IMG/VR virus record: IMGVR_UViG_3300044638_005715 | Location: 39,398-103,397 of that record | Length of the DNA stretch: 64,000 nt | Direction: 5' to 3' (one strand) | From: a virus | Taxonomy: Duplodnaviria > Heunggongvirae > Uroviricota > Caudoviricetes | Part shown: piece by piece, positions 1-64,000 of the stretch | Layout of the letters: the number at the start of each line of letters is the position of its first letter | Position numbering within the stretch: position 1 is the first letter of the stretch | Translations under genes and position numbers: made by a program | The notes under the pieces: generated by a model | The model's database searches: none | What the model was told of the DNA's origin: nothing | What the model saw: only the letters and a program-made list of their open reading frames with translations

Positions 1-138
1 TATTCTGCTGATAAGCAATATGATGATAGGGGTAAATATATGGCCCTATATACTAAACGCAATCCACCAGATTTTTGGCAGGAATTTTTGTCAGAAGGTG
101 AATTAAAAGTTTTTAGAAATTTAAATTCACTTACTTGA
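1..138 (+). CDS. 3' end of an upstream gene (partial, hypothetical)
   Basis: Open frame from position 1 to a TGA at 136-138; its stop overlaps the -35 box of the downstream promoter. Confidence 0.3.
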   Translation, partial: YSADKQYDDRGKYMALYTKRNPPDFWQEFLSEGELKVFRNLNSLT

Positions 139-163
139 CAAATTTAATTTTTAAATTAAAATA
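135..163 (+). promoter_or_regulatory. sigma70-like promoter (TTGACA-N16-TAAAAT) upstream of the 202 gene
   Basis: TTGACA at 135-140 and TAAAAT at 157-162; AT-rich palindrome AATTTAA/TTAAATT in the spacer. Confidence 0.45.
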
Positions 164-201
164 ACTTCATCTGTTCCATACACTTTAAATAAGGATTTAT
201 T

Positions 202-504
202 ATGTCAAAAATTCGCTACATTCACAATGGTTACTATGAGACGATGCCAATTGCATGTTTATTTCAAAATAATGAGGGCGATATTGGTATTAGTATCTGT
301 AGTACACATGATAGGCCCAATAAACAAAGGGGCCGTGAAATTGCAGAGGCACGATCATATAAGGTAGATTTGGATAGTTTTATGTCATCTATACCAAAGA
401 GAATGATTGATAATATGGAATATTTCCGTGTGCCACTTAAAGAAGTCCTTGAGAAAGAAATCAGCAAGATGAAAGAGCAATTTTTGAAACGTGTGCAGAA
501 ATGA
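202..504 (+). CDS. hypothetical protein
   Basis: ATG-initiated 100-aa ORF; its stop overlaps the start of the next gene (ATGA coupling). Confidence 0.5.
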   Translation: MSKIRYIHNGYYETMPIACLFQNNEGDIGISICSTHDRPNKQRGREIAEARSYKVDLDSFMSSIPKRMIDNMEYFRVPLKEVLEKEISKMKEQFLKRVQK

Positions 505-893
505 ACTATAAAATATTCGAGAGAGCAATCGCCCTTGCTAAAACAATGAAGGGCGATATATCTCAACGATATACAGTATTTTCATTTATTTATCGTAAAA
601 ATCAAATATATGCGGTCGGTGGCAATGATATGACTAAGACTCATACTGCCGCATATTACAATAATTATGAGTATCCATACCTACATTCTGAACTAGCGGC
701 TATTAGAGCATTTAAAGATATTGACAATTCTTATCGTTATAATTTCCTTAATATTAGATTAGACAGAAGCGGCAAACTTAGAAATTCAATGCCATGTAAA
801 TATTGCCAATCTATATTAGATTTGCATAATTTTAAATCACTCACATATTCAGTAGATAACGGATTTACTTTTAGGTATTCAAATGAAGAATGA
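501..893 (+). CDS. cytidine/deoxycytidylate-deaminase-fold (CDA-like, TadA-like) zinc deaminase
   Basis: HSE (H-x-E) followed by PCKYC (PCxxC) zinc-binding motifs, the signature of the CDA superfamily; translationally coupled to the Thg1-like gene. Confidence 0.55.
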   Translation: MNYKIFERAIALAKTMKGDISQRYTVFSFIYRKNQIYAVGGNDMTKTHTAAYYNNYEYPYLHSELAAIRAFKDIDNSYRYNFLNIRLDRSGKLRNSMPCKYCQSILDLHNFKSLTYSVDNGFTFRYSNEE

Positions 894-1698
894 TAGTTTT
901 GGCGATCGTATGAAGATGTATGAGATGGCAGAGTCTGGCCGTAAACTAATGCCAGGGATACCAATAATGGCTAGATTAGATGGTAGATGTTTTCATACCT
1001 TTTGTCAAGGAATGGAAAGACCATTTTATGAACCTCTTTCTCGTCTGATGATTGAATGTACAAAATATTTGGTGGCTGAAACACATGCATTGTGTGGATA
1101 TACACAATCAGATGAAATAACATTGACTTGGCACTATATAAATCCAAAAACAGAGCCAATTTTTAGTGGCAGAATTAGTAAAATTATATCAACACTTGCA
1201 GCTATGCAGTCAGTGTATTTCAATAAATATATGCACAACTATTTAGATGCTAAATATTGTAATAAAATAATCACATTTGATTGTAGGGTTTGGAATGTCC
1301 CGAATATTATTGAGGGGGCAAATGCATTTTTGTGGAGAGAGCAAGATGCCACAAAAAATAGTATTTCAATGGCGGCTAGATCATATTATAGTCATAAACA
1401 ATTACATAAGAAAAATGGGGCAGAAATGCAAGATATGTTGCATAAGGTAGGAGTTAATTGGAATGACTATCCATCATTTTTTAAGAGGGGCACATATCTT
1501 ATGCCTAAATTAATAAATGTTAATATTGATGAATTGAACATAGATGAGGCAAAAAAGAAATATATATTAGAATCTAATCCATCACTACAATATCAAAGAC
1601 GTATTGTAAGTGAAATGGATTTACCTCCATTAAGCCAAGTTGTTAATCGGGCAGATTTCATTTATTCTGGATCTGAGCCAAAATTATTTACACAATGA
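883..1698 (+). CDS. Thg1-like protein (tRNA-His guanylyltransferase / 3'-5' polymerase family)
   Basis: IMARLDGRCFHTF matches the Thg1 RLDGRNFHRF motif; GYTQSDEIT matches the YGQSDEYSF catalytic motif; LWREQDA matches SWRQADCH. Confidence 0.75.
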   Translation: MKNDSFGDRMKMYEMAESGRKLMPGIPIMARLDGRCFHTFCQGMERPFYEPLSRLMIECTKYLVAETHALCGYTQSDEITLTWHYINPKTEPIFSGRISKIISTLAAMQSVYFNKYMHNYLDAKYCNKIITFDCRVWNVPNIIEGANAFLWREQDATKNSISMAARSYYSHKQLHKKNGAEMQDMLHKVGVNWNDYPSFFKRGTYLMPKLINVNIDELNIDEAKKKYILESNPSLQYQRRIVSEMDLPPLSQVVNRADFIYSGSEPKLFTQ

Positions 1699-1815
1699 AA
1701 AATAAATATTCTAATTCAATTGATCATATATTAAAATTGATTCACATATTGATATTAATATGTTGATTTGGAATATCATTGGCAATGAACCTGCAATACA
1801 AATAAGAGATAATAT

Positions 1816-2028
1816 ATGCCATCAGATACAGTCAAATTTAAGAGATCCTCATACACAAAAAATATAGAGGTATGCATTGAAGATGAAGTTGCAAATAAAT
1901 TACACAATTTTGTGGATGGTGGCATAATCAATAAGATAGATAATAGATTGGAGAATATGGTTTGGTCTTATATTAATTTTAGGATATCTTATATTATAGA
2001 GTGGAATATTAATGATGAAACAAATTAA
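1816..2028 (+). CDS. hypothetical small protein
   Basis: 70-aa ORF in an otherwise gene-poor interval; weak support. Confidence 0.3.
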   Translation: MPSDTVKFKRSSYTKNIEVCIEDEVANKLHNFVDGGIINKIDNRLENMVWSYINFRISYIIEWNINDETN

Positions 2029-2164
2029 GAAACAATTATGTAATGATAAAATTTACAATCTTCAATTTTGTATATTTCCTAAATTTATTACTCCTAAAAT
2101 CAATACGAAAATTCGTGGTTTCCTTTGGGGTAATATTGTTCCGATAAACTTCAATGAAATCTTC

Positions 2165-2192
2165 TTGACATTTGATTTTTTTTCCTTATAAT
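2165..2192 (+). promoter_or_regulatory. consensus sigma70 promoter TTGACA-N16-TATAAT (early promoter)
   Basis: TTGACA 2165-2170 and TATAAT 2187-2192; 26/28 identical to the promoter at 13536-13563. Confidence 0.65.
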
Positions 2193-2198
2193 AATAAT

Positions 2199-2777
2199 AT
2201 GATTTTTTTCACATCAGATACCCATTGGAATCATACCAATATAGTTGGCCCATCCATATCTACATGGAAAGATGGATATAGGGATTTTGAATCAAAAGAG
2301 CAAATGAATAGTGTTCTAATTGATAATATTAATGCAGTGGTTTGTAAAAATGATACATTATATCACGATGGAGATTTTGCTTTTGGCAATAGGAAACTTA
2401 TTGATGATTTAAGGGCCCGTATTAATTGCTCAAATATTATATTAATATTGGGAAATCATGATTATTATGAAAAATATCCAGATATCTATAATAGAAATTT
2501 CCGTGTTGAAAAATATATGGAATTAACCATTAGTAATACACTTATTACTTTATTTCATTATCCCATTGCATCATGGCGAGATATTGGAAATGGGGCATTC
2601 AATTTGCATGGTCATTCTCATGGTACATATCCTCCTAATGGAAAACAACTAGATGTAGGTGTAGATAATCCACTTAATTTATATAAACCGTGGTCCATGG
2701 ATCAAATTTTTAACCACATGAAGAATGTTGATATTGTTACTGTAGATCATCACGTTAAGGGAACTAATAGTCGCTAA
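2199..2777 (+). CDS. calcineurin-like metallophosphoesterase
   Basis: SDTHWNH, GDFAFG and LGNHDYY motifs. The ORF track starts at TTG 2172 inside the promoter; I call the ATG at 2199 instead. Confidence 0.7.
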   Translation: MIFFTSDTHWNHTNIVGPSISTWKDGYRDFESKEQMNSVLIDNINAVVCKNDTLYHDGDFAFGNRKLIDDLRARINCSNIILILGNHDYYEKYPDIYNRNFRVEKYMELTISNTLITLFHYPIASWRDIGNGAFNLHGHSHGTYPPNGKQLDVGVDNPLNLYKPWSMDQIFNHMKNVDIVTVDHHVKGTNSR

Positions 2778-2778
2778 T

Positions 2779-4905
2779 ATGAAAATTACACACAGAACTA
2801 ACCCAGTTTTAGTAGAAAATGATAATGATGTAAAACAATTTGGTATGATTGTTGATGCCAAGTCATTTAGTATTATTGTCGATGGAATTTATAGTGACAC
2901 AATAAAGGCCATTGTTAGGGAATATGGATGTAATGCTATAGACAGCCACAAAAAGGCAAAAAATTATAGTCCATTTGACATTCATATGCCAACATATAGT
3001 CAGCCTGTATTCTATGTTAGAGATTATGGGGTGGGCCTGGATGAGGAAGACATTGTGAATGTTTTTACAGTTGCTTTTAAATCCACAAAGGAAGATAGTA
3101 ATCTGTTTACGGGCCAACTTGGTATTGGTGCAATGTGCGGTTTTGCTTATAATACAAAGTCATTCACTGTAACATCATGGAAAGATGGTATTGAATATAT
3201 ATATGCATGTTTTCTAAATGAAGATGGGTGCCCAGCATATACTAAAATTTCAGAAAAAAAATCTACAGAACCAACTGGCGTGAAAATTGAATTACCAGTT
3301 GCAAAAAAGGATATGAATAATTTTCGTGTAGATGGTAAGAAGATCATATCATGCTTTGAAATTCAACCAAGTCTATTTGGGGGGCTACAAAAGGGCGATG
3401 TTACAACAATTTTGCATGATAGTAAAACACATTTTAAATTTAATAATTGGGCATACTCTTCTAATAGTAATATAGAGGGGGCCCATGTATTAATGGGAAG
3501 TGTATTATATAAAATACCCTCAGATAATAAGTTAGCAAAATTTTCAAATTTACTAAATCATAATATTATTATATTGGCTAATATTGGTGATATTGATTTT
3601 ACGGTATCTAGAGAGCAAGCTAAATTAACCATTAGGACAGTTGAATTCATAAAAGATGCATTTAAACAGGTTGAAAATGATCTAGTGAAACTTTTTGATG
3701 ATATTTCTAGTGAAAAAAATGAATATGGGGCCATTCAGAAATGCCTAAATATACTCAATAATATGACAAGGGAACAAAGGAATATTATACATTCATTATG
3801 TATATTAAATGAGGTTAAATTTCATAGTAATAGAATACAATCATGCATGAATTCATTTACAGATTCTATCAATAAGAGTGTTCGTCGTGATGATATTCGT
3901 GTATTAGTATCTGCTAATACTATGAGGGGAATTCGTTGCGATAAGTCTTTTAATGGGCTAAATAGATGCATTAATATTCAACTGTATTTAGAGGATAAAA
4001 AGGGTTATAGAAATATTATTGGCAACAGTGTCAAATCTGATAATGATAAATTTAAAGTTGCCATCATATTTAATAGTAAACTATATACCAAGGAAAGCAT
4101 TGTAGCTTTATTAAATTGTGATGAATCTGATATTATATTGACTTCCTCGATAACTAAGCCATCAATTAATAGATCCACAATTGGTAAATCTGGAGATATT
4201 TCTAAACTTAATATATATGCAAAGCGTGCTTCAGATAAATTTATCAATATTGAAAATGCATTTAATGATAAGACAACGTATTATTACGTCGAAAGATGTG
4301 GTTATAGCTATAAGTACAAAGATATGGTAGATAATATTACTAATTTATCTATAGTATTTAAGTATATGAATACTGAACATGGCTGTCTCGATATTTACGC
4401 TGTTAAAACTAAAGCAATAAAAAATCTTGGTAAAAATTGGATAAACATTATTGATTTTGTTACTGAAAAAATTAATAAGGAAGAAGTTATAAAGTTATTG
4501 GCCAATAAAAATGTTTTAGATTCCTTATGGAGTAAGGCAAGTTATTCTTACGATGATAATCTTTATGAATTTATTAGTAAAAATCGCATGGAATTACCAA
4601 GCGATCATCGTATAATTCAATGGTTTGACTCAATGAAGGCCCTATATGTGGATCATAAAGCTGTTAAATCTTCGCAAGCATTGAATTTTCAAACACAAAT
4701 TATGAAAAAATATGCTGGAATTGATGAAAATCACAATTCTGTTAAAAAGATTTATAATATGATAATGAAGCAGTATACTGATTCTATTAAATCATTGGAA
4801 TATGCGGCAGATTATCCAATCATTATTGAAGCATTAGCAAACAATAGAAAATATAAAAATGACAAACTAAAATCACAAATAATTAAATTTTTAACTATCG
4901 CATAA
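2779..4905 (+). CDS. Hsp90/HtpG-like GHKL (Bergerat-fold) ATPase
   Basis: N-box REYGCNAIDS (compare ELISNASDA). G1 box RDYGVGL. G2 box GQLGIGAMCGFAYNTKSFTVTS (compare [21 protein letters not shown] of Hsp90). Length is 708 aa. Confidence 0.65.
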   Translation: MKITHRTNPVLVENDNDVKQFGMIVDAKSFSIIVDGIYSDTIKAIVREYGCNAIDSHKKAKNYSPFDIHMPTYSQPVFYVRDYGVGLDEEDIVNVFTVAFKSTKEDSNLFTGQLGIGAMCGFAYNTKSFTVTSWKDGIEYIYACFLNEDGCPAYTKISEKKSTEPTGVKIELPVAKKDMNNFRVDGKKIISCFEIQPSLFGGLQKGDVTTILHDSKTHFKFNNWAYSSNSNIEGAHVLMGSVLYKIPSDNKLAKFSNLLNHNIIILANIGDIDFTVSREQAKLTIRTVEFIKDAFKQVENDLVKLFDDISSEKNEYGAIQKCLNILNNMTREQRNIIHSLCILNEVKFHSNRIQSCMNSFTDSINKSVRRDDIRVLVSANTMRGIRCDKSFNGLNRCINIQLYLEDKKGYRNIIGNSVKSDNDKFKVAIIFNSKLYTKESIVALLNCDESDIILTSSITKPSINRSTIGKSGDISKLNIYAKRASDKFINIENAFNDKTTYYYVERCGYSYKYKDMVDNITNLSIVFKYMNTEHGCLDIYAVKTKAIKNLGKNWINIIDFVTEKINKEEVIKLLANKNVLDSLWSKASYSYDDNLYEFISKNRMELPSDHRIIQWFDSMKALYVDHKAVKSSQALNFQTQIMKKYAGIDENHNSVKKIYNMIMKQYTDSIKSLEYAADYPIIIEALANNRKYKNDKLKSQIIKFLTIA

Positions 4906-4917
4906 GGGTGTATATAG

Positions 4918-5985
4918 ATGAATAAAGCAGCTAAAATAATTACTAGTAATGGAATAACCCTATATTATAATGGTGGGGTCTTTATGGTTTCTAAAGATCA
5001 TGCCGCATATAATGATATGCTATCCTCACTAAAACATAATGATTATGAAAAATTTATTAAGTTATATAGTAAGACAAACCCAATGGAATGCCTCATAGAG
5101 GATAATAGTATTGTATCAGATAATACTGGATCATATTATGTTAAAAATAATAAGAGAATTTTTCTAGGAGACATCCTTAGTCAAAGATATAATGATCTAT
5201 TCGAAGGTGGATATGATGTATCTTATTTAAGGAAATTTATTGAAAATCTAGTTCAAAATACTAGTTATAATGCAATTAAAAGTCTATACGGTTTCTTGGA
5301 AGATAATGATATTCCAATCACTGATGATGGTCACTTTCTCGCTTATAAAGTAGTTGATAAGAATTATCAATCAAAAACCAAAATTAAAAATCTTAACTTA
5401 GTTTCTGGCCAATATAATGATAATCAATCTATTCATAATGGAATTGGTGAAATTATTGAATGTTTAAGGTCAGATGTTGATGATGATAGTGGTACTCCAT
5501 GTAGTTCTGGATTTCATGCGGGAGGTCTAAAATACAGTGGGCCAGGAGGTACATATTATTCAAGTGGCGATAAAGTAATTATTGTCAAAATTAATCCCAA
5601 AGATGTAGTATCTGTTCCAGAAGGGCATACTTATAAATTAAGAACATGCAAGTATGAAGTGATTAAAGATTATACAGATGTACTACCTACAATAGCAACT
5701 GATGAATGTTATTCTGAAAGTAGTAATAATGATAGTCCAAAATTCTTTACAAAATATAATAAATGTCATTATGTGGGTGAATTAATAACATTTAAATATC
5801 GCGGGAAAACAAGACATGGTATAATCAAAGATATTGAGTCAGATAAAAAGCGTGTACTTATTCAATTGACTTCACAAGATATAGGTTTTATCGATGGCGA
5901 TAAAAATTTAAGAAGTTTTATAGTTGAAAAAATGCAAGAGTTAGCAAATTTGTCATTTTATTATAAAATAATTAATAAAACATGA
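4918..5985 (+). CDS. hypothetical protein, translationally coupled to the GHKL ATPase and guaC
   Basis: 355-aa ORF with RBS AAGGGTG; C-terminal small beta-rich (SH3/KOW-like) region; no recognisable catalytic motif. Confidence 0.5.
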   Translation: MNKAAKIITSNGITLYYNGGVFMVSKDHAAYNDMLSSLKHNDYEKFIKLYSKTNPMECLIEDNSIVSDNTGSYYVKNNKRIFLGDILSQRYNDLFEGGYDVSYLRKFIENLVQNTSYNAIKSLYGFLEDNDIPITDDGHFLAYKVVDKNYQSKTKIKNLNLVSGQYNDNQSIHNGIGEIIECLRSDVDDDSGTPCSSGFHAGGLKYSGPGGTYYSSGDKVIIVKINPKDVVSVPEGHTYKLRTCKYEVIKDYTDVLPTIATDECYSESSNNDSPKFFTKYNKCHYVGELITFKYRGKTRHGIIKDIESDKKRVLIQLTSQDIGFIDGDKNLRSFIVEKMQELANLSFYYKIINKT

Positions 5986-6947
5986 AAAAAACATATTCAT
6001 TTAATGATGTACATATAGTTCCAAGATCTAGTGAGCTAGATAGTAGGGCCCAGCCCATTCTGGAAGTATCATATGTAACAAAACATAGTAAGAGAACATT
6101 TAATGGTATGCCACTTATAGTATCCAATATGGATTATATTGGAACATATAAAATGGCATCAGCATTAGCACCTTATAAAATATGGGTGGCTTTAAATAAA
6201 TTTCAAAATATAGTTACCTATAATTACACATATAATAATGTATTTTTTACATTAGGAATGAATGATAAGGATAAAACTAAATTCGACATATTAAAAGCTC
6301 GCCAATCACCAATATGCCTAGATGTAGCTAATGGTTATATCTATAAGTTTTTGGATTATGTAAAATGGGTTAGGGATCAATGCCCCTCATCTATTATTAT
6401 GGCTGGTAATGTATGTACGCCAGAAGGTGTTGAAAATTTAATTAAAGCTGGGGCAGATATTGTTAAGGCTGGAATTGGCGGCGGATCGTTTTGTTTAACT
6501 AGAAATAAAACTGGGGTCGGCATTCCACAATTTACAGTGGCTCAAGAATGCGGCTGGGCAGCTAATGAAATGGGGGCCCTATGCTGTTCAGACGGAGGTG
6601 TCCGCGAAATCGGAGATATAGCTAAGGCATTAGGTTCTGGTTCTCACTTAGTGATGGCCGGATCACTATTTGCTGGTTATGACGAAAATGAAGTTGAATG
6701 GCAAGAAGATCCAATAAGTGGAAAAATAATGCCATTTTACGGAATGTCATCAGCCATGGCTAATAAGAAGTATTTCGATGGATTGAAAGATTATAGGACT
6801 AGTGAGGGCCGTGAGGATTATATTAAGTCTAAGGGGCCCATTTCTGCTTTAGTTCAGGATATAAGGGGCGGCTTGGCATCATGCTGTACTTATACAAACA
6901 CTAAACACATTGAGAATTTAAAGAAAAATTGCACATTTTATAATTGA
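5982..6947 (+). CDS. guaC: GMP reductase (IMPDH/GuaC family, no CBS domains)
   Basis: N-terminal FNDVHIVP and SNMDYIG motifs; active-site GIGGGSFCLTR...GVGIPQ. Length 321 aa fits GuaC rather than IMPDH. Confidence 0.7.
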   Translation: MKKTYSFNDVHIVPRSSELDSRAQPILEVSYVTKHSKRTFNGMPLIVSNMDYIGTYKMASALAPYKIWVALNKFQNIVTYNYTYNNVFFTLGMNDKDKTKFDILKARQSPICLDVANGYIYKFLDYVKWVRDQCPSSIIMAGNVCTPEGVENLIKAGADIVKAGIGGGSFCLTRNKTGVGIPQFTVAQECGWAANEMGALCCSDGGVREIGDIAKALGSGSHLVMAGSLFAGYDENEVEWQEDPISGKIMPFYGMSSAMANKKYFDGLKDYRTSEGREDYIKSKGPISALVQDIRGGLASCCTYTNTKHIENLKKNCTFYN

Positions 6948-6971
6948 CAAATCGGTTTGTCATTGTACAAT
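6944..6971 (+). promoter_or_regulatory. sigma70-like promoter (TTGACA-N16-TACAAT) with an overlapping palindromic operator, upstream of ssb
   Basis: TTGACA 6944-6949 and TACAAT 6966-6971; inverted repeat TGACAAA-tcgg-TTTGTCA at 6945-6962. Confidence 0.55.
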
Positions 6972-7004
6972 ACACTAAACTTTTATACCTTATAGGGGAA
7001 TATT

Positions 7005-7406
7005 ATGTCGGATACTAATGTAACTGTAATGAGTGGTCGTGTTACTCGCGATTGTGAATTACGATATACTCAGAATAGTAATGCTGTAGCCAGTCTATCT
7101 ATTGCTTGTAATAGGAAATCAGGTGATCAGGAAAAGACAGTATATATGGATATTAAGATCTGGGGAAAACGAGCAGAAACACTAAGTGAATACTTGAAAA
7201 AGGGTCGTTATATTGTTGTTACAGGACCTATTGAAGAAGATTCATGGGATGATTCTAATGGCAATAAGCGAACAAAAAAGATTTTAGTTGCTGAAACTAT
7301 TAATTTGGTGCCACGCGGAGAATCTACACAAGATGCAAAGTCTCCATATAATACCCAGGAAGATATTCCATCCGGTCTAGTTCCTGATGATCGTGGAGAA
7401 TTCTAA
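7005..7406 (+). CDS. ssb: single-stranded DNA-binding protein (OB fold)
   Basis: VMSGRVTRDCELRYT...IWGKRAETLSEYLKKGRYIVVTG resembles the canonical SSB pattern; acidic C-terminal tail DDRGEF. Confidence 0.75.
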   Translation: MSDTNVTVMSGRVTRDCELRYTQNSNAVASLSIACNRKSGDQEKTVYMDIKIWGKRAETLSEYLKKGRYIVVTGPIEEDSWDDSNGNKRTKKILVAETINLVPRGESTQDAKSPYNTQEDIPSGLVPDDRGEF

Positions 7407-7409
7407 CAT

Positions 7410-7694
7410 ATGGTTATCACAGATGAAGAATTAATCGATATCTGTTTAACTATTGTTAGTATTAGTGGTGGTAAAGAGTTAAAGGGCCCTGTTCTCAAAG
7501 TTTTGTTGGATAGGGCCCAAAAACTTACTAAATCAAATGACAAGAATGTTGTATTATCTAAAATAAACCAAATGTCATTTCTAAAAGATTTAGAGATTAT
7601 GTGCCGTGATAACATAATAGATATTGATAATAGTGAAGGATATATTAATTTTAATTTTACAGAACAAGGTAAGGAACTTTTATATGGTAGGTAG
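7410..7694 (+). CDS. hypothetical small acidic protein (paralog of the next gene)
   Basis: 94-aa ORF; C-terminal D/E-rich stretch resembles that of 7684-7968. Confidence 0.4.
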   Translation: MVITDEELIDICLTIVSISGGKELKGPVLKVLLDRAQKLTKSNDKNVVLSKINQMSFLKDLEIMCRDNIIDIDNSEGYINFNFTEQGKELLYGR

Positions 7695-7968
7695 TTGGTT
7701 AGAATCTAATGATCGGGAATCTATTCTGAGTGTTGCCCTAGAAGCATTAACATATAATATAGAGAATGTTGAGGCAATGAAATTAGTTATACAATATGTT
7801 TTGTTTCAAAAGCCCAATTTAACAGAGGATGAAATTTCTGATATTGTGCATTTAATGATTATTGATAAAGCTGTTAATAATCTTGTCAATGATGGTGTAT
7901 TAGAGATTGATTATTCAGGTGATGAAAATCGTTATTATTTATCTAAAGATTTCATGGAAGATGAATAA
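7684..7968 (+). CDS. hypothetical small acidic protein (tandem paralog)
   Basis: Start moved to the internal ATG (MVGSWLES); similar architecture to 7410-7694. Confidence 0.4.
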   Translation: MVGSWLESNDRESILSVALEALTYNIENVEAMKLVIQYVLFQKPNLTEDEISDIVHLMIIDKAVNNLVNDGVLEIDYSGDENRYYLSKDFMEDE

Positions 7969-8483
7969 TGGATTTTATAAACGAATATTGGAAGTGTGTA
8001 GGTTCAGACCAGCACACCCATAAAATTCGTCAAAATAAACATTTGCAATCTCTTGACCAATTCTTAATTGATTGCGTGGAATTGCCAGCTAAATTAGAAA
8101 TGACGATTCCATGCAAATATAGAAAGGAAAAAAAATGGGATATATTTTTCCCATCCTTACAACTAGCCATTGAATATAAAACGATTACATCTAGAAGTAT
8201 TCAAAAATGTAAGTATCTACGAATTGAAGAGGGCCTTGGTAGCTGCGTAGATGCAAAAGAATACAATATTGATCTAAAGTTGGGCTACATTATTATATTT
8301 GCTTTTGATTATTGTTCTTCCAGCATTTTAAAATCACGCGATATCATCATGAATGCCTTTAAAGATATGGTTGATGATAATTATTATGATTTATTTTATG
8401 CTATACAAACTAATGGGCCTGACCATTATGAATTTCTAACTGGTGATCTAAACAATTTATTAGGAATGATTAAAAATGTCTGA
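7968..8483 (+). CDS. hypothetical protein
   Basis: 171-aa ORF, start-stop overlap with neighbours. Confidence 0.45.
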   Translation: MDFINEYWKCVGSDQHTHKIRQNKHLQSLDQFLIDCVELPAKLEMTIPCKYRKEKKWDIFFPSLQLAIEYKTITSRSIQKCKYLRIEEGLGSCVDAKEYNIDLKLGYIIIFAFDYCSSSILKSRDIIMNAFKDMVDDNYYDLFYAIQTNGPDHYEFLTGDLNNLLGMIKNV

Positions 8484-8997
8484 TATAGTATCTTTAGTGG
8501 AAATTTATGGTGATGAATCATCTGTTCTTGATATATTGAATTTTGGCACAGGTCGAAAAGATTATACATATCATTATCCAGAACATTTTGGTTTTGGTAT
8601 TATAGAAAAGCAAAGACAAGAAAATGAAATGTATTTGCAACAACAAGAGCAAGATTACGAAGATATTAAGCAGGCTATTATAGATAATAAATATTATTTA
8701 TTTAAGTCAATTAATCTATGTTTTAAATTAAATTTTGCAAATGATGATACTTTATTAAGATTTTTAAGGTCATATAAATCATTTATTCCATGCTCACAAC
8801 AACAGTTTGATGATTTTCATTCGAAATCATATATAGTAATTAATATTTTCAATTTATATGAAATTTACAAGTGGTCCAAAAATTGCGGTTATAATGAAAT
8901 AGCTACACAATATAAAGAAATGATATTATGCATTAAAGATTGTATGATAGGTAGGGCGATAATTGAAGTATTAAATAATGAAATGGGAATGAATTGA
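8476..8997 (+). CDS. hypothetical protein
   Basis: 173-aa ORF overlapping neighbour starts. Confidence 0.45.
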   Translation: MSDIVSLVEIYGDESSVLDILNFGTGRKDYTYHYPEHFGFGIIEKQRQENEMYLQQQEQDYEDIKQAIIDNKYYLFKSINLCFKLNFANDDTLLRFLRSYKSFIPCSQQQFDDFHSKSYIVINIFNLYEIYKWSKNCGYNEIATQYKEMILCIKDCMIGRAIIEVLNNEMGMN

Positions 8998-9191
8998 TGG
9001 ATTTAAAAGATAATATCCACTTTAAGAATAGAAATATTGTTGGTAGGCATTTAGCGTCAATATCTAATAAGATTGTATCAAATCATATATATAGATATAT
9101 TACATATAGTAATTATTATAGTATTTTCTTGGCAAATTTAATAGAATATGAATTAATGAATGAGGATCATAATGCTTCCAGTAGTGAGTGA
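8994..9191 (+). CDS. hypothetical small protein
   Basis: 65-aa ORF in an operon-like overlap (ATGA). Confidence 0.3.
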   Translation: MMDLKDNIHFKNRNIVGRHLASISNKIVSNHIYRYITYSNYYSIFLANLIEYELMNEDHNASSSE

Positions 9192-9408
9192 AGAACTATT
9201 TTATTTTATAGCACATAATTTTAATACAGAAAATGATGAAAGCCATAAACTATATTCTGATATGTATAAGCAACAACCCGTCTTAGAACTGATGACAAAA
9301 TTAGTTATTGATTCAGATATGTCGCATGATACTAAGGATGGATTTTGTAAGGGCATGTTACAAGTTTGGCACCTTTTAAACCAGCAGGACATTTTAGATA
9401 ATTTATGA
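9160..9408 (+). CDS. hypothetical small protein
   Basis: 82-aa ORF. Confidence 0.3.
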   Translation: MRIIMLPVVSEELFYFIAHNFNTENDESHKLYSDMYKQQPVLELMTKLVIDSDMSHDTKDGFCKGMLQVWHLLNQQDILDNL

Positions 9409-10172
9409 TTAATTTTATTATACAAGATGGAGTATTTTCCGATGAGCAGGAAGAATTAATACAAATTTTAAATGATAGAAAAATTCCATATGAATTAAAT
9501 ATGCCATACAGCATTATTGCCAATGGTAATTATGTTGTTCGTGGCTCAACTGAATTTATAACTGGTTTCGATAGGATGTTTGGAGAATATTGTCATATTA
9601 TTCCATTGAATTTAAAAACATACACATATAGTAAATATGTAAGATCTGTAAGGGCCCTCAATCAGGATTATATTCTTCTTCCTTATCATAAATTATATGA
9701 TGATTTTACATGTAATCATGTTGTTAATTTATTCGAGGGTGAACGAATATTTATGAGACCTAATTCTGGTCGAAAAATATTTGCAGGTACTACCTTATAT
9801 AAACGCACATGGCTAAAAGAATTAGATATTATTAGGTCAATTCCAAATACGTCAATTAAAGATAATACAATGGTGGTATTATCATCTTATAAGAAGCTAG
9901 ATGCGGAATTCAGGATATTTATTCATAATAAACGTATAGTAACATATAGCCAGTATGAAGGATATTATGATGAAATAAATTTCTCTACTTGCCTAGATGA
10001 AATAAGTTATCTTATACGAAATTTGAAAACAACATGCGTAGATGTTGTCGATGTTGGACTGTTTAATCGTAAATTTTACATAATTGAAAGAAATAGCCCG
10101 ATGTCTTCTGGGTGGTATGACATGGATTATCATAAAATTATTGATTGCTTGGAAAATTTCTTTAAAGAATAG
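9405..10172 (+). CDS. hypothetical protein, possibly ATP-grasp-like
   Basis: C-terminal IIERNSPMSSGW resembles the ATP-grasp E-x-N-x-x-PG motif; weak. Confidence 0.4.
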   Translation: MINFIIQDGVFSDEQEELIQILNDRKIPYELNMPYSIIANGNYVVRGSTEFITGFDRMFGEYCHIIPLNLKTYTYSKYVRSVRALNQDYILLPYHKLYDDFTCNHVVNLFEGERIFMRPNSGRKIFAGTTLYKRTWLKELDIIRSIPNTSIKDNTMVVLSSYKKLDAEFRIFIHNKRIVTYSQYEGYYDEINFSTCLDEISYLIRNLKTTCVDVVDVGLFNRKFYIIERNSPMSSGWYDMDYHKIIDCLENFFKE

Positions 10173-10292
10173 TTTGGTAAAAATTGGAAGGCCCTCATAT
10201 AATGTTCTAAAAACATTCAGTCAACCCCCACTGCCTTTCAGAAAAAGATATAATTTATATAGTAACAAAAGTAACACAGGTAACAAATTAAT

Positions 10293-10556
10293 ATGACAGT
10301 TGCAGAATTGATTGAAGAGTTAAAGAAATTACCACCAGATTCGGAAGTAATTATAAGTAAAGATGCAGAGGGTAATAGTTATAGCCCATTATATTCAGTA
10401 TGTGGTGATGCAATTTATAAACCATCCAGTTTATGGCGTGGAGATATAACTTGGAGCGAATTATCGGCAGATGATATGTGTTGTAGTTCAAATGAGCAAT
10501 GGGAGGCATTTAAAGCTTCGAGTCGGCGTTGCTGTGTCTTAGAACCAATTAACTAG
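10293..10556 (+). CDS. hypothetical small protein (GC-richer codon usage)
   Basis: 87-aa ORF. Confidence 0.35.
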   Translation: MTVAELIEELKKLPPDSEVIISKDAEGNSYSPLYSVCGDAIYKPSSLWRGDITWSELSADDMCCSSNEQWEAFKASSRRCCVLEPIN

Positions 10557-10574
10557 TTATAACAAAGAGGAATC

Positions 10575-11693
10575 ATGATTAATATTCAAGATCATAAGTG
10601 GAAAAAAAAATATCCCCTAACAGACCAGAATGCTTTTATTGCACTTGTTGATGTTATGGGCGATGATAATGCAATCGTTCAGGCCGCAAGAACATCATTT
10701 GATGGTGATGCACCTTATGGAATAGCTATTTCCGATAAGGTAAAGAAATGGGCGGAAAAAAAATTATATATTAATTTAGACCATGCCCAATCTATATCTA
10801 AAAATAGCAACGGTATTACTATTCATGGAATAGAAGAAGACTATGAATATTATACTAATAATGAATATTATAAATCTATCTATGGTATATATGAAAAACA
10901 ATTAATTGAGGATAGGCATTTAACAAGATATCTGATGAACCACCAACATTCTACACCATTTGAAATGGTTGTAGTTAAATTTATGGTGCAGGTTCCAATG
11001 GATTGTTGGAGGCAGTGGGTAAGACACCGAATGGCATCAATAAATGAATATTCGACAAGATATACTGAGGCACTAGATTTCTTTCAGGTAACTAATCAGA
11101 GGGAATGGAGGACACAATCAAAGGATAATAAACAGGGTTCATCGGGTTACTTAGAAACATGGCCAGAAAATTGGACAATAAATACAAACTCTAACGTGAT
11201 TCATATTCCCGGAGAAGCTGCAAAATGTTATGGTGCAGGACAATCACCAATGCCTAAAACAGTCGGTGAATATCTTTCAACAGAAGAAGAAAAGTTTCAC
11301 AAATATGCAAAAAAACTTTATAAAGAACGCCTTGATTTAGGAATTGCTAGGGAACAAGCACGAAAAGATTTACCATTAAGCACATATACAAGAGCATATT
11401 GGAAATCAGATTTAAGAAACATATTTAATTTCTTAAAATTAAGAATGGACTCACATGCTCAATTAGAAATCAGGCAGTTTGCTAATGCGATGTTTGATAT
11501 TATCAAGCCTCTATTTCCTGTTGCGTGTGAAGCATTTGAGGACTACGTCCTTCATGCTAAAAGCTTTTCTCGCATGGAAATGGAAGAACTGCGATCAATT
11601 ATCTCTCATTTCATTGATCAGGGATTTGAAATTAACAAGCCCGCCTCCATGACTGATCGTGAATGGAAGGAATTTATAGATAAGATATCATAA
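10575..11693 (+). CDS. thyX: flavin-dependent thymidylate synthase ThyX
   Basis: Exact ThyX signature RHRMASINEYSTR (RHRxxSxxxxSxR); RBS AGAGGA. Confidence 0.8.
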   Translation: MINIQDHKWKKKYPLTDQNAFIALVDVMGDDNAIVQAARTSFDGDAPYGIAISDKVKKWAEKKLYINLDHAQSISKNSNGITIHGIEEDYEYYTNNEYYKSIYGIYEKQLIEDRHLTRYLMNHQHSTPFEMVVVKFMVQVPMDCWRQWVRHRMASINEYSTRYTEALDFFQVTNQREWRTQSKDNKQGSSGYLETWPENWTINTNSNVIHIPGEAAKCYGAGQSPMPKTVGEYLSTEEEKFHKYAKKLYKERLDLGIAREQARKDLPLSTYTRAYWKSDLRNIFNFLKLRMDSHAQLEIRQFANAMFDIIKPLFPVACEAFEDYVLHAKSFSRMEMEELRSIISHFIDQGFEINKPASMTDREWKEFIDKIS

Positions 11694-11812
11694 TATGGGT
11701 AGTAAAAAACCTCAAGAAATGCCAGTTAATTATTTACCTTCTGGTATTATAAGGCCAACAAGTCCACCACCGCCACGGCCCCCAGATAAGAAAATAAATA
11801 TACATATAACAT

Positions 11813-12199
11813 ATGATGAAAAAACCAAAAAAGCCAAAAATGAGCTTTAATTCCTTAAAATCCATTAAGGAAAACCATTGGCATTATAGAGTCAATAAAA
11901 GTGAAGATGAATATCCATGTATTGAATGTCATACTACAGGATATATAAAAAATAGGATGGAATATTGTTCTAATGAGGGCCTAAAATATGCAGATACTAT
12001 TAAGTGCCCAAGTTGTAATGGGTCTGGATCTATGACAAGATCTGACTATATAAAAATTTATCAAGAGGCAAAAGCCTTTTATAAAGAAGAATTACAAAGA
12101 TATACTAGAGAAATGAACCTATACAATTCTATTGTAAATAAACTATCTAAAGAAGAAATAGAATATATTAAAAAGAGATTAGTATTTTTCTGGCAGTGA
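11813..12199 (+). CDS. DnaJ-type zinc-finger (CxxCxGxG) protein
   Basis: CIECHTTGY and CPSCNGSGS repeats typical of the DnaJ cysteine-rich domain. Confidence 0.45.
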   Translation: MMKKPKKPKMSFNSLKSIKENHWHYRVNKSEDEYPCIECHTTGYIKNRMEYCSNEGLKYADTIKCPSCNGSGSMTRSDYIKIYQEAKAFYKEELQRYTREMNLYNSIVNKLSKEEIEYIKKRLVFFWQ

Positions 12200-12570
12200 A
12201 AAGAATAATGAATAAATATATTATAATGCATAAAACAACATATGAATACATACAAAAATGTTTATATTCAGGAGAAAGACCACCAATACCAATACAATAT
12301 GGTGGTTTTGAAAATATATCTATGTATGGTATGCAAATAATAATACAAAATAAATTGGAACCAACCATTGATGAGCCAGAATGGGTTTTTCCAAAGGAAA
12401 GATTTGTTATATATGAAAACAAAGACATTGAATGGTGTAAATTTTTTGGTATTGGTCGCCCAGGCAGGCCCTTTAAATTAGGTGAAATTTATGAAGTTAA
12501 TCCAGATATGCTTACTTATTTTTCTTTGCCTTTTAACCAAAACGGCATCAGGACAATCTTCCCGTATTAA
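12196..12570 (+). CDS. hypothetical protein
   Basis: 124-aa ORF. Confidence 0.4.
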   Translation: MKRIMNKYIIMHKTTYEYIQKCLYSGERPPIPIQYGGFENISMYGMQIIIQNKLEPTIDEPEWVFPKERFVIYENKDIEWCKFFGIGRPGRPFKLGEIYEVNPDMLTYFSLPFNQNGIRTIFPY

Positions 12571-12754
12571 TGCAAGGCCCAATATATTTGGTGGGCAAAA
12601 TTATTATCGATCGGGACAGCCGCAATTTTCTACTGTGCCAAACATTTTCAGCGGCTATAATTATAGAGGAAAAATAAATGGCTATTCTCAAAGGTCCATC
12701 TATGGTGGGCAAAATTACTACATAAGGAATAAAAATGGAAATTCGTCCAGATAA
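12482..12754 (+). CDS. secreted Tyr/Gly-rich repeat peptide (signal peptide plus three NIFGGQNYY-like repeats)
   Basis: Hydrophobic signal MKFMKLIQICLLIFLCLLTKTASG followed by three ~17-aa repeats; the DNA direct repeat tggtgggcaaaattat occurs twice. Confidence 0.45.
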   Translation: MKFMKLIQICLLIFLCLLTKTASGQSSRINARPNIFGGQNYYRSGQPQFSTVPNIFSGYNYRGKINGYSQRSIYGGQNYYIRNKNGNSSR

Positions 12755-13298
12755 TTTGCAAGAATTGGTAGGTCAATGGTCTCAAGATAATTTCGGTAAT
12801 CAGGTGTCTAAAAGTTCTGGTGTTGAACTTGGTTCAATACCTCCACTATTAGGCATGGTTGAAGAAATATGTGATGAACTGATGACAGCTTATAATAATA
12901 GAGATGAAAAAGGGGCCCTTGATGCATTAGGTGATATAATGATCTTCATGTGTGATTTTGCATGTAGAGAAACAATTCCAGTCACATTATATAAACTAGA
13001 AGATACAATAGATGTATTATGTGAAGAGATGATGTTTGCCCACTTATTAGGTAAATTATGTCATGTGGTCTTAAAAAGGCATCAGGGTATACGCGGGTAT
13101 GACGATGACAATAAATATGTTGCAGAAAGAAATAAGATATTAGCATCATTATGTTATCAAATCAAATCCTGTCTTTTGGCAATAGAGGGAGAAATGTTTG
13201 AAAAATATCATCATCCTGAAGCACATTGGATTTTAGCTTGCGAAGTGTTTAGTAATATTGTATCTAAACGAAATTGGAAAAAACCAACTGATAATTAA
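12735..13298 (+). CDS. mazG: MazG-like nucleotide pyrophosphohydrolase
   Basis: EEICDEL (EExxE) and ALGDIMIF (D..GD) motifs of the all-alpha NTP-PPase fold. Confidence 0.55.
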   Translation: MEIRPDNLQELVGQWSQDNFGNQVSKSSGVELGSIPPLLGMVEEICDELMTAYNNRDEKGALDALGDIMIFMCDFACRETIPVTLYKLEDTIDVLCEEMMFAHLLGKLCHVVLKRHQGIRGYDDDNKYVAERNKILASLCYQIKSCLLAIEGEMFEKYHHPEAHWILACEVFSNIVSKRNWKKPTDN

Positions 13299-13308
13299 TG
13301 GAGATTAT

Positions 13309-13539
13309 ATGACAAATACTATTATAGGTGTTTTAAAAAAGGTAGATTTAGATACTAAACGTGGTACTATTCACTCAAAAGGAGAGCGGAAAAATATCGA
13401 TTTAAGTAAATTTACTAATAAGCAGATTATGGATATGTTTCGATATAATGAAGATATAATGTTTATTGGAAAATACAAAACAGTAAAATCAAAAATGCTA
13501 ATAGTAGAAGATTACAATTTTATCGGCAATACCACTTGA
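13309..13539 (+). CDS. hypothetical small protein
   Basis: Start set at the ATG preceded by GGAG (the ORF track starts earlier at 13258). Confidence 0.35.
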   Translation: MTNTIIGVLKKVDLDTKRGTIHSKGERKNIDLSKFTNKQIMDMFRYNEDIMFIGKYKTVKSKMLIVEDYNFIGNTT

Positions 13540-13563
13540 CATTTTATTTTTTTGCCTTATAAT
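13536..13563 (+). promoter_or_regulatory. consensus sigma70 promoter TTGACA-N16-TATAAT (early promoter)
   Basis: TTGACA 13536-13541 and TATAAT 13558-13563; near-identical to 2165-2192; its 20-mer core recurs at 56344-56363. Confidence 0.65.
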
Positions 13564-13605
13564 TAAGTTGTCGCTAACTCAACTGACAATAAGGGAAATA
13601 AAAAT

Positions 13606-14181
13606 ATGAGAAGTGCCCCACGGAAAGAATGTCCGACTTGTAAAACTATGAACCACGTTAAAAAATCATCATGTGATTGTGGTTTTAAATTTTATGATAA
13701 AAAAATTCAGACTGTTAACAAATTGGTGGGGAAATCGCCAAAGAATGCACCACAGAAGGAATGTCCTGGGTGTAAGTCATTGAATCATGTTAAAGTGGCT
13801 ACATGCGTATGTGGCCACTCATTTTATAAGGCTAAATTTAAGCCTCAAATCATCCAGCAAGATAAATCAGTCAATGGTGAGAAAATGAATACCACTTGGA
13901 AAGATTTGTCTATTGGAGATATAATTAAGTCAGTTAATGGGCATGGTCCATTTTGGTTAAATACTAGAAATCAGGAAAAAACCTATATGGGCTCATATGG
14001 TAAATTTAAAATTGTGAAAATTTTAGATGATGGTATCATGGGTGTTTCATATAATCAAGATACTAGTAAGCAATTCGAGTTTCTGTATATGGGTGAGGTT
14101 GTTCCGTCAAAAAATATTGATAATTTTTATCGGGCCCCACATAAACTATTTAGATTAAAAAAGAGAGGTAATAATGAGTAA
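13606..14181 (+). CDS. tandem zinc-ribbon protein
   Basis: Two duplicated modules: PRKECPTCKTMNHVKKSSCDCGFKFY and PQKECPGCKSLNHVKVATCVCGHSFY. Confidence 0.5.
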   Translation: MRSAPRKECPTCKTMNHVKKSSCDCGFKFYDKKIQTVNKLVGKSPKNAPQKECPGCKSLNHVKVATCVCGHSFYKAKFKPQIIQQDKSVNGEKMNTTWKDLSIGDIIKSVNGHGPFWLNTRNQEKTYMGSYGKFKIVKILDDGIMGVSYNQDTSKQFEFLYMGEVVPSKNIDNFYRAPHKLFRLKKRGNNE

Positions 14182-14407
14182 TAAGATTAATTGGTCGGAT
14201 TTATTTCAGCAGTATGGCAATATTAAGGTATGGGCAGAATTTTGTGATGGCACACTAAGTGGCCGTCAGTTATATGCTCACTTTGTCAATACTAAGTTAG
14301 GCGGCTCAGTTAGGAATCTTTTGCGAACACTCGGTGTTGATCAGACTAGGAAACTTGCAAAGAGGGCACTAGCTCGAAGACGTTGTTATTATAGCAGTCT
14401 TGCCTAA
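14174..14407 (+). CDS. hypothetical small basic protein
   Basis: 77-aa ORF. Confidence 0.35.
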   Translation: MSNKINWSDLFQQYGNIKVWAEFCDGTLSGRQLYAHFVNTKLGGSVRNLLRTLGVDQTRKLAKRALARRRCYYSSLA

Positions 14408-14433
14408 AACACAGTTTTACTAATTTGCCCAGT

Positions 14434-15300
14434 ATGAATGATATAGAATTTTTAATACTGAAAAATAGCATACCATTACAAGATATATCATGTATTAACC
14501 CAAATGATAAATCTTATGAGTATAAGTTTTGCCTACATGAATTAGCTAGGCAAGCAAAAGAATTATCTAGTCTAAAAATAGATATTAGGGAAATTCAATA
14601 TGAGGAAATCCCATCTAAAGTTAATTCTGCTATTTTATGTATTTTAGATTCTAGGTCGCTAATACCAACAGATTATATAACTCGAATTATAGCCATTAAT
14701 AATTTACATAGGTCTGCTTCATTTTTTTGCGGACCTATTTTTACAGATTATGTCCAGATTAAATTAAATTGGCTATCTAAAAATTTATTGAAAACATATA
14801 GGGTTTATAATTTAGGTGAATTTGATGGCTTTATTTCAGGCAATATTTGCGGCGACTTTAGGAATTATCCACCAATTTATGGGAACATATTCATTGGTTC
14901 ATACTATAATGCAGTTGGTGGTTATTCACCACTCATTTCTCCGAGGGGCCCGATCCATAAAAATCCTAAATTTTTTCAAAGACTAGAAGGACAAAATAAG
15001 GAAATCATATATAGTACAAGACTATCGACTGGATATGCGATATGTCGGCCCGATACTGATATTGAGAATTTCTCCTCTTATTATTATGGATTGGGATACC
15101 AAGATGGTATTTCATTATCTAGTGAAGATAGTGAACAGCAATATATAAGGTCTAATAATATGCTACATATTGATGATCCATCATGGATAATACAGGGGCC
15201 AGATTCAAACAATGAATCTTATAAAGATCATTTAACGATACTAAAGTGTCAGTATGATTTAGGTTTTGCAGAGGCGAAATTAAAAACACGTATTGTATGA
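14434..15300 (+). CDS. hypothetical protein (first gene of glycosyltransferase island 1)
   Basis: Start moved to the ATG (track uses TTG 14425); co-oriented and overlapping the downstream glycosyltransferase genes. Confidence 0.4.
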   Translation: MNDIEFLILKNSIPLQDISCINPNDKSYEYKFCLHELARQAKELSSLKIDIREIQYEEIPSKVNSAILCILDSRSLIPTDYITRIIAINNLHRSASFFCGPIFTDYVQIKLNWLSKNLLKTYRVYNLGEFDGFISGNICGDFRNYPPIYGNIFIGSYYNAVGGYSPLISPRGPIHKNPKFFQRLEGQNKEIIYSTRLSTGYAICRPDTDIENFSSYYYGLGYQDGISLSSEDSEQQYIRSNNMLHIDDPSWIIQGPDSNNESYKDHLTILKCQYDLGFAEAKLKTRIV

Positions 15301-16262
15301 AATTTAATTTAAGTAATACAACATCTTTCGCACAGCATAGATCTGGATGGTCATATGCTATGCAATACTTAAAAATATATCACAGTAAATATGGTATATT
15401 AGTTGATGATTTTATAGAGAAAACATTTTCATGGGATTTAGACTCATATTACTTACATAATAATAAACATGGGTTGCCATATAATAAAGACTGGATAGGA
15501 TTTTTACATAATCCTCCAAATGTTCCTGACTGGTTTTATAAATATCACCACCCTGAATCAATATTGGGTCGTGAATTATTTCAAATATCATTACAGAAAT
15601 GCAAATGTATTGTAACTTTATCGGATTATTTAAAAAACTGGCTTAGTAATAAAGTCGATGTGCCCATTATCAGCGTGAAACATCCTACGGGATATCCAAA
15701 CCTATATTGGAATTATAGAAAATTTATTAATGGGTCCAAAAAAATTCTTCAACTTGGATATTGGTTGAGGGATTTTGACGCTATTTGTAGATTGAAAACA
15801 CCAAATGGATATGTGAAATATCTGATGCCATCAGATCATGCAACATATAACCACTTAGCCAAAATTAGAGAGGCATGTAGTTCAGAATCTCCACATGAAG
15901 TAAAAAATAAGTGGTCGAATACAACTATATTAAGTAAGTTATCTAATGATGAATTTGATACGCTGTTGTCAAATTCTATTGTATATTTAAAATTATATGA
16001 TAGTTCAGCTAATAACGCAATTATTGAATGTGTTGCTAGAAATACACCAATTATTGTAAATCCAATTCCGCCGGTAATAGAATACCTTGGACCTAATTAT
16101 CCATTATATGCTGAAACAGAGGAAGTGGGGACTAGTATTTTATATGATATTGAGAAAATATATAGGGCTCATACCTATTTAAAGAATATGAATAAAGAAT
16201 GGCTTGATGGTAGGTTCTTTGCACATGATGTATATAAAAAGGTAAATGAATGTCTTATGTAA
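15297..16262 (+). CDS. glycosyltransferase (GT-B fold-like)
   Basis: C-terminal pattern YLKLYDSSANNAIIECVARNTPIIVNP resembles the GT-B donor-binding region. Confidence 0.45.
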   Translation: MKFNLSNTTSFAQHRSGWSYAMQYLKIYHSKYGILVDDFIEKTFSWDLDSYYLHNNKHGLPYNKDWIGFLHNPPNVPDWFYKYHHPESILGRELFQISLQKCKCIVTLSDYLKNWLSNKVDVPIISVKHPTGYPNLYWNYRKFINGSKKILQLGYWLRDFDAICRLKTPNGYVKYLMPSDHATYNHLAKIREACSSESPHEVKNKWSNTTILSKLSNDEFDTLLSNSIVYLKLYDSSANNAIIECVARNTPIIVNPIPPVIEYLGPNYPLYAETEEVGTSILYDIEKIYRAHTYLKNMNKEWLDGRFFAHDVYKKVNECLM

Positions 16263-17074
16263 TTTATACTGGGGCCTTTTCTATAGGTTGGAATTATTTT
16301 GACGGACTCCAACAATGGCAAATATATAATTTATATAATATGCAAAAATATTGTGATCGGCACGATATTGAATTAAGAGTAATAGATAATTCAAATAAGG
16401 AATTATCATCTTTATTTTCCTATGCAAGAGAAAAAAGTAATTATAAAGCTGATTCATGGAATATAGCAACATTATCTAGTATCATAGCGTTAAATGATTT
16501 TTCTAAACGTAACGATGATAAATTTTTATGGTTAGATCTTGACTTTGTTATAACTGATCATAAGTTAGATATATTTAAATATATTGATGAATATCATATA
16601 TTGATTGAACTATGGTATAAAACAATATTTAATGAAAAGAAGGAAAAATTTTTCTCATATCTGAATAGATATTTGCCGCAAAATGCACAATATATTTTCC
16701 CACTATTATGTTACAGTGGTATTTTTGGATGTGATACAATACGAGCTAAAGGCATAATTGATTTTATGCATAGTCATTCAGTATATCCAACATATAGTTT
16801 TATTGATGATATGATTGAATTATATAAAGGAGATAAACATTTTATATCAGATGAATGTATAATGGAATTTGTTTGCAACAATTATGCTGGAAGTGAAGGT
16901 AATGGTAGAATAAATGTTCCAGTTAATATTAAAGATTATATTAATATTGAACTAGTTACAGAAGATAATATGGATTCAGTAAATGCAATATCTGATGATT
17001 TTTTTGGATATCACTTTGCTAGTGGTAGTAAAATCAATATACCTAAATTCTTTCGAGACAACAAACTATGTTAA
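16250..17074 (+). CDS. putative nucleotide-diphospho-sugar transferase (GT-A-like)
   Basis: WLDLDFVITD, a DxD-like motif. Confidence 0.35.
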   Translation: MSYVIYTGAFSIGWNYFDGLQQWQIYNLYNMQKYCDRHDIELRVIDNSNKELSSLFSYAREKSNYKADSWNIATLSSIIALNDFSKRNDDKFLWLDLDFVITDHKLDIFKYIDEYHILIELWYKTIFNEKKEKFFSYLNRYLPQNAQYIFPLLCYSGIFGCDTIRAKGIIDFMHSHSVYPTYSFIDDMIELYKGDKHFISDECIMEFVCNNYAGSEGNGRINVPVNIKDYINIELVTEDNMDSVNAISDDFFGYHFASGSKINIPKFFRDNKLC

Positions 17075-18135
17075 ATTTAAATATTCAGGCCCCAATATGT
17101 CATACGGGATATGGTCAGGTTGGCTATAACTTATCATTAGAATTAAGCAAAATAGCTAATGTTACTATATTTCCAATTGGGCCCGTTCAGGAATTTCCGC
17201 AATCAAATATTATCAATAACCTTATAATAGGCAATAAGAATATAGAAAATATAATGGAGGCCCCATCTATTAAGATATGGCACCAGAATGATTTATTTTC
17301 TCATATATCTAGATCACAAAGGGTGGGCTTTCCAATATTTGAATTAGATAGGTTTAGTGATATTGAAATAATGAGCCTTAAATCATGTGATGTCATTTAT
17401 GTATGCTCAAAATGGGCCCAAAATATAATTCATAATCACCTACCTAATAAAAATGTAGTTGTTGTCCCGCTTGGTGTTGATACTGATATTTTTTACCCTT
17501 CTAGTGTAAAAAGAAAAAATACCATATTTCTCAATTGTGGTAAATGGGAAATTAGAAAGGGGCATGATGTTTTATTACATGCATTTAATAAGGCATTTTC
17601 ACCAAAAGATAATGTAGAATTATGGATGATGTGTGAAAATATGATAACCCCACAAGTGAATAATGAGTGGATTAAATTATATAAGGAAAGTCCACTGGGT
17701 AATAAGGTAAGAATCATACCATATCAGCAGTCACATATAGATGTGGCTAATATAATGAAACAGGCTGATTGCGGTGTTTTTCCAGCGAGGGCGGAAGGTT
17801 GGAATTTAGAATTATTAGAAATGATGGCATGTGGAAAAAATGTTATAACTACTAATTATGCTGGCCATACTGAATTTTGCAACAATGATAATTCCAGACT
17901 AATTGAAATTACAGAGACTGAATCTGCATATGATGGAATATGGTTTAATCATCAGGGTTCGTGGGCGTCTATTAAAAATAATGAAATGGAAGCTTTAATA
18001 ACACACATGAGAAATATTCACAATGAAAAATTATCTAATGGGTACGTTGAAGGAAATATTAGTGGAATTATGACATCTCGTACATTTTCTTGGAAAAATT
18101 CTGCTTTTTTGGCTTCATCACTATATCATAAATAA
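17068..18135 (+). CDS. glycosyltransferase family 4 (GT-B)
   Basis: GKWEIRKGHDVLL together with EGWNLELLEMMACGKNVITT (the GT4 E-x7-E region). Confidence 0.6.
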   Translation: MLNLNIQAPICHTGYGQVGYNLSLELSKIANVTIFPIGPVQEFPQSNIINNLIIGNKNIENIMEAPSIKIWHQNDLFSHISRSQRVGFPIFELDRFSDIEIMSLKSCDVIYVCSKWAQNIIHNHLPNKNVVVVPLGVDTDIFYPSSVKRKNTIFLNCGKWEIRKGHDVLLHAFNKAFSPKDNVELWMMCENMITPQVNNEWIKLYKESPLGNKVRIIPYQQSHIDVANIMKQADCGVFPARAEGWNLELLEMMACGKNVITTNYAGHTEFCNNDNSRLIEITETESAYDGIWFNHQGSWASIKNNEMEALITHMRNIHNEKLSNGYVEGNISGIMTSRTFSWKNSAFLASSLYHK

Positions 18136-18515
18136 TGAATGTACAGCTTCAAATTATTTTTCTATTCGAAAATAAGTCACTGAATGTTTTTGATCCTGGG
18201 TATGTTCAAATATTATTAGTAAATAATAAATTGCCAAGCCTTCAAATAGATCAAGACGTTGATGAAATTAAAACAGCATTAAATGATTTATCAGACAAGT
18301 GTATACATTATAATTTTAGCTCATTAATTAAGCATTTAGTAAATTGTGAAATTGATAGTAATAATCAAACACTTATTATAACATATAAAATAATTTGCGA
18401 TTATATTAAAGGCATAAATAAAGTAGGCAACTTAATACAATTAACATCATTACATAGGAATTCAATACAAGAATATGATAAATACATCAATGGAAAAGGA
18501 ATGTGTTTCAGATGA
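18135..18515 (+). CDS. hypothetical protein
   Basis: 126-aa ORF. Confidence 0.4.
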   Translation: MNVQLQIIFLFENKSLNVFDPGYVQILLVNNKLPSLQIDQDVDEIKTALNDLSDKCIHYNFSSLIKHLVNCEIDSNNQTLIITYKIICDYIKGINKVGNLIQLTSLHRNSIQEYDKYINGKGMCFR

Positions 18516-18801
18516 TAATAAGCTTAAATGTGCCCTTATTTTTTCTGTTACTAGCAATAATGAAATTATAGTTGAGCACATAATGAACAAGGGAGATCAG
18601 GAAGCAATTTCTTCTTTTGCAAGTATATATACTGGAATAAAAAACTACTCATTATTAAAACCAGCATTATCGTCATTAATGAAAGAATTAAATCCTGAAG
18701 AAAATGCATTTTTTATTTCATGTATGTCGAATTTAAAGAATGGCTCAGAACCAGTTTTATGCCCGCTAGAAAATAATGCAGTTATTAAAAACGAAAAATG
18801 A
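18475..18801 (+). CDS. hypothetical protein
   Basis: 108-aa ORF. Confidence 0.35.
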   Translation: MINTSMEKECVSDDNKLKCALIFSVTSNNEIIVEHIMNKGDQEAISSFASIYTGIKNYSLLKPALSSLMKELNPEENAFFISCMSNLKNGSEPVLCPLENNAVIKNEK

Positions 18802-18808
18802 GGTTATA

Positions 18809-19414
18809 ATGAGAAAAATTTCTTGGCAAAGTTGGAATATAGATGAGCAAGAACAAATTGAGATTGGTGACAATATTGATGAATCAGAAGAATATAATTC
18901 TTATGAGATGAATATGATGAGTGCTAATGAACAACTAGGGGCCCTTTTCCCCCCAGAACAAAATTTCATTATTACACCATTTGGATTATATTCACCCCAA
19001 AATCCATTCACACCATCTAAAAGATGGGATTGTTGGATAGGTTATACAAACTTTGATATTGGAGTTGACGTAGTAAATATTATTAAGAGGATTCCAGGTG
19101 TTGAATCTTTATGTGTGATGGGCCGGTATACATTTTGTATAGGTATTCCAAAACATGGTGATTTATTTAATTCACAAGAAACTAAACTACTTATACAGGA
19201 GTCTTTATGTGGTGAAACAGATATAGAAGTAATTAGAGATAAAATTGCTAAACAAAAACATTGGGCCGTTTTAATGAGGGCCGATGGTTATTATCATTGT
19301 GCATACTCTAAGCGAAAAGACAATGAATATAAAAAACAACTTGATAAATTGAACTTGTTACAACAAAATTATGGTGGAGTTATATATGATTCGGAAACAA
19401 ATAGCAACATTTGA
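18809..19414 (+). CDS. hypothetical protein immediately upstream of the sigma factor
   Basis: Start at the ATG with RBS GAGG; Cys-containing; possible transcription accessory, but no motif support. Confidence 0.4.
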   Translation: MRKISWQSWNIDEQEQIEIGDNIDESEEYNSYEMNMMSANEQLGALFPPEQNFIITPFGLYSPQNPFTPSKRWDCWIGYTNFDIGVDVVNIIKRIPGVESLCVMGRYTFCIGIPKHGDLFNSQETKLLIQESLCGETDIEVIRDKIAKQKHWAVLMRADGYYHCAYSKRKDNEYKKQLDKLNLLQQNYGGVIYDSETNSNI

Positions 19415-19895
19415 TGAATTACTTGCAGATGCTTATTGTATTGCTACTATCAAAGGATTAATTACGAGATATACACAAAAAGTGGGAAAATATGTAGATT
19501 ATAGTGATTTAGAATCTATAGCTATGGAGGGTGCTTGGAATGCATTATGTTCTTACAATCCAGAAAAATCTGCATTTACAACACATTTACATAATACAAT
19601 AGAATATAAATTGAGAACATTTTGTTATAAGAGTAGGAAAAAATATAATAAAATGAGAGAAATATGCAAGCATAGGGTCGATCTTGTATCTATCAAAAAT
19701 GAGTATTACAAAAATCATTCGAATCCAGCACTTGAAATTATAAATGATTTAGATGATGAGGAAAAATCCATATTAATTGATAAATTTATTGGAAATTATA
19801 CTAATATTGAAATGGCAGAAAAATATAATGTGAATAATCAAGAAACTATGAGACTTAAAATTAAAAAAATATTACACAAAATACAAAATCAATGA
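19371..19895 (+). CDS. RNA polymerase sigma factor (sigma70/ECF-like, regions 2 and 4)
   Basis: IAMEGAWNAL (region-2-like) and C-terminal HTH LIDKFIGNYTNIEMAEKYNVNNQETMRLKIKKILHKI (region 4). Confidence 0.55.
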   Translation: MVELYMIRKQIATFDELLADAYCIATIKGLITRYTQKVGKYVDYSDLESIAMEGAWNALCSYNPEKSAFTTHLHNTIEYKLRTFCYKSRKKYNKMREICKHRVDLVSIKNEYYKNHSNPALEIINDLDDEEKSILIDKFIGNYTNIEMAEKYNVNNQETMRLKIKKILHKIQNQ

Positions 19896-19964
19896 GTATA
19901 ATAATAATGGAATAGGACTATATTTAGGAACACAGGACTGATATTTTGCTGGAGTTTTATTATT

Positions 19965-20660
19965 ATGGCAGTCCCAGGTTTTAAGGGCCACTTACGCAAT
20001 ACTAGCGGTGGCGAATATACTAAGCAAACATATAGTGCAGTTGCACTTGGTTTAACTGATCCAGAAGTTATTTTCACAAGGGCTTTTGGCATTAATGATG
20101 CAATACAGTCCAATCAATTAGCTTCGCGTGATACTTTACCCCGTGAACGAAGTGGTGCAGGCACATATAATGCTAAGAAAATTCTTTCAGGTGGAGAATT
20201 TGCATATAATGCCGCTAAATATGGTACTTATATTGCTTCTCGTTTAACCAATAAATTGGCAGGCATTAGCAATAATGCATTGTTATTTATGGGTAAGGGT
20301 AAGTTACGCAAAATTAATCATGATTTTGCTCATGACTTTGGTGCTAGGATTTTATCAGCATTTAGGGCAAATCTATTTGCTCCATTAGGGCTATTAGATA
20401 ATGGTCAAAAATTAAAGTCTCGTCGTTTGTGGCTTGATCCCGCTAATCGTAATTCTGCATCTGGGGCCGCTCCAGTAAGCTTAACCACCACCAATATGTT
20501 AGATATTGCTGATGGTAATGCAACAGATAAGGCATTCGATAGGGCATCCAAACCAACAAGGGCTATTCCTGGAACACTTGTTGTTCTCATTGACTTTACA
20601 GATGCTGATATTGCTACCAGTGGCAATTATCTACAATATAGTCCAATTACCTACGCTTAA
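19965..20660 (+). CDS. hypothetical Ala/Gly/Ser-rich protein in a self-contained transcription unit with deviant GC-richer codon usage
   Basis: RBS GGAG; CGT/CGC arginine codons unlike the rest of the window; followed directly by a strong terminator. Confidence 0.55.
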   Translation: MAVPGFKGHLRNTSGGEYTKQTYSAVALGLTDPEVIFTRAFGINDAIQSNQLASRDTLPRERSGAGTYNAKKILSGGEFAYNAAKYGTYIASRLTNKLAGISNNALLFMGKGKLRKINHDFAHDFGARILSAFRANLFAPLGLLDNGQKLKSRRLWLDPANRNSASGAAPVSLTTTNMLDIADGNATDKAFDRASKPTRAIPGTLVVLIDFTDADIATSGNYLQYSPITYA

Positions 20661-20680
20661 TTCTTGTATAATTTAGAAAA

Positions 20681-20708
20681 AGGGGATAGCAATATCCCCT
20701 TATTTTTT
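20681..20708 (+). terminator. rho-independent terminator
   Basis: Stem AGGGGATA/TATCCCCT with loop GCAA, followed by TTATTTTTTAA. Confidence 0.8.
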
Positions 20709-20724
20709 AAATCGAGGAATTATT

Positions 20725-21036
20725 ATGAGCATGTCCTTACAGGATATAATAAATACTTCATTTATAATATTGCAAATATTTTGCATATTGTTATTGCCAC
20801 TTATTATATGGATGGTAAAATCAATTATGACGCAAGATAAAGATATTGCATTATTAAAGAAGGAAGTTGATGAAGCATTTCCAGCAAGATTTATCTCCAT
20901 GGAAAAAAATATTACTAATGTTCAAGAAAATTTAAAACAGTTAACAGAAGATTCTATTTATACGAAGAGTAAAATAGAAAGAATTGAAGAATTATTGGTT
21001 GACCTTAAAAAAGAAATTATAAGAGATAGAAAATGA
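20725..21036 (+). CDS. single-pass membrane protein with a coiled-coil tail
   Basis: Hydrophobic segment FIILQIFCILLLPLIIWMV followed by a charged helical region. Confidence 0.45.
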   Translation: MSMSLQDIINTSFIILQIFCILLLPLIIWMVKSIMTQDKDIALLKKEVDEAFPARFISMEKNITNVQENLKQLTEDSIYTKSKIERIEELLVDLKKEIIRDRK

Positions 21037-21233
21037 ATAAAGATCTAATTGATAGGATTAATGAAGCAAGAAATGAGGATATGGCAAAACATAAATCACT
21101 TATGTATATTAGTGAGAATGTATCAATTAGTTGGGATGAAATTATTCAAGCATTAGAAGATAAAAATAAACCTACTATCAGTTCTGCTATATTTAATGAG
21201 CAATATGATAATGGGTATGATCAATTTAAATAA
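21033..21233 (+). CDS. hypothetical small protein
   Basis: 66-aa ORF. Confidence 0.35.
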   Translation: MNKDLIDRINEARNEDMAKHKSLMYISENVSISWDEIIQALEDKNKPTISSAIFNEQYDNGYDQFK

Positions 21234-21246
21234 TTTATAAATTCTA

Positions 21247-21774
21247 ATGAGACAAGACAAAATATCTAATTTTATGCAATTGGCTTTTACAATTGCTAAT
21301 AGGTCCCCAGACCCAAAAACTAAATGTGGTTCAATAATAACAGATAATCGTGGAAGAATCATAGGATCGGGCTATAATGGAATGCCCCGAGATACTGATG
21401 AAGAAGCATTTCCATGGGAACGCGGCGAAGGGCAAGAAGACCCATTATCCAAGTACCCATATGTACACCACGCGGAAAAAAATGCCATTCTAAATTGTGT
21501 TGTTACGCCACATTATATTGGCGGTGCAATTTGTTATGTTAATGGCAAATGTTGCTTTAGATGTTTAAATGACCTATGGCAATTTGGAATTCATACAGTA
21601 TATCAGGGCAATGTATTACCCAGAATGGTTGACGATAATCATAAAAAAATTATTGATCGCATTATATCTAAAACGGGTATTAATATTATCAACGTAGATT
21701 GTTCCATATATAATTGGTATGAAGACATCATGAGGCAGCAAAATGAGTATTTTCGACAAGAGAACAGCCTTTAA
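21247..21774 (+). CDS. dCMP deaminase
   Basis: HHAEKNAIL and CCFRCLN zinc motifs (HAE...CxxC) of deoxycytidylate deaminases. Confidence 0.7.
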   Translation: MRQDKISNFMQLAFTIANRSPDPKTKCGSIITDNRGRIIGSGYNGMPRDTDEEAFPWERGEGQEDPLSKYPYVHHAEKNAILNCVVTPHYIGGAICYVNGKCCFRCLNDLWQFGIHTVYQGNVLPRMVDDNHKKIIDRIISKTGINIINVDCSIYNWYEDIMRQQNEYFRQENSL

Positions 21775-23674
21775 GCCCTTTGAATATCCTGATGTTATTA
21801 AATTTGTGGATGCTATAAATCACAGTTATTGGCTTCACTCGGAATGGAATTTCATTTCTGACATACAGGATTTTAACACAAAATTAAGTGAGAAGGAAAA
21901 AAATGCAATAAAAAATGCATTATTGGCCATATCTCAAATAGAGGTTAGTGTTAAAAGCTTTTGGGGCAAATTACATGACACATTACCAAAACCAGAATTT
22001 AATGCTGTTGGTGCCACATTTGCGGAATCTGAGTGTTTCGATAACCAAACAGAAGTGTTAACATCTGATGGTTGGATTAAATTTGAGGAATTATCAAATC
22101 TTCATGAAGTGGCACAGTATGATATTGATACCAAACACATAACATTTGAAAAGCCACTAGAAGTAATAAAGAAACCATATAATGGAAAAATGCATATTTA
22201 CCAGGGGAGAAGGACGGACTTATGTGTGACTCCAAACCATGAATTATTACTAATAAATCCACACAGCAAAAAAATCAATAAGAAAAAATCAATAAGCGGT
22301 GCTTGGGGAAGAAACTTTTATTATCCTAGCTCTGGATATGGTGTCGGCACATTAGAATTTACAGATATTGACAGATTGTTAATAGCCATTCAGGCCGATG
22401 GATCTTTATACGGTGCATGTCCAAGTGGTACTGGTAGAAAAGATTTTTGTTTTGAGTTATCTAAAAATAGAAAAATAAAGAGAATAAAATATATACTTCA
22501 AAAACTACAAATAAATTATACAGAATCCATAAGATCTAGTAATAATCATACTATTATTAGTGGTGTATTACCAGATTATATTGATGTGGACAAGATAAAG
22601 AACTTTGACTATATTGATGTCACAAAAATATCACCGGAATTTTGTAGGAATTTTATTGAAGAATTATTAAATTGGGATGCCTCATTAAAAACATATTATA
22701 ATTCAAATGAAAAAGCTGTTGATAAAGTTCAAATCATAGCAACTCTCGGGGGATTTACATGCTCCAAAGGTATCAATAGAACCAAAGAGCAAAACATGTT
22801 AAGAAAAAACCCAGACGGAAACATTAGAAAATCATCTAAAACTCAATATTCTGTAAATATAACAAACACAGACAAAATTGTTTATCCACATAGAAAAGAA
22901 ATAGATTATGATGATATGGTATATTGTGTTACAATGTCCAAGGGAACAGTTGTTACTAGAAGGGGATCTAGTGTTTCTATACAAGGTAATTGTAGACACG
23001 AAAGGGCTTATAGCCACTTGTTAGAAGTATTAGATCTTAATCATGATTTTGAGATTCTATTACAGAATCCAGTAATTCAGGGCCGAGTAGATTATTTAAC
23101 TAAATATCTTAAAGGGGCCGCCGATAATAATAAAGAAGCATATACATTAACACTTACTTTATTTTCCCTTTTCATTGAGAATGTTAGTTTATTCAGCCAA
23201 TTTGCAATTATTAAATCATTTAACAAATATAAGAATGTGTTGAAGGACATAGACAATGTTGTGCAAGCAACACAACAGGAAGAACAGCTACACGCTAAGT
23301 TTGGGGCCTACATTGTTAATCAAATTAAATTAGAGTATCCTGAGTGGTTCGATGAAGAATTTTATGCCAAAATTAAAAGGGCCTGCCACAAAGCTTATGA
23401 TGCCGAGTCCAAGATTATTGATTGGATTTTTGAATTAGGCGATTTAGAATTTATAACAGCAAAACAAATTAAAGAATTTATTAAGAATAGGTTTAATCTA
23501 TCATTAGATATGATTGGTTGCGATCCTGTTTTTGATATTGATTCAGAGATTATTAAACAGATGAAATGGTTTGATGAGGAAATATATACTACAAATAATA
23601 TAGATTTCTTCAATAAGAAAAGTACAAATTATAGTAAAAAGATTGATTCTATTAATTCAGGGGATTTATTTTAA
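21743..23674 (+). CDS. nrdB: ribonucleotide reductase small subunit NrdB interrupted by an intein
   Basis: Extein FAESE|...|CRHERAYSHLL restores the E-x-x-H iron ligands. C-terminal DFFNKKSTNYSK is the R1-binding tail. Internal LLIAIQADGS matches LAGLIDADG. Confidence 0.75.
   Translation: MSIFDKRTAFKPFEYPDVIKFVDAINHSYWLHSEWNFISDIQDFNTKLSEKEKNAIKNALLAISQIEVSVKSFWGKLHDTLPKPEFNAVGATFAESECFDNQTEVLTSDGWIKFEELSNLHEVAQYDIDTKHITFEKPLEVIKKPYNGKMHIYQGRRTDLCVTPNHELLLINPHSKKINKKKSISGAWGRNFYYPSSGYGVGTLEFTDIDRLLIAIQADGSLYGACPSGTGRKDFCFELSKNRKIKRIKYILQKLQINYTESIRSSNNHTIISGVLPDYIDVDKIKNFDYIDVTKISPEFCRNFIEELLNWDASLKTYYNSNEKAVDKVQIIATLGGFTCSKGINRTKEQNMLRKNPDGNIRKSSKTQYSVNITNTDKIVYPHRKEIDYDDMVYCVTMSKGTVVTRRGSSVSIQGNCRHERAYSHLLEVLDLNHDFEILLQNPVIQGRVDYLTKYLKGAADNNKEAYTLTLTLFSLFIENVSLFSQFAIIKSFNKYKNVLKDIDNVVQATQQEEQLHAKFGAYIVNQIKLEYPEWFDEEFYAKIKRACHKAYDAESKIIDWIFELGDLEFITAKQIKEFIKNRFNLSLDMIGCDPVFDIDSEIIKQMKWFDEEIYTTNNIDFFNKKSTNYSKKIDSINSGDLF
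22034..22990 (+). mobile_element. intein (319 aa, LAGLIDADG homing-endonuclease domain) within nrdB
   Basis: Starts at Cys (CFDNQ...) and ends ...SIQGN followed by a +1 Cys; penultimate residue is Gly rather than His. Confidence 0.65.
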
Positions 23675-25332
23675 TGGATAGCCTACATAGTAAATATCGG
23701 TGGTTAACACAAGCATCTTATGATTTTTTAAAACGTGATTATTTATTAGAGGGACAAACTCTAGAGGATCGCGTTAATATCATATGTGAGAACGCACAAA
23801 AAATATTAGGTATTGATGGTTTTTCGGCTAAATTAAAATCCTATATAGAAAATGGTTGGATATCATTATCAACCCCTATATGGTGTAATTTTGGGGTGGA
23901 TCGTGGTCTTCCAATTAGTTGTTTTTCATCGTATGTAGATGATAATATGGAATCCATTTTATATTCTACTGCTGAAGTCGGTATGATGACTAAAAATGGT
24001 GGTGGTACATCTGCATATTTTGGTGCTTTGAGACCTAGAGGGGCCACTATTACTAATAATGGAACAAGTTCTGGGCCAGTTCATTTTATGCAAATATTTG
24101 AAACATTATTAGGGGTTATTAGTCAGGGTTCATGTAGAAGGGGTAATTTTGCTGCCTATCTTGCTATTGAACATCCAGATATTATGGAATTTTTAAGTTT
24201 GCGTAGCGAGGGTAATCCAATTCAGGATATTTCCTTTGGAGTTTGTGTTAGTGATGAGTTCATGAATTCTATGATTGCTGGCGACGAACACAAGAGAAAA
24301 GTATGGGCAAGGGTCTTACAAAGAAGGAAAGAGTCTGGATATCCATATATTATGTTCTCAGACACTGTGAATAATAATACTGTTGACATATATAAGGATA
24401 AAAATTTACGGATTCATTCATCAAATCTCTGTTCCGAAATTTTATTGCCAACGGATAAAGATAATTCATTTGTTTGTGACTTATCCTCTGTCAATCTTTT
24501 ATATTATGATGAATGGAAGGATACCGATTTAGTAGAAACAGTAGTTTTCTTATTAGATGCTGTAATGACAGAATTTATTGAGAAGGCAAGTAAAATAAAG
24601 TATATGGAAAGGGCTGTTAATTTCGCTAAAAATCATAGGGCCCTTGGCCTCGGTGTGATAGGTTGGCATAGTTATTTACAATCTAATATGATTGCTTATG
24701 AAAGTATGAAAGCTAAAAATTTAAATTCTAAAATATTTAAAGATATTAAAACAAAGTCATACGATGCCTCTAAGAAATTAGCGGAAATATACGGTGAGCC
24801 AACCCTATTAAGCGGTTATGGTCGTAGAAATACAACATTAATGGCTATTGCCCCTACTAAATCATCTGCTTTTATTATGGGCCAAGCATCTGAATCTACC
24901 GAGGTTGAAAAAAGCAATTATTATATCAAAGATTTGGCTAAAATTAAGGTTAGTCATAAAAATCCTTATTTGATAAAAGTATTAGAGGCCCATGGTAAAA
25001 ATACTGAAATTGTATGGGATTCAATATTAAAAAATAATGGAAGTGTTCAGCATTTAGAATTTTTAACCGAACATGAAAGAAATGTATTTAAAGCTTCTTG
25101 GGAAATATCAGTTATGGAAGTTATAATTCAAGCAGCACAACGCCAGAAATATATTGACCAGGGGCAATCATTAAATATTATGATTCATCCCAGCACACCT
25201 GCTAAAGAAATTAACACTCTTATGATTGAAGCATGGAAAATGGGCATCAAAACATTATACTATCAATATAGCATGAATGCCGCCCAAGAATTTAATAGGG
25301 CACTATTAGAATGTAAGTCCTGCGAAGGATAA
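23674..25332 (+). CDS. nrdA: ribonucleotide reductase large subunit NrdA (short form, no ATP cone)
   Basis: NLCSEILLP active-site motif; start overlaps the nrdB stop (TAATG). Confidence 0.75.
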   Translation: MDSLHSKYRWLTQASYDFLKRDYLLEGQTLEDRVNIICENAQKILGIDGFSAKLKSYIENGWISLSTPIWCNFGVDRGLPISCFSSYVDDNMESILYSTAEVGMMTKNGGGTSAYFGALRPRGATITNNGTSSGPVHFMQIFETLLGVISQGSCRRGNFAAYLAIEHPDIMEFLSLRSEGNPIQDISFGVCVSDEFMNSMIAGDEHKRKVWARVLQRRKESGYPYIMFSDTVNNNTVDIYKDKNLRIHSSNLCSEILLPTDKDNSFVCDLSSVNLLYYDEWKDTDLVETVVFLLDAVMTEFIEKASKIKYMERAVNFAKNHRALGLGVIGWHSYLQSNMIAYESMKAKNLNSKIFKDIKTKSYDASKKLAEIYGEPTLLSGYGRRNTTLMAIAPTKSSAFIMGQASESTEVEKSNYYIKDLAKIKVSHKNPYLIKVLEAHGKNTEIVWDSILKNNGSVQHLEFLTEHERNVFKASWEISVMEVIIQAAQRQKYIDQGQSLNIMIHPSTPAKEINTLMIEAWKMGIKTLYYQYSMNAAQEFNRALLECKSCEG

Positions 25333-25333
25333 A

Positions 25334-26320
25334 ATGATAAATAATCATAGATATCAATATTACGCTAAAGCTATTAATATATCATTAAATGATAATAGTG
25401 ATAGGCTCATAAACTTAGGTTTATCTAAATATTTAAGTGGTGTACAATCATTTAGTTCATCACTGTCTATTAATCCTATCGATATGGGTGATATTGACTT
25501 TAATATATCTAATTCACGCAATAATTGTGATATTAATTTGGAAAGATATATAAGAAAAAGTGGTGATTTTTTTATAACACAGTCTAATTCTATAATTAAT
25601 GAACTCTTCAAAAATAAGGGATTGGCAATTCCATTTAATATTATAGCAATTTATGGAAATGAAAATGAAGGCCGTGTTTTGAGCGGAAATGTTAATTATA
25701 CATATGTGTATAAAAATTTTCGAATCACTTCATTGAGATATGATATGTCAATTAGGGGGCCTGGAATTAAAGAATCCATCGGTTGGATAGGAACTGATAT
25801 ATATGTGGATCAGAATCCACAATTGCAATTTCCTAATGCGGCCGAGAATGTAGACCTATTTCATAGAGAAGATTTTATACCAATTTTTTCTCCTTCTAAT
25901 CATTCTATACTACCAGATTTGGTACATGATTTAATTAATCATCATACTGGGTTAGATGAGCATTATATGGGACTTCAAGATATATCTATATCAATTGATA
26001 TTCCATATACTGAATTAGTGGATGAGGGAACATGGAATTTGAATAATGCAAATAAATATTATTTAGTTAATGTTCCTATATTAATAGAGACAATATTCAC
26101 TCTTAATACTAAAAGGGGCACACTAGATAAATATTTTAATAGTAGTCCAGATAGAGACAATAATACAATTAAATTAAATTATGGTAACTTTCAATTTAAT
26201 ATGGGAGATAATAATCGACTAATATCTATGTCAACGAAAGGTGGGGACACTGATGGTTCAATAGAAACATTGGATATTACATATAATAATTTTAATGCAT
26301 TCAAAATTCAGGGTTTATAA
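25334..26320 (+). CDS. hypothetical Asn-rich protein
   Basis: 328-aa ORF. Confidence 0.45.
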   Translation: MINNHRYQYYAKAINISLNDNSDRLINLGLSKYLSGVQSFSSSLSINPIDMGDIDFNISNSRNNCDINLERYIRKSGDFFITQSNSIINELFKNKGLAIPFNIIAIYGNENEGRVLSGNVNYTYVYKNFRITSLRYDMSIRGPGIKESIGWIGTDIYVDQNPQLQFPNAAENVDLFHREDFIPIFSPSNHSILPDLVHDLINHHTGLDEHYMGLQDISISIDIPYTELVDEGTWNLNNANKYYLVNVPILIETIFTLNTKRGTLDKYFNSSPDRDNNTIKLNYGNFQFNMGDNNRLISMSTKGGDTDGSIETLDITYNNFNAFKIQGL

Positions 26321-26997
26321 TGACAAGAAAAAAACAGCATGATGTAAAAGTAACTGACACAAGAAAAATCTTGAAACCACAAACTAAAAATCAAGCAAGT
26401 TATATCAGGGATATTGCAGAAAATGATATAACATTTTGTACGGGGCCAGCGGGAACTGGCAAAACGGCTATTGCTGTTGGTATGGCGTGTGAATATCTAT
26501 TAGAAGGCAGAATAGAAAAGGTTATTATTACTAGGCCCATCATTGAATCTGGCCGAGGAATTGGGTTTTTACCAGGGTCAGCAATGGAAAAGGTTCACCC
26601 GTACATGGTTCCAGTAATAGAAGAAATGGAGGAATATTTAGGAAAAGAGGCATTGCATAGATATAGGTCTACTGATGTTATTCAGGTATGCCCATTAGAA
26701 TATATGCGTGGTCGTAACTTTCATAATGCCTTCGTAATTTTAGATGAGGCACAAAACTGCACGATTAAACAAATAAAAATGTTTATTACTAGAATCGGAA
26801 AAAATTCTAAAGTAGTATTAAATGGTGATATTGATCAAGTAGATTTACCAGAATATTGCAGGGACTCATTTAAGAGATGTATTAATGCTGCTGAAAATAT
26901 GGAACATATTGCTGTATCATATTTGCGTTATGAGGATATTGTAAGAAGTCATACATATGGTGAGTTACTTAGGGCACTAAATAAATTAGGTGATTAA
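26320..26997 (+). CDS. phoH: PhoH-like ATPase
   Basis: Walker A GPAGTGKT; PhoH-like length and downstream motifs. Confidence 0.75.
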   Translation: MTRKKQHDVKVTDTRKILKPQTKNQASYIRDIAENDITFCTGPAGTGKTAIAVGMACEYLLEGRIEKVIITRPIIESGRGIGFLPGSAMEKVHPYMVPVIEEMEEYLGKEALHRYRSTDVIQVCPLEYMRGRNFHNAFVILDEAQNCTIKQIKMFITRIGKNSKVVLNGDIDQVDLPEYCRDSFKRCINAAENMEHIAVSYLRYEDIVRSHTYGELLRALNKLGD

Positions 26998-27354
26998 ATG
27001 CCAAGATATAGTTTTACTTGTGAAAAATGTGGTCATAACCAGGAGAAATTCTGGTTAATTTCAGAATATGATAATAATCTTAAATCATGTAAATGTGAAA
27101 AATGTAAAAGTAGAAAAATATATAGGAATTATCAATCTGATAATATGTACGGATCTGTCAGAGAAGTTAAAACTGTCGGGCAGCTTGCTGAAAGAAATAC
27201 AAAGAAAATGGGGCGATATGAATTGGAGAATAGATTAAAAGAGGATAAAATTCCAGAAGAGATTGAGAAGCGTAATAAACGCCAAAAACTGAATAAGTTG
27301 TCTAAAATGAATGATAAGCAAAAAACAAAGTATATCATGGAAGGGGAATTATGA
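26998..27354 (+). CDS. zinc-ribbon / lysine-rich protein
   Basis: CEKCGH...CKCEKCKS. Confidence 0.4.
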   Translation: MPRYSFTCEKCGHNQEKFWLISEYDNNLKSCKCEKCKSRKIYRNYQSDNMYGSVREVKTVGQLAERNTKKMGRYELENRLKEDKIPEEIEKRNKRQKLNKLSKMNDKQKTKYIMEGEL

Positions 27355-27584
27355 TATCTGATATCCATGATAATATACAGAATAATATAGATGATTACCC
27401 TCATAAAGCAGAAGTTACTATATCTATAAAAATATTGTCTGACACACCCAATGGTTTAAGAGCAAGGGATGATTTAGCCAAAGTGGGAATTTTCAATGTT
27501 CTTGGCTATAATAAAGATAATTGCCTATCTAAACTAGATGGTGTTATACATTATATTTCTTTAAAATCGGATCATTATCAATGA
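27351..27584 (+). CDS. hypothetical small protein
   Basis: 77-aa ORF. Confidence 0.35.
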   Translation: MISDIHDNIQNNIDDYPHKAEVTISIKILSDTPNGLRARDDLAKVGIFNVLGYNKDNCLSKLDGVIHYISLKSDHYQ

Positions 27585-27853
27585 TAGTAAAATATATAGG
27601 TATTAATGGGGCCGAATCAGACGAACAACATTCATTCCTAAAGATTGTAGAACAAAATGGAAAAACATTTTATTTTGGTCTAATTTATGAGGGTCTGTTA
27701 ATTAATCCATATACTGACAGATTTACTCTAAGTAAAAGGATTAAATCTAAATTTGTTAAGATTTCTAAACATGTTTATGATAATTATATGAAATTTCTAG
27801 AGACTCAAAAAACTCCACATTTAAATATTGCTAGAAGGGGATTAATAGGATGA
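27581..27853 (+). CDS. hypothetical small protein
   Basis: 90-aa ORF. Confidence 0.35.
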   Translation: MIVKYIGINGAESDEQHSFLKIVEQNGKTFYFGLIYEGLLINPYTDRFTLSKRIKSKFVKISKHVYDNYMKFLETQKTPHLNIARRGLIG

Positions 27854-28194
27854 AAAGAGGGCCGTTATCAAATAGCGACAAAGACTATATAGCAGCTAAT
27901 CATAAAAAGAAGCCGTTAGCAACATTAGTTAAAAAATTGCAAAAGTCAGAAAATTTAATTTCTGCTTATATTAATATATTAAATAACCCACCACAACAAC
28001 AGACATCGGAAGAAAATACTACTGGAAAGCAGACAGTGGTGGATACTTCAAAGTTGTTTATTAATCATCGTGGGGCGACAGTTATGACTCCAAATGCCTC
28101 ATCTATTTCAGATCAAAATAAATCTGTTAGGAAACCATCTGGTGTAAAATACATGAAAGATTGTGTTTATAAAATAAAGCCTGAAAAAACATGA
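27850..28194 (+). CDS. hypothetical protein
   Basis: 114-aa ORF. Confidence 0.35.
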   Translation: MKRGPLSNSDKDYIAANHKKKPLATLVKKLQKSENLISAYINILNNPPQQQTSEENTTGKQTVVDTSKLFINHRGATVMTPNASSISDQNKSVRKPSGVKYMKDCVYKIKPEKT

Positions 28195-28694
28195 TATGCA
28201 CAGAAATTAATGAACATATAAAATCACTGATACGCAATATGGAAATATTGTGGTCTGTAAAATTGAATGATGGTACAGAAGTATATTCCGATTATTATAT
28301 ATATGGGCTAGAAAGTCCGTGGATCAGATTGCAAGAATATTGCAACTCTAATAATAAATATATAATTTCTGTACACGTTATAATGTTTGGAAGTGAAAAA
28401 ATAACATTAATGGAGAATGAAAATGGCCTAGATGGTGTATTTGTTCATCGGGGATCTTCTAAGGAAATTTTAATTAATGATGAATGCGATACTGGTGTAT
28501 CATATAAACATGTTGTATGTGGTTTATTGAATAATGATACTGGAATTATACACGTTAAAAAATTCTCATGGCCAGAAAACTGTATAGAACCCTTTATCCA
28601 GGAAAGAAATTTAACGAAATTAAACTTTGACTTAATGATTTTTAAAAATGACGAAAGAAAAAGAGAAGCTGGAGAAAAATTTCAAATCTCCTAG
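28191..28694 (+). CDS. hypothetical protein
   Basis: 167-aa ORF. Confidence 0.4.
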   Translation: MICTEINEHIKSLIRNMEILWSVKLNDGTEVYSDYYIYGLESPWIRLQEYCNSNNKYIISVHVIMFGSEKITLMENENGLDGVFVHRGSSKEILINDECDTGVSYKHVVCGLLNNDTGIIHVKKFSWPENCIEPFIQERNLTKLNFDLMIFKNDERKREAGEKFQIS

Positions 28695-29109
28695 TACGGG
28701 TCAACTATGCACATTACCACAATACATTGCTGAAATTATATGCACACGAAAGTCCGAGAAAGAAAATAAAGGCAATTTAGCATTTAAATTTTGGAATAAG
28801 TCGCAGAAAAAACAATATGAAATACAAATCATATGTGCAAATAAATTAATAAAAAAATATGGTAATGAAGCTGTTTTATCTTTTATAAATAATAATAAGC
28901 ACATATATTCATTGGGTTATTATCAACCACATGCATTTGTAGAAGAACTAATACAAGCTGAAGTTGAAAAAATAGCTAATAAAATAGTTGAACATAATAT
29001 TACAATAATTGATCAACCAACTGATATAAAGCCAGTTAAAAAGCTGGCAAAGAAAAATATATTTTCACAAATGAAAAGGATAGAAAATGGCGAAAGTGAA
29101 AAAAACTGA
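28648..29109 (+). CDS. hypothetical protein
   Basis: 153-aa ORF; 47-nt overlap with the previous gene. Confidence 0.35.
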   Translation: MTKEKEKLEKNFKSPSTGQLCTLPQYIAEIICTRKSEKENKGNLAFKFWNKSQKKQYEIQIICANKLIKKYGNEAVLSFINNNKHIYSLGYYQPHAFVEELIQAEVEKIANKIVEHNITIIDQPTDIKPVKKLAKKNIFSQMKRIENGESEKN

Positions 29110-30187
29110 TGATGTTTCAGAATTAGCAAAATATTGTAAAGATATTACTAAGAAATATGGAAATATTATAAAGACTGGTGCCGAATTACTAGAAGAGAGA
29201 AAAGATTATCAAACCATTAGTATTAGTCCCTTAGCAGATATGTCGCTAGGTGGTGGTATTAAAGAGGGTTCTTGGTTGATTTTAAGTGGCCCACCTAAAA
29301 CAGGTAAGACAACATTAGCTATGCAATTGGCATATATATACCAGCAGCTTGGACGCAATATTATTTATGTTAATGCAGAAGGGCGTCTTAAAGAAATGAA
29401 CTTTGAAATTGAGGGATTAGACCCCGCAAAGATGACAATTATCACGGCCGAAAACGAACCTATACCGGCCGAAGACTATTTACAAATTGTTTATAATCTA
29501 GTATCGCTGAAAGAAAATGAGGGGTGTTTATGTATCATTGACTCAGTATCATCTTTAATACCATCTAGGGACCTAGAAGAAGATGTTACTGGAAGTCAGA
29601 GGCCCACATTACCAAAAATTTTATCTAATTTTACTAAAAAAATGGGCCAAATAGTTCCAAATCAAAGGGCCATAATTGTATTGATTACACACGTTATCGC
29701 CAATACGAGTGGATATGGTGCAAGCAGAATGGCCGATTCAGGATGTAAAATTCAATTTCAATCAGATACTAGATTAGAGGTAAAATCAATTGCCCCATGG
29801 ATGCAGGGCGATGAACAGATAGGTCAGAGTGTAACATGGAAAGTGTTTTGGTCGTCTGTTGGTTCTCCGGGCCATGAATTCCAAAATTGGATCAGATATG
29901 GGCATGGTATAGATAATATTCAAGAAATTTTAATGATAGGTCAGGAGGCCGGTTTAATTAGTCAGGCCCTTTCATGGTTTACATGTAATTTTATGCTTGA
30001 TAATCCAGATCTTATCATAAAGATAAATGGAATAGAAAAATCAGAGGCTGCCAAGATAAAAGAAGATCCAGAAAAAATTCTTAAATTGTGCAAGTTTCAG
30101 GGGATAGAAAAGGTCTATAATTTTCTCAAGGATAATCCATTAGCGTATACTTTACTACAAGATAAAATAAAAGAAATGTTATGTTAG
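29087..30187 (+). CDS. RecA-family recombinase (UvsX/RecA-like)
   Basis: Walker A GPPKTGKT within LILSGPPKTGKTTLAMQLA; RecA-like length and Walker B region. Confidence 0.65.
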   Translation: MAKVKKTDDVSELAKYCKDITKKYGNIIKTGAELLEERKDYQTISISPLADMSLGGGIKEGSWLILSGPPKTGKTTLAMQLAYIYQQLGRNIIYVNAEGRLKEMNFEIEGLDPAKMTIITAENEPIPAEDYLQIVYNLVSLKENEGCLCIIDSVSSLIPSRDLEEDVTGSQRPTLPKILSNFTKKMGQIVPNQRAIIVLITHVIANTSGYGASRMADSGCKIQFQSDTRLEVKSIAPWMQGDEQIGQSVTWKVFWSSVGSPGHEFQNWIRYGHGIDNIQEILMIGQEAGLISQALSWFTCNFMLDNPDLIIKINGIEKSEAAKIKEDPEKILKLCKFQGIEKVYNFLKDNPLAYTLLQDKIKEMLC

Positions 30188-30591
30188 TATACGGACTAGA
30201 TGGTAAAGAATATAAAATGACTATGAGATGTAAAACCTATAATGAGGAAAGTAAATCTAGTTATCATAAAAGGGCTAGAATCTTATTAAAGGATGTATAT
30301 CCATTTGATACTATTAGAGAAGAGATTTTATTACCGGGCACGAAAACAACATTTAATAAGTTAGATCTATTTGCTGATTTTTTTATTCCTTCTCGTCGAA
30401 TGATTATTGAGGTAAATGGCAGTCAACATTCCACATATAATAGATTTTTCCATCGCAATAAATTAAATTTTCTTAAAGCAAAGCATAGAGATGCTGTTAA
30501 GAAGCAGTGGTGCGATCTAAATAAAATAGAATTAATTGAATTTAATTATAATGAGTCAATTGATGAATGGAGAACAAAACTTGGAAATTGA
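30181..30591 (+). CDS. free-standing PD-(D/E)xK (DUF559-like) endonuclease, putative homing endonuclease
   Basis: FADFFIPSRRMIIEVNGSQH core; paralog of 41311-42159 and of the C-terminus of 54323-55075. Confidence 0.45.
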   Translation: MLVYGLDGKEYKMTMRCKTYNEESKSSYHKRARILLKDVYPFDTIREEILLPGTKTTFNKLDLFADFFIPSRRMIIEVNGSQHSTYNRFFHRNKLNFLKAKHRDAVKKQWCDLNKIELIEFNYNESIDEWRTKLGN

Positions 30592-31048
30592 TGATTTTTT
30601 TGCACTTATTGATAAATGGTGTGAGAATAATTTACTGAATATAAATCCCAACATAGATCAGGATATATTGAATGAAATATTTAATATTGACGATATATCA
30701 AATTTACCAATTGATGAGTTAAATAATATTATATTTCGTTTAACTAAATTCTTGTATCATATTCAGGGTGTCTATAATAGAGAAAGGGCTATTTCTAATT
30801 ATGCATCATTATCAATATATGAAATCATATGTGATATTGACTTATCAGACAATGATAAATATTTAAAAGCAGAAGAAAAATATGCAAAAAAAATAAACAT
30901 GTCTGAATTTACTAAAAAGTTATATAAATTATATGTAAATGCTAATAGTAAGGTTATTCTATTAGAATCTAGAATAAATACTATTGAGAAAATGATTGAG
31001 ACTATTTCAAATATTAATAGAAGGAAGGTTTTTAAAAATGACAATTAA
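30536..31048 (+). CDS. hypothetical protein
   Basis: 170-aa ORF. Confidence 0.4.
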   Translation: MNLIIMSQLMNGEQNLEIDDFFALIDKWCENNLLNINPNIDQDILNEIFNIDDISNLPIDELNNIIFRLTKFLYHIQGVYNRERAISNYASLSIYEIICDIDLSDNDKYLKAEEKYAKKINMSEFTKKLYKLYVNANSKVILLESRINTIEKMIETISNINRRKVFKNDN

Positions 31049-31565
31049 CTTAGTTGAACTATTAGATTTGGCAGTTAAAACAAATAACGAAGAATTGGCC
31101 ACTTGGATTAAAAATCAGTTGGCATCTAATCAACCAACTATTACAAAGAAAAGGGCTGGTCGGCCTCCAAAGAAAGTTGCGGACGTTCAGCAGGTTAAAC
31201 CAAATAAACTCAAGACTGTCAAGAAATCCGTATCTAAAGCAAGTGACCAGACTAATACAGCTACTCAAAAAGTATCTAGAATTATTGATTTAGAACAATT
31301 TAAGACAAATACAGTATCGAAAAAAAGGTCTACTCCAATTAGGGGAACAGGACAAAATTTATGGCAGGATGATGGAATAGCAGAAAAGAATGAACTAAAT
31401 GTTACACCAAATATTCCCCCGGTAAAAAGAGAACGGGAAAAATATAGTTTAAAAAGAATCGAATGTACTTCATGTAAAAATCAAATTAGTGTAAAACCAA
31501 TACATGTAAGGGAAAATTTTATTTGTGATGAGTGTATTATTAAAAAGGGTCGAGTTCGTGAATAG
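31038..31565 (+). CDS. DNA-binding protein with AT-hook-like and C-terminal zinc-ribbon
   Basis: KKRAGRPPKK and CTSCKN...CDEC; start set at the ATG after RBS GGAAGG. Confidence 0.4.
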   Translation: MTINLVELLDLAVKTNNEELATWIKNQLASNQPTITKKRAGRPPKKVADVQQVKPNKLKTVKKSVSKASDQTNTATQKVSRIIDLEQFKTNTVSKKRSTPIRGTGQNLWQDDGIAEKNELNVTPNIPPVKREREKYSLKRIECTSCKNQISVKPIHVRENFICDECIIKKGRVRE

Positions 31566-31740
31566 TTCAGAAAGAGTTTATAATAGAATTTATAATTTAC
31601 AAGAATCAATTTTTCAGCTTAATATTAGGCAAGAAACCGAATTATCGGAAAGCGAAATATGCAAAATAGAAAAGCGTAAAAAGAAATTACAGAAAGAAAT
31701 AGATAAGCTATACAAAAAACTCAATAATACAGAATCATAA
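31525..31740 (+). CDS. hypothetical small coiled-coil protein
   Basis: 71-aa ORF. Confidence 0.3.
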   Translation: MMSVLLKRVEFVNSSERVYNRIYNLQESIFQLNIRQETELSESEICKIEKRKKKLQKEIDKLYKKLNNTES

Positions 31741-32276
31741 TGCACGCATTAGATTGGATTGGATATATAATTGAATGGATAGGTAATTTTATCCCCAGAA
31801 TAGCACATATAAAGAAAACACATAAGGGTGTAATGTACACTCGATCTGGTGCTAAAATTGTTGATGCTGGAATGCATGTTTATTTGCCCTTATGGACATC
31901 ATTAGAATTATATCCAATAAAAAGGCAAACATTAAATATACCGCCGCAAACACTAACTACTAAAAATGGTGAAACTTTATTAGTAGCTGTTGCCGTAATA
32001 TATTATATTAATGATGTATATAGGGCATTAGTTGGTACATACGAATTGCAAGATACAATCAGTGATATTTGTCAGCAATCAGTTAAATATTGTATATTGC
32101 AACATTCTTTTGATGAAATTATTCAAAATCAAGAAGAAATTGATGAAGAAATATGTGCGGATATATTATCATCCGTAATAGACTATGGCGTTGGAATTGA
32201 AAATGCATTTATTACAGATATAGCCAAAGTCAAAGTATTAAAAATTGTATCTTCTAACAACAATATTATAAATTAA
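31740..32276 (+). CDS. SPFH/band-7 domain protein
   Basis: MHVYLPLWTSLELYPIKRQTLNIPPQTLTTKNGETLLVAVAVIYY matches the stomatin/HflK consensus (GLHF.P...V..R.Q.LD.P.Q...TKDN..V.VD.VV.Y). Confidence 0.55.
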   Translation: MHALDWIGYIIEWIGNFIPRIAHIKKTHKGVMYTRSGAKIVDAGMHVYLPLWTSLELYPIKRQTLNIPPQTLTTKNGETLLVAVAVIYYINDVYRALVGTYELQDTISDICQQSVKYCILQHSFDEIIQNQEEIDEEICADILSSVIDYGVGIENAFITDIAKVKVLKIVSSNNNIIN

Positions 32277-32284
32277 GATAAATA

Positions 32285-33733
32285 ATGAAAGATTTAGCTA
32301 TAGAAAGGGCCATGCTGGCCTCATTGTGTCAATATGGACATGATGTTTTATTAGATTGTAGTTTTTTAACATCTGATCATTTTAATGAAAATAATCAAAT
32401 ATTATTTCATTGTATTAAATCCTGCCTAGATAGTGGTATGAATGTAGATATTACATCTATACTATCAAAAGCACAGGATCTAGGATATGATAAAATAATA
32501 TGCACAGAGGATGAAGTATCATATATAAGATCATTATTTAATTTGCCAGTTGTTAAGAAAAACATTCCATATTATTATGAAAAGCTAATTAAGATAGATA
32601 TTGCTCAAAAATTAAGGCAAAAATTAAAAAGGTCTTTAGAAGAAGTCGATAATATTAATGGTACTGAATCTATTAATGATATATTAGGTATTATAGAAAG
32701 GCCATTCTTTGAAATAACAAGTGAACTTCATAATACAAGTAATAATGTAGAATCAATAGGCAGCGATATATATGAGTATATTGAAAAACTAAAAGATAAT
32801 GATGGGGCCCCTATTGGAATACCATCACCTTTTGCTGCTTATAATCAAGCTATAGGAGGCGGCCATAGAAGAAAGTGTGTAGATTTGATTGGGGCCAGAA
32901 GTAAGGTTGGTAAAAGTCTATATGCTAACGCTACAGCATTACATGTTGCTAAAAATTTGGGAATTCCTGTGTTATATTTAGATACGGAAATGGATAAGCA
33001 GGATCAACAAACACGTATTTTAGCAAACTTAGCAGAAATTACCATGGATGATTTAACTACTGGTAAATTTGCGGAAAGTGACGATGCACTCAATAGAATT
33101 GACAATGCTGCCAAAACATTAGAAAAAATACCCTACCATTATATTAATATTTCTGGACAAAGTTTTGATACTATATTATCTATAATGAGAAGGTGGATTC
33201 ATCAACATGTGGGAGTAAATGATGAAGGGTCTACTAATGATTGTTTAATAATTTATGACTATTTGAAATTAATGAGTTCTGATTCTATTAGTGATAATTT
33301 ACAAGAATATCAGGCTCTAGGATTTCAAATTACAGCATTGCATAATTTTTGCGTCAAATATGATGTACCCTGTTTAACATTCGTCCAATTAAATAGAGAC
33401 GGAATCACTAAGAAAAGCACTGACGTAATATCGGGATCTGATAGGATTTTATGGTTATGCACATCTTTTTCTATTTTCAGCATAAAAAGTGATGAAGAAC
33501 AGGCAGATGATAGGGCCAAGGGCATGAAAAAACCATTTAATAGAAAATTAGATCCTATTGTAGCAAGACATGGTGGATGTATGGATGAGGGTGATTATAT
33601 TAATATTATGATGGATGGACAATATGGGCGATTGACTCAGGGCCCAACTAGGAATAATCTAGAATCATTTATAAGGGAAAAAGACAAGGGTTTTGTACAT
33701 GATAAGCAACAACCAAATTTCTCTAATATCTAA
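32285..33733 (+). CDS. dnaB: replicative DNA helicase DnaB
   Basis: Walker A GARSKVGKS, DTEMD (SLEMS-like), 482 aa. Confidence 0.75.
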   Translation: MKDLAIERAMLASLCQYGHDVLLDCSFLTSDHFNENNQILFHCIKSCLDSGMNVDITSILSKAQDLGYDKIICTEDEVSYIRSLFNLPVVKKNIPYYYEKLIKIDIAQKLRQKLKRSLEEVDNINGTESINDILGIIERPFFEITSELHNTSNNVESIGSDIYEYIEKLKDNDGAPIGIPSPFAAYNQAIGGGHRRKCVDLIGARSKVGKSLYANATALHVAKNLGIPVLYLDTEMDKQDQQTRILANLAEITMDDLTTGKFAESDDALNRIDNAAKTLEKIPYHYINISGQSFDTILSIMRRWIHQHVGVNDEGSTNDCLIIYDYLKLMSSDSISDNLQEYQALGFQITALHNFCVKYDVPCLTFVQLNRDGITKKSTDVISGSDRILWLCTSFSIFSIKSDEEQADDRAKGMKKPFNRKLDPIVARHGGCMDEGDYINIMMDGQYGRLTQGPTRNNLESFIREKDKGFVHDKQQPNFSNI

Positions 33734-34730
33734 AAAATTAATTGAAAATTTAAATATTATATTGGAACATTTTGAGATAGAATATAGCGAAACTAATACG
33801 AGGTTCTTTTTCTCATGCCCAGCACATAACGGAGATAATAATAATGCCTGCACAATATATAAAAATACAGGGGTATGGAATTGCCATACGGCATTGTGTC
33901 ATGAAAAATACAAAAAAACTATAATAGGTTTTATTAGGGGCGTATTATGTTCTCGATTAGACAAAGATATAAGTTTTTTGGATTCTGTATCTTATGGGGC
34001 TAATCTTGTTGGATTAGATATAAAAAGTGACATAGATTTAGTAGATTTTAATAAGCAGCAGAAACTAGCCAACTATAATAAATTATATGATATTTTCATG
34101 AAAACAAATGATGGTGTCGGAGAGCCAATACATGATAATATATTAGAAGTGATAAAAATACCATCGGCATATTACATAAGAAGGGGTTATACAGAGGCTA
34201 TTCTAAGAAAATTTAATGTTGGTGATTGTTATGATAGATCTAACCCAATGTTTAATAGGGCCGTTGTCCCTATATATGATGTTAATAAAAATTATGTTGG
34301 ATGTTCTGCTAGGGCCACCACAGAAGGTTATAAGCCAAAATGGAAAAATACAGAAGGTATGCTAAAAACCAATTATATTTATGGTTTAGATCAAGCATAT
34401 GATGAAATTAAAAGAACTGGTGTTATTTTCCTTGTAGAGGGGCCCGGAGATTTGTGGAGAATGCATGAAGCAAACTATAATAACACTGGGGCTTTATTCG
34501 GTGTCGCACTAACGGAGGCTCAACTAATTTTATTAGAAAGCCTTCCAATTTCTGATATTATATTAGCTACAGATTCTGATAAGGCGGGTAATGAAGCGGC
34601 CGAAAAAATTAAAAAACAACTTCAAAGAAAATTTAATGTAAGAAGACTTTTGACAAACTATAAAGATATCGGCGAAAATCAATCTGATAAATTAAAGGAG
34701 ATAATTGATAAAGTATGGTTAAAATTTTAG
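33693..34730 (+). CDS. DnaG-type DNA primase (zinc finger plus TOPRIM)
   Basis: CPAHNGDNNNAC...C..C zinc-binding; TOPRIM LVEGPGDLWRMHE and DSDKAGNEAAEK. Confidence 0.7.
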   Translation: MYMISNNQISLISKKLIENLNIILEHFEIEYSETNTRFFFSCPAHNGDNNNACTIYKNTGVWNCHTALCHEKYKKTIIGFIRGVLCSRLDKDISFLDSVSYGANLVGLDIKSDIDLVDFNKQQKLANYNKLYDIFMKTNDGVGEPIHDNILEVIKIPSAYYIRRGYTEAILRKFNVGDCYDRSNPMFNRAVVPIYDVNKNYVGCSARATTEGYKPKWKNTEGMLKTNYIYGLDQAYDEIKRTGVIFLVEGPGDLWRMHEANYNNTGALFGVALTEAQLILLESLPISDIILATDSDKAGNEAAEKIKKQLQRKFNVRRLLTNYKDIGENQSDKLKEIIDKVWLKF

Positions 34731-35515
34731 CTTTTGCTGGGGCGAAACAATCGGGCAAAAATACATGTAGTAATTTTCTGCATGGATTCCAATTAAAATC
34801 TTATAATGTTATAGATAATTTCTATATTCTTAATGATGGACAATTAATAACAGAAAATAAAATTGATGGAAATACCTCTCAAAAGGGCCTGCTTGATGTA
34901 AATAGAAAAGATGATGAATTTAGTGAATGGGCTTCGGAAGATATGTGGCCCCTAATTAAAAACTATTCATTTGCTGATGCATTAAAATCACTCTGTATAC
35001 ACTTATTTAATATCCCTTATAATTGTGTTTATGGCACTGATGAAGAAAAAAACACTATTATACCGTGGCTATTATGGGAAAATATGCCTGGAATATTGGC
35101 TTGTGAAAATCATAATTTAACAGATGAGCAATTAGCCTTATCGGGTTTGCAATATCATAAATCAGGTCCAATGACTGCCAGAGAATTTATGCAATTTTTT
35201 GGTACTGATATTATGAGGAAAATGTATGAAAATATTTGGTGTGATAAACTAATTAAGGACATTAAAAGCGAAGATCCTGGCATTGCCGTTATTTCAGATT
35301 GTAGATTTCGTAATGAATGCGAATATATCAAATCACATGGTGGCAAAATTATTCATTTGACTCGACGACCATTTCAAGACGGCCATAAGAGTGAAAATGA
35401 TTTAGTTGGTTATAATGGATTTGATGGTGTTATAGATAATGAAAATATGAATATTGGTGATTCTTGCGATGAATTATTAAAAATTATTCAATCATGGGGG
35501 TGGATGGGATGCTAG
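34715..35515 (+). CDS. deoxynucleoside monophosphate kinase (T4 gp1-like)
   Basis: MVKILAFAGAKQSGKNTCSNFL resembles the T4 dNMP kinase N-terminus MKLIFLSGVKRSGKDTTADFI. Confidence 0.65.
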   Translation: MVKILAFAGAKQSGKNTCSNFLHGFQLKSYNVIDNFYILNDGQLITENKIDGNTSQKGLLDVNRKDDEFSEWASEDMWPLIKNYSFADALKSLCIHLFNIPYNCVYGTDEEKNTIIPWLLWENMPGILACENHNLTDEQLALSGLQYHKSGPMTAREFMQFFGTDIMRKMYENIWCDKLIKDIKSEDPGIAVISDCRFRNECEYIKSHGGKIIHLTRRPFQDGHKSENDLVGYNGFDGVIDNENMNIGDSCDELLKIIQSWGWMGC

Positions 35516-37479
35516 TACCATTCTTTCGTTCTTCTAGCCTATCCCAAATTAAATACTGTGAGATGAGCTACTTTATTACTTATAATTTAGGATATCAACA
35601 GGAGACACAAAAAAAAGCTAATTTAGGCACTATAACCCATAAAGTATTTGAGATATTAGCATCATGTAAAAAGAAAACTCAGGATAAAGTTACTCCACGC
35701 ATGTCGATTATGGATGATGAGTTGGGTAAAATAAGTTTCACAATTTCATCACTGTATACATACGACTTTGTATTAGATTTATTGAAAAGATCTTTTGATC
35801 ACTATTCCAAAGCACACGTTGGAACAGAATATAGTGATGAAGATTATAAATTTTGCCTGAATATGGTTAATAATGGCATTTTACATGCTAATGGGTTATT
35901 TGATCCCAGAAATAGAAATATAGTTGCCACAGAGCCAAAATTCGATATAACAATAGAAGAAGATTGGGCTAAATTTAAGATAGACGGAGAGGAAAAATAT
36001 TTATCGATTAAGGGATCTATCGATTTAGTAACTAAAATAAATGATGATACTATTGAAATGATAGATTGGAAAGCATTACCTGTGGAAACACCTATACCAA
36101 CTAGGTATGGATGGACCACAATGGGTGATATTACTATTGGTGAAATAATCTTTGATAAAGATGGCAAGCAAACTAGGGTTATAGGTAAATCAACACCTAA
36201 GTATAATTATTGTTATAAATTTATATTTGATGATACAACCGAAGTTATATCTGATGAAGATCATATATGGCACATGAGTAATGGAATAAATAAAACCACA
36301 AAAGAAATAATTCCTGGTGATCAAATATCAGTAACAAAACCATTAGAAATTGAAGATACTGATCTACCTATAGACCCATATGTACTTGGATATTGGCTTG
36401 GAAATGGTAGAAATAGATGCGGTGCAATTACATCATCTGATGATTTTGTATTTGATGAGATTGAAAGACGCGGATATACTCTTGGTTGGGACACAGAGAA
36501 GGACAATGATAAAATTAAGACTAGAACAGTAATTGGGCTTACAACAAAACTCAGATCATTGAGTCTTTTGCACAACAAACATATTCCTATGATATATCTT
36601 CGAGCATCATTTAGGCAAAGACTAGATTTGCTTAGAGGTTTAATGGATTCTGATGGGAATGCTAATCCCGCTAGAAAGCAAGCTGTTTTTACATCAACCG
36701 AGAAGACTTTATCAAACGATGTCATGCAGCTTTTATTAGGGCTTGGCCAAAGAGTAAATCAGGGTGATATTACAAGATCAACTAATTTTTCAGAGAATGT
36801 ACAGGTATATCCTCTACATTTTCGCCCACAACATAATATTAACCCATTCTTGCTTCCAAGAAAAGCAGATAAAATTAACCTAGAATGGGGGCCCGGAAAA
36901 TCTAACGTTAGAAGGATAAAAAACATAGAAAAGCTTAATGTTATTAGAAAGGTGCAATGTATTATGGTTGATAGTCCATCTAATACATATTTATGCACAC
37001 ATAATATGATCCCAACACATAATACTGGTCAAAGAAAAAATTGGGCCACAGGGAAAATTAAAACATATGAAGATTTGCATGATGACATACAATTACTTCT
37101 TTATCATTATGCTATTAGAAAATTATATCCAGAATATAAGCAAATTATACCTAGTATTTTCTTTCTAAGGGACGGTGGCCCATTTAGTTTATGCTTTGAT
37201 GAAAGGGATGATGAGAAATTTATTAAGAAACTAAGAGAAAATTTTGAATATATAACCAATAATAAGATGCCGAAACCAATTAATAATTGGAGGAATGATT
37301 TTAGGTGTCAAAAACTATGTACATTCTATAAAAATAAGTGGGATGGCACTAATACAAGGATGTGTAATTATGTTGAAAATCATATTAAAACATATGGTAT
37401 AGATGTTACACAAAAGCAATTAAAGAAAGAAGATTTTACATTGGGATATTATGCAGCACCAGGGCAAGTGAGTAAATAA
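35494..37479 (+). CDS. Cas4/RecB-family PD-(D/E)xK exonuclease (4-Cys) interrupted by an intein
   Basis: Exteins join as ...IEMIDWK|TGQRK, giving the RecB DYKTG motif. QLLLYHYA is the QhxxY motif. One N-terminal Cys plus C-terminal C..C......C. Confidence 0.6.
   Translation: MGVDGMLVPFFRSSSLSQIKYCEMSYFITYNLGYQQETQKKANLGTITHKVFEILASCKKKTQDKVTPRMSIMDDELGKISFTISSLYTYDFVLDLLKRSFDHYSKAHVGTEYSDEDYKFCLNMVNNGILHANGLFDPRNRNIVATEPKFDITIEEDWAKFKIDGEEKYLSIKGSIDLVTKINDDTIEMIDWKALPVETPIPTRYGWTTMGDITIGEIIFDKDGKQTRVIGKSTPKYNYCYKFIFDDTTEVISDEDHIWHMSNGINKTTKEIIPGDQISVTKPLEIEDTDLPIDPYVLGYWLGNGRNRCGAITSSDDFVFDEIERRGYTLGWDTEKDNDKIKTRTVIGLTTKLRSLSLLHNKHIPMIYLRASFRQRLDLLRGLMDSDGNANPARKQAVFTSTEKTLSNDVMQLLLGLGQRVNQGDITRSTNFSENVQVYPLHFRPQHNINPFLLPRKADKINLEWGPGKSNVRRIKNIEKLNVIRKVQCIMVDSPSNTYLCTHNMIPTHNTGQRKNWATGKIKTYEDLHDDIQLLLYHYAIRKLYPEYKQIIPSIFFLRDGGPFSLCFDERDDEKFIKKLRENFEYITNNKMPKPINNWRNDFRCQKLCTFYKNKWDGTNTRMCNYVENHIKTYGIDVTQKQLKKEDFTLGYYAAPGQVSK
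36073..37023 (+). mobile_element. intein (317 aa, LAGLIDADG x2) in the nuclease active site; apparent Ala1 start
   Basis: ALPVETPIPTRYGW resembles Hint block A. LGYWLGNGRN and LLRGLMDSDGNAN resemble LAGLIDADG motifs. Ends ...IPTHN followed by a +1 Thr. Confidence 0.55.
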
Positions 37480-37947
37480 ATGAAAGAATTAACATTAGAA
37501 GAAAAATCAGTAAATTATGATACGTTTCGCCACATTGAAAGGGTTAGAAATTTAATAAATACATGTATTAGGAATCTGTTAACCAGGGCCGAAAAACATG
37601 ACCAATCTAAACTTGAAGATCCAGAAGTTTCTTATTTTTTAAAATATACAGCACTCTTAAAGACATGTACATATAATAGTGATCAATATAAATCTTATTT
37701 ACAAGAGATGAAACCAGCATTAGATCATCATTATGCTAATAATTCTCATCATCCAGAGCACTATAAGGATGGAATTAATGATATGAATTTATTAGATTTA
37801 ATGGAGATGTTATGTGATTGGAAAGCTGCCAGCGAGAGACATAATGACGGAAATATTCGTAAATCAATAGAAGTCAATGTACAACGATTTGGAATATCGC
37901 CACAATTAACACGCATTTTAGAAAATACAGTAGATTTATTATCATGA
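37480..37947 (+). CDS. hypothetical His-rich protein (possible HD-like hydrolase)
   Basis: HHYANNSHHPEHY cluster; weak. Confidence 0.35.
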   Translation: MKELTLEEKSVNYDTFRHIERVRNLINTCIRNLLTRAEKHDQSKLEDPEVSYFLKYTALLKTCTYNSDQYKSYLQEMKPALDHHYANNSHHPEHYKDGINDMNLLDLMEMLCDWKAASERHNDGNIRKSIEVNVQRFGISPQLTRILENTVDLLS

Positions 37948-38411
37948 TTATAGCAGGTACGGGCCATAGACCAAAATATTGCCCATGTAAATACAATGAA
38001 TCCCATCCATGGCTGGCGGAATTAAAAAATAAACTACGTCTAGCTTTGGATGAAGTACGCCCAGTCGCTATAATTAGTGGCATGGCGATTGGTTGGGACA
38101 CTTGGTTGGCGGAAGTCTCCCTTAGTTCAAATATCCCACTTCATTGTTACGTGCCATTCAAGGGCCAGGGCAAAACTTGGCCCAGTGCCTCATATAAAAA
38201 ATATTTAGATATTTTAGATAGGGCGGCACTAGTTAAGCACACATCTGAAAATTATACACCAGATTGTTTTTTTGTGCGTGATAAAGCAATGATTGACGAT
38301 TGTTCTATTGTTTTTTCACTTCTTGACCCATCTATCAATAGTGGTGGGACATATTATACAGTTCAATACGCTAAAGAAAAGAATAAACCTATTACAAATT
38401 TTTGGTTCTAA
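37944..38411 (+). CDS. SLOG-superfamily protein (YpsA/DUF1273-like)
   Basis: N-terminal IIAGTGHRP, then ISGMAIGWDTW and YYTVQYA; pattern of YpsA-family Rossmann-like proteins. Confidence 0.5.
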   Translation: MIIAGTGHRPKYCPCKYNESHPWLAELKNKLRLALDEVRPVAIISGMAIGWDTWLAEVSLSSNIPLHCYVPFKGQGKTWPSASYKKYLDILDRAALVKHTSENYTPDCFFVRDKAMIDDCSIVFSLLDPSINSGGTYYTVQYAKEKNKPITNFWF

Positions 38412-38414
38412 TAT

Positions 38415-39122
38415 ATGAGTAAATTAAATCGTGGTTTGCCAATCATAATATATGATTTCGAAACAACAGGTAAAAATCCTTACACATGTCAGGTAACACA
38501 AATTGCAGCTATTGTTATAGATGGTATGTCATTAACTCCTAAAGATGGGGGCATATTTAATACAGAGGTATGTCCCATTTTTGACGATGACAAGGCTATT
38601 GCTGCGGGGTATGGGCCCGTAGAACAAGAGGCCCTAAATATTACTAGAAAAACTAGAGAGGGCCTAGAAGGGGCACCTGATATTAAGATTGCCTGGAAAA
38701 ACTTTCGAGATTTTTGTAAAAGATTTTCAAGGGGCTCAGATTCATACAATGCACCCATTTCTGCTGGATATAATATTAATGGATATGATGCAATTATTGT
38801 AAAAAGACTATGTGATAAATATGGGCCCGTAGATAAAAATGGACGCCCATCCATATTCAATGCACTATTTAAATATGATGTAATGGATATGGTATATTCA
38901 TGGCTTGAATTTTCAGATTCTTCTGAATTATCTGGAATTAGTTTAGTTAAAGTATGTGAGTTTTTAGGAATACCTAGTGAACATACCGATTTAGCACATG
39001 ATGCATTAGTTGATGTTAAAAATACCGCTAATATACTTATTAGATTTTTAAAATATCAACGAGAATTATCACGTAATACAAAGTTTAAGAATAGTTTTGA
39101 GAATGGGGTATTTTATGTTTAA
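38415..39122 (+). CDS. DnaQ-like 3'-5' exonuclease
   Basis: Exo I IIYDFETTG; Exo III HDALVD. Confidence 0.7.
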   Translation: MSKLNRGLPIIIYDFETTGKNPYTCQVTQIAAIVIDGMSLTPKDGGIFNTEVCPIFDDDKAIAAGYGPVEQEALNITRKTREGLEGAPDIKIAWKNFRDFCKRFSRGSDSYNAPISAGYNINGYDAIIVKRLCDKYGPVDKNGRPSIFNALFKYDVMDMVYSWLEFSDSSELSGISLVKVCEFLGIPSEHTDLAHDALVDVKNTANILIRFLKYQRELSRNTKFKNSFENGVFYV

Positions 39123-39750
39123 TTTAAATATTGAAGATTGTAAATCACAGATTGGTCAAGACGTATGGATAACTAAAAAATTAAATGAAATGGATTTTAA
39201 TCCAAATGATTTTTACTTTGTTGATATTGGTGCTTATGATGGTTTGCACCTATCCAACACGTATGCATTTGAAAAAAATCTAGGGGCAAAGGGAGTGTGC
39301 GTAGAATGTAATCCACTTATGATCCAAGGGTTTAAATATAATAGACCAAATTCTGATTTATGCACTAAGGCCATTTATACAGAAAGCGGACATAAATTAA
39401 AGTTTTCACTAAATGATTGCAATTCGTGCATTGATAATAATGGAGATTATGAAGTAGAGACCATAAGTATTAATGATTTATTAACAACATATAACGCCCC
39501 TCGAAATATAACATATATTAATTTAGATATTGAGGGATTAGAACCAGAAATTCTTGCCACTTTTGATTTTAGTAAATGGAATGTTTTAACATGGACAATT
39601 GAACATAATCATGTAGAAGCAAATAAGAATAAAATATTAGATATTCTACTCAAGCATAATTATATGGTTAAATTACATGAATGGGATATCTTTGCCTACA
39701 AAGATTTCTTAGAGCCCATTTATTATGTTGATGGTGTCCGCGTAAAATAA
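39115..39750 (+). CDS. FkbM-family SAM-dependent methyltransferase
   Basis: FVDIGAYDGLH (G-A-x-D-G) motif; start could also be 39097. Confidence 0.5.
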   Translation: MFNLNIEDCKSQIGQDVWITKKLNEMDFNPNDFYFVDIGAYDGLHLSNTYAFEKNLGAKGVCVECNPLMIQGFKYNRPNSDLCTKAIYTESGHKLKFSLNDCNSCIDNNGDYEVETISINDLLTTYNAPRNITYINLDIEGLEPEILATFDFSKWNVLTWTIEHNHVEANKNKILDILLKHNYMVKLHEWDIFAYKDFLEPIYYVDGVRVK

Positions 39751-39764
39751 TAAGGAAAAAAATA

Positions 39765-41228
39765 ATGAAAGAAATTAAGTGGGCCCCAAACCATATGCAC
39801 TCTAGTTATAGTTTGTTAGATGGTTTTGCTAAACCAGCAGACATTGCTAAAAGATGTAAAGAATATGGATATAAATCGGCGGCTATAACAGACCATGGAA
39901 ATATAGCTGGGTGTGTTCAACATTTTACAGCCTGTAAAAAAGAGGGCATTAAACCAATATTGGGTTGTGAATTCTATTTTAGTAAGGACGCGGGCCTTAG
40001 AGATTCTACCAATAAAGAGTTGAGCCACGTTGTAATATTATCTAAAAATTTGAATGGATGGAATGAATTGATAGGGTGTGTTTCTGAAAGTAACTTGCCG
40101 GAAAATTTTTACTTTAAGCCGCGTATTGATTATACTATCATGAAAAAATTTCTTGGTAACAATAATCACATATGTATTACGGGACACCCAGGAACAGAAC
40201 TATCAAATGCCTTATTTGAAGATATGAAATTCTATAGATCAAAATCTGTAGAAGATGCTAGAAAATTTATAAAGCCAAACTGGAAAGAATGTGCCTTAGA
40301 AGTGATAGAAAAACACCTAGAAATATTTGGTGATAATCTCTATATTGAAATTCAGCTTATTGATAAAGATAATTTACCAGCTAGTCTTGTAATAGCCGAA
40401 TGTTTAAGAGAGATTGTTGCCGAGTCTAATGGTAAATTAAAGCCAATAGCTACTGCTGATAGTCACTATGTAGATAGAAAAGATGCTGAATCACAAAGGA
40501 TTTTGTTAGCATCGGCCCTGAATAAAACAATTCCTGGTATAATGAATGATTTAAGAAATAATATTGATGTTCCTCTAGGAACATTCTTTATTTCAGATAA
40601 TTATCATATACCTACGCTGGGTGAAATGATAGAAAATCACACCGTGGAAGAATTATTAAATGCATATTTAGCTGCTGAATCTTGCGAAGAGTATGATATT
40701 ACGAACGCACCGCTTCTACCAAAATTTAATGTTGATGATGAATTTACATATCTTTCTGAATTATGTAATAAGGGATGGAAAAATAAGATTGAGCATTTAT
40801 TGACGGATGAAAATCGCCACATATATAAGGAAAGACTAGATAGGGAATTAGGAGTCATTCAAGAGGCGGGACTTTCTGGTTATTTCCTTATTGTTCAAGA
40901 CATTATGGAATTTGTTAGGTCTAAAAATTGGATTCCTACAACACCGGGCAGAGGATGTTTTTTACCAGATACTAATGTAAAAATGTCAAATGGATCATAT
41001 TGTCCAATATCAATGATTGAGTCAGGAGATAAAGTAATAGATTGTTACAAAAATGAACAAGAAGTATATGCAACATTAGAATATGACATTGATGAGGATA
41101 TTATAGAAATTGAATTTATTAATAATAAAATAGTGAGATGTACAAAAGATCATAAATTTTTAACAAAAAATCGTGGATGGGTACAAGCTCAATATCTTAA
41201 TGATGAAGATGATATTGTTGAGGTTTAA
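39765..41228 (+). CDS. dnaE: DNA polymerase III alpha (DnaE) N-terminal fragment (PHP domain) fused to split-intein N half
   Basis: PHP motif MHSSYSLLDG...ITDHGN. Extein ends ...PTTPGRG, where DnaE continues GSAAGS. The following 90 aa starting CFLPDTNVKM resemble the N-terminal blocks of a split intein (Int-N), then a stop. Confidence 0.75.
   Translation: MKEIKWAPNHMHSSYSLLDGFAKPADIAKRCKEYGYKSAAITDHGNIAGCVQHFTACKKEGIKPILGCEFYFSKDAGLRDSTNKELSHVVILSKNLNGWNELIGCVSESNLPENFYFKPRIDYTIMKKFLGNNNHICITGHPGTELSNALFEDMKFYRSKSVEDARKFIKPNWKECALEVIEKHLEIFGDNLYIEIQLIDKDNLPASLVIAECLREIVAESNGKLKPIATADSHYVDRKDAESQRILLASALNKTIPGIMNDLRNNIDVPLGTFFISDNYHIPTLGEMIENHTVEELLNAYLAAESCEEYDITNAPLLPKFNVDDEFTYLSELCNKGWKNKIEHLLTDENRHIYKERLDRELGVIQEAGLSGYFLIVQDIMEFVRSKNWIPTTPGRGCFLPDTNVKMSNGSYCPISMIESGDKVIDCYKNEQEVYATLEYDIDEDIIEIEFINNKIVRCTKDHKFLTKNRGWVQAQYLNDEDDIVEV
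40956..41225 (+). mobile_element. split intein N-terminal half (Int-N, 90 aa)
   Basis: Cys1, CFLPDTNV...G (block A), TKDHKF (block B, TxxH). Confidence 0.65.
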
Positions 41229-41310
41229 AAATAAAGAACCTCGACATGGAAATTTGTGAGTATAAATATATGTATATATATGCTTCACAAACTTTCGAAA
41301 TGGATAAATA

Positions 41311-42159
41311 ATGGGCTCAATATCGTTAAATGATTTTAGATTATTAAATTATAATTCAAATGGTATATCAAATTTTAAACTAATAAATGGAATATGTACT
41401 AAATGTAATTCTGATTTTTCGTATTCTACAATATATAAATTTATTAGAAATAGAATAAATAAAATAAATAAAAAACACTTATGGGATACGTGTCAAAAAT
41501 GTTGGCATTTAATTAATACTGTTGAAGATCAATACTGGATGGAAAACAATTCAAAAATCCAGTCAAAAATACAGTCTTCCGAGGAACAAAAAAGAAAAAA
41601 TTCTATAGGTGTTTCTAAATCGTGGACACATGATAGAAGGAAAAAAACTTCTGAATGGTTAAAAGAAAGATGGAAAAATGATGACAAATTTCGTAAAAAG
41701 GCATTAAATAATTTACAATGGACACAAATTAATGATAATAGGCGAGATAAAATATTAAAAGGAAGTTTAGGAAAGGGTGGTCTCAAAGGAATATATAATG
41801 ATATATATTATGATAGTGCGTTAGAATTATCTTACATTTTATATTGTATAGATAATCAAATTGAAATTATAAGATATAATATACAACCTATACATTATTT
41901 AGATGAAAATAAGAAAGATAGGGTATATATTCCAGATTTTATAATAAATAATGATACAATTATAGAAATTAAAGGATATGGAATATATTATCAAAAAAAC
42001 TATGAGAGATCGATATTAAAAATTGAATCATTAAAATCATGGTCTAGTAAAAATGGATTTAAATATCAAATAATATTTAATACAGAAGACATATTAAAAA
42101 AAAACTATAAAAAGGCTAGAAAAATACATCATGAAAATAAAAACAAAAAAGATTTTTAG
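41311..42159 (+). CDS. free-standing PD-(D/E)xK endonuclease with N-terminal zinc-finger/NUMOD-like repeats (putative homing endonuclease) between the dnaE halves
   Basis: VYIPDFIINNDTIIEIKGYG (PD...ExK); CTKCNSD...CQKCWH; overlaps the Int-C start by 29 nt. Confidence 0.55.
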   Translation: MGSISLNDFRLLNYNSNGISNFKLINGICTKCNSDFSYSTIYKFIRNRINKINKKHLWDTCQKCWHLINTVEDQYWMENNSKIQSKIQSSEEQKRKNSIGVSKSWTHDRRKKTSEWLKERWKNDDKFRKKALNNLQWTQINDNRRDKILKGSLGKGGLKGIYNDIYYDSALELSYILYCIDNQIEIIRYNIQPIHYLDENKKDRVYIPDFIINNDTIIEIKGYGIYYQKNYERSILKIESLKSWSSKNGFKYQIIFNTEDILKKNYKKARKIHHENKNKKDF

Positions 42160-42235
42160 ATACAGTGGAAAGGTATATGATCTATCTGTTGAAAATACAA
42201 GTTGTTATAATGTAGAGGGTTTAGGAGTTCATAAT
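42131..42235 (+). mobile_element. split intein C-terminal half (Int-C)
   Basis: Ends HN followed by a +1 Ser. Confidence 0.65.
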
Positions 42236-44485
42236 TCTGCTGCTGGATGTCTAATATCATATTTAATCGGAATTACTAATATTGATCCATTAAAGCACGA
42301 TTTGATTTTCGAGCGATTTTATTCGGCGGCAAGAAAAGGTAGTTTGCCAGATATTGATCTTGATGTGCCCGCAGAGCATAGAGAGGATGTGATCGAATAC
42401 ATTAAGCAAAAGTATGGAAATGAAAATGTATCACAAATGGTCACATTTAATAGTTTGATGGGTAGATCTGCATTAAAAGAGGTACTAAAGGTTTATAATG
42501 CTGTATCATTTATAGAAATGAATGAAATGACTAAGGATATACCAAATGAAGCTTCTATTGCTGACGACCTACAAGAAAGTGGCGAAACATCTATCATTAT
42601 GTGGGCCCTGAAAAATCGTGCCTCTAAACTTGAGAAGTGGTGTAAAATAGATGAGCAGGGTAATTTAACTGGGGATTGTGCCGATTATTTTAGAATGGCA
42701 ATTAATATAGAGGGCACAAAAAAATCACAAGCTAAACATGCGGCCGGTATTATTATTTCGGCTTCTCCATTAAAAAATGTTTGCCCAATGGTAAGGGATA
42801 AAGAGGGGCTCCCAGTAGCTGGTTTTGAAATGAATGATTTGGAACTATTGGGCCATGTTAAGTTCGATATATTGGGTGTAGATATTCTAAGTAAAATTAT
42901 TAAAATATGTGAAAGATGCAATATTAGTATTGATGAAATGCATAAATTTAATGATAAAAAAACATGGGACCTTATTAGTAGTGGTGATGTAATTGGCATA
43001 TTCCAATTAGAAAAGCAAAAGCGTTGGGCAAAGAAACTCAAGCCGCAAACTATTGAGCATCTTTCTGCCCTTATTGCTATTATTAGGCCGGGAGTTGCTG
43101 ATGTTATTGTCGATGGCAAATCTATGACCGAACACTATATTGATAGAAAAAATGGTGATGAAGATATTACATATGAATTTCCATGTCTAGAGCCCATACT
43201 AGAAAATACATATGGTATTATGATTTATCAAGAGCAGGCATTAAGAATAGCATCGGAAATCGCAGGTTTTAATTTAAAAGAGGCAGATGCACTTAGAAAA
43301 GCAATCGGCAAGAAATTAGTTGATAAAATGGCCGAGTTGAAAACAAAATTTATTGATGGATGTGTTAATAATGAAAAGCTAAACCTAGAAGACTCCACAA
43401 GATTATTCGAGTGGATTGAGAAGTCTCAAAAATATCTGTTTAATGCAAGCCATAGTTTTTCTTATGCTTATAATGCTTATTATTCGGCATTTTGTAAGGC
43501 AAATAATATATATGATAGGTATCCAGTATTTTATGAGATTTATTTAGAGCATAGCAAAAGAAAGCAAGATTCACTTCATGAAATTAGGTCTATGGTAAAT
43601 AATGCAAAATTAAATGGATTTGAAGTTAGGGCTCCTGACTTATGTAATTTTAATTTAAGCTTTACACTTTCAGAAGATTTATCTACGATTTATTTTGGTG
43701 TATCGAGTGTTAAGGATGTTGGAGAAAAAGAATGTAGTAAAATACTAAATATATTTAATGAATTAGAAGATTCATGCAATATGAATTGGATGCAAGTTTT
43801 AACACAAATATGTGATAAGATTAATAAAAAAGCAGTTGAAGCTCTCATATCTGTAGGGGCCCTTAATGGTCCAAAAAATAAGGTTTCAAGATTAAAAATG
43901 CTTTATGAGTATGGTTTTTGGAGAGAACTAACGAAAAATGAACAGAAATTCATTAAAGAAAATATGATAAATGGATCTTTAAAAGATAATGTAAAGAATT
44001 TAATAAATAATGCAAAAATACAAGCTAAAAGATTATCTGCTGTAACATCTATTTATAAATCTCTTGAATCGCCACCTTATGGTATATCTGATAATATAGA
44101 AATTATATCTCAATTAGAATCTAAATATTTAGGAATATCACTTTCATGTGCAAAGAGTGATTTTTTAATACCGGAAGTAAATACTACATGTAGAGAGGTG
44201 GCATTAAATTCTTGTAGGAATTATGATATTAGTATAGGTGTTGAAATTAAATCATATCATGAGCACATTATAAACAATAAGAATAGTAAAAATCATGGAT
44301 TAACGATGGCATTTCTATCATGTGAAGATAACACTGGTGTTTTGGATAATATAATATTATTTCCTGAAGAATATAATCGTTTTAAAGATTTGCTTTTTGA
44401 TGGAAATACAATTATAATTGTTGGTGACGCTTCAAAAAATCGCGATGGCTCACTTATTGTAAAAAATATGATATCTACTATATAG
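42131..44485 (+). CDS. dnaE: split-intein C half (35 aa) fused to the DnaE C-terminal fragment
   Basis: MKIKTKKIFRYSGKVYDLSVENTSCYNVEGLGVHN parallels the Npu DnaE Int-C MIKIATRKYLGKQNVYDIGVERDHNFALKNGFIASN. The +1 Ser begins SAAGCLISYLIGITNIDP, the DnaE motif. Confidence 0.75.
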   Translation: MKIKTKKIFRYSGKVYDLSVENTSCYNVEGLGVHNSAAGCLISYLIGITNIDPLKHDLIFERFYSAARKGSLPDIDLDVPAEHREDVIEYIKQKYGNENVSQMVTFNSLMGRSALKEVLKVYNAVSFIEMNEMTKDIPNEASIADDLQESGETSIIMWALKNRASKLEKWCKIDEQGNLTGDCADYFRMAINIEGTKKSQAKHAAGIIISASPLKNVCPMVRDKEGLPVAGFEMNDLELLGHVKFDILGVDILSKIIKICERCNISIDEMHKFNDKKTWDLISSGDVIGIFQLEKQKRWAKKLKPQTIEHLSALIAIIRPGVADVIVDGKSMTEHYIDRKNGDEDITYEFPCLEPILENTYGIMIYQEQALRIASEIAGFNLKEADALRKAIGKKLVDKMAELKTKFIDGCVNNEKLNLEDSTRLFEWIEKSQKYLFNASHSFSYAYNAYYSAFCKANNIYDRYPVFYEIYLEHSKRKQDSLHEIRSMVNNAKLNGFEVRAPDLCNFNLSFTLSEDLSTIYFGVSSVKDVGEKECSKILNIFNELEDSCNMNWMQVLTQICDKINKKAVEALISVGALNGPKNKVSRLKMLYEYGFWRELTKNEQKFIKENMINGSLKDNVKNLINNAKIQAKRLSAVTSIYKSLESPPYGISDNIEIISQLESKYLGISLSCAKSDFLIPEVNTTCREVALNSCRNYDISIGVEIKSYHEHIINNKNSKNHGLTMAFLSCEDNTGVLDNIILFPEEYNRFKDLLFDGNTIIIVGDASKNRDGSLIVKNMISTI

Positions 44486-44494
44486 GGGATTTTA

Positions 44495-44791
44495 ATGAAT
44501 AATTGTATATTTTCTGGATATGTATATGAAAAACCAGAATTACAAATGGTTGACGGTGTTAGCTATTGTAACTTTTCTCTACTAGTCAACGAGGAAAGAA
44601 AGGGTAATAAAATAGAAACTATTATAGATTGTGAAATTTGGGATTCTGGAGCGGAAGCATTTGTTAATCTAGCTAACGGTGGGGATGAGGTATTCATTGA
44701 ATCATCTGCTCGCAATACAGAATTTGATGAAGAAGAATATGTTATATTCCGTGTAAATAAATTTAAGATCATTTTTGGAAATAATAAATGA
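44495..44791 (+). CDS. small OB-fold (SSB-like) protein
   Basis: FSGYVYEKPELQ...IDCEIWDSGAEAF resembles the SSB L45/beta pattern. Confidence 0.4.
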   Translation: MNNCIFSGYVYEKPELQMVDGVSYCNFSLLVNEERKGNKIETIIDCEIWDSGAEAFVNLANGGDEVFIESSARNTEFDEEEYVIFRVNKFKIIFGNNK

Positions 44792-46398
44792 AAAAAAGAA
44801 TATTGATGGTATCAGAATCTTCTGTGCTATCTAGTGGTTATGCTATATACACGTATGAATTATTGAAAAGACTTAATGAAATTGAAGATTTTGAAATTGC
44901 AGAACTAGCCTGCTTTGTGGATCATGATGATCATAGATTGAAACATATTCCATGGAAAGTTTATGTTAATAAACCTCCGGAAAATTCACCACAATATAAT
45001 ATATATAAGTCGGAAAAGTCATATGAATTTGGGGAATTTACATTTAATGATGTGTGTCTTGATTTTCAGCCTACGCATGTAATAGATATTCGAGATTTCT
45101 GGATGTTCGCCTATCAGGGGCATTCTCCATATCGTGATCATTACAATTGGCTTATTATGCCTACAGTAGATGCACATCCACAAAATAAAGAATGGATTGA
45201 TTATTTTAAATGTGCCGATGGTGTATTAACATATTCTGAATTTGGTAGGACAACATTATCAAAACAATGCCCATCAATTAATTTAAAGGGTGTGGCATCT
45301 CCAGCGGCGAATAGTTGTTTTAAGCCAATGGATAAGCGTATTATACGTGATAAATTTAATATTGCGGAAGATGCTTTTATTATAGGCACTGTAATGCGTA
45401 ATCAAAGGCGTAAACTTTTTCCGGATTTATTTCGTTCATTTGATAGGCTTTTATCAGAATCAAAGTCCAAAAATTTATATTTATATTGCCATACTGGCTT
45501 TCCAGATGTTGGGTGGTCAATTCCAGAATTATTAATTGAATACAATTTATCTGATAAGGTACTATTTACATATAAGTGTGATAATTGCCAACATATTGAA
45601 AGTTGTTTCTTTCATGATGCTATTAAACAATGTAAAAAGTGCAAAACACTATCTTCTAAATTATCTTGCACATCATTTCCTATTCAGGATTCAGAATTAG
45701 CTGAAATATATAATATATTTGATGTTTATGTTCAGTTGGCGAATAGTGAGGGATTTGGTATGCCGGTTGTTGAGGCCGCATCATGTGGTTTACCAATTAT
45801 TGCTACATATTATTCAGCAATGCAATCAACTATTGATAATCTAGATCAATTCGGTGTTTCTATCAAACACTATACCAAGGAAATAGAAACAGGCTGTTTA
45901 AGGGCGGCCCCCGAGATTAATGAACTTAATTCTTATTTACATACCCTTATGACAGATACTGTTATTTATAATGATTATAAATTTAGAGCACTCGATAATA
46001 AGGCCCTATATAATTGGGACAGGACTGCTAAAGTTTGGGAAAATGCAATAAGATCTACTAATAATAAGAAATTACCGTGGAATAGTAGGCCCCAAATACA
46101 TGAGCCATCACCGCTCTTAGATATTCCAGATCCGTTAAACCAAGCTAATTTTCTTATCATAGAAGTTTTAGGAAAGCCAGATTGGATTGGATCATTTATA
46201 TGGCAAAGATTAGTCAATGATCTCACGTATAAATCAAGGATAGGTAATATGAACCAGGGTTTCTATTTTAATGAAGATTATATTAAAGATCACACATTTA
46301 GGCAGCCATTTAGTTTTACCGATGCTTATAATGAATGTGTTGGTATTAGAAACTATTATAATCAATGCGAAATGAAAAGGTGCCAAAATTATGAATAA
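44788..46398 (+). CDS. glycosyltransferase family 4-like (GT-B) with an extra Cys-rich insert
   Basis: YVQLANSEGFGMPVVEAASCGLPIIAT (E-x7-E region). Confidence 0.55.
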   Translation: MKKRILMVSESSVLSSGYAIYTYELLKRLNEIEDFEIAELACFVDHDDHRLKHIPWKVYVNKPPENSPQYNIYKSEKSYEFGEFTFNDVCLDFQPTHVIDIRDFWMFAYQGHSPYRDHYNWLIMPTVDAHPQNKEWIDYFKCADGVLTYSEFGRTTLSKQCPSINLKGVASPAANSCFKPMDKRIIRDKFNIAEDAFIIGTVMRNQRRKLFPDLFRSFDRLLSESKSKNLYLYCHTGFPDVGWSIPELLIEYNLSDKVLFTYKCDNCQHIESCFFHDAIKQCKKCKTLSSKLSCTSFPIQDSELAEIYNIFDVYVQLANSEGFGMPVVEAASCGLPIIATYYSAMQSTIDNLDQFGVSIKHYTKEIETGCLRAAPEINELNSYLHTLMTDTVIYNDYKFRALDNKALYNWDRTAKVWENAIRSTNNKKLPWNSRPQIHEPSPLLDIPDPLNQANFLIIEVLGKPDWIGSFIWQRLVNDLTYKSRIGNMNQGFYFNEDYIKDHTFRQPFSFTDAYNECVGIRNYYNQCEMKRCQNYE

Positions 46399-47509
46399 AA
46401 AACCAAAAGTTTTATATATAGGTAATTATAATGATGGCACTGGATGGGGAAATGCCGCACTAAATAATATATTATCTATGCATTCAGCAGGTATTAATGT
46501 TGTTCCAAGGTCAATTACATATAATAATAATAAACAATGTAATAACATTACAATATCAGAATTAGAAATGTCTAATAATATTATGGATGTTGATGTATGT
46601 ATACAACATGTCTTGCCTCAATTATATATTTATAAAAATGGAATGAAAAATATAGGATATTATGAAATAGAAACTCTGTATATAGATAGTGAAATTTATA
46701 ATTATCTGGAATTAATGGATGAAATATGGGTTGCTAATGTAGATTCTTATATTGCATGTTGTGGTGCGGGTTTACTCCCATCTAAGGTAAAAATTATTCC
46801 ACATTCGATTGATATGGATTATATAACAAATCATCAATCATCATTGCAAATTAAGGAATTAAAAAACTCATTTAATTTTATGTTTGTTGGTGAGTTTATA
46901 ACGAGAAAAAATATAAAAGCATTGCTTAAAGCCTATTATTTGGGATTTGATCAGCGTGTGCAAAATGTAAATTTATTTTTGAAATTAAATGGTCCTACGC
47001 CCAATATTAATTATAATATAAAGCTATATAATGACATGGACCAAATAGTAAGAGATGAACTGCATTTGGATTATTACAATAACGTAAGCGTAATGTTTGA
47101 TTACCTAAATAAAGATGATTTATTATCTGTTATGAAACAATGCCATGCATTTGTGTGCCCAAGCTATGGAGAGTCATGCTGTATACCCGCCATGGAATCT
47201 TTAGCTATGGGAATTCCATCAATATGGACAAGTGGCATTGGCATTGGTGATTATGGGGTAGGTATTCCTGTTAATTCTACTGAAGAACCATGTAATCATA
47301 TCTTATCACCAATTTCAAATCTTTATAATGGTAGAAATCAATGGAGGTCTATACATATACAAGAATTAATTAATGCTATGCAATTAATGGTAAAGTTGAA
47401 ATCTGATCAAAAATTCTTGTCTGAATTTGAGACAAAGAGACAGGAATTTATTAATAAATATAGTATTGGTGCAATTGGTAAAAAAATCAAAGAGGTTCTA
47501 CATGCCTAG
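46391..47509 (+). CDS. glycosyltransferase (GT-B-like)
   Basis: FVCPSYGESCCIPAMESLAMGIPSIWT. Confidence 0.5.
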   Translation: MNKKPKVLYIGNYNDGTGWGNAALNNILSMHSAGINVVPRSITYNNNKQCNNITISELEMSNNIMDVDVCIQHVLPQLYIYKNGMKNIGYYEIETLYIDSEIYNYLELMDEIWVANVDSYIACCGAGLLPSKVKIIPHSIDMDYITNHQSSLQIKELKNSFNFMFVGEFITRKNIKALLKAYYLGFDQRVQNVNLFLKLNGPTPNINYNIKLYNDMDQIVRDELHLDYYNNVSVMFDYLNKDDLLSVMKQCHAFVCPSYGESCCIPAMESLAMGIPSIWTSGIGIGDYGVGIPVNSTEEPCNHILSPISNLYNGRNQWRSIHIQELINAMQLMVKLKSDQKFLSEFETKRQEFINKYSIGAIGKKIKEVLHA

Positions 47510-48461
47510 TATACAAGGAATTATGGCGGCCGTTAATCATAGTGGGCCCCTAAATATTATTACCATTGGTTGTGCTCACGAACGATATGAACAAACTTTG
47601 GCCCTCACTGGGCACAATTTTTATTCTCTTAAATATCAAAAAGCATGGAATAATGAATATGGTATCAGACCTAAAAATTATTTTGAATTAAATTCGCTAC
47701 CAGATATATTTGATTATCACTTAATTTTGTCGCATGTGTCAGATGAAAGAATATATATTGCCAAAGAACTATCTGAAATGTTGGGTGTGCCCGTTATTCG
47801 ACACACGCACACACTTCCATTTAGCGAAGTAGAAAAAGATCTGTTTAAATCTATTCAAGTAGATTTGGACACATTTATATCTGCTTATAGTGCATCGGAA
47901 TGGGGTTCTACTAATCCAGCAACTGTTATAAATCATGGATTAGATATTGGATTTTGGAATGATAGTGGAAGAAGCTATGAAAATTCAGATAATACATGTT
48001 TATCTGTTGTAAATTTTTGGAAAGATAGGGATTCTGCATGTGGTTGGAATTTTTGGAATGAGGCTACTCACGATATACCAAAAGTTGTATGTGGTAATAA
48101 TCCAGGACTATCGGAACCAAAACAACCCCATCAATTAAAAAAAATGTATTATAACTCAAGAATATTTATCAATACATCTTTAAGGTCTCCAATTCCCATG
48201 TCATTATTGGAAGCAATGGCATGTGGATGTGCGGTTATTTCTACTAATACATGCATGATTCCTGAAATTATTGAAAATGGTTATAATGGATTTTTATGTG
48301 ATTCTCCCGAAGAAATGAATCGGCAATGTAAATTGCTTTTGTCACAGCCTGAATTAGCTAATATAATTGGTAAAAGGGCGGCTGAAACTATTCGCAGTCA
48401 TTTTAATCATGAGAATTTTATACGGTCATGGGACAATATTTTTAGAGGCATTATATCTTGA
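47502..48461 (+). CDS. glycosyltransferase family 4-like
   Basis: RIFINTSLRSPIPMSLLEAMACGCAVIST; start moved to the ATG with RBS AAAGAGG. Confidence 0.5.
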   Translation: MPSIQGIMAAVNHSGPLNIITIGCAHERYEQTLALTGHNFYSLKYQKAWNNEYGIRPKNYFELNSLPDIFDYHLILSHVSDERIYIAKELSEMLGVPVIRHTHTLPFSEVEKDLFKSIQVDLDTFISAYSASEWGSTNPATVINHGLDIGFWNDSGRSYENSDNTCLSVVNFWKDRDSACGWNFWNEATHDIPKVVCGNNPGLSEPKQPHQLKKMYYNSRIFINTSLRSPIPMSLLEAMACGCAVISTNTCMIPEIIENGYNGFLCDSPEEMNRQCKLLLSQPELANIIGKRAAETIRSHFNHENFIRSWDNIFRGIIS

Positions 48462-48865
48462 ATATTTATTTATCAAAAGAACAAAATAAAGATTATGAAG
48501 AGTTGGGATATATCCATATTGCAGACATATCATTTTTAGATAATTTTGTGCTTGATGGTGAGGCGACTTCTTTTGTTGTTTGTGATTATCTATCTTTATT
48601 TCATGAGTCAGAATTACTTAATATATTAAGTAAAATAATGAATAAAATTAGACTTAGTGGAACATTGATTATTACAGATGTTAATTATTATGCAATTAAA
48701 ATAATTAAAGATATTAATCAGTTCATTGAGGCCAATCAAACGAAGCAATTTATTAAGACTGATATTATAATAGATAACTTAAAAAATAATGGTTTTGAAA
48801 TTCAGCAAATGAAACTAAATCACGAAGTTTTTTGCATTAATAGCATTAGAAATCAAATGGGGTAA
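48458..48865 (+). CDS. hypothetical protein (glycosyltransferase island 2)
   Basis: 135-aa ORF. Confidence 0.4.
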   Translation: MNIYLSKEQNKDYEELGYIHIADISFLDNFVLDGEATSFVVCDYLSLFHESELLNILSKIMNKIRLSGTLIITDVNYYAIKIIKDINQFIEANQTKQFIKTDIIIDNLKNNGFEIQQMKLNHEVFCINSIRNQMG

Positions 48866-48868
48866 AAG

Positions 48869-49585
48869 ATGGAAGATATTGAATTTAATTGTTCTGATTG
48901 TATATTTGCATCGATTAAGAGTGGGGAACAAATTGGCTGTACCCTAAACAGAATTGAGAAATTCTCCAAGTATGGGGTCACTAGAAATAATGGTAGATAT
49001 CAATTTAATAGATATTGTAATGCATATAGACCACCAGAATATTTAGGAGATAAATCTATTAATATGGATAATTTTCTAAATGAAATACGGCCACGCATAA
49101 CATATATTATTGATTTTGATTATGATTTAACATTATTGCAGTCTAATATTGAGTCTATTAATGGCAATGTTGGAGCTATTATAATAATAAACGATAAGGT
49201 AGAATATAATGAGGATATAGCATTATATTTATCTAAGACTGGATATAAATATTATATAGTTCAAATGTTGCTGAATTTAAGTGAGCAAGATAAATTTGAT
49301 AATGCATTTAAACATGCCAAAAATGGATGGGCAATCTTTTTAACCAAGGGCGATAAATTGCCCAATAATTATTATGATATTATTGATACAAAAATTAACA
49401 TAGATATGACACGGCTAGCATTTTCTAAAAATGAGAAAGGAAGTTTTATCATACAGTCGGCCCTATATTCATTTATAAAAAGAAATGAGGAATTAAAAGG
49501 CGATACATTAGAGGAAAAAATAGGCCAAGTTAAAAAATCTGACCCAGATATTTTACCTCAATGGGGAGATTTATTTAATGCATAA
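48869..49585 (+). CDS. hypothetical protein with N-terminal Cys cluster (glycosyltransferase island 2)
   Basis: 238-aa ORF. Confidence 0.4.
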   Translation: MEDIEFNCSDCIFASIKSGEQIGCTLNRIEKFSKYGVTRNNGRYQFNRYCNAYRPPEYLGDKSINMDNFLNEIRPRITYIIDFDYDLTLLQSNIESINGNVGAIIIINDKVEYNEDIALYLSKTGYKYYIVQMLLNLSEQDKFDNAFKHAKNGWAIFLTKGDKLPNNYYDIIDTKINIDMTRLAFSKNEKGSFIIQSALYSFIKRNEELKGDTLEEKIGQVKKSDPDILPQWGDLFNA

Positions 49586-50369
49586 AGTAGCAATTATCAT
49601 TTGTAATTATAATTATGAAGATTATGTAGTGGGATCTATTGACTCGGCACTAAGTCAAATATTTTATGAAAATGAAGTTAGACTTAGTGTTTATTTTGTG
49701 GATGATGGATCGTCAGATGGATCATGGGAATTAGTTAAGAAAAATTTCTTATTTAATAATACCATATCTTTAATAACAGAACCTGATCGTAAATATGAGT
49801 GTTTTTCCTCCCTTATAAATAATGATGTGGGCACATATTGTTATAAGATAGAAAATTCGGGAGCTAGTAATGCTAGAAACTTCTTAATTAATAAGGCCAT
49901 AAATAATCATGATTATATATGTATATTAGATTCTGACGATATGATGGATAGATATAAGATTGATACATTATTATCATTAATTAATAAGTATGATGAAATT
50001 GGTGTTGCTTATGCTGATTATATATTAAATAAGCCACTATATACTACATATGAATATAAGGAAGATTATTCATTAGCTGGATTATATATAAGTTGTATTG
50101 TACATAGCGGATCTTTAATTAAATCTAATTATTTAAAAATGGTTCAATTAGACAATGGTGAATTTTATAAAACGTGTTTACATGGGCCAGCTAGTCAGGG
50201 GTTTATTGGTTCCACAGAAGATTATGATTTATGGTTTAGGTTATCTAAAGTATGTATGTTGGCACACTGTCCACAACCATTAACAATAGTAAATGAGCAT
50301 GGTAGAAATCAATCAAGTAAAATGACACCGCAGATATTTGCAGATAATATAAGGAAAATGAATGTATAA
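49578..50369 (+). CDS. glycosyltransferase family 2 (GT-A)
   Basis: IIICNYNYEDYV, DDGSSDGS, DSDD motifs. Confidence 0.6.
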   Translation: MHKVAIIICNYNYEDYVVGSIDSALSQIFYENEVRLSVYFVDDGSSDGSWELVKKNFLFNNTISLITEPDRKYECFSSLINNDVGTYCYKIENSGASNARNFLINKAINNHDYICILDSDDMMDRYKIDTLLSLINKYDEIGVAYADYILNKPLYTTYEYKEDYSLAGLYISCIVHSGSLIKSNYLKMVQLDNGEFYKTCLHGPASQGFIGSTEDYDLWFRLSKVCMLAHCPQPLTIVNEHGRNQSSKMTPQIFADNIRKMNV

Positions 50370-51051
50370 TATCACAGTAGCTATATTAGCGGCCGGTATT
50401 CCAAAAAAAATGAAATCATATGGCCCAACATCACTTATTAAAGTAGATGATGATCGAATATTACTAGATGACCAAATTAATAAAATTAGATATATTTATA
50501 AAAACGCAAATATTGTAATTGTCGCAGGGTATGAATTTCAAAAAATAAAGCGTAAATTAAAATCTCCCAAGGTGGAATTAATAGAAAATCTCCATTTTGA
50601 TTCAACGAATTCGGCACATAGCTTATTATTAGCTACTAAAAATAACCCGGTAGATAATTTATTAATGATACATGGCGATATATTATTTAATGTAGATACA
50701 TTGAAATATATTAGCAATATACATTATTCTGAAAATTCAGCTATACTATATGATCAGAATAATATGATTAAGCCTAATAAGCCCGGTATTTTGAAAAACC
50801 AATATGTATTAGAGCATATAAATTACTTACATAAAAATAAATGGGCACAAATAGCATTCTTTAACAAGGGCGAATATAATAAGTTACTAAAAGTCAACCC
50901 TGGCAATCGCTATAGTTTTGAATTGATTAATGAAATTAATAGTAATGAAAATAGTGTTTTCTATTGCCATAGCCCAAATAATATGAAATTAATAGAAATT
51001 GAATGTACTAAGGATTTAACAAGTGAAAAATTTAAAAGTATTAATAGCTAG
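50362..51051 (+). CDS. sugar-nucleotidyltransferase-like protein (MobA/IspD/GlmU fold)
   Basis: N-terminal VAILAAGIPKKMKSYGP (LAAGxGxR-like). Confidence 0.45.
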   Translation: MYNITVAILAAGIPKKMKSYGPTSLIKVDDDRILLDDQINKIRYIYKNANIVIVAGYEFQKIKRKLKSPKVELIENLHFDSTNSAHSLLLATKNNPVDNLLMIHGDILFNVDTLKYISNIHYSENSAILYDQNNMIKPNKPGILKNQYVLEHINYLHKNKWAQIAFFNKGEYNKLLKVNPGNRYSFELINEINSNENSVFYCHSPNNMKLIEIECTKDLTSEKFKSINS

Positions 51052-52102
51052 TGATGGTATGCACGCTCACTTTTTTGAGCGTCAGGGTTGGTTAAATGCA
51101 TTCAATGCTATTCCAGGTGTACAGGCATTGATGTATGAGTGTAAAAAATATAAGGCATTTGATGTTTTCGACACATTTGAGCCAGACATTTTTATAGGTC
51201 AATTATATAATTTAGATGATGCAACATTTAAATGTATATTAGAAAGGCCAAATCTTAAAGTGGCTTTGCGTGCTGGTGATTGGGGTGATTTTCAAAATAC
51301 ATTTGATCATTCTAAGCATCCAACTATGCTATTTACCACAGATGAAGATATACGAAATATAAAAAGTTTAAAAGAACAAACTGGGCAACCATCATATGTA
51401 TTTTGCCACTATGATCAAGAAGGAATTGAGAAAACACATAATTATTTTCGGGACATATTAAATATAAATATCATGGGCCTTCCAATGGGGGCCGATGTTT
51501 TCTTATATGGTGGTGGTAAACATTTACCAGAATATGAATGTGATATTAGCTTTATTGGGGGGTGGTGGCACAATAAGGCAAAAAATATAGATAAGTGCTT
51601 ACGGCCACTTTGCTATCCTGTCGGGGCTTATAATATTAAGGTTTTTGCATGGCAGCCATGGCCCCATCTTCCACAGTATTGCGGCAATTTAGATAACTCA
51701 TTAGCCAAGCATGTTTTTGCCTCTTCTAAAATATGCCCCAATATTAGTGAACCTCATTCAACTGAATTTGGCATAGATATTAATGAGAGATCATTTAAGA
51801 CATTATGTGCGGGAGGATTTTGCATATATGATAATGTGGAGGCAGCTAAAAGACTATACAGGGATGGTGAGGAAGTTGTATTCTACAATGATGAAAGTGA
51901 ATTCCGAAAAATCATAGATTACTATCTTGTGAATAAAGATGAGGCCCGATTAATTGCGGCGAATGGTCAAAAAAGAGTTTTTAATGATCATACATATTTT
52001 GATAGGGTAAATCAAATATTAGAGGGTTTCGGTATTAATAAGAAGGAAGAGATAAAATCAACTAAATGGAAAGTGATAAATGATCAAATCAATAATATTT
52101 AG
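51023..52102 (+). CDS. hypothetical protein, possible glycosyltransferase
   Basis: Track start is GTG; an alternative ATG lies at 51059. Confidence 0.4.
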   Translation: MKNLKVLIASDGMHAHFFERQGWLNAFNAIPGVQALMYECKKYKAFDVFDTFEPDIFIGQLYNLDDATFKCILERPNLKVALRAGDWGDFQNTFDHSKHPTMLFTTDEDIRNIKSLKEQTGQPSYVFCHYDQEGIEKTHNYFRDILNINIMGLPMGADVFLYGGGKHLPEYECDISFIGGWWHNKAKNIDKCLRPLCYPVGAYNIKVFAWQPWPHLPQYCGNLDNSLAKHVFASSKICPNISEPHSTEFGIDINERSFKTLCAGGFCIYDNVEAAKRLYRDGEEVVFYNDESEFRKIIDYYLVNKDEARLIAANGQKRVFNDHTYFDRVNQILEGFGINKKEEIKSTKWKVINDQINNI

Positions 52103-52922
52103 TAAAAATCGCCCCCTACAATTAGATTTAACTTTAAGTAGTATAAAGGAAAATTTTATTAGTAGGGGATCTGTATCTGTCATATGCTATATTGATGACC
52201 CATATATTGAATCTTACAAAAGGGTCGAATCTGAACATCCAGATATAAAATTTATAAATGAAAAACTTCACTCGGGGCATCTATTAGATATAGTAATTGA
52301 AGAAATTATTAATGGTGAAAAATATGTGTCATTCTTCACTGATGATATAATATTTTATCAGGAATTTAATTATTCATCTAATGACCTAAATGACATATTT
52401 TCTATACAATCCATGGCATGTTTATCGCTTAGGCTTGGTATTAATACGATATTAAGAAATGCTGAACAAAACATTCAAGACAATATTCCAGAAGTATATC
52501 GCCATGAAAATGGTTTATTGATTTGGGACAGATTATCTATACCGCCTGGAGGTTATTGGGCCTATCCATTATCAGTTGATGGTCATATATTTGAAAAGGG
52601 AAAAATATTACCAATTATTAGGGCCATTGATAAAATACAAATACATGTGTATCCATCTCAAAGATCACCCAATAAATTAGAAGAACTTATGCAAATGTTC
52701 TTTTTTCATGTTCCAAATTTAATGTCGTGTCCAGAATATAGCTGTATTGTAAATAGCCCCAATAACAGAGTGCAGAATGTTATATTAAATCAATATGGTA
52801 ATAAATTTAATCATAGCCCAAGTGATTTATTAGACTTGTATATGGGGGGTCATCGAATACAATTATCAGATTTAAATATAAACAATATTAAATGCCCACA
52901 CACAGAGATTAAATTAGTATGA
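52080..52922 (+). CDS. hypothetical protein (glycosyltransferase island 2)
   Basis: 280-aa ORF. Confidence 0.4.
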   Translation: MIKSIIFSKNRPLQLDLTLSSIKENFISRGSVSVICYIDDPYIESYKRVESEHPDIKFINEKLHSGHLLDIVIEEIINGEKYVSFFTDDIIFYQEFNYSSNDLNDIFSIQSMACLSLRLGINTILRNAEQNIQDNIPEVYRHENGLLIWDRLSIPPGGYWAYPLSVDGHIFEKGKILPIIRAIDKIQIHVYPSQRSPNKLEELMQMFFFHVPNLMSCPEYSCIVNSPNNRVQNVILNQYGNKFNHSPSDLLDLYMGGHRIQLSDLNINNIKCPHTEIKLV

Positions 52923-53812
52923 TTTTATTAACACATGTTGGAAATCCGATACCTAATTATGTATTTTACTCTATTATACATTTAAGAAAATATAATCCTA
53001 TAGCTGATATAGTATTTATAACGAATGAAAATATGCAAAATAATAATACTATGAATCTATTAAGGAAATACAATATTATTGTTATTGATGCAAATGATTA
53101 TTCCGACAATATGCTAGTAAAGGATCTAAATAGATTAACATGGATTAAAGATTTGCACCCATTGGGCCCGCCAAGTACATATGGTAGCCAACCTAATTTT
53201 TGGCACCTTACAATGGAACGTATATTCTATATTAATGCATTTTTACAAAAACAAAATATAAATAATGTACTACATATAGAAAATGACAACGTGATGTTTT
53301 ATGATTACAATATGGCATTTAATTATTGCGATCAAGACTCTATATCCTGTGTTCATAGGAAACATTATGGAGAAGATTCAACACTATTTAGTTTTGTAGG
53401 TATAAAAAACAATAAGATTTTACACACCACATGTTTAAAAATGTTGGAATTAGTTGCACTAGGTGAAAAAAAATTACAGTCTAAATATGGGCTATCACAT
53501 ATATCAGAAATGCACTTGTTAAATATAATTAGATCAGAGAACGACACTATAAAATATTTCCCGATGTTGCCGGGTGAATCCGAATATATTTTTGATCCTT
53601 ATGGTTATGGGGCCTATTTGTTGGGTGATAATATGAACCATGGTCCAGGCCACATTGATATCACAGATGATGTTGGAAAATTATTATCATCCGAACAAAT
53701 TAAACTTAGTCTGGTTAACAATATTCCATATCTTTCTCTTTCTTATAATAAGAAATCATACAAGATATTTAATCTCCATGTTCATAGAAAAAATATAGAA
53801 AAATTATTGTAA
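52919..53812 (+). CDS. hypothetical protein (glycosyltransferase island 2)
   Basis: 297-aa ORF. Confidence 0.4.
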   Translation: MILLTHVGNPIPNYVFYSIIHLRKYNPIADIVFITNENMQNNNTMNLLRKYNIIVIDANDYSDNMLVKDLNRLTWIKDLHPLGPPSTYGSQPNFWHLTMERIFYINAFLQKQNINNVLHIENDNVMFYDYNMAFNYCDQDSISCVHRKHYGEDSTLFSFVGIKNNKILHTTCLKMLELVALGEKKLQSKYGLSHISEMHLLNIIRSENDTIKYFPMLPGESEYIFDPYGYGAYLLGDNMNHGPGHIDITDDVGKLLSSEQIKLSLVNNIPYLSLSYNKKSYKIFNLHVHRKNIEKLL

Positions 53813-53833
53813 AATATTGAATTTAAACATATA
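53805..53833 (+). promoter_or_regulatory. possible sigma70-like promoter TTGTAA-N17-TATAAT
   Basis: Upstream of the 53866 gene. Confidence 0.3.
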
Positions 53834-53865
53834 ATATTGTAACAAGTTGATTCAAGGATAATTAA

Positions 53866-54321
53866 ATGAATAACACGCTAGCGGCATTAGTAAATGATTT
53901 GGGGAATTCACAATCGAATTTCTTTATGATTAAAGAATTTAATAGTGGTGTAATCAAATCGCCCTTCTGTTTTTATAATAATATTTATCCTCACATAATA
54001 CAGCCAAATTTTGCTGTAATGAATGTATCATATTTACCGCATTTCAATGGTTCATTATTTTGTACAACTGTTAATTGTGCCGATATAGCATTACGTGCTC
54101 AAAGCAATTACAAAATATATTTATATATGTGGGATATGACATTTATGAAATGTAATGATGATTACACTTACAATATGTCAATATTTAGGAACCCTGAAAT
54201 TTCTATAATTACAAGAAGTGTGAGTCACTATGCAGCAATTGAAAATTTTTGTGGTAAGAAACCAAAAGCCATAATTGATAATTGGGACATAAATAAAATT
54301 AAAGAATTAATCAAGGTGTAA
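53866..54321 (+). CDS. hypothetical protein
   Basis: 151-aa ORF. Confidence 0.4.
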   Translation: MNNTLAALVNDLGNSQSNFFMIKEFNSGVIKSPFCFYNNIYPHIIQPNFAVMNVSYLPHFNGSLFCTTVNCADIALRAQSNYKIYLYMWDMTFMKCNDDYTYNMSIFRNPEISIITRSVSHYAAIENFCGKKPKAIIDNWDINKIKELIKV

Positions 54322-54322
54322 T

Positions 54323-55075
54323 ATGGACACAGAAAAAGTTATTGAAGAATATGCAACCGGTAAAAGCATTAATCAATTATCAAAAGAATTTAATACATAT
54401 CCAGCAAAAATTTTTCGCTTATTGCAAAAGGCTGGATGTGAAATTAGAAATAAATCAGATGCTCAAAAAAATGCCTTAAAATCTGGAATCAGTATTCATC
54501 CTACAGAAGGTAAAAAGAGGCCACCATCTACTAAAAATAAAATTAGTGAAAAGAATGCCAAAGTATGGGAAAATAAAACTGACGAAGAACGTGAAAAATT
54601 TAAACAAAATGCTAAAGCTAATTGGAGCAAAAAGAGTGCTGATGAAAGAATTGCCATGGGAAAAAAGGCGGGTGCAGCATTACGTGAAGCATCTATTCAT
54701 GGATCGAGAGCAGAACATTTTGTAAGGGAAAAATTAGAAGAAAGTGGCTATAAAGTAGATGTTCACCGAACTGATATTGGTGGTAATTATGAGGTTGATT
54801 TATATCTGCCAAAACATCAAGTAGCTATTGAAATCGATGGCCCCCAACATTTTTTACCAGTTTTTGGAGCGGCTAGATTAGAAAAAAATATCAAATATGA
54901 CACAGTTAAAAATGGTATTTTATTGAGTAAAGGGATTAAAATTATCCGAGTGAAATATATTAAGAAACACAGTTCTCAAAAAATATTGAGGGATTTATGG
55001 AATAATATTGATAAAGAATTGCAAAGTATTATAAGTAAAAAAAATACAACTAATTTAATAGAAATAGAGGTTTAG
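54323..55075 (+). CDS. HTH plus PD-(D/E)xK (DUF559-like) endonuclease, putative homing endonuclease
   Basis: N-terminal HTH YATGKSINQLSKEFNTYPAKIFRLL; C-terminal YEVDLYLPKHQVAIEIDGPQHF. Confidence 0.5.
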   Translation: MDTEKVIEEYATGKSINQLSKEFNTYPAKIFRLLQKAGCEIRNKSDAQKNALKSGISIHPTEGKKRPPSTKNKISEKNAKVWENKTDEEREKFKQNAKANWSKKSADERIAMGKKAGAALREASIHGSRAEHFVREKLEESGYKVDVHRTDIGGNYEVDLYLPKHQVAIEIDGPQHFLPVFGAARLEKNIKYDTVKNGILLSKGIKIIRVKYIKKHSSQKILRDLWNNIDKELQSIISKKNTTNLIEIEV

Positions 55076-55077
55076 GA

Positions 55078-55920
55078 ATGGTAAAAAAACAAAACGTAGA
55101 ACAAAACGAACAAGATACTGATATTTTATCTGATTATGATATTGTGCCGATTGATTCAAATAATTCAATAGCTGTCCCAAAAGATCCTAGCGTGCCACAA
55201 TATGGATCAAAAGAATGGCATGATTATGTCATGGGGCATTTTGAACCGAATGAACTAATGGATGGAAATCCAAACTGTGCAGCATTGAGGCGAATTGCTG
55301 AATTATTATTAGGTGAAATTATAGACAGTGGCCCTGTAAGAGAATATGTTGCTAGTGATGCCAATGGTCCAGGTAGGGCAACTGTTGTTTTCGAAGTTGT
55401 GTTTAATTGGTATAATACAGGGCAAGTTAAAAGATTCCGAGAAGTGGCTGATTGTTGGCATGGTAATACAGATGATTTGTTTTGTGCCTTCCCAATATCT
55501 ACGGCCTCAACAAGGGCCGAGGGTAGGGCACTACGGAAAGCATTAAAGGTTAAATGTTTAGCAGCAGAAGAAGTGCCACTCAAAAAGGATGTGGCGAGTA
55601 TAGTTCGTCAAAGTATAAATGTTGAATCAGCACCAACAACTGGTGCAATTACTAAAAGTGAAAATATTAGTCAGTCACAATTAAACTTTTTAGATGTTAA
55701 ATGTAAGCAATTTAATATTAATGTACACCAATTGATTAATCAATTTATGAGTGATCCAAAGAATTTTCCAGATATTAAAAAACGTTCCTATTCGGATATA
55801 ACGGAGGTGCCAAAATTAGTAGCTTGTAAGATTTTAGAATTGTTGAGTCAGATACAGAGAAACGAGTACCAACCACCAGATAATACTAGTGGTTATGATA
55901 AAAATTGGAGAAATAAATAA
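55078..55920 (+). CDS. hypothetical protein (GC-richer codon usage)
   Basis: 280-aa ORF. Confidence 0.45.
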   Translation: MVKKQNVEQNEQDTDILSDYDIVPIDSNNSIAVPKDPSVPQYGSKEWHDYVMGHFEPNELMDGNPNCAALRRIAELLLGEIIDSGPVREYVASDANGPGRATVVFEVVFNWYNTGQVKRFREVADCWHGNTDDLFCAFPISTASTRAEGRALRKALKVKCLAAEEVPLKKDVASIVRQSINVESAPTTGAITKSENISQSQLNFLDVKCKQFNINVHQLINQFMSDPKNFPDIKKRSYSDITEVPKLVACKILELLSQIQRNEYQPPDNTSGYDKNWRNK

Positions 55921-56303
55921 TGAAATTGACATATACGACAGCAGACAAGAATTTAACAGTTGAAATTGAAGGTAATAACGATAAGGAATTATTCCGAAAG
56001 TTATCACACTTCCAGGAAATTTTTGAGGATGTTCCATCTGCAAAGATTGGTGATGATGTATTCTCAGGGGGGGATGTCCGTTACCGAATTCGTCACGTAA
56101 AGTATACTGACGAAAAGGGTAAGGAAAAGGAGGCTGATTACTTCGAGAAGCTAGTAGTCTCAGGAAAGCTCAAGGGATATAAGAAGAGTTATGGTGTCCT
56201 AGATGATGGCACAGATAACTTATTCCCAAAGAGGGATGTAGAAGGTGAAAATATTGTGAAGGGCTTTAACGGCTGGCACAAATATAATAGCCAGGAAAAG
56301 TAA
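55920..56303 (+). CDS. hypothetical Lys/Gly-rich protein (AAG-biased codons)
   Basis: 127-aa ORF ending just before the bidirectional terminator. Confidence 0.45.
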   Translation: MKLTYTTADKNLTVEIEGNNDKELFRKLSHFQEIFEDVPSAKIGDDVFSGGDVRYRIRHVKYTDEKGKEKEADYFEKLVVSGKLKGYKKSYGVLDDGTDNLFPKRDVEGENIVKGFNGWHKYNSQEK

Positions 56304-56324
56304 TTTAGAGTAATCTAAAAAGAA

Positions 56325-56345
56325 AAGGGGGCCTCATGCCCCCTT
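56325..56345. terminator. bidirectional rho-independent terminator between convergent modules
   Basis: AAGGGGGC-ctcat-GCCCCCTT, flanked by AAAAAG on the left and TTATTTTTTTG on the right. Confidence 0.85.
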
Positions 56346-56370
56346 ATTTTTTTGCCTTATAATATTTTAA

Positions 56371-57273
56371 TTATAGATATTCAAGACTAACATGTAGGGC
56401 ATAACTTGTCTTACTACCAACTGTATTAGGGGTGGCACTCATTAAAACACGCCATGTATGTCGTGTATCTATTCCACTTCCCCCAAATGTGCCACTTGTG
56501 CCAGGGGCCCCAATATTAGGTACTGTTAATGGAGATGTGCTATTATAATATTGTCGCCATTTTGGCTGGACAGTGCTATCATAACCCCTATGTAAGAATC
56601 GCTGTCCACTTCCGGGGCTATCCATTAATGGAACTATAATTCCAGTGCCACCAACAGTTTCATCTGCCCCAACAGCAGTTAGTCGAGAATCACCATTGAC
56701 TTTAGCATCGCTAGTACGCCCATTATAGAACTTAACACCTACAGAATTTTCATAATAACCCTGGGAAGTATTGGCGGCTGGCCATGGACTACCCCACCAG
56801 AACGCATCACCAGAGCCATATGAGCTTAGTGTATTAACGGCACCCGGTGCAGACACCCATGAATTATATGCGAGGCCATTAAAATTAATTATTTCAGCAA
56901 CCTTAGTATTAACACCAGAAGCAGGAAAATTAATATTATTTCTATCATAAATTCTTAATTGAGCATTCTGAACCTTTACTGGCTCTGAATGATCAAAATT
57001 AATATCTAGTAATCTTTCAGATCCATTAATTCTAACAAGTGGAATACCGCTTGCTAAATCTTCTGGAATACCTGATGCGGTATGTGTATATTTAGTATTT
57101 TTAGCATTTCCACCATTAATAGACCCATTACTATTAGTAATATATGATCTACTTTGATATTGGCCAACAGCTACAGAAGCACCAAATGTACTACCATAAA
57201 AGCCGACTCCAGACCCATTTAAATTATTTGATTGATATGTGCCAAATGTTATTTCTGCCATTATTATCTCCAA
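56371..57273 (-). CDS. Gly/Ser/Asn-rich fibre-like virion protein
   Basis: Low-complexity G/S/N/T-rich 300-aa protein with RBS GGAGA; last gene of the minus-strand structural block. Confidence 0.5.
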   Translation of the reverse strand: MEIIMAEITFGTYQSNNLNGSGVGFYGSTFGASVAVGQYQSRSYITNSNGSINGGNAKNTKYTHTASGIPEDLASGIPLVRINGSERLLDINFDHSEPVKVQNAQLRIYDRNNINFPASGVNTKVAEIINFNGLAYNSWVSAPGAVNTLSSYGSGDAFWWGSPWPAANTSQGYYENSVGVKFYNGRTSDAKVNGDSRLTAVGADETVGGTGIIVPLMDSPGSGQRFLHRGYDSTVQPKWRQYYNSTSPLTVPNIGAPGTSGTFGGSGIDTRHTWRVLMSATPNTVGSKTSYALHVSLEYL

Positions 57274-57300
57274 GATTAAGTTACATTAATAAATACGCAA

Positions 57301-57657
57301 TTAGGATTCTGTACGATCTTTGCAGAAATTACAATACTGTAATTCTTGCTTTATTTTTTGATTATTAATAATGAATTCTGGCGTGGCCGGTTTTAATTTG
57401 CGTATCATGCAAAGTTCATATATGGTGCATTTATAGACATTGGTATTCCCTTTGCATCCACAATCCACAATAGCCACAGGATCGCCCCTATGTATACATT
57501 CGCAATTTGGAGTGAGTGTTTTAGGAATAAATTCTTCTATTTTTTCATCCTTTTCGTATATTATTCTTGCACATTTACATCGTATGGGCCAAACCTTGGG
57601 TTTATTATATAATTGACCACATTCACATTTAATAGTCATATATGGAATTCCTCTCAA
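57301..57657 (-). CDS. Cys-rich zinc-binding small protein
   Basis: About 14 Cys in CxC/CxxC pairs. Confidence 0.45.
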   Translation of the reverse strand: MRGIPYMTIKCECGQLYNKPKVWPIRCKCARIIYEKDEKIEEFIPKTLTPNCECIHRGDPVAIVDCGCKGNTNVYKCTIYELCMIRKLKPATPEFIINNQKIKQELQYCNFCKDRTES

Positions 57658-59128
57658 TATTAAATGACATATTTATATTAACACCATTACAAGATTTAGA
57701 TGTATTTAATAAATAATTAAAGGTCGGTGGTTTGAAACACTCAAAGTGATATATGTTATCTGTACCACTTGAATAGGCTGGAAATATTGCAGGAGGATCT
57801 ATAAAACCAAGTGGATTAGATAGAAATTTGACTAAAACTGAATTAGATTTGAAATAATCATTCGATAATATGGGATTAAATACACCATTACATATATCAT
57901 CATTCTCCAAATTAATACAATCTATATTAATACTAATTGCTTGTGGCATTCTTAAATTAAGTGTATCTCCAAAATATAATGTATCATATTCTGCCTTATT
58001 TACATATAATGAACAAAATAATGATAATGAGGGGGTGGGAGATACTACACTTAAATATAATGATGCTATACCATTATAATTAAGAGTTGGCTGTGATATT
58101 TGACATCCTAGAGGCTGTAATACATGTGGTTTTGTATATGTTCCAGAAATTGGAATCGTATTTATTAAATAAGAAGGGGAATAATTAAGTGAGCATAAAA
58201 ATGTCTGATTGGGCGAAACGGGTAAAATACCCGGATATGTACCAGTAAATGTACCATTAAACTGAACAGATAATTCATAAAATACATTAATAATATTGCT
58301 GACATTATTTTCAAAGCAAGACTGTCTCCTTAATGTATTAAATGACATAGAAGAAAGACTCGATTCTATCTCAAGTTGAGACGACGCATATCTACTAGAT
58401 AACCCAGATTTACATATTTTAACAGTTCCTCCCTTAGATTTAACAATATTAAATTCATCTTCAGTAAGGCCGCATAATCTATCTTTTATACTGTTATAGG
58501 GCTCAAGAGATATATCTTGAAAACATGTTTCATTACAGCATGTATATTTACATATTTTATTTTGAATTCCTAAATAGGAATCATTAATCCATCTTTCTCC
58601 GGCGTTACTAACATCATCCAATATAGTAATATCAGGATATGTGCTTTTAATAAAATTCTTGGCTATTTGTAGTTCTTGTGCATAAGATTCTATGGTTATT
58701 GATCCAGAATTATCGAGAACGAATAAAAGAAGTTTGGGGCCCTCCGCATATATTTCACTATATGGATCATTTAACATTAATTCAAAAAAAGATATTATTT
58801 GGTCTGATGTTAATCTTGGCTCATTAAAACCAGTTATTGGATATTCTACTGCATTAATTTGATCTCTATCAGTGTCATATGGTAAGTCAGATCCAGCATA
58901 TTTAATCCCCCCAATTGTTCCCCCTGGAATCATGAGGCCCATTCTAATTTTCTGACCGCTGCAATTTTTTACTTCATCAATAAAATTATTCCAAACCAAT
59001 AAATCCTCATCATATAAACTCTGTTCTGGATCTGTATATATAAATTCAGATTCGTCATATATAGATATAATGAAAGATGTAATATAACATTTTCCACATA
59101 AGCAATTACAAATAGGGGGCCTACCCAT
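57629..59128 (-). CDS. vWA (von Willebrand factor A) domain virion-associated protein
   Basis: FVLDNSGSI MIDAS motif (DxSxS); N-terminal Cys cluster. Confidence 0.5.
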   Translation of the reverse strand: MGRPPICNCLCGKCYITSFIISIYDESEFIYTDPEQSLYDEDLLVWNNFIDEVKNCSGQKIRMGLMIPGGTIGGIKYAGSDLPYDTDRDQINAVEYPITGFNEPRLTSDQIISFFELMLNDPYSEIYAEGPKLLLFVLDNSGSITIESYAQELQIAKNFIKSTYPDITILDDVSNAGERWINDSYLGIQNKICKYTCCNETCFQDISLEPYNSIKDRLCGLTEDEFNIVKSKGGTVKICKSGLSSRYASSQLEIESSLSSMSFNTLRRQSCFENNVSNIINVFYELSVQFNGTFTGTYPGILPVSPNQTFLCSLNYSPSYLINTIPISGTYTKPHVLQPLGCQISQPTLNYNGIASLYLSVVSPTPSLSLFCSLYVNKAEYDTLYFGDTLNLRMPQAISINIDCINLENDDICNGVFNPILSNDYFKSNSVLVKFLSNPLGFIDPPAIFPAYSSGTDNIYHFECFKPPTFNYLLNTSKSCNGVNINMSFNIERNSIYDY

Positions 59129-59873
59129 TTATATCACCACATCCTATATAAAATGGACGCCACTCATAATTAATTCTCATGACAGATATATAAATTTCCC
59201 GACCATTTAATACAACTGACAAACTCTTATCCCGATTATAACATTCAATAATTTCGCCCATATCTTGCCAATCTTTTCCCCTACTAACAGATATATTAAA
59301 TGTGGTTGGGGACCTTGCTGATATTGGTGCGGTGATGTCTGAAATTAATAGGCCCTCAACAATATGAAGGCCACCAGACCATACCTTGCGTTCGTCATCC
59401 CATTTTAGATCTACGGGCCCACTTTTATATAGTTTGCGATTTTTTGCAACACCTTTATCAAAACCACCATCACCATCATTAGGAACTGGCTGGTCACAAA
59501 TATCAAAACCATATCCCGACATTAACATTGGGCCACGAAAACCCATTGTTCTAAATTCCTGAATGTCCTTATATTGTTTTTTGATTGGTGATAGATTTTT
59601 AGCATCATCATCATGGCAGACTGTATTATAGTCCATATTAACACCAAGTGAAAAATATGGATTAAGAGTATCAGATGTTGGTCCTATATGTTCACCAGTG
59701 GGCTTTTCTAACCCAGGTTTACTTGTGGGATTTTTTTGTACATATATTGGTGTATATAGTTGATCATTAGAACAATGGAAAGAATTAGAATAATTACCAT
59801 TTATGGTTCTAGTGATTGAATTAATATTAGAATTAGATATATTAAAATTAGTTTCCTCCATTATTTTCCTCAT
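59121..59873 (-). CDS. hypothetical structural protein
   Basis: 250-aa ORF, overlap-coupled. Confidence 0.45.
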   Translation of the reverse strand: MRKIMEETNFNISNSNINSITRTINGNYSNSFHCSNDQLYTPIYVQKNPTSKPGLEKPTGEHIGPTSDTLNPYFSLGVNMDYNTVCHDDDAKNLSPIKKQYKDIQEFRTMGFRGPMLMSGYGFDICDQPVPNDGDGGFDKGVAKNRKLYKSGPVDLKWDDERKVWSGGLHIVEGLLISDITAPISARSPTTFNISVSRGKDWQDMGEIIECYNRDKSLSVVLNGREIYISVMRINYEWRPFYIGCGDING

Positions 59874-62385
59874 CTGGATTTAGGTTGTTTAATATAGCAC
59901 CAATACCATTCATATTAAACATGTTATTAATTCTTGACTTTTCCATATTCTTTCTTCTGTCCGCGAACGGAGATGATAATTCTCGTTTCCTGAATTTTTG
60001 TCTTTGTTCTTGTAAAAATCTAATAGAGTTTTTATTAATATTGGATATTCTATCAGCATTATATCTATTTAATCGGCCAAATTGTGGTGTCCAGCTATTA
60101 AATTTATATGATGTGGTAATACCATCTATTGAAATAGATATATCTAAACCAGTTAAATATGGGCCAGAACCACCCATTTTTTCAGCCAAGTTATATTCTG
60201 GTATAGTAGCTACATCAATAGATCCGCTTTCAGTATCCCCAATTCCAGAATTATCAATATACGCATATGCAGAAAATGCTACTTGTTGTAAAGTTGCATA
60301 ACTACCATAAGTTTCCGGACGTAGGCTATCCTCTAAAATAACTTCAGTACCACCATCTCCCTCTACTTTATTCCACCAAGCACCCCAACTATATTTATTA
60401 CTTTGTCGGGGCACACCTACTACATATGGTATATCCATAGCTGGAACCAGTGGGAAGGCAAAAACAGATGAAAAATCCATACCTCCCTGTAATAATTTAT
60501 TATATGAATAATCTGCATCCGGAATTAATTGTAATACTTGCATATAGTCAAATAAAAATCTATCTTCTGTCATATATCCGTCATCTATATATACTGGTGG
60601 TACAGTAACCAAAGCATATTGATGACCATTTTGAACGTATACTGTTCTATCAACCTGTACGTTATATGAAGCTATTGTCCTTCCTTGTATCTCATATGAA
60701 TCTGATATATTACTAAAATCCTTAATTAGTGAACTTTCATTGATTAACCATTCGCAGGCTGGTTTCAGTTTTCCTTCTGCGTCATAAAAAGCAATATCTC
60801 TATATGAATCTACTCTCACTGGGCCATATAGTGCAGGTTCTATCCATGCAGAATCAGCTATATCCCAAGCATTAATTACCCTATATTCTTCTGGTATCCA
60901 CTTTATATTATTAAATATGCCGCCCGGTTCTTCTGATAGCCTTACCAAAAACTTGCGGCCATAGAACTCATTACCGGCCGTAGAAATAATTGAACAAAGA
61001 CTATTTAAAATATCTAGGATCTCTTCAGAAATTAAGCCAGATTTAATTTTACCAGAGCAGTATTGATATGCGACTGGATCGCCATTAGCAATCGCCGTAA
61101 TAGCCTGGACATCAAATTCTCTACCAGCATAACTATTCTCATCTTGTAAATCACAATAAGTATAAACATAGGGGGCTAATACAGTTTTATTTAATATATG
61201 ATATAGGGCCCATGTATCAAACCCACTCATTGCACATCTTACTTCAAAAACTGTAGAGGGCCAATATTCACCAAAATTAGTTTGTCTTGGATACAATGCC
61301 CTCAACCAATTAGAAACCTTATAATCTAAAACAGGAATAACAGCATTAGATTTCGGACTATAATTAGTGCCATAATAAAAATTATCTGAAACACTTGGGA
61401 CAGTTTCGATTTTTTGTGCTGTTTTTATGCCCCAAACTGGTATAAAATCAATTTTATTTATTATCTCGTATTTCGAAGCAGGGCCCCCTACCACTAGCTT
61501 TTGAGTTGGAGAATTAACAAACTCCTTACCAAAGTTAGCACCAGCAAGCAATCCACGCTGTTCATATTCCTTGACAATGCCCTTCACCCTATCCCGCTCA
61601 GGTTGATAGGTTTTAGCATTCAATACGGCATAAATAACAGGATCTTCAATAATTCCGTTCTCACTTATCTCACCACTCTTCGGCCGAATAGATGTTAAAA
61701 AATCATAAGAGAAAATACTACAGCAATCCTCAATAATAGAAGCTAATGACTGAATAGGGCCCTTCAATCTATAGTCACTATTCACAATATCTTTAATAGA
61801 TGACAAATCTATCTCATATTCAGCATTACCAAATTTAGCTTTTCCACCAAATGTTTGTTCTCCCCTAGATATACTCTCTATTATAGAAAGTGCATCCATG
61901 ACAGGATAACCAAGAGAATTCACACCAGAATTACCGAATAAGCCCCCAGTGTAAAAGTTTTCTCTAACACCAAATACATTCCAGACATTACGAATATCCC
62001 CTCCAACAAACACATTTGCGGCAACACTAGGAAATTGGCCATAGAAATTTGTGCCATCATAAGCGTCTAATATTATTTGTATTCCTTGTAGTAATTTTCC
62101 TGGAGATTCTAATACTACATCCCATGTATATCCACCCATATTTTTATTGTGAAGATACCTCTGTAAAATTCCACCAAATGTTAACTTACCAAATTTAATA
62201 CCTATTGGTGTTCCTAATCGTGGAAATCTTTGCTCGAAATCTTCTTTAGCTGCTGGACCATCACCCTTAAAAACTAAAGATAATTGTGCGGTGCCACCAT
62301 CAATTCCATATCCAGCATTAAAATTCATTGATTGAATATGGGCCCCAAATAACATTGGTGCCTCAATTATTGGTAATTGACTCAT
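59848..62385 (-). CDS. large virion/tail protein (845 aa)
   Basis: Long ORF in the minus-strand operon; no catalytic motifs. Confidence 0.5.
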   Translation of the reverse strand: MSQLPIIEAPMLFGAHIQSMNFNAGYGIDGGTAQLSLVFKGDGPAAKEDFEQRFPRLGTPIGIKFGKLTFGGILQRYLHNKNMGGYTWDVVLESPGKLLQGIQIILDAYDGTNFYGQFPSVAANVFVGGDIRNVWNVFGVRENFYTGGLFGNSGVNSLGYPVMDALSIIESISRGEQTFGGKAKFGNAEYEIDLSSIKDIVNSDYRLKGPIQSLASIIEDCCSIFSYDFLTSIRPKSGEISENGIIEDPVIYAVLNAKTYQPERDRVKGIVKEYEQRGLLAGANFGKEFVNSPTQKLVVGGPASKYEIINKIDFIPVWGIKTAQKIETVPSVSDNFYYGTNYSPKSNAVIPVLDYKVSNWLRALYPRQTNFGEYWPSTVFEVRCAMSGFDTWALYHILNKTVLAPYVYTYCDLQDENSYAGREFDVQAITAIANGDPVAYQYCSGKIKSGLISEEILDILNSLCSIISTAGNEFYGRKFLVRLSEEPGGIFNNIKWIPEEYRVINAWDIADSAWIEPALYGPVRVDSYRDIAFYDAEGKLKPACEWLINESSLIKDFSNISDSYEIQGRTIASYNVQVDRTVYVQNGHQYALVTVPPVYIDDGYMTEDRFLFDYMQVLQLIPDADYSYNKLLQGGMDFSSVFAFPLVPAMDIPYVVGVPRQSNKYSWGAWWNKVEGDGGTEVILEDSLRPETYGSYATLQQVAFSAYAYIDNSGIGDTESGSIDVATIPEYNLAEKMGGSGPYLTGLDISISIDGITTSYKFNSWTPQFGRLNRYNADRISNINKNSIRFLQEQRQKFRKRELSSPFADRRKNMEKSRINNMFNMNGIGAILNNLNPDEENNGGN

Positions 62386-63908
62386 TTAAATACCCAGGTA
62401 ACATTTACAGTATAATTTCCCAATATTTCATCAAAAGACTCATTAAATGCTTCTACATAATATCCATCCTCTACATTTCCTGGCTTATACCTCAATAAAA
62501 TAGGTTTAAAATATTCGGTTGGTTTTACATTTTTAAAACATTTTGACATAATAGCGTCTATTTGTATAATTCGTCTTCTCTCTGGGCGTGTTCTCATATC
62601 CTGAATTTCAGGCCCATCCACATTAAATATTAGTGGGATGATAGCAATTTTATTAACAATAAAGTCTTCATTATCTGATTCATAGTTTATGTTTATAGAT
62701 AACGATGTGGTAATTGGTTTACCATCTATGATTAATTCTGATGGATATGGCCGATCATTATAAGAATAAGAAAATGTAATAATACCTGAATTTTTATTCC
62801 TTCCAATACTTCTGCTAATTAAAATATTTTGTAGGCTAGACGAGCAATCCCCATACTGTTCATACGCTGAATTAGCTATTGTAAAAGCCTGATTATCAAT
62901 AACATTAAATAGAGCCTCTGCATTAGATAACTTTTGAATTGTGTTGCTAATTGATGATTGTGAATTAAGGCCCTCTATTGTGCCACTCAAGTTAACCGTC
63001 GTAATACCCGACTCATCAAGATCGGAACTGACTTCCATATCCACAACCGCTGGTGACCTTGAGGATAACCAAGTGTCCGTAATTGAATATGATCCACCAG
63101 CAATATCACAATTAGGAACTCTTAAATGATTATAATATAAATAATTATTATCTAAATCAGTAATTCCATTAATTGACCCAGACATTTTCCTAATGTTGAA
63201 ATCAACATCTGAACTACCAGATATACTACCAGTAATTAAGTCATTTGGTGTGACCAGTCTACTTCTAACAAATAATTCTGCTTGTCTCCATGCATCACCA
63301 TCAGTAGCTATTCCGCCCTCATTATATTTTTTTATACCAACAGCAGAAATAGTATGTGATATGGTATATGTTTTATATATGTCAGATTCCCATGAGCCGC
63401 TAGATGTAAATTGATCTGTATTTTCAGTAACTTCTATAGTTTCATCCACAGATTGTATTGCATATGGATATACAGTATTATTATAGGCTTCAAATTCAAA
63501 AGTATATTCTGTATATGCTAGGCCCCTACTTTCATCACTTTGTTCTGGAATATTTACACTTAATAGTTTAGCTGAATCATATTGAAGCGTATTAGGAAGG
63601 CCCCCGTATGGTGTTATTTCTAATTTTCCATGATTATCATTTGATTCTATTTTAGATTGTAATTCAAGTATGATAGCATGAAAATTATTCTGTTTTGCCC
63701 CCTTATTGACTAAGACACCATTATCATCATATTCGGCGTCACCATCTATAATAATACGGCCCGTTATCTGAATATTATATTTAATACCTATTTGAGACCC
63801 ATCATTTACTGGAACAGAAGTGGAATTAATAGAATATTTTGGAAATGGTCGGCCTGATTGGCCCCCAATTGCATATTCAGTTCCATTACTAAAGAAAATT
63901 ACTGCCAT
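62382..63908 (-). CDS. virion/tail protein (508 aa)
   Basis: Long ORF, overlap-coupled to its neighbours. Confidence 0.5.
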   Translation of the reverse strand: MAVIFFSNGTEYAIGGQSGRPFPKYSINSTSVPVNDGSQIGIKYNIQITGRIIIDGDAEYDDNGVLVNKGAKQNNFHAIILELQSKIESNDNHGKLEITPYGGLPNTLQYDSAKLLSVNIPEQSDESRGLAYTEYTFEFEAYNNTVYPYAIQSVDETIEVTENTDQFTSSGSWESDIYKTYTISHTISAVGIKKYNEGGIATDGDAWRQAELFVRSRLVTPNDLITGSISGSSDVDFNIRKMSGSINGITDLDNNYLYYNHLRVPNCDIAGGSYSITDTWLSSRSPAVVDMEVSSDLDESGITTVNLSGTIEGLNSQSSISNTIQKLSNAEALFNVIDNQAFTIANSAYEQYGDCSSSLQNILISRSIGRNKNSGIITFSYSYNDRPYPSELIIDGKPITTSLSININYESDNEDFIVNKIAIIPLIFNVDGPEIQDMRTRPERRRIIQIDAIMSKCFKNVKPTEYFKPILLRYKPGNVEDGYYVEAFNESFDEILGNYTVNVTWVFK

Positions 63909-64000
63909 TATTCAATATATCCCCGTATAAACGTATTCATATTTCTGTCCTGAACAGAAGTTCCATCAATTACAATATTTATACCCAAATCTTGTAAATT
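63908..64000 (-). CDS. 3' end of a further minus-strand structural gene (partial)
   Basis: Open frame to the window edge; its stop TAA overlaps the ATG of 62382-63908 (ATAATG). Confidence 0.35.
   Translation of the reverse strand, partial: NLQDLGINIVIDGTSVQDRNMNTFIRGYIE

Follow-up and report, generated by a model that had tools for sequence, protein, structure and literature searches.

The question raised by this locus is whether the long insert interrupting the active-site motif of a Cas4/RecB-like nuclease is an intein and, if so, by which route an intein starting with alanine could splice. The gene lies in a 64,000-nucleotide stretch of an uncultured phage genome (IMG/VR record IMGVR_UViG_3300044638_005715; hereafter the window) and occupies an uninterrupted reading frame of 1,986 nt encoding 661 aa. 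Translation probably begins with the ATG at position 35509 (MLVPFF...), where homologues also start and which overlaps the upstream TAG; with this start, the residue numbers used below would shift by −5. We interpret the insert, with a probability of roughly 0.88, as a class 3 intein that is able to splice and contains a LAGLIDADG homing-endonuclease domain, lodged between the motif III lysine and the threonine of a phage Cas4/RecB-like nuclease. In annotations, the 661-aa frame should appear as an intein-containing nuclease precursor and not as a fusion protein. Its main parts are the following:

35494–37479, plus strand: Cas4/RecB-like PD-(D/E)XK nuclease precursor with intein (Pfam PDDEXK_1 and LAGLIDADG_3)
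35494–36072, plus strand: N-extein, residues 1–193, containing motif II (GSIDLV) and, at its end, motif III D191-W-K193 (extein alignment; PDDEXK_1 match to residues 14–193)
37024–37479, plus strand: C-extein, opening with Thr+1 (37024–37026) and the Gly of K/TG and containing QxxxY (QLLLY) and C605, C609, and C624 (extein alignment)

The insert comprises 317 aa (residues 194–510, nucleotides 36073–37023) and splits K from T in an invariant D-W-K/T-G sequence, where the slash marks the insertion point. It extends from Ala194 (GCA, 36073–36075) to Asn510 (AAT, 37021–37023), which is followed by Thr (ACT). The upstream junction reads TIEMIDWK followed by ALPVETPIPTRYGW, the downstream one NMIPTHN followed by TGQRKNW, and the intein-free site in the sequence corresponds to ATAGATTGGAAA joined directly to ACTGGTCAAAGAAAAAATTGG. 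The joined flanks match 1,379 proteins, the best 120 of which span 321–349 aa. A single gap of the exact insert length is found in all 14 aligned insert-free homologues, with D191, K193, T511, and G512 invariant. The boundary is fixed and leaves no room for sliding, since the residues preceding the two junctions, K and N, are not the same. Splicing in silico turns a PDDEXK_1 match of 41.8 bits (residues 14–193) into one continuous match of 62.2 bits (14–276), the cut-off being 22 bits. These results agree with the sequence-only reading, which had placed the insert at these residues and proposed that its removal restores the nuclease motif; the (D/E)xK/TG site stands, while the exact letters it gave, DYK/TG, have to be corrected to DWK/TG. 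Its Cas4/RecB-like host is likewise borne out by the continuous PDDEXK_1 match, together with the invariant core residues and a PHROG match described below.

Two sets of alternative boundaries were considered and rejected, namely an internal CTHN/M junction 8 residues upstream and a nearby Cys, Ser, or Thr as the N-terminal splice residue: the insert-free homologues fix both K193/A194 and N510/T511, and for the CTHN/M junction Met is moreover not a nucleophile. The alanine start, also claimed earlier, is genuine, the GCA codon and an identical junction being present in an independent IMG/VR contig (L004) with 99.8% identity over 3,761 nt.

Class 3 inteins form one clade. They are defined by the use of a block F Cys as nucleophile, with formation of a branched intermediate (PMC3196547; PMC7664689). 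The corresponding elements of the insert, numbered from Ala1 of the intein, are:

36073–37023, plus strand: class 3 intein, 317 aa, from Ala1 to His316-Asn317 (PDB matches, AF2 model, Foldseek, exact gap in homologues)
36073–36114, plus strand: splicing block A (ALPVETPIPTRYGW), in which Ala1 is not a nucleophile (aligns with ALALxTPLPTPxGW of 6RIX/6BS8)
36244–36285, plus strand: splicing block B (VISDEDHIWHMSNG), with His64 at B:10 (36262–36264) and Trp66 at B:12 (36268–36270) (conservation; DAAHQW of 6RIX)
36949–36996, plus strand: splicing block F (KVQCIMVDSPSNTYLC), with Cys296 at F:4 (36958–36960), the predicted initiating nucleophile (conservation; PVRCVEVD alignment)
37006–37023, plus strand: splicing block G (MIPTHN), with Thr315 at G:5, then His316 and Asn317 (conservation; MVPTHN of 6RIX/6BS8)

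Conservation of these positions is nearly absolute among the 119–120 closest relatives aligned. In the H64-Ile-W66 sequence, which matches H-Q-W of 6RIX/6BS8, both residues are kept in 120/120 relatives. Cys296, within KVQCIMVD, coincides with the Cys of PVRCVEVD in the same two structures, and all 119 relatives aligned at this position have it. T315 and N317 are likewise shared by all 119, and H316 by 118; at +1, 113 relatives have Thr and the other 6 Ser. The insert belongs to class 3 because it carries the complete WCT set (Trp66, Cys296, and Thr315) together with His64, His316-Asn317, and Thr+1.

Structural comparisons point in the same direction. The best phmmer matches in the PDB are 6RIX, 6RIY, and 6BS8 (E 5e-19 to 2e-17), and the alignment with 6RIX/6BS8 runs end to end, residue 1 facing residue 1 and residue 317 the last residue, with H-x-W, the block F Cys, and T-H-N all coinciding. 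The AF2 model of the intein has a pLDDT of 96.7 and a pTM of 0.93; when submitted to Foldseek, it retrieves PI-SceI (E 9.5e-18) and the class 3 DnaB inteins 6BS8/6RIX (target TM-score 0.86–0.88). In this model the splicing domain of the insert has the HINT fold. Intein-bearing nucleases from metagenomes match the insert with E-values down to 1e-110, the closest related intein being only 56% identical. With the matches to solved inteins and those of the joined flanks, the observation lies well outside what chance would produce. The Pfam Intein_splicing model gives a weak match (13–16 bits against a cut-off of 35.8) and seems to represent the lineage of this intein poorly.

By homology to characterised class 3 inteins, we infer the following series of steps. 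The thiol of Cys296 (F:4), forming a triad with His64 (B:10) and Thr315 (G:5), would attack the carbonyl of the Lys193-Ala194 bond, and the N-extein would move onto Cys296 as a thioester, i.e., the block F branched intermediate, with Ala1 presumably remaining chemically idle. The N-extein would then be transferred to the hydroxyl of Thr511 (+1), giving the standard block G branched intermediate. Cyclisation of Asn317, aided by His316, is expected to free the intein, and an O-to-N acyl shift would finally produce the Lys-Thr bond, restoring DWKTG in a nuclease of 344 aa (339 aa when counted from the probable ATG).

Homologous inteins are found at the same K/T site in Catera gp206, Traft412 gp72, Pseudomonas phage Rollin, Streptomyces phage Frankenweenie, and hundreds of metagenomic nucleases, and the site has been catalogued before: 40 RecB-like inteins of cluster C1 phages are located in the PD-(D/E)XK motif (Kelley, 2016; PMC5050341), and 138 Cas4 exonuclease inteins of class 3 are inserted in motif III as EFK/T (bioRxiv 10.1101/2025.01.02.630785). 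Catera gp206 splices efficiently and was classed and tested as class 3, as stated in PMC3196547, which cites Tori and Perler (2011). This intein and those of cluster C1 resemble ours in being class 3, in the WCT motif, in the LAGLIDADG endonuclease, in the THN end followed by Thr+1, and in the point of insertion, which separates the catalytic Lys of motif III from the adjoining Thr (Catera: VELK/SLACSTPI...VPTHN/TQNS). Catera gp206 differs in several respects: identity is only ~26% over the whole precursor, the nuclease is much shorter, of a different subfamily, and found in a GC-rich actinobacteriophage, a Ser aligns with Ala1 of the query, and the Asp of LAGLIDADG motif 1 is retained.

The Cas4 inteins of cluster A and other actinobacteriophages (Traft412 gp72, ScoobyDoobyDoo), Rollin, and Frankenweenie share the site (D/E)-x-K/intein/T-G. 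The domain order and the WCT/THN residues are also the same; the intein with short flanks is 31–40% identical to the query (tblastn) and the whole precursors 32–35%. These inteins start with Gly1, whereas the query has Ala1, Asn in endonuclease motif 1, and an extein from a marine family of ~340 aa. The mycobacterial DnaB-b mini-inteins MsmDnaBi1 (6BS8) and MchDnaB1 (6RIX/6RIY) share the Ala1-Leu2 start and the P-T-H-N end, and the MchDnaB1 triad Cys124/His65/Thr143 corresponds to Cys296/His64/Thr315 of the query; unlike it, they are devoid of an endonuclease and reside in a helicase of bacterial chromosomes with Ser at +1.

Taken with the PDB matches, the conserved splicing residues, and the model, these comparisons uphold the earlier identification of the insert as an intein ending in His-Asn before Thr (His316-Asn317, Thr511). 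As to the non-canonical splicing deduced from Ala1, the WCT set argues for it, while the implied novelty does not hold: no new splicing mechanism is involved, since the intein is of the established class 3 type and its insertion site is already described. The opposite possibility, an in-frame domain incapable of splicing, appears unsupported by any sequence or structural feature examined. What is added is the presence of the class 3 Cas4/RecB-site allele, known mainly from actinobacteriophages, in a large AT-rich family of uncultured marine phages. This supports the published view that phages carry class 3 inteins and that these spread via conserved nucleotide-binding or active-site motifs.

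The history of the element can be approached through its endonuclease, in which both LAGLIDADG-like motifs reported from the first inspection of the sequence are present:

36361–36897, plus strand: LAGLIDADG homing-endonuclease domain, intein residues ~97–275 (Pfam LAGLIDADG_3; Foldseek I-DmoI, PI-SceI, PI-PfuI)
36385–36414, plus strand: LAGLIDADG motif 1 (LGYWLGNGRN), intein residues 105–114, with Asn111 replacing the catalytic Asp (alignment of relatives)
36628–36666, plus strand: LAGLIDADG motif 2 (LLRGLMDSDGNAN), intein residues 186–198, with Asp194 intact (alignment of relatives)

The domain matches Pfam LAGLIDADG_3 with 26 bits (cut-off 22.5), and the helices of the AF2 model at residues 102–111 and 180–194 are consistent with the two-motif, monomeric pseudo-dimer fold (alpha-beta-beta-alpha-beta-beta-alpha) of I-DmoI, PI-SceI, and PI-PfuI, retrieved by Foldseek. 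Position 111 is Asp in 118 of 120 relatives, Glu in one, and Asn in the query, so that motif 1 has no acidic residue there. Loss of a catalytic Asp, as in I-CreI D20N or the PI-SceI D218/D326 mutants, predicts that cleavage is lost on at least one strand, and Asn111 thus suggests a decaying endonuclease. In the sliding GC profile, a rise is limited to the endonuclease domain (0.36 against 0.31). The GC3 of the intein (0.22) equals that of the exteins (0.21–0.27), and a recent horizontal arrival, considered on the basis of composition, is not supported. With one catalytic Asp lost and a base composition matching that of the host genome, the intein is probably an old resident whose homing is no longer efficient. 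Its lineage is a mobile one, homing into the conserved K/T site: presence/absence polymorphism is seen at this site, the C-extein of an intein-bearing protein (P0124) being 91% identical to that of an intein-free one (P0017).

Three residues of the splicing domain are unusual for the lineage. Position 1, Ala here, is Gly in 115 of 116 close relatives; among the relatives the first residue is Gly, His, or Ala, with Ser aligning in Catera gp206, and is Cys in none. Asn304 occupies block F position 13, which is His in roughly half of the relatives, and the Ser at position 60 stands in place of a Cys found in at least 90% of 45 aligned relatives. Each of these substitutions could reduce the splicing rate. 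A wider reading, which we regard as unlikely, is that this marine phage lineage is an intein hotspot with regulatory splicing, or that the Ala1/Asn304/Ser60 combination has unusual kinetics. In the former case, activation of the nuclease would be conditional, e.g., on redox state or zinc via Cys296 and the lineage-conserved Cys308, and the Asn111 endonuclease would be kept for regulation and not for homing; in the latter, the variant might be useful in protein engineering. Conditional splicing dependent on redox or zinc is established for a mycobacterial class 3 intein, DnaBi1.

The same departures at positions 1, 60, and 304, the decay of the endonuclease implied by Asn111, and the identity of only 56% to the nearest intein could instead mark a degenerating remnant that splices poorly or not at all, in which case most of the nuclease would remain an inactive precursor of 76 kDa and its gene would be heading for loss. 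Such a case exists among class 3 inteins, the pseudogene Arth_1007 of Arthrobacter (PMC3196547). That intein, however, has neither Cys F:4 nor His B:10 (PMC3196547), whereas in the query H64, W66, C296, T315, H316, N317, and Thr+1 amount to the full known requirement of class 3. In addition, the frame is intact over its whole length, the extein retains every invariant residue of its family, the AF2 model is of high confidence, and the shared GC3 suggests that the intein has long resided in a gene which is still being used. We consider degeneration improbable and retain the splicing-competent class 3 intein as the preferred interpretation.

Ala1 also recalls the class 2 intein KlbA of Methanococcus jannaschii, which has the same first residue and no N-terminal nucleophile and which dispenses with a block F intermediate, the +1 residue itself attacking the N-terminal splice junction. 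This class is the first thought for an Ala1 intein (PMC7664689), and a nucleophile at +1 is formally compatible with it. Class 2 inteins have no WCT motif or block F Cys, however, whereas the query has both; phmmer against the PDB and Foldseek revealed no specific similarity to KlbA, the closest solved structures being class 3; Thr at +1 would be a weak nucleophile for direct attack; and the same-site relative Catera gp206 falls in class 3 (PMC3196547). The class 2 interpretation was rejected on the complete and strictly conserved WCT motif and is very improbable. An artefact (assembly chimera, misplaced boundary, or a misread first codon in what is really an ordinary Cys1/Ser1 intein of class 1) is scarcely credible: the sequence is indeed metagenome-like and uncharacterised, and GCA is one substitution away from Ser (TCA) or Gly (GGA), but the junction and Ala1 recur in contig L004, relatives have no Cys1, insert-free homologues set the boundary, and no break from an intein-free locus (L037) is seen in reading frame, composition, or synteny.

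The spliced extein has the attributes of an exonuclease. Its core residues D177, D191, K193, Q533, and Y537 are invariant in the alignment, and the spliced protein matches PHROG 69 (exonuclease) with an E-value of 5.5e-18. In Cas4/AddB, an Fe-S cluster is bound by four cysteines, one N-terminal and three C-terminal. Here C22, C605, C609, and C624 are invariant; the spacing of the last three, C-x3-C-x14-C, differs from the textbook pattern of Cas4. A profile search against the PDB returned one marginal match, 9IAB (E 0.23), over the VDxKTG motif. Homologues of the extein are metagenomic (>1,300, ~340 aa), and the viral lineage, marine and unclassified, is represented by IMG/VR and Tara-type contigs of up to 158 kb; tblastn of the spliced extein (E up to 1e-5) against 50,697 deposited phage records and megablast of 20 kb of the window against deposited phages gave no match; the pol III alpha part is at most ~30% identical to deposited phages. 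The neighbouring genes encode DnaB, a primase, a dNMP kinase, a YpsA-like protein, an RNase T-like protein, and pol III alpha, and in the intein-free locus L037 the synteny DnaB, primase, dNMP kinase, nuclease, YpsA, RNase T is continuous. Judged on these replication-gene neighbours, the extein is a phage RecB/Cas4-like exonuclease and not a CRISPR component. Two further inteins occur in the same window, which brings the total to three, each of a different architecture, in a 23-kb run of genes for replication and nucleotide metabolism.

A 661-residue ORF of the window encodes a nuclease interrupted by an insert, and its translation and junction codons (GCA for Ala194, AAT for Asn510, then ACT for Thr) bear out the insert limits and flanking sequences proposed in a sequence-only reading. 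The flanks read ...TIEMIDWK on the N side and TGQRKNW... on the C side.

Nuclease precursor ORF: 35494..37479, + strand, 661 aa
Intein insert: nt 36073-37023, + strand, residues 194-510, reading ALPVETPIPTRYGW...NMIPTHN

The first ATG of the ORF (35494) falls within the upstream dNMP-kinase gene, while homologues start from the Met codon at 35509 (MLVPFF...), an ATG that overlaps the TAG stop of that gene (ATGCTAG); the true N-terminus is therefore probably five residues shorter. Residue numbers follow the scheme of the sequence-only reading, and a shift of -5 may be needed. The ATGCTAG start/stop overlap (window 35494-35515) suggests translational coupling of the nuclease with the dNMP-kinase gene.

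Searching 5.8 billion proteins with the joined flanks (344 aa) returned 1,379 matches, the best 120 of which are all 321-349 aa long, with 92-99% query coverage and 51-72% identity. When 14 insert-free homologues from these 120 were aligned with the precursor, the sole large gap was exactly the 317-residue insert, and the bordering D191, K193, T511 and G512 were invariant. Pfam PDDEXK_1 matches the precursor at residues 14-193 only (41.8 bits) and the in-silico spliced protein in one continuous stretch (14-276, 62.2 bits). The extein keeps the PD-(D/E)XK motifs (D177, D191-x-K193, Q533xxxY537) and four invariant cysteines (C22, C605, C609, C624), an arrangement reminiscent of the Cas4/AddB Fe-S cluster. 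By these sequence comparisons, the insert is a separate element placed within a gene that is otherwise ordinary. The intein-free locus L037 is syntenic with the window (DnaB, primase, dNMP kinase, nuclease, YpsA-like, RNase T-like), and its nuclease is 72% identical. The genes neighbouring the nuclease are replication genes, with no Cas family match among them, so the host protein is a phage RecB/Cas4-like exonuclease. A DUF5662 gene (window 37480-37947, + strand) separates the nuclease from the YpsA/SLOG-like gene and is absent from the otherwise syntenic L037. Searched by tblastn against deposited phage genomes, the extein family (~340 aa, marine) gave no match at E up to 1e-5.

The insert is a class 3 intein. 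The top phmmer hits among all PDB chains were the class 3 DnaB mini-inteins MchDnaB1 (6RIX, 6RIY) and MsmDnaBi1 (6BS8; E 5e-19 to 2e-17), aligned end to end, residue 1 on residue 1 and residue 317 on the last residue. In these alignments ALPVETPIPTRYGWTTMGD of the insert pairs with ALALYTPLPTPTGWTTMGD of the mini-inteins, DEDHIW with DAAHQW, KVQCIMVD with PVRCVEVD and MIPTHN with MVPTHN; both mini-inteins, like the query, have Ala as first residue. Class 3 inteins lack a position-1 nucleophile and carry Trp B:12, Cys F:4 and Thr G:5, Cys F:4 being the initiating nucleophile and first branch point (PMC3196547, PMC7664689, PMC5050341). The query has Trp66 (B:12), Cys296 (F:4) and Thr315 (G:5), in intein numbering, together with His64 (B:10), His316, Asn317 and Thr+1. 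Among the 120 closest database relatives, aligned with the query, H64 and W66 are kept in 120/120, C296, T315 and N317 in 119/119 and H316 in 118/119; at +1, 113 have Thr and 6 have Ser. An AlphaFold2 model of the intein (46 sequences; mean pLDDT 96.7, pTM 0.93) retrieved from the PDB with Foldseek the full-length intein endonucleases PI-SceI (9.5e-18), TliVMA, PI-PfuI and PI-PkoII, the class 3 DnaB mini-inteins (target TM-score 0.86-0.88) and, for the central domain, I-DmoI. Pfam Intein_splicing matches weakly (13-16 bits), which we read as a sign that the model covers this lineage poorly. The insertion is real, and the earlier proposal of an Ala1 intein in a Cas4/RecB-like nuclease was essentially right. 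Its suggestion that Ala1 implies a non-canonical mechanism holds in that position 1 has no nucleophile, but the mechanism is the established class 3 one.

By homology, Cys296, aided by His64 and Thr315, would attack the Lys193-Ala194 peptide bond (precursor numbering) to form a thioester-linked branched intermediate; the N-extein would then pass to the Thr511 hydroxyl, His316-assisted cyclisation of Asn317 would free the intein, and an O-to-N shift would yield ...IDWK-TGQRK..., restoring nuclease motif III. Since the catalytic Lys of the unspliced protein lies 317 residues from the rest of the motif, nuclease activity should depend on splicing. That the intein has decayed and no longer splices is unlikely, every essential residue being present, the ORF intact and the extein fully conserved; a class 2 mechanism is highly improbable in view of the WCT motif.

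A tblastn search of 50,697 phage genomes turned up homologous inteins, with similarity extending into the flanking extein, in several annotated phage nucleases, and related inteins in large terminases and one DnaB helicase.

Mycobacterium phages Traft412, Zeeculate, DiMaria and Dexes: homologous intein in Cas4 or RecB-like exonucleases
Pseudomonas phage Rollin: homologous intein in a nuclease
Streptomyces phage Frankenweenie: homologous intein in a nuclease, record note 'Cas4 exonuclease and intron'
Cluster C1 mycobacteriophages: homologous intein in proteins annotated 'HNH endonuclease'

Alignment places the insertion at the same point as in the query (slashes mark junctions) in Traft412 (VVDYK/GLDLDTKLPTP...MIPTHN/TG), Rollin (VFDLK/GLPLGT...FIPTHN/TG) and Catera gp206 (VELK/SLACSTPI...VPTHN/TQ), a mycobacteriophage intein shown to splice (Tori & Perler 2011, as cited in PMC3196547). 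Kelley et al. report one insertion point within the PD-(D/E)XK motif and recognise class 3 inteins by WCT (PMC5050341); a 2025 survey reports 138 Cas4 exonuclease inteins and locates the ScoobyDoobyDoo Cas4 insertion in RecB motif III, 'EFKT' (bioRxiv 10.1101/2025.01.02.630785). The intein has 456 matching proteins in metagenomes; of the best 120, most are PD-(D/E)XK nucleases of 510-555 aa with the intein at D-[WY]-K/G...THN/T-G. The K/T site is an already catalogued intein allele with one member experimentally spliced. The novelty is its occurrence in this lineage of uncultured AT-rich marine phage, with Ala1 reflecting the class 3 mechanism.

Position 1 is Ala in the query versus Gly in 115/116 close relatives and His in one, and GCA is one substitution away from GGA; since class 3 inteins do not use this position for catalysis, Ala1 is probably neutral. 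Contig L004 (IMG/VR UViG_3300042337_000885), from another sample, is 99.8% identical to window 32494-36254 (3.7 kb) and has the same junction and Ala1, which excludes an assembly or sequencing error as the source of Ala1; with this independent contig and the insert-free homologues, the chance that the insert is an artefact or wrongly bounded is close to negligible. The copy also departs from its relatives at Ser60 (window 36250-36252; Cys in at least 90% of 45 aligned relatives) and Asn304 (His at F:13 in about half). Cys308 (window 36994-36996), in 'T-[YF]-L-C' 12 residues past the nucleophile Cys296, is kept in 117/120 inteins of the lineage and absent from DnaB class 3 inteins and Catera gp206. 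Cys308 and position 60 may take part in redox control or bind metal.

The acidic residues of LAGLIDADG motifs bind catalytic metals. In motif 1 (LGYWLGNGRN), position 111 (window 36403-36405) is Asn versus Asp in 118/120 relatives, and motif 2 is intact (Asp194); with the metal-binding Asp of motif 1 replaced, the enzyme probably either does not cut DNA or, at most, nicks it. The intein is sporadic within the extein family: it occurs in none of the best 120 extein homologues and in seven fragments (P0121, P0122, P0124, P0126, P0127, P0199, P0227). Over the C-extein, intein-bearing P0124 and intein-free P0017 share 91% identity. Such presence/absence polymorphism is the pattern expected of a mobile element. 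The nearest intein is only 56% identical, and intein composition (GC 0.34, GC3 0.22) matches that of the exteins (GC 0.29-0.32, GC3 0.21-0.27), which points to long residence and not to recent arrival.

The window (~31% GC) has the look of a piece of a large genome from an uncultured marine phage. Almost all of its genes, among them rIIA-like, RNR, DnaB, primase, dNMP kinase and pol III alpha, lie on one strand. It had no nucleotide match in deposited phage genomes, and related marine-metagenome contigs reach 158 kb. Two further inteins lie within it, one in the RNR small-subunit gene and a split one dividing DNA polymerase III alpha into two genes.

RNR small-subunit gene: window 21743-23674, + strand, Pfam Ribonuc_red_sm matched in two stretches
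RNR intein: about nt 22031-22987, + strand, residues 97-415, FAESE/CFDNQTEVLTSDGW...LLIAIQADGS...VSIQGN/CRHERAYS
Pol III alpha, first gene: 39765-41228, + strand, ending in an 89-aa N-intein, TPGRG/CFLPDTNV...DDIVEV (then stop), about nt 40959-41225
282-aa ORF between the pol III alpha halves: 41311-42159, + strand, TnsA/endonuclease I-like nuclease motif
Pol III alpha, second gene: 42131-44485, + strand, starting with a 35-aa C-intein, MKIKTKK...GLGVHN/SAAGC, nt 42131-42235

The RNR insert, with Cys1, Cys+1, a penultimate Gly in place of His and a weak Intein_splicing match (21 bits), resembles a class 1 intein that carries a LAGLIDADG domain. Once joined, the pol III alpha intein halves score 40.4 bits with Intein_splicing, above its cut-off, and also match the NrdJ-1 split intein (8UBS, E 4.5e-8). 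The locus resembles a 'fractured gene', in which a split intein is accompanied by a free-standing endonuclease.

Follow-up and report, generated by a model that had tools for sequence, protein, structure and literature searches.

A multi-glycosyltransferase module beside the replication genes of DnaE-encoding jumbo phages from an uncultured aquatic lineage

We analysed a 64,000-nucleotide stretch of a phage genome (the window) and found that positions 44788-54321 carry 11 co-oriented, mostly overlapping genes on the + strand. These encode at least seven soluble glycosyltransferase (GT)-fold proteins (three GT4, one GT2, one Glyco_trans_1_2 protein and two GT-A proteins without a Pfam model), one LicC/GlmU-type nucleotidyltransferase and three conserved proteins (u135, u238 and u151). 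The initial annotation had rightly called this region a glycosyltransferase island, and all the ORFs that it listed are present on the + strand, but it counted four GTs and closed the block at 53812, whereas the true right end is 54321, set by a conserved terminal gene (53866-54321) that had been missed. We are confident that this is a genuine multi-GT module inherited within its lineage. As for its role, our best reading is that the enzymes assemble a glycan in the cytoplasm; for the acceptor we tentatively propose, with a probability of roughly 45%, a structural protein of the phage, so that the virion would carry a glycan coat.

Gene content and layout of the block

The block follows dnaE, as had been noted, although not directly, a 98-aa SSB gene lying between the two. 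The start of its first gene, GT4a (44788..46398, +), overlaps the stop codon of SSB. GT4a is a GT-B/GT4 enzyme of 536 aa (PF00534, Glycos_transf_1, 49.4 bits, above gathering score) with an E-x7-E motif (E321-x7-E329), a four-cysteine insert (C264-x2-C267...C282-x2-C285) and a C-terminal extension of ~110 aa; phrog_2170 covers its residues 1-423. It directly follows DnaE/SSB in every related locus, and no other island member is universal while also retaining its catalytic motif across all clades examined. The GT4a family comprises 525 representatives at E<=1e-30; inteins are found in 40 of the best 150 of these 525 (27%), in one case at the E-x7-E site itself. Among its weak PDB sequence matches, the second and third best are GtfA/Gtf1 (protein O-GlcNAc transferase), with a similarity limited to ~40 residues around the donor site (E 2.5e-4). 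GT4b (46391..47509, +; 372 aa; PF00534 42.7 bits, above gathering score) adjoins GT4a in all loci by iterative HMM search, making it a lineage-wide core member, and carries E261-x7-E269. Read from its sequence, a 334-aa homologue in the relative L006 is without E-x7-E, and GT4b looks catalytically degenerate in this L006-type clade. GT4c (47502..48461, +; 319 aa; PF00534 73.1 bits, above gathering score) has a start that matches the JGI gene calls and a BshA/EpsE-like C-terminal domain (NCBIfam EpsE 7e-15 and BshA 2e-14, both under equivalog cut-offs). The E-x7-E motif had been assigned to all three GT4 proteins; it is present in the first two, and the third lacks the first Glu.

Two small genes separate GT4c from the next GT. 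The product of u135 (48458..48865, +), a lineage-wide core member found in 18 related loci, has no match in Pfam, PHROG or NCBIfam; a PDB profile search returned weak matches only, to SAM methyltransferases (E 0.3-1.5), and the protein resembles the C-terminal half of a class-I methyltransferase with SAM-binding motif I missing. In alignments, u238 (48869..49585, +) shows four invariant cysteines (C8, C11, C24 and C50) followed by an alpha/beta region; it has no PDB or Pfam match and is limited to the expanded-island clade, with orthologues in L004, L005, L031, L032 and L034. The GT2-family (GT-A) enzyme (49578..50369, +; 263 aa; PF00535 60.8 bits) was correctly identified from its DDGSSDGS and DSDD motifs, both present in the translation; it is soluble, with no hydrophobic segment. 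The domain searches proposed in the initial annotation thus support the GT fold of its three GT4s and of its GT2.

The nucleotidyltransferase (50362..51051, +), whose homologue is a lineage-wide core member, matches the GlmU N-terminus of NCBIfam (1.5e-11), as expected from its recognised NTP-transferase N-terminus; it has no Pfam match of its own, and its orthologues match PF12804. Its family profile aligns with LicC (1jyk) over the full length (2.3e-14), with GlmU over the N-terminal half only (2.9e-6) and with the phosphonate cytidylyltransferase 6pd1 (2e-5). The motifs LAAG...K and HGD are kept here and lost in the L006-type clade. Because the best solved relative, LicC, is a CTP:phosphocholine cytidylyltransferase, the group that is activated may be a phospho-alcohol as well as a sugar-1-phosphate, and the enzyme plausibly activates a phosphorylated sugar or alcohol to its NDP or CDP derivative. 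The earlier suggestion that the phage makes its own activated sugar is therefore plausible, the nucleotidyltransferase motifs being kept, but the substrate may be a non-sugar.

Several flanking ORFs had been left unrecognised, which still applies to u135 and u238, but the three ORFs that follow have GT folds. The first (51023..52102, +; alternative start at 51059) encodes a GT-B-type glycosyltransferase-like protein (Glyco_trans_1_2, PF13524 84.3 bits, 1e-23) with orthologues in L005, L031, L032, L034 and L115. The second, u280 (52080..52922, +), belongs to a large family without a Pfam model (>672 homologues, many from Tara Oceans) and is a GT-A-fold glycosyltransferase by AF2 modelling (pLDDT 91.5) and Foldseek, which places TarP on top (1.5e-7), then SpsA and GnT-I; its T87-D88-D89, a DxD-type motif, is invariant. 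A bacterial u280 homologue sits within an O-antigen/EPS-type cluster with a NodZ-like fucosyltransferase, a GT4, an acetyltransferase, two GT2 and Wzy_C. The third, u297 (52919..53812, +; AF2 pLDDT 88.9, Foldseek), is a GT-A-fold protein (retaining, GT8/toxin-GT type) in which the motif E121-N-D123-N is invariant; it has 14 homologues only, and its top Foldseek matches are YeGT, SetA, glycogenin and XXYLT1 (E ~1e-7). The terminal gene u151 (53866..54321, +), without PDB or Pfam match, closes the island in every relative and always lies just ahead of an HNH-like gene (17 loci, iterative HMM).

None of the island proteins has a membrane segment, the highest 19-residue hydropathy being 1.5. The first convincing terminator 3' of the island is a bidirectional intrinsic one (56325..56345) between converging + and - gene blocks, with an 8-pair stem (6 G-C) and T-runs following on both strands. 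Between 39.7 and 56.3 kb, no comparable intergenic terminator was found and most adjacent genes touch or overlap; the widest spacers measure ~80 bases, on either side of the endonuclease ORF internal to DnaE, and 53 bases, ahead of 53866. This gene overlap and the lack of a terminator before 56325 argue for a single module, and we infer that the island genes are co-transcribed with the replication genes.

Conservation in relatives

The order DnaE-SSB-GT4a was found in ~25 related phage contigs (up to 243 kb), and the position of the island after DnaE-SSB is kept at 35-61% protein identity, the closest relative (L115) being fully collinear. The left arm, from GT4a to u280, is conserved, and the right arm, which begins with u297, is hypervariable: each of the four expanded-island relatives compared has its own gene set there. 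Additions to this arm in relatives are GT10, GT32 and GT47, methyltransferases, an epimerase and an aminotransferase. Islands of relatives reach at least 10 GTs, accompanied by an epimerase/dehydratase, a DegT aminotransferase and methyltransferases of the FkbM and other types. The FkbM-type methyltransferase noted upstream of the island was confirmed (39097..39750, +; PF05050, 7.1e-13; probable true start 39103 or 39115). Although it lies 5 kb away, its homology (2.5e-15) to an FkbM gene inside the L034 island supports the view that it belongs to the glycan module and has been displaced from it; the L032 island also contains an FkbM gene.

The lineage uses DnaE and groups with the uncharacterised, PolIII-alpha-bearing PGC_A; its matches among cultured phages are limited to ~21-25% identical GT4 genes in S-CBS4, S-EIVl and TJE1. 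The module is best explained as inherited from the ancestor of an uncultured lineage of aquatic jumbo phages that encode DnaE, and not as a recent acquisition.

Candidate acceptors and origin

Virion glycan coats exist in chloroviruses, mimiviruses and some mycobacteriophages. In the proposed assembly of such a coat, GT4a would put the first sugar on the acceptor, a role suggested by its universality and by the catalytic motif kept in every clade examined; the remaining enzymes would lengthen and methylate this into a multi-sugar glycan from host nucleotide sugars and one phage-activated donor, and the variable right arm would diversify its outer part. No flippase, polymerase or priming transferase is encoded in this island, and no initiating phosphoglycosyl transferase, Wzx, Wzy or ABC transporter appears in the Pfam lists of five related islands with gene calls (L030/L031, L032/L033, L034 and L115). 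With neither membrane segments nor export and priming genes, the chemistry looks fully cytoplasmic, like that of viral protein-glycosylation systems. The GTs and tailoring enzymes of the relatives imply a heteroglycan that is long and tailored, much larger than the mono- to trisaccharides reported for phage DNA, and a conserved core arm with a hypervariable outer arm is the pattern expected for a surface-exposed glycan under diversifying selection.

The nature of the acceptor draws on several observations. For a protein speak GtfA among the weak matches of GT4a and the protein-glycosylating GT-A enzymes that head the fold matches of u297; these fold matches to protein-modifying GTs have low TM-scores (0.4-0.5) and are not acceptor-predictive. 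Pfam and PHROGs recognised no structural protein in the window, which counts against a virion acceptor, as does the location of the island within the replication module and not beside capsid or tail genes as in mycobacteriophages. Also against it, the intein-rich GT4a, next to replisome genes, has a profile more typical of DNA-metabolism enzymes.

An unlikelier target, one we would give about one chance in four, is the host envelope: peripheral membrane GTs would act on host undecaprenyl-linked or lipid A-core intermediates and, with the primer, flippase and ligase of the host, alter its surface (O-antigen, capsule or teichoic acid), which might serve to exclude superinfecting phages or keep progeny off debris. 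The setting of the bacterial u280 homologue in a classical O-antigen/EPS cluster fits this, as do the typical surface-polysaccharide families of the relatives (GT4, GT2, GT10, GT25, GT32 and GT47), the LicC-like enzyme, suited to phosphocholine-type decoration of envelope glycans, and the top fold match of u280, since TarP is prophage-encoded and acts on wall teichoic acid. [quoted passage not shown] The lack of membrane segments is compatible with such a target, because GT4 and GT2 enzymes that use lipid-linked intermediates are likewise soluble or peripheral. However, no island examined encodes a membrane protein, flippase, polymerase or priming transferase, and a pathway of 7-12 enzymes would have to suit the export specificity of widely differing hosts (phage G+C ranges from 31 to 44%). 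Moreover, the window ORFs scanned gave no sign of an integrase, a repressor or any other lysogeny function, so the long-lived cell that normally benefits from seroconversion would be missing.

Glycosylation of DNA is quite doubtful. Here GT4a, and possibly further GTs, would act on modified genome bases to counter restriction or CRISPR, as do the T4 alpha/beta-glucosyltransferases or methyltransferase/5mYOX/GT clusters. The place of GT4a in the replication module points this way, together with its heavy intein invasion (E-x7-E site included), which recalls the intein-carrying DnaE and RNR of the window. A T4-gp1-type dNMP kinase is present, and the nearest neighbours found here (BshA/MshA, TarP and GT8) are also those of the DNA-modifying phage GTs of Pyle et al. 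Nevertheless, the window ORFs scanned include no ThyA-type hydroxymethylase, 5mYOX/TET-JBP enzyme or C5-methyltransferase, although the window holds the nucleotide-metabolism cluster of the phage, and dCMP deaminase and ThyX point to ordinary dTMP synthesis. Seven to 12 GTs with sugar-tailoring enzymes far exceed what known DNA glycans (three sugars at most) call for, the hypervariable outer arm is hard to rationalise, all GTs are acidic (pI 5.0-6.7) and u280 is without the DDD...EDY/F motifs of DNA-modifying GT-A enzymes. A 5-fold GGCC excess in the subclade could mark a modification motif, but most island-bearing relatives lack it.

Composition had been taken to hint at a different evolutionary origin of the island, said to be nearly devoid of a GGGCCC motif dense elsewhere. 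The motif is indeed enriched in the window (33 vs 4.1 expected), but its deficit in the island is not significant (2 vs 5.1 expected, P=0.12), with two or fewer copies in 27% of equal-sized windows. GGCC, the core enriched word, occurs at the expected density (26 vs 26.7) and GC3 is native (0.219 vs 0.223 elsewhere); by k-mer profile, the island stands only modestly apart from the rest of the window, ranking 5th in distance among 110 overlapping windows (~+2 sd). A recent horizontal transfer of the 9 kb from a bacterium or another virus, still unadapted to the phage genome, is largely refuted and most improbable: the k-mer distance, the bacterial homologues of individual GT families and a right arm that clearly wins and loses genes over evolutionary time would suit it, but GC3, word densities and a gene order after DnaE-SSB that stays the same down to 35% identity argue against it, and neither a tRNA nor, among the ORFs scanned around the island, an integrase-type match was found.

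Comparison with known systems

The virion-coat reading has a parallel in chlorovirus PBCV-1 (A064R, A111/114R and A075L) and in the mimivirus clusters of GT and sugar-synthesis genes, where soluble cytoplasmic virus enzymes of many GT families, a sugar methyltransferase and nucleotide-sugar enzymes glycosylate capsid or fibrils. There, a long heteroglycan with a conserved core and clade-specific outer decoration is built without host ER/Golgi or membrane carriers, in eukaryote hosts and on a proven acceptor (major capsid protein or fibrils). The island shares with these systems, by description only, its soluble multi-family GTs, methyltransferase, nucleotide-activating enzyme and proposed core plus variable decoration, and differs in belonging to a bacteriophage and in forming a single operon-like block in the replication module. 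As in the GtfA/GtfB pair of the accessory Sec system, where GtfB is an acceptor-binding pseudo-GT paired with catalytic GtfA, GT4a is always trailed by the GT-B-like GT4b, apparently non-catalytic in one clade; unlike that pair, it has no serine-rich acceptor or SecA2/Y2 genes beside it, and GT4b of the window keeps its E-x7-E.

Among phages, marine cyanomyoviruses such as P-SSM2 carry LPS/polysaccharide gene clusters. These cyanomyoviruses and the PGC_C jumbo phages are likewise large marine phages with clusters of GT and sugar-modifying genes, suggested there to alter the surface of the host, but, unlike this DnaE/PGC_A lineage, they are T4-like PolB phages of cyanobacteria. The GT genes of mycobacteriophages lie beside structural genes, and their products modify C-terminal tails. 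According to Freeman et al. 2023, as cited in PMC12619734, these cytoplasmic GTs, sometimes with methyltransferases, glycosylate capsid and tail-tube subunits and so shield the virion; one example described in PMC11256854 has two GT genes. Compared with these few genes, 7-12 GTs lie here beside DnaE/SSB. The sugar-hypermodification clusters for phage DNA of Pyle et al. (bioRxiv 10.1101/2023.12.21.572611 / Cell Rep 2024) contain GT-A enzymes with TarP as best PDB match, GT8-like secondary GTs and BshA/MshA-like GT-B enzymes, often beside polymerases and other DNA-metabolism genes, and add 1-3 sugars with a neighbouring C5-methyltransferase and 5mYOX or a ThyA-type hydroxymethylase. The module differs from them in a several-fold higher GT count and in the absence of these partners among the window ORFs scanned. 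Moraphages, a metagenome-only aquatic jumbo lineage, have four orthologous GT groups in their core genome (PMC12619734). Likened by description only, they too are an aquatic jumbo-phage lineage from metagenomes with core GTs but, unlike the DnaE lineage described here, they use a family B polymerase and form a separate lineage.

Enzymes of the glycosyltransferase island

The island that follows the DnaE and SSB genes comprises eleven plus-strand genes, and the initial annotation, made by a model from the sequence alone, was largely right about it and understated it: ORFs are present where it placed them, and Pfam supports its glycosyltransferase (GT) assignments above gathering scores. All three GT4 proteins, GT4a (44788-46398), GT4b (46391-47509) and GT4c (47502-48461), matched PF00534 (49.4, 42.7 and 73.1 bits, respectively; cut-off 26.4). 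The E-x7-E motif ascribed to all of them is found in GT4a (E321-E329) and GT4b (E261-E269), but GT4c has the second Glu only; the first Glu is also absent from many genuine GT4 enzymes. NCBIfam equivalog matches of these proteins were all far below cut-offs and therefore, no specific GT4 function can be transferred. The GT2 enzyme predicted at 49578-50369 was confirmed by PF00535 (60.8 bits, cut-off 23.3) and by the presence of DDGSSDGS and DSDD in its translation; its residues 1-66 also weakly match a GtrB-like PHROG (3e-4). The FkbM methyltransferase noted upstream (39097-39750, 5 kb before the island) likewise exceeds its Pfam cut-off (PF05050, 49.5 bits, cut-off 22.7) and is homologous to an FkbM protein encoded within the island of a relative, L034 (L-numbers denote loci or contigs with homologous genes).

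The protein at 50362-51051 had been read as an NTP-transferase, implying a phage-made activated sugar. It has no Pfam match and matches the N-terminal nucleotidyltransferase half of GlmU models (NCBIfam, 1.5e-11), while its orthologues in four relatives match PF12804. When a profile of 13 orthologues was compared with PDB, the best solved relative was LicC, a CTP:phosphocholine cytidylyltransferase (2.3e-14, full length); GlmU (2.9e-6, N-terminal half only) and 6pd1 (2e-5), a nucleotidyltransferase/aminotransferase fusion that we take to be a phosphonate cytidylyltransferase, also matched, and no RmlA-type match was obtained in this search. The loop reads LAAGIPKKMK, with Lys in place of the Arg of G-x-G-x-R and the second Gly missing, and HGD is present. 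Because the LAAG...K loop and HGD are kept, the protein is very probably, as judged from these motifs, an active nucleotidyltransferase for a sugar-1-phosphate or a phospho-alcohol. The enzyme class thus stands; a sugar is plausible but over-specific, LicC being nearest.

Several proteins had been overlooked. The product of 51023-52102 is a Glyco_trans_1_2 protein (Pfam, 1e-23), and its two downstream neighbours, u280 (52080-52922) and u297 (52919-53812), named by their lengths in residues, have no Pfam model. The u280 family is large (>672 metagenomic homologues, mostly marine and many from Tara Oceans) with an invariant T-D-D (87-89), and only 14 homologues of u297 were found, with an invariant E121-N-D123-N. 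Both AF2 models have a GT-A fold. That of u280 (pLDDT 91.5) is most similar to TarP, SpsA and GnT-I, and that of u297 (pLDDT 88.9) to four retaining enzymes, YeGT, SetA, glycogenin and XXYLT1; Foldseek gave probability 1.0 for the top matches of both, but TM-scores of only 0.4-0.5. On these predicted structures, u280 and u297 are GT-A fold glycosyltransferases. Relatives of u280 at 24-32% identity occur across many bacterial phyla, among them Verrucomicrobiota, Bacteroidota, Chloroflexi and Paenibacillus, and none of the cluster-member names of its homologues was informative. In L028, a more distant relative of 224 kb, the genes around a u297 homologue (L028:7914-9661) are different ones: a GT47-like gene lies nearby, as do two whose products have DFP/Flavoprotein domains and resemble CoaBC (phosphopantothenoylcysteine synthetase/decarboxylase).

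For u135 (48458-48865), u238 (48869-49585) and u151 (53866-54321), also named by length, and for their divergent orthologues, Pfam, PHROGs and NCBIfam gave nothing and PDB profile searches were empty or marginal. u135 resembles the C-terminal half of a methyltransferase, lacking motif I, and u238 has four invariant cysteines. As the block ends with u151 in every relative, the true span of the island is 44788-54321.

Composition, origin and genomic setting

A different evolutionary origin had been proposed for the island because it seemed nearly devoid of GGGCCC. This word is abundant in the window (33 occurrences vs 4.1 expected from dinucleotide shuffles, ~37-fold over base composition), the underlying enriched word being GGCC (189 vs 38, ~5-fold over base composition). 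Since none of the three reading frames lacks GGGCCC, the signal is one of the DNA itself and does not stem from codon usage; a Gly-Pro codon artefact was rejected for the same reason and because only 8 of the 44 Gly-Pro pairs use GGGCCC. AGGCCT, CCCGGG and CCGCGG are absent from the window, and the GGCC/GGGCCC signature is common only to the closest relatives, L115 and L031 (L030), being missing from L005, L006, L032 and L034. Inside the island GGGCCC occurs twice vs 5.1 expected (P=0.12), about a quarter of equal-sized windows are equally low, and the longest GGGCCC-free gap (8.2 kb) lies elsewhere. GGCC is as frequent as expected (26 vs 26.7), GC3 is nearly equal inside and outside (0.219 vs 0.223), and the k-mer distance of the island from the rest is only moderately raised. 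The compositional argument was therefore wrong. Recent horizontal acquisition is essentially refuted, given the native composition, the absence of tRNA genes from the window and the synteny of the island in ~25 related contigs.

When the C-terminal part of DnaE was used as the query, 23 related viral loci were recovered. In ~19 of them, DnaE and SSB are directly followed by a GT4a orthologue (35-46% identity), and 16 of the 23 have a nucleotidyltransferase homologue a few kilobases downstream. L115, the closest relative found, shows gene-by-gene collinearity with the window from DnaE through to the minus block. This conserved gene order around GT4a and the collinearity of L115 indicate that the island is ancestral to the lineage.

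The window has a G+C content of ~31%, and all its genes between 0.2 and 56.3 kb are on the plus strand. By Pfam and PHROGs, this plus block is a phage replication and nucleotide-metabolism module that includes RIIA/RIIB homologues, a Thg1-like protein, an IMPDH/GMP-reductase-like protein, ThyX, dCMP deaminase, both ribonucleotide reductase subunits (the small one with an intein), PhoH, a RecA/UvsX-like ATPase, DnaB, primase, a T4-gp1-type dNMP kinase, a sigma-70-like factor and DnaE. Most adjoining genes overlap or abut, and a promoter scan gave no excess of matches (141 vs 135 expected). The first convincing terminator after the island is a bidirectional intrinsic terminator at 56325-56345, exactly between the converging plus and minus gene blocks; here a strong hairpin (AAGGGGGCCTCATGCCCCCTT) has T-runs on both strands. 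The minus block (56.4-63.9 kb) encodes large, presumably structural proteins, none with a Pfam or PHROG match. Within the plus block, ThyX (10575-11693, 372 aa) has its Pfam domain of 191 positions stretched over residues 24-316, and therefore an insertion of ~100 residues. A second, smaller glyco-locus (14425-18135) carries a GT4 enzyme (17068-18135; PF00534, 61.5 bits) downstream of three proteins of 274-321 aa that lack Pfam and PHROG matches.

None of 50,697 phage records matched the island DNA at near identity. In protein searches of cultured phages the only matches were to GT4 proteins of S-CBS4, S-EIVl and TJE1 (~21-25% identity), and the nucleotidyltransferase had no match. Identical or related sequence is present in Logan, JGI, ENA and IMG/VR assemblies, with related contigs of up to 171-243 kb. 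Members of the lineage include IMGVR_UViG_3300042386_001233 (243 kb), IMGVR_UViG_3300032328_000860 (223 kb), JGI 3300051216 Ga0502770_0000011 (171 kb) and ERZ19025766 scaffold_8 (161 kb), and the phage of the window is present in samples SRR27430802, SRR27430019 and JGI 3300044675. For these reasons, the source is taken to be an uncultured large, probably jumbo, phage. PolIII alpha is the single distinguishing gene of PGC_A, a largely uncharacterised group of marine jumbo phages (Weinheimer and Aylward, PMC9123017), and by inference this DnaE-type lineage probably belongs to that group. An assignment to the 'moraphages' was rejected, as these use a family B polymerase.

Island architecture among relatives and inteins in GT4a

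Iterative profile searches, direct comparisons and precomputed gene calls were combined to separate the layers of the island, which ranges in length from 4.4 to 16.6 kb. The universal core consists of GT4a, GT4b, u135, the nucleotidyltransferase homologue and u151. In the clade of the window, a whole left arm is conserved (GT4a, GT4b, GT4c, u135, u238, GT2, the nucleotidyltransferase, Glyco_trans_1_2 and u280). Between u280 and u151 lies the right arm, whose gene content was different in each of four relatives with expanded islands. It holds only u297 in the window and L115; in L031, it holds u297, a 201-aa protein, a methyltransferase, a GT25-like and a GT47-like protein. In the marine assembly L032, it consists of FkbM, a Caps_synth/GT32 protein, GT47, a GT10 fucosyltransferase, a DegT aminotransferase and another Glyco_trans_1_2, with an epimerase/dehydratase directly before u280; this island recurs in run ERR594284 (L033). 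The right arm of L034 carries DUF6492, a u297-like protein, Methyltransf_24, GT47, GT10 and FkbM. At the other extreme, a short-island clade (L006 type, 5.8 kb) keeps the catalytic motif in GT4a only: GT4b lacks E-x7-E, by reading of the L006 sequence, and the nucleotidyltransferase homologue (L006:17685-18356 and orthologues in L007-L027) lacks LAAG and GD. The loss of these motifs, with the position of the nucleotidyltransferase homologue conserved, suggests that both proteins serve as non-catalytic, structural partners of GT4a in a complex.

GT4a belongs to a family with 525 cluster representatives at E<=1e-30, sharing the same ~540-aa architecture. Among the best 150 representatives, 40 are 690-1300 aa long and contain one or two inteins with LAGLIDADG endonucleases (Pfam showed Intein_splicing and LAGLIDADG domains in 3/3 long homologues scanned). 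Mapping gave at least five insertion sites in the family, one immediately before the first Glu of E-x7-E (VYVQYA.|C...HN|[C/S]EGFG). GT4a of L034 (L034:1593-4346) has an intein at site 95, and that of the window is intein-free. Among the papers listed by a full-text literature search, no title or abstract pointed to an intein-bearing phage glycosyltransferase. Inteins usually occupy conserved sites of indispensable, often DNA-related, proteins; the inteins of GT4a therefore mark it as a key enzyme of the lineage, hint that it is as indispensable to these phages as the polymerase, and make its gene a convenient marker.

Other selfish elements are found in the window. DnaE is fractured in the window (39765-41228, 41311-42159 and 42131-44485): its N-terminal part ends in an intein-N half of ~90 aa (GRG|CFLPDT...), its C-terminal part starts with an intein-C half of ~35 aa (...GLGVHN|SAAGC), and a free-standing TnsA/endonuclease-I-like ORF lies between them. 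DnaE is unsplit in L005, L031 and L115, where the GRG-SAAGC junction is contiguous, and L006-type relatives have a gene for a DnaQ-like exonuclease between two DnaE parts. The intein-bearing small subunit of ribonucleotide reductase (21743-23674) is 643 aa long, a PD-(D/E)XK nuclease of 661 aa (35494-37479) contains a LAGLIDADG domain, and an HNH-type homing-endonuclease-like gene (54323-55075), conserved in relatives, directly follows the island.

Candidate acceptors and comparison with known systems

None of the island proteins has a hydrophobic segment, and Pfam searches of the window and of five related islands turned up no priming phosphoglycosyl transferase, flippase, polymerase, ligase or transporter. 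The island is thus neither a Wzx/Wzy- or ABC-dependent surface-polysaccharide cluster nor a seroconversion module (GtrB, GtrA flippase, GtrC); it has no membrane segments, and no lysogeny genes were seen in the window. We propose that the island is co-transcribed with the replication genes and that its products would act in the cytoplasm. GT4a would start a glycan on the acceptor, and the other GT-B and GT-A enzymes would add residues from host nucleotide sugars and one phage-activated donor; FkbM may methylate a sugar, and the variable arm would tailor the distal end. The number and diversity of GTs, with the amino-sugar and deoxy-sugar enzymes of relatives, imply a long heteroglycan, and the core-plus-variable layout resembles, by analogy, that of surface glycans under diversifying selection. 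Because of this GT repertoire, this layout and the wholly cytoplasmic design, we tentatively favour, with a probability of about 0.45, the view that the glycan is exposed and sits on an acceptor made by the phage, virion proteins being the simplest candidates.

Remodelling of the host envelope is rather unlikely. It is the usual interpretation of marine-phage LPS genes (PMC9123017), the u280 model resembles TarP, and the u280 homologue of Geofilum rhodophaeum sits inside an O-antigen-type cluster with Wzy_C; however, membrane components are completely lacking and no lysogeny function was recognised. Glycosylation of the phage DNA appears improbable but merits consideration. Phage GT-A (TarP-/GT8-like) and GT-B (BshA/MshA-like) enzymes glycosylate 5hmC and are often encoded beside polymerase genes (Pyle et al., 10.1101/2023.12.21.572611), a likeness that the TarP-like model and the tight attachment of the GT4a gene to replisome genes would fit. 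Yet no ThyA-type hydroxymethylase, TET/JBP dioxygenase or C5-methyltransferase was found among window ORFs (60 searched with Pfam, 27 with PHROGs), where the pyrimidine enzymes are ThyX and dCMP deaminase; moreover, known DNA glycans have at most three sugars, the island GTs are acidic, and it is not obvious what a variable arm would serve on DNA.

A still more remote idea is that GT4a is an essential replisome-coupled GT rather than a coat-decorating one, which would start a new type of glycosylation of nucleic acid or replication proteins without a nearby ThyA-/TET-type hydroxymethylase, accessory GTs extending unusually long clade-specific glycans. It is kept alive by the inteins of GT4a; GT4a also adjoins DnaE-SSB in every relative (in L032 with a small sigma-factor-like gene between). 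If true, the DnaE-SSB adjacency, the inteins and the GGCC/GGGCCC excess would be parts of one DNA-marking system.

To our knowledge, GT gene clusters have been on record from large marine phages for twenty years, and no target has been demonstrated for them. Such clusters are therefore already known; here, one is well defined as the hallmark of a cosmopolitan, uncultured DnaE-type jumbo-phage lineage, sampled in part by Tara Oceans, with a modular design: a universal putative initiating enzyme, a conserved core arm, a hypervariable outer arm and no membrane step seen. It also adds two GT-A families without a Pfam model, u280 and u297. If its product is a virion glycan coat, as we favour, adsorption, grazing and aggregation would be affected, as would the sugar content of viral particles, and chlorovirus/mimivirus-style autonomous viral glycosylation would extend to open-ocean bacteriophages. 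Virion glycosylation in chloroviruses and mimiviruses is likewise wholly cytoplasmic, as is that of mycobacteriophages (cited in PMC12619734).
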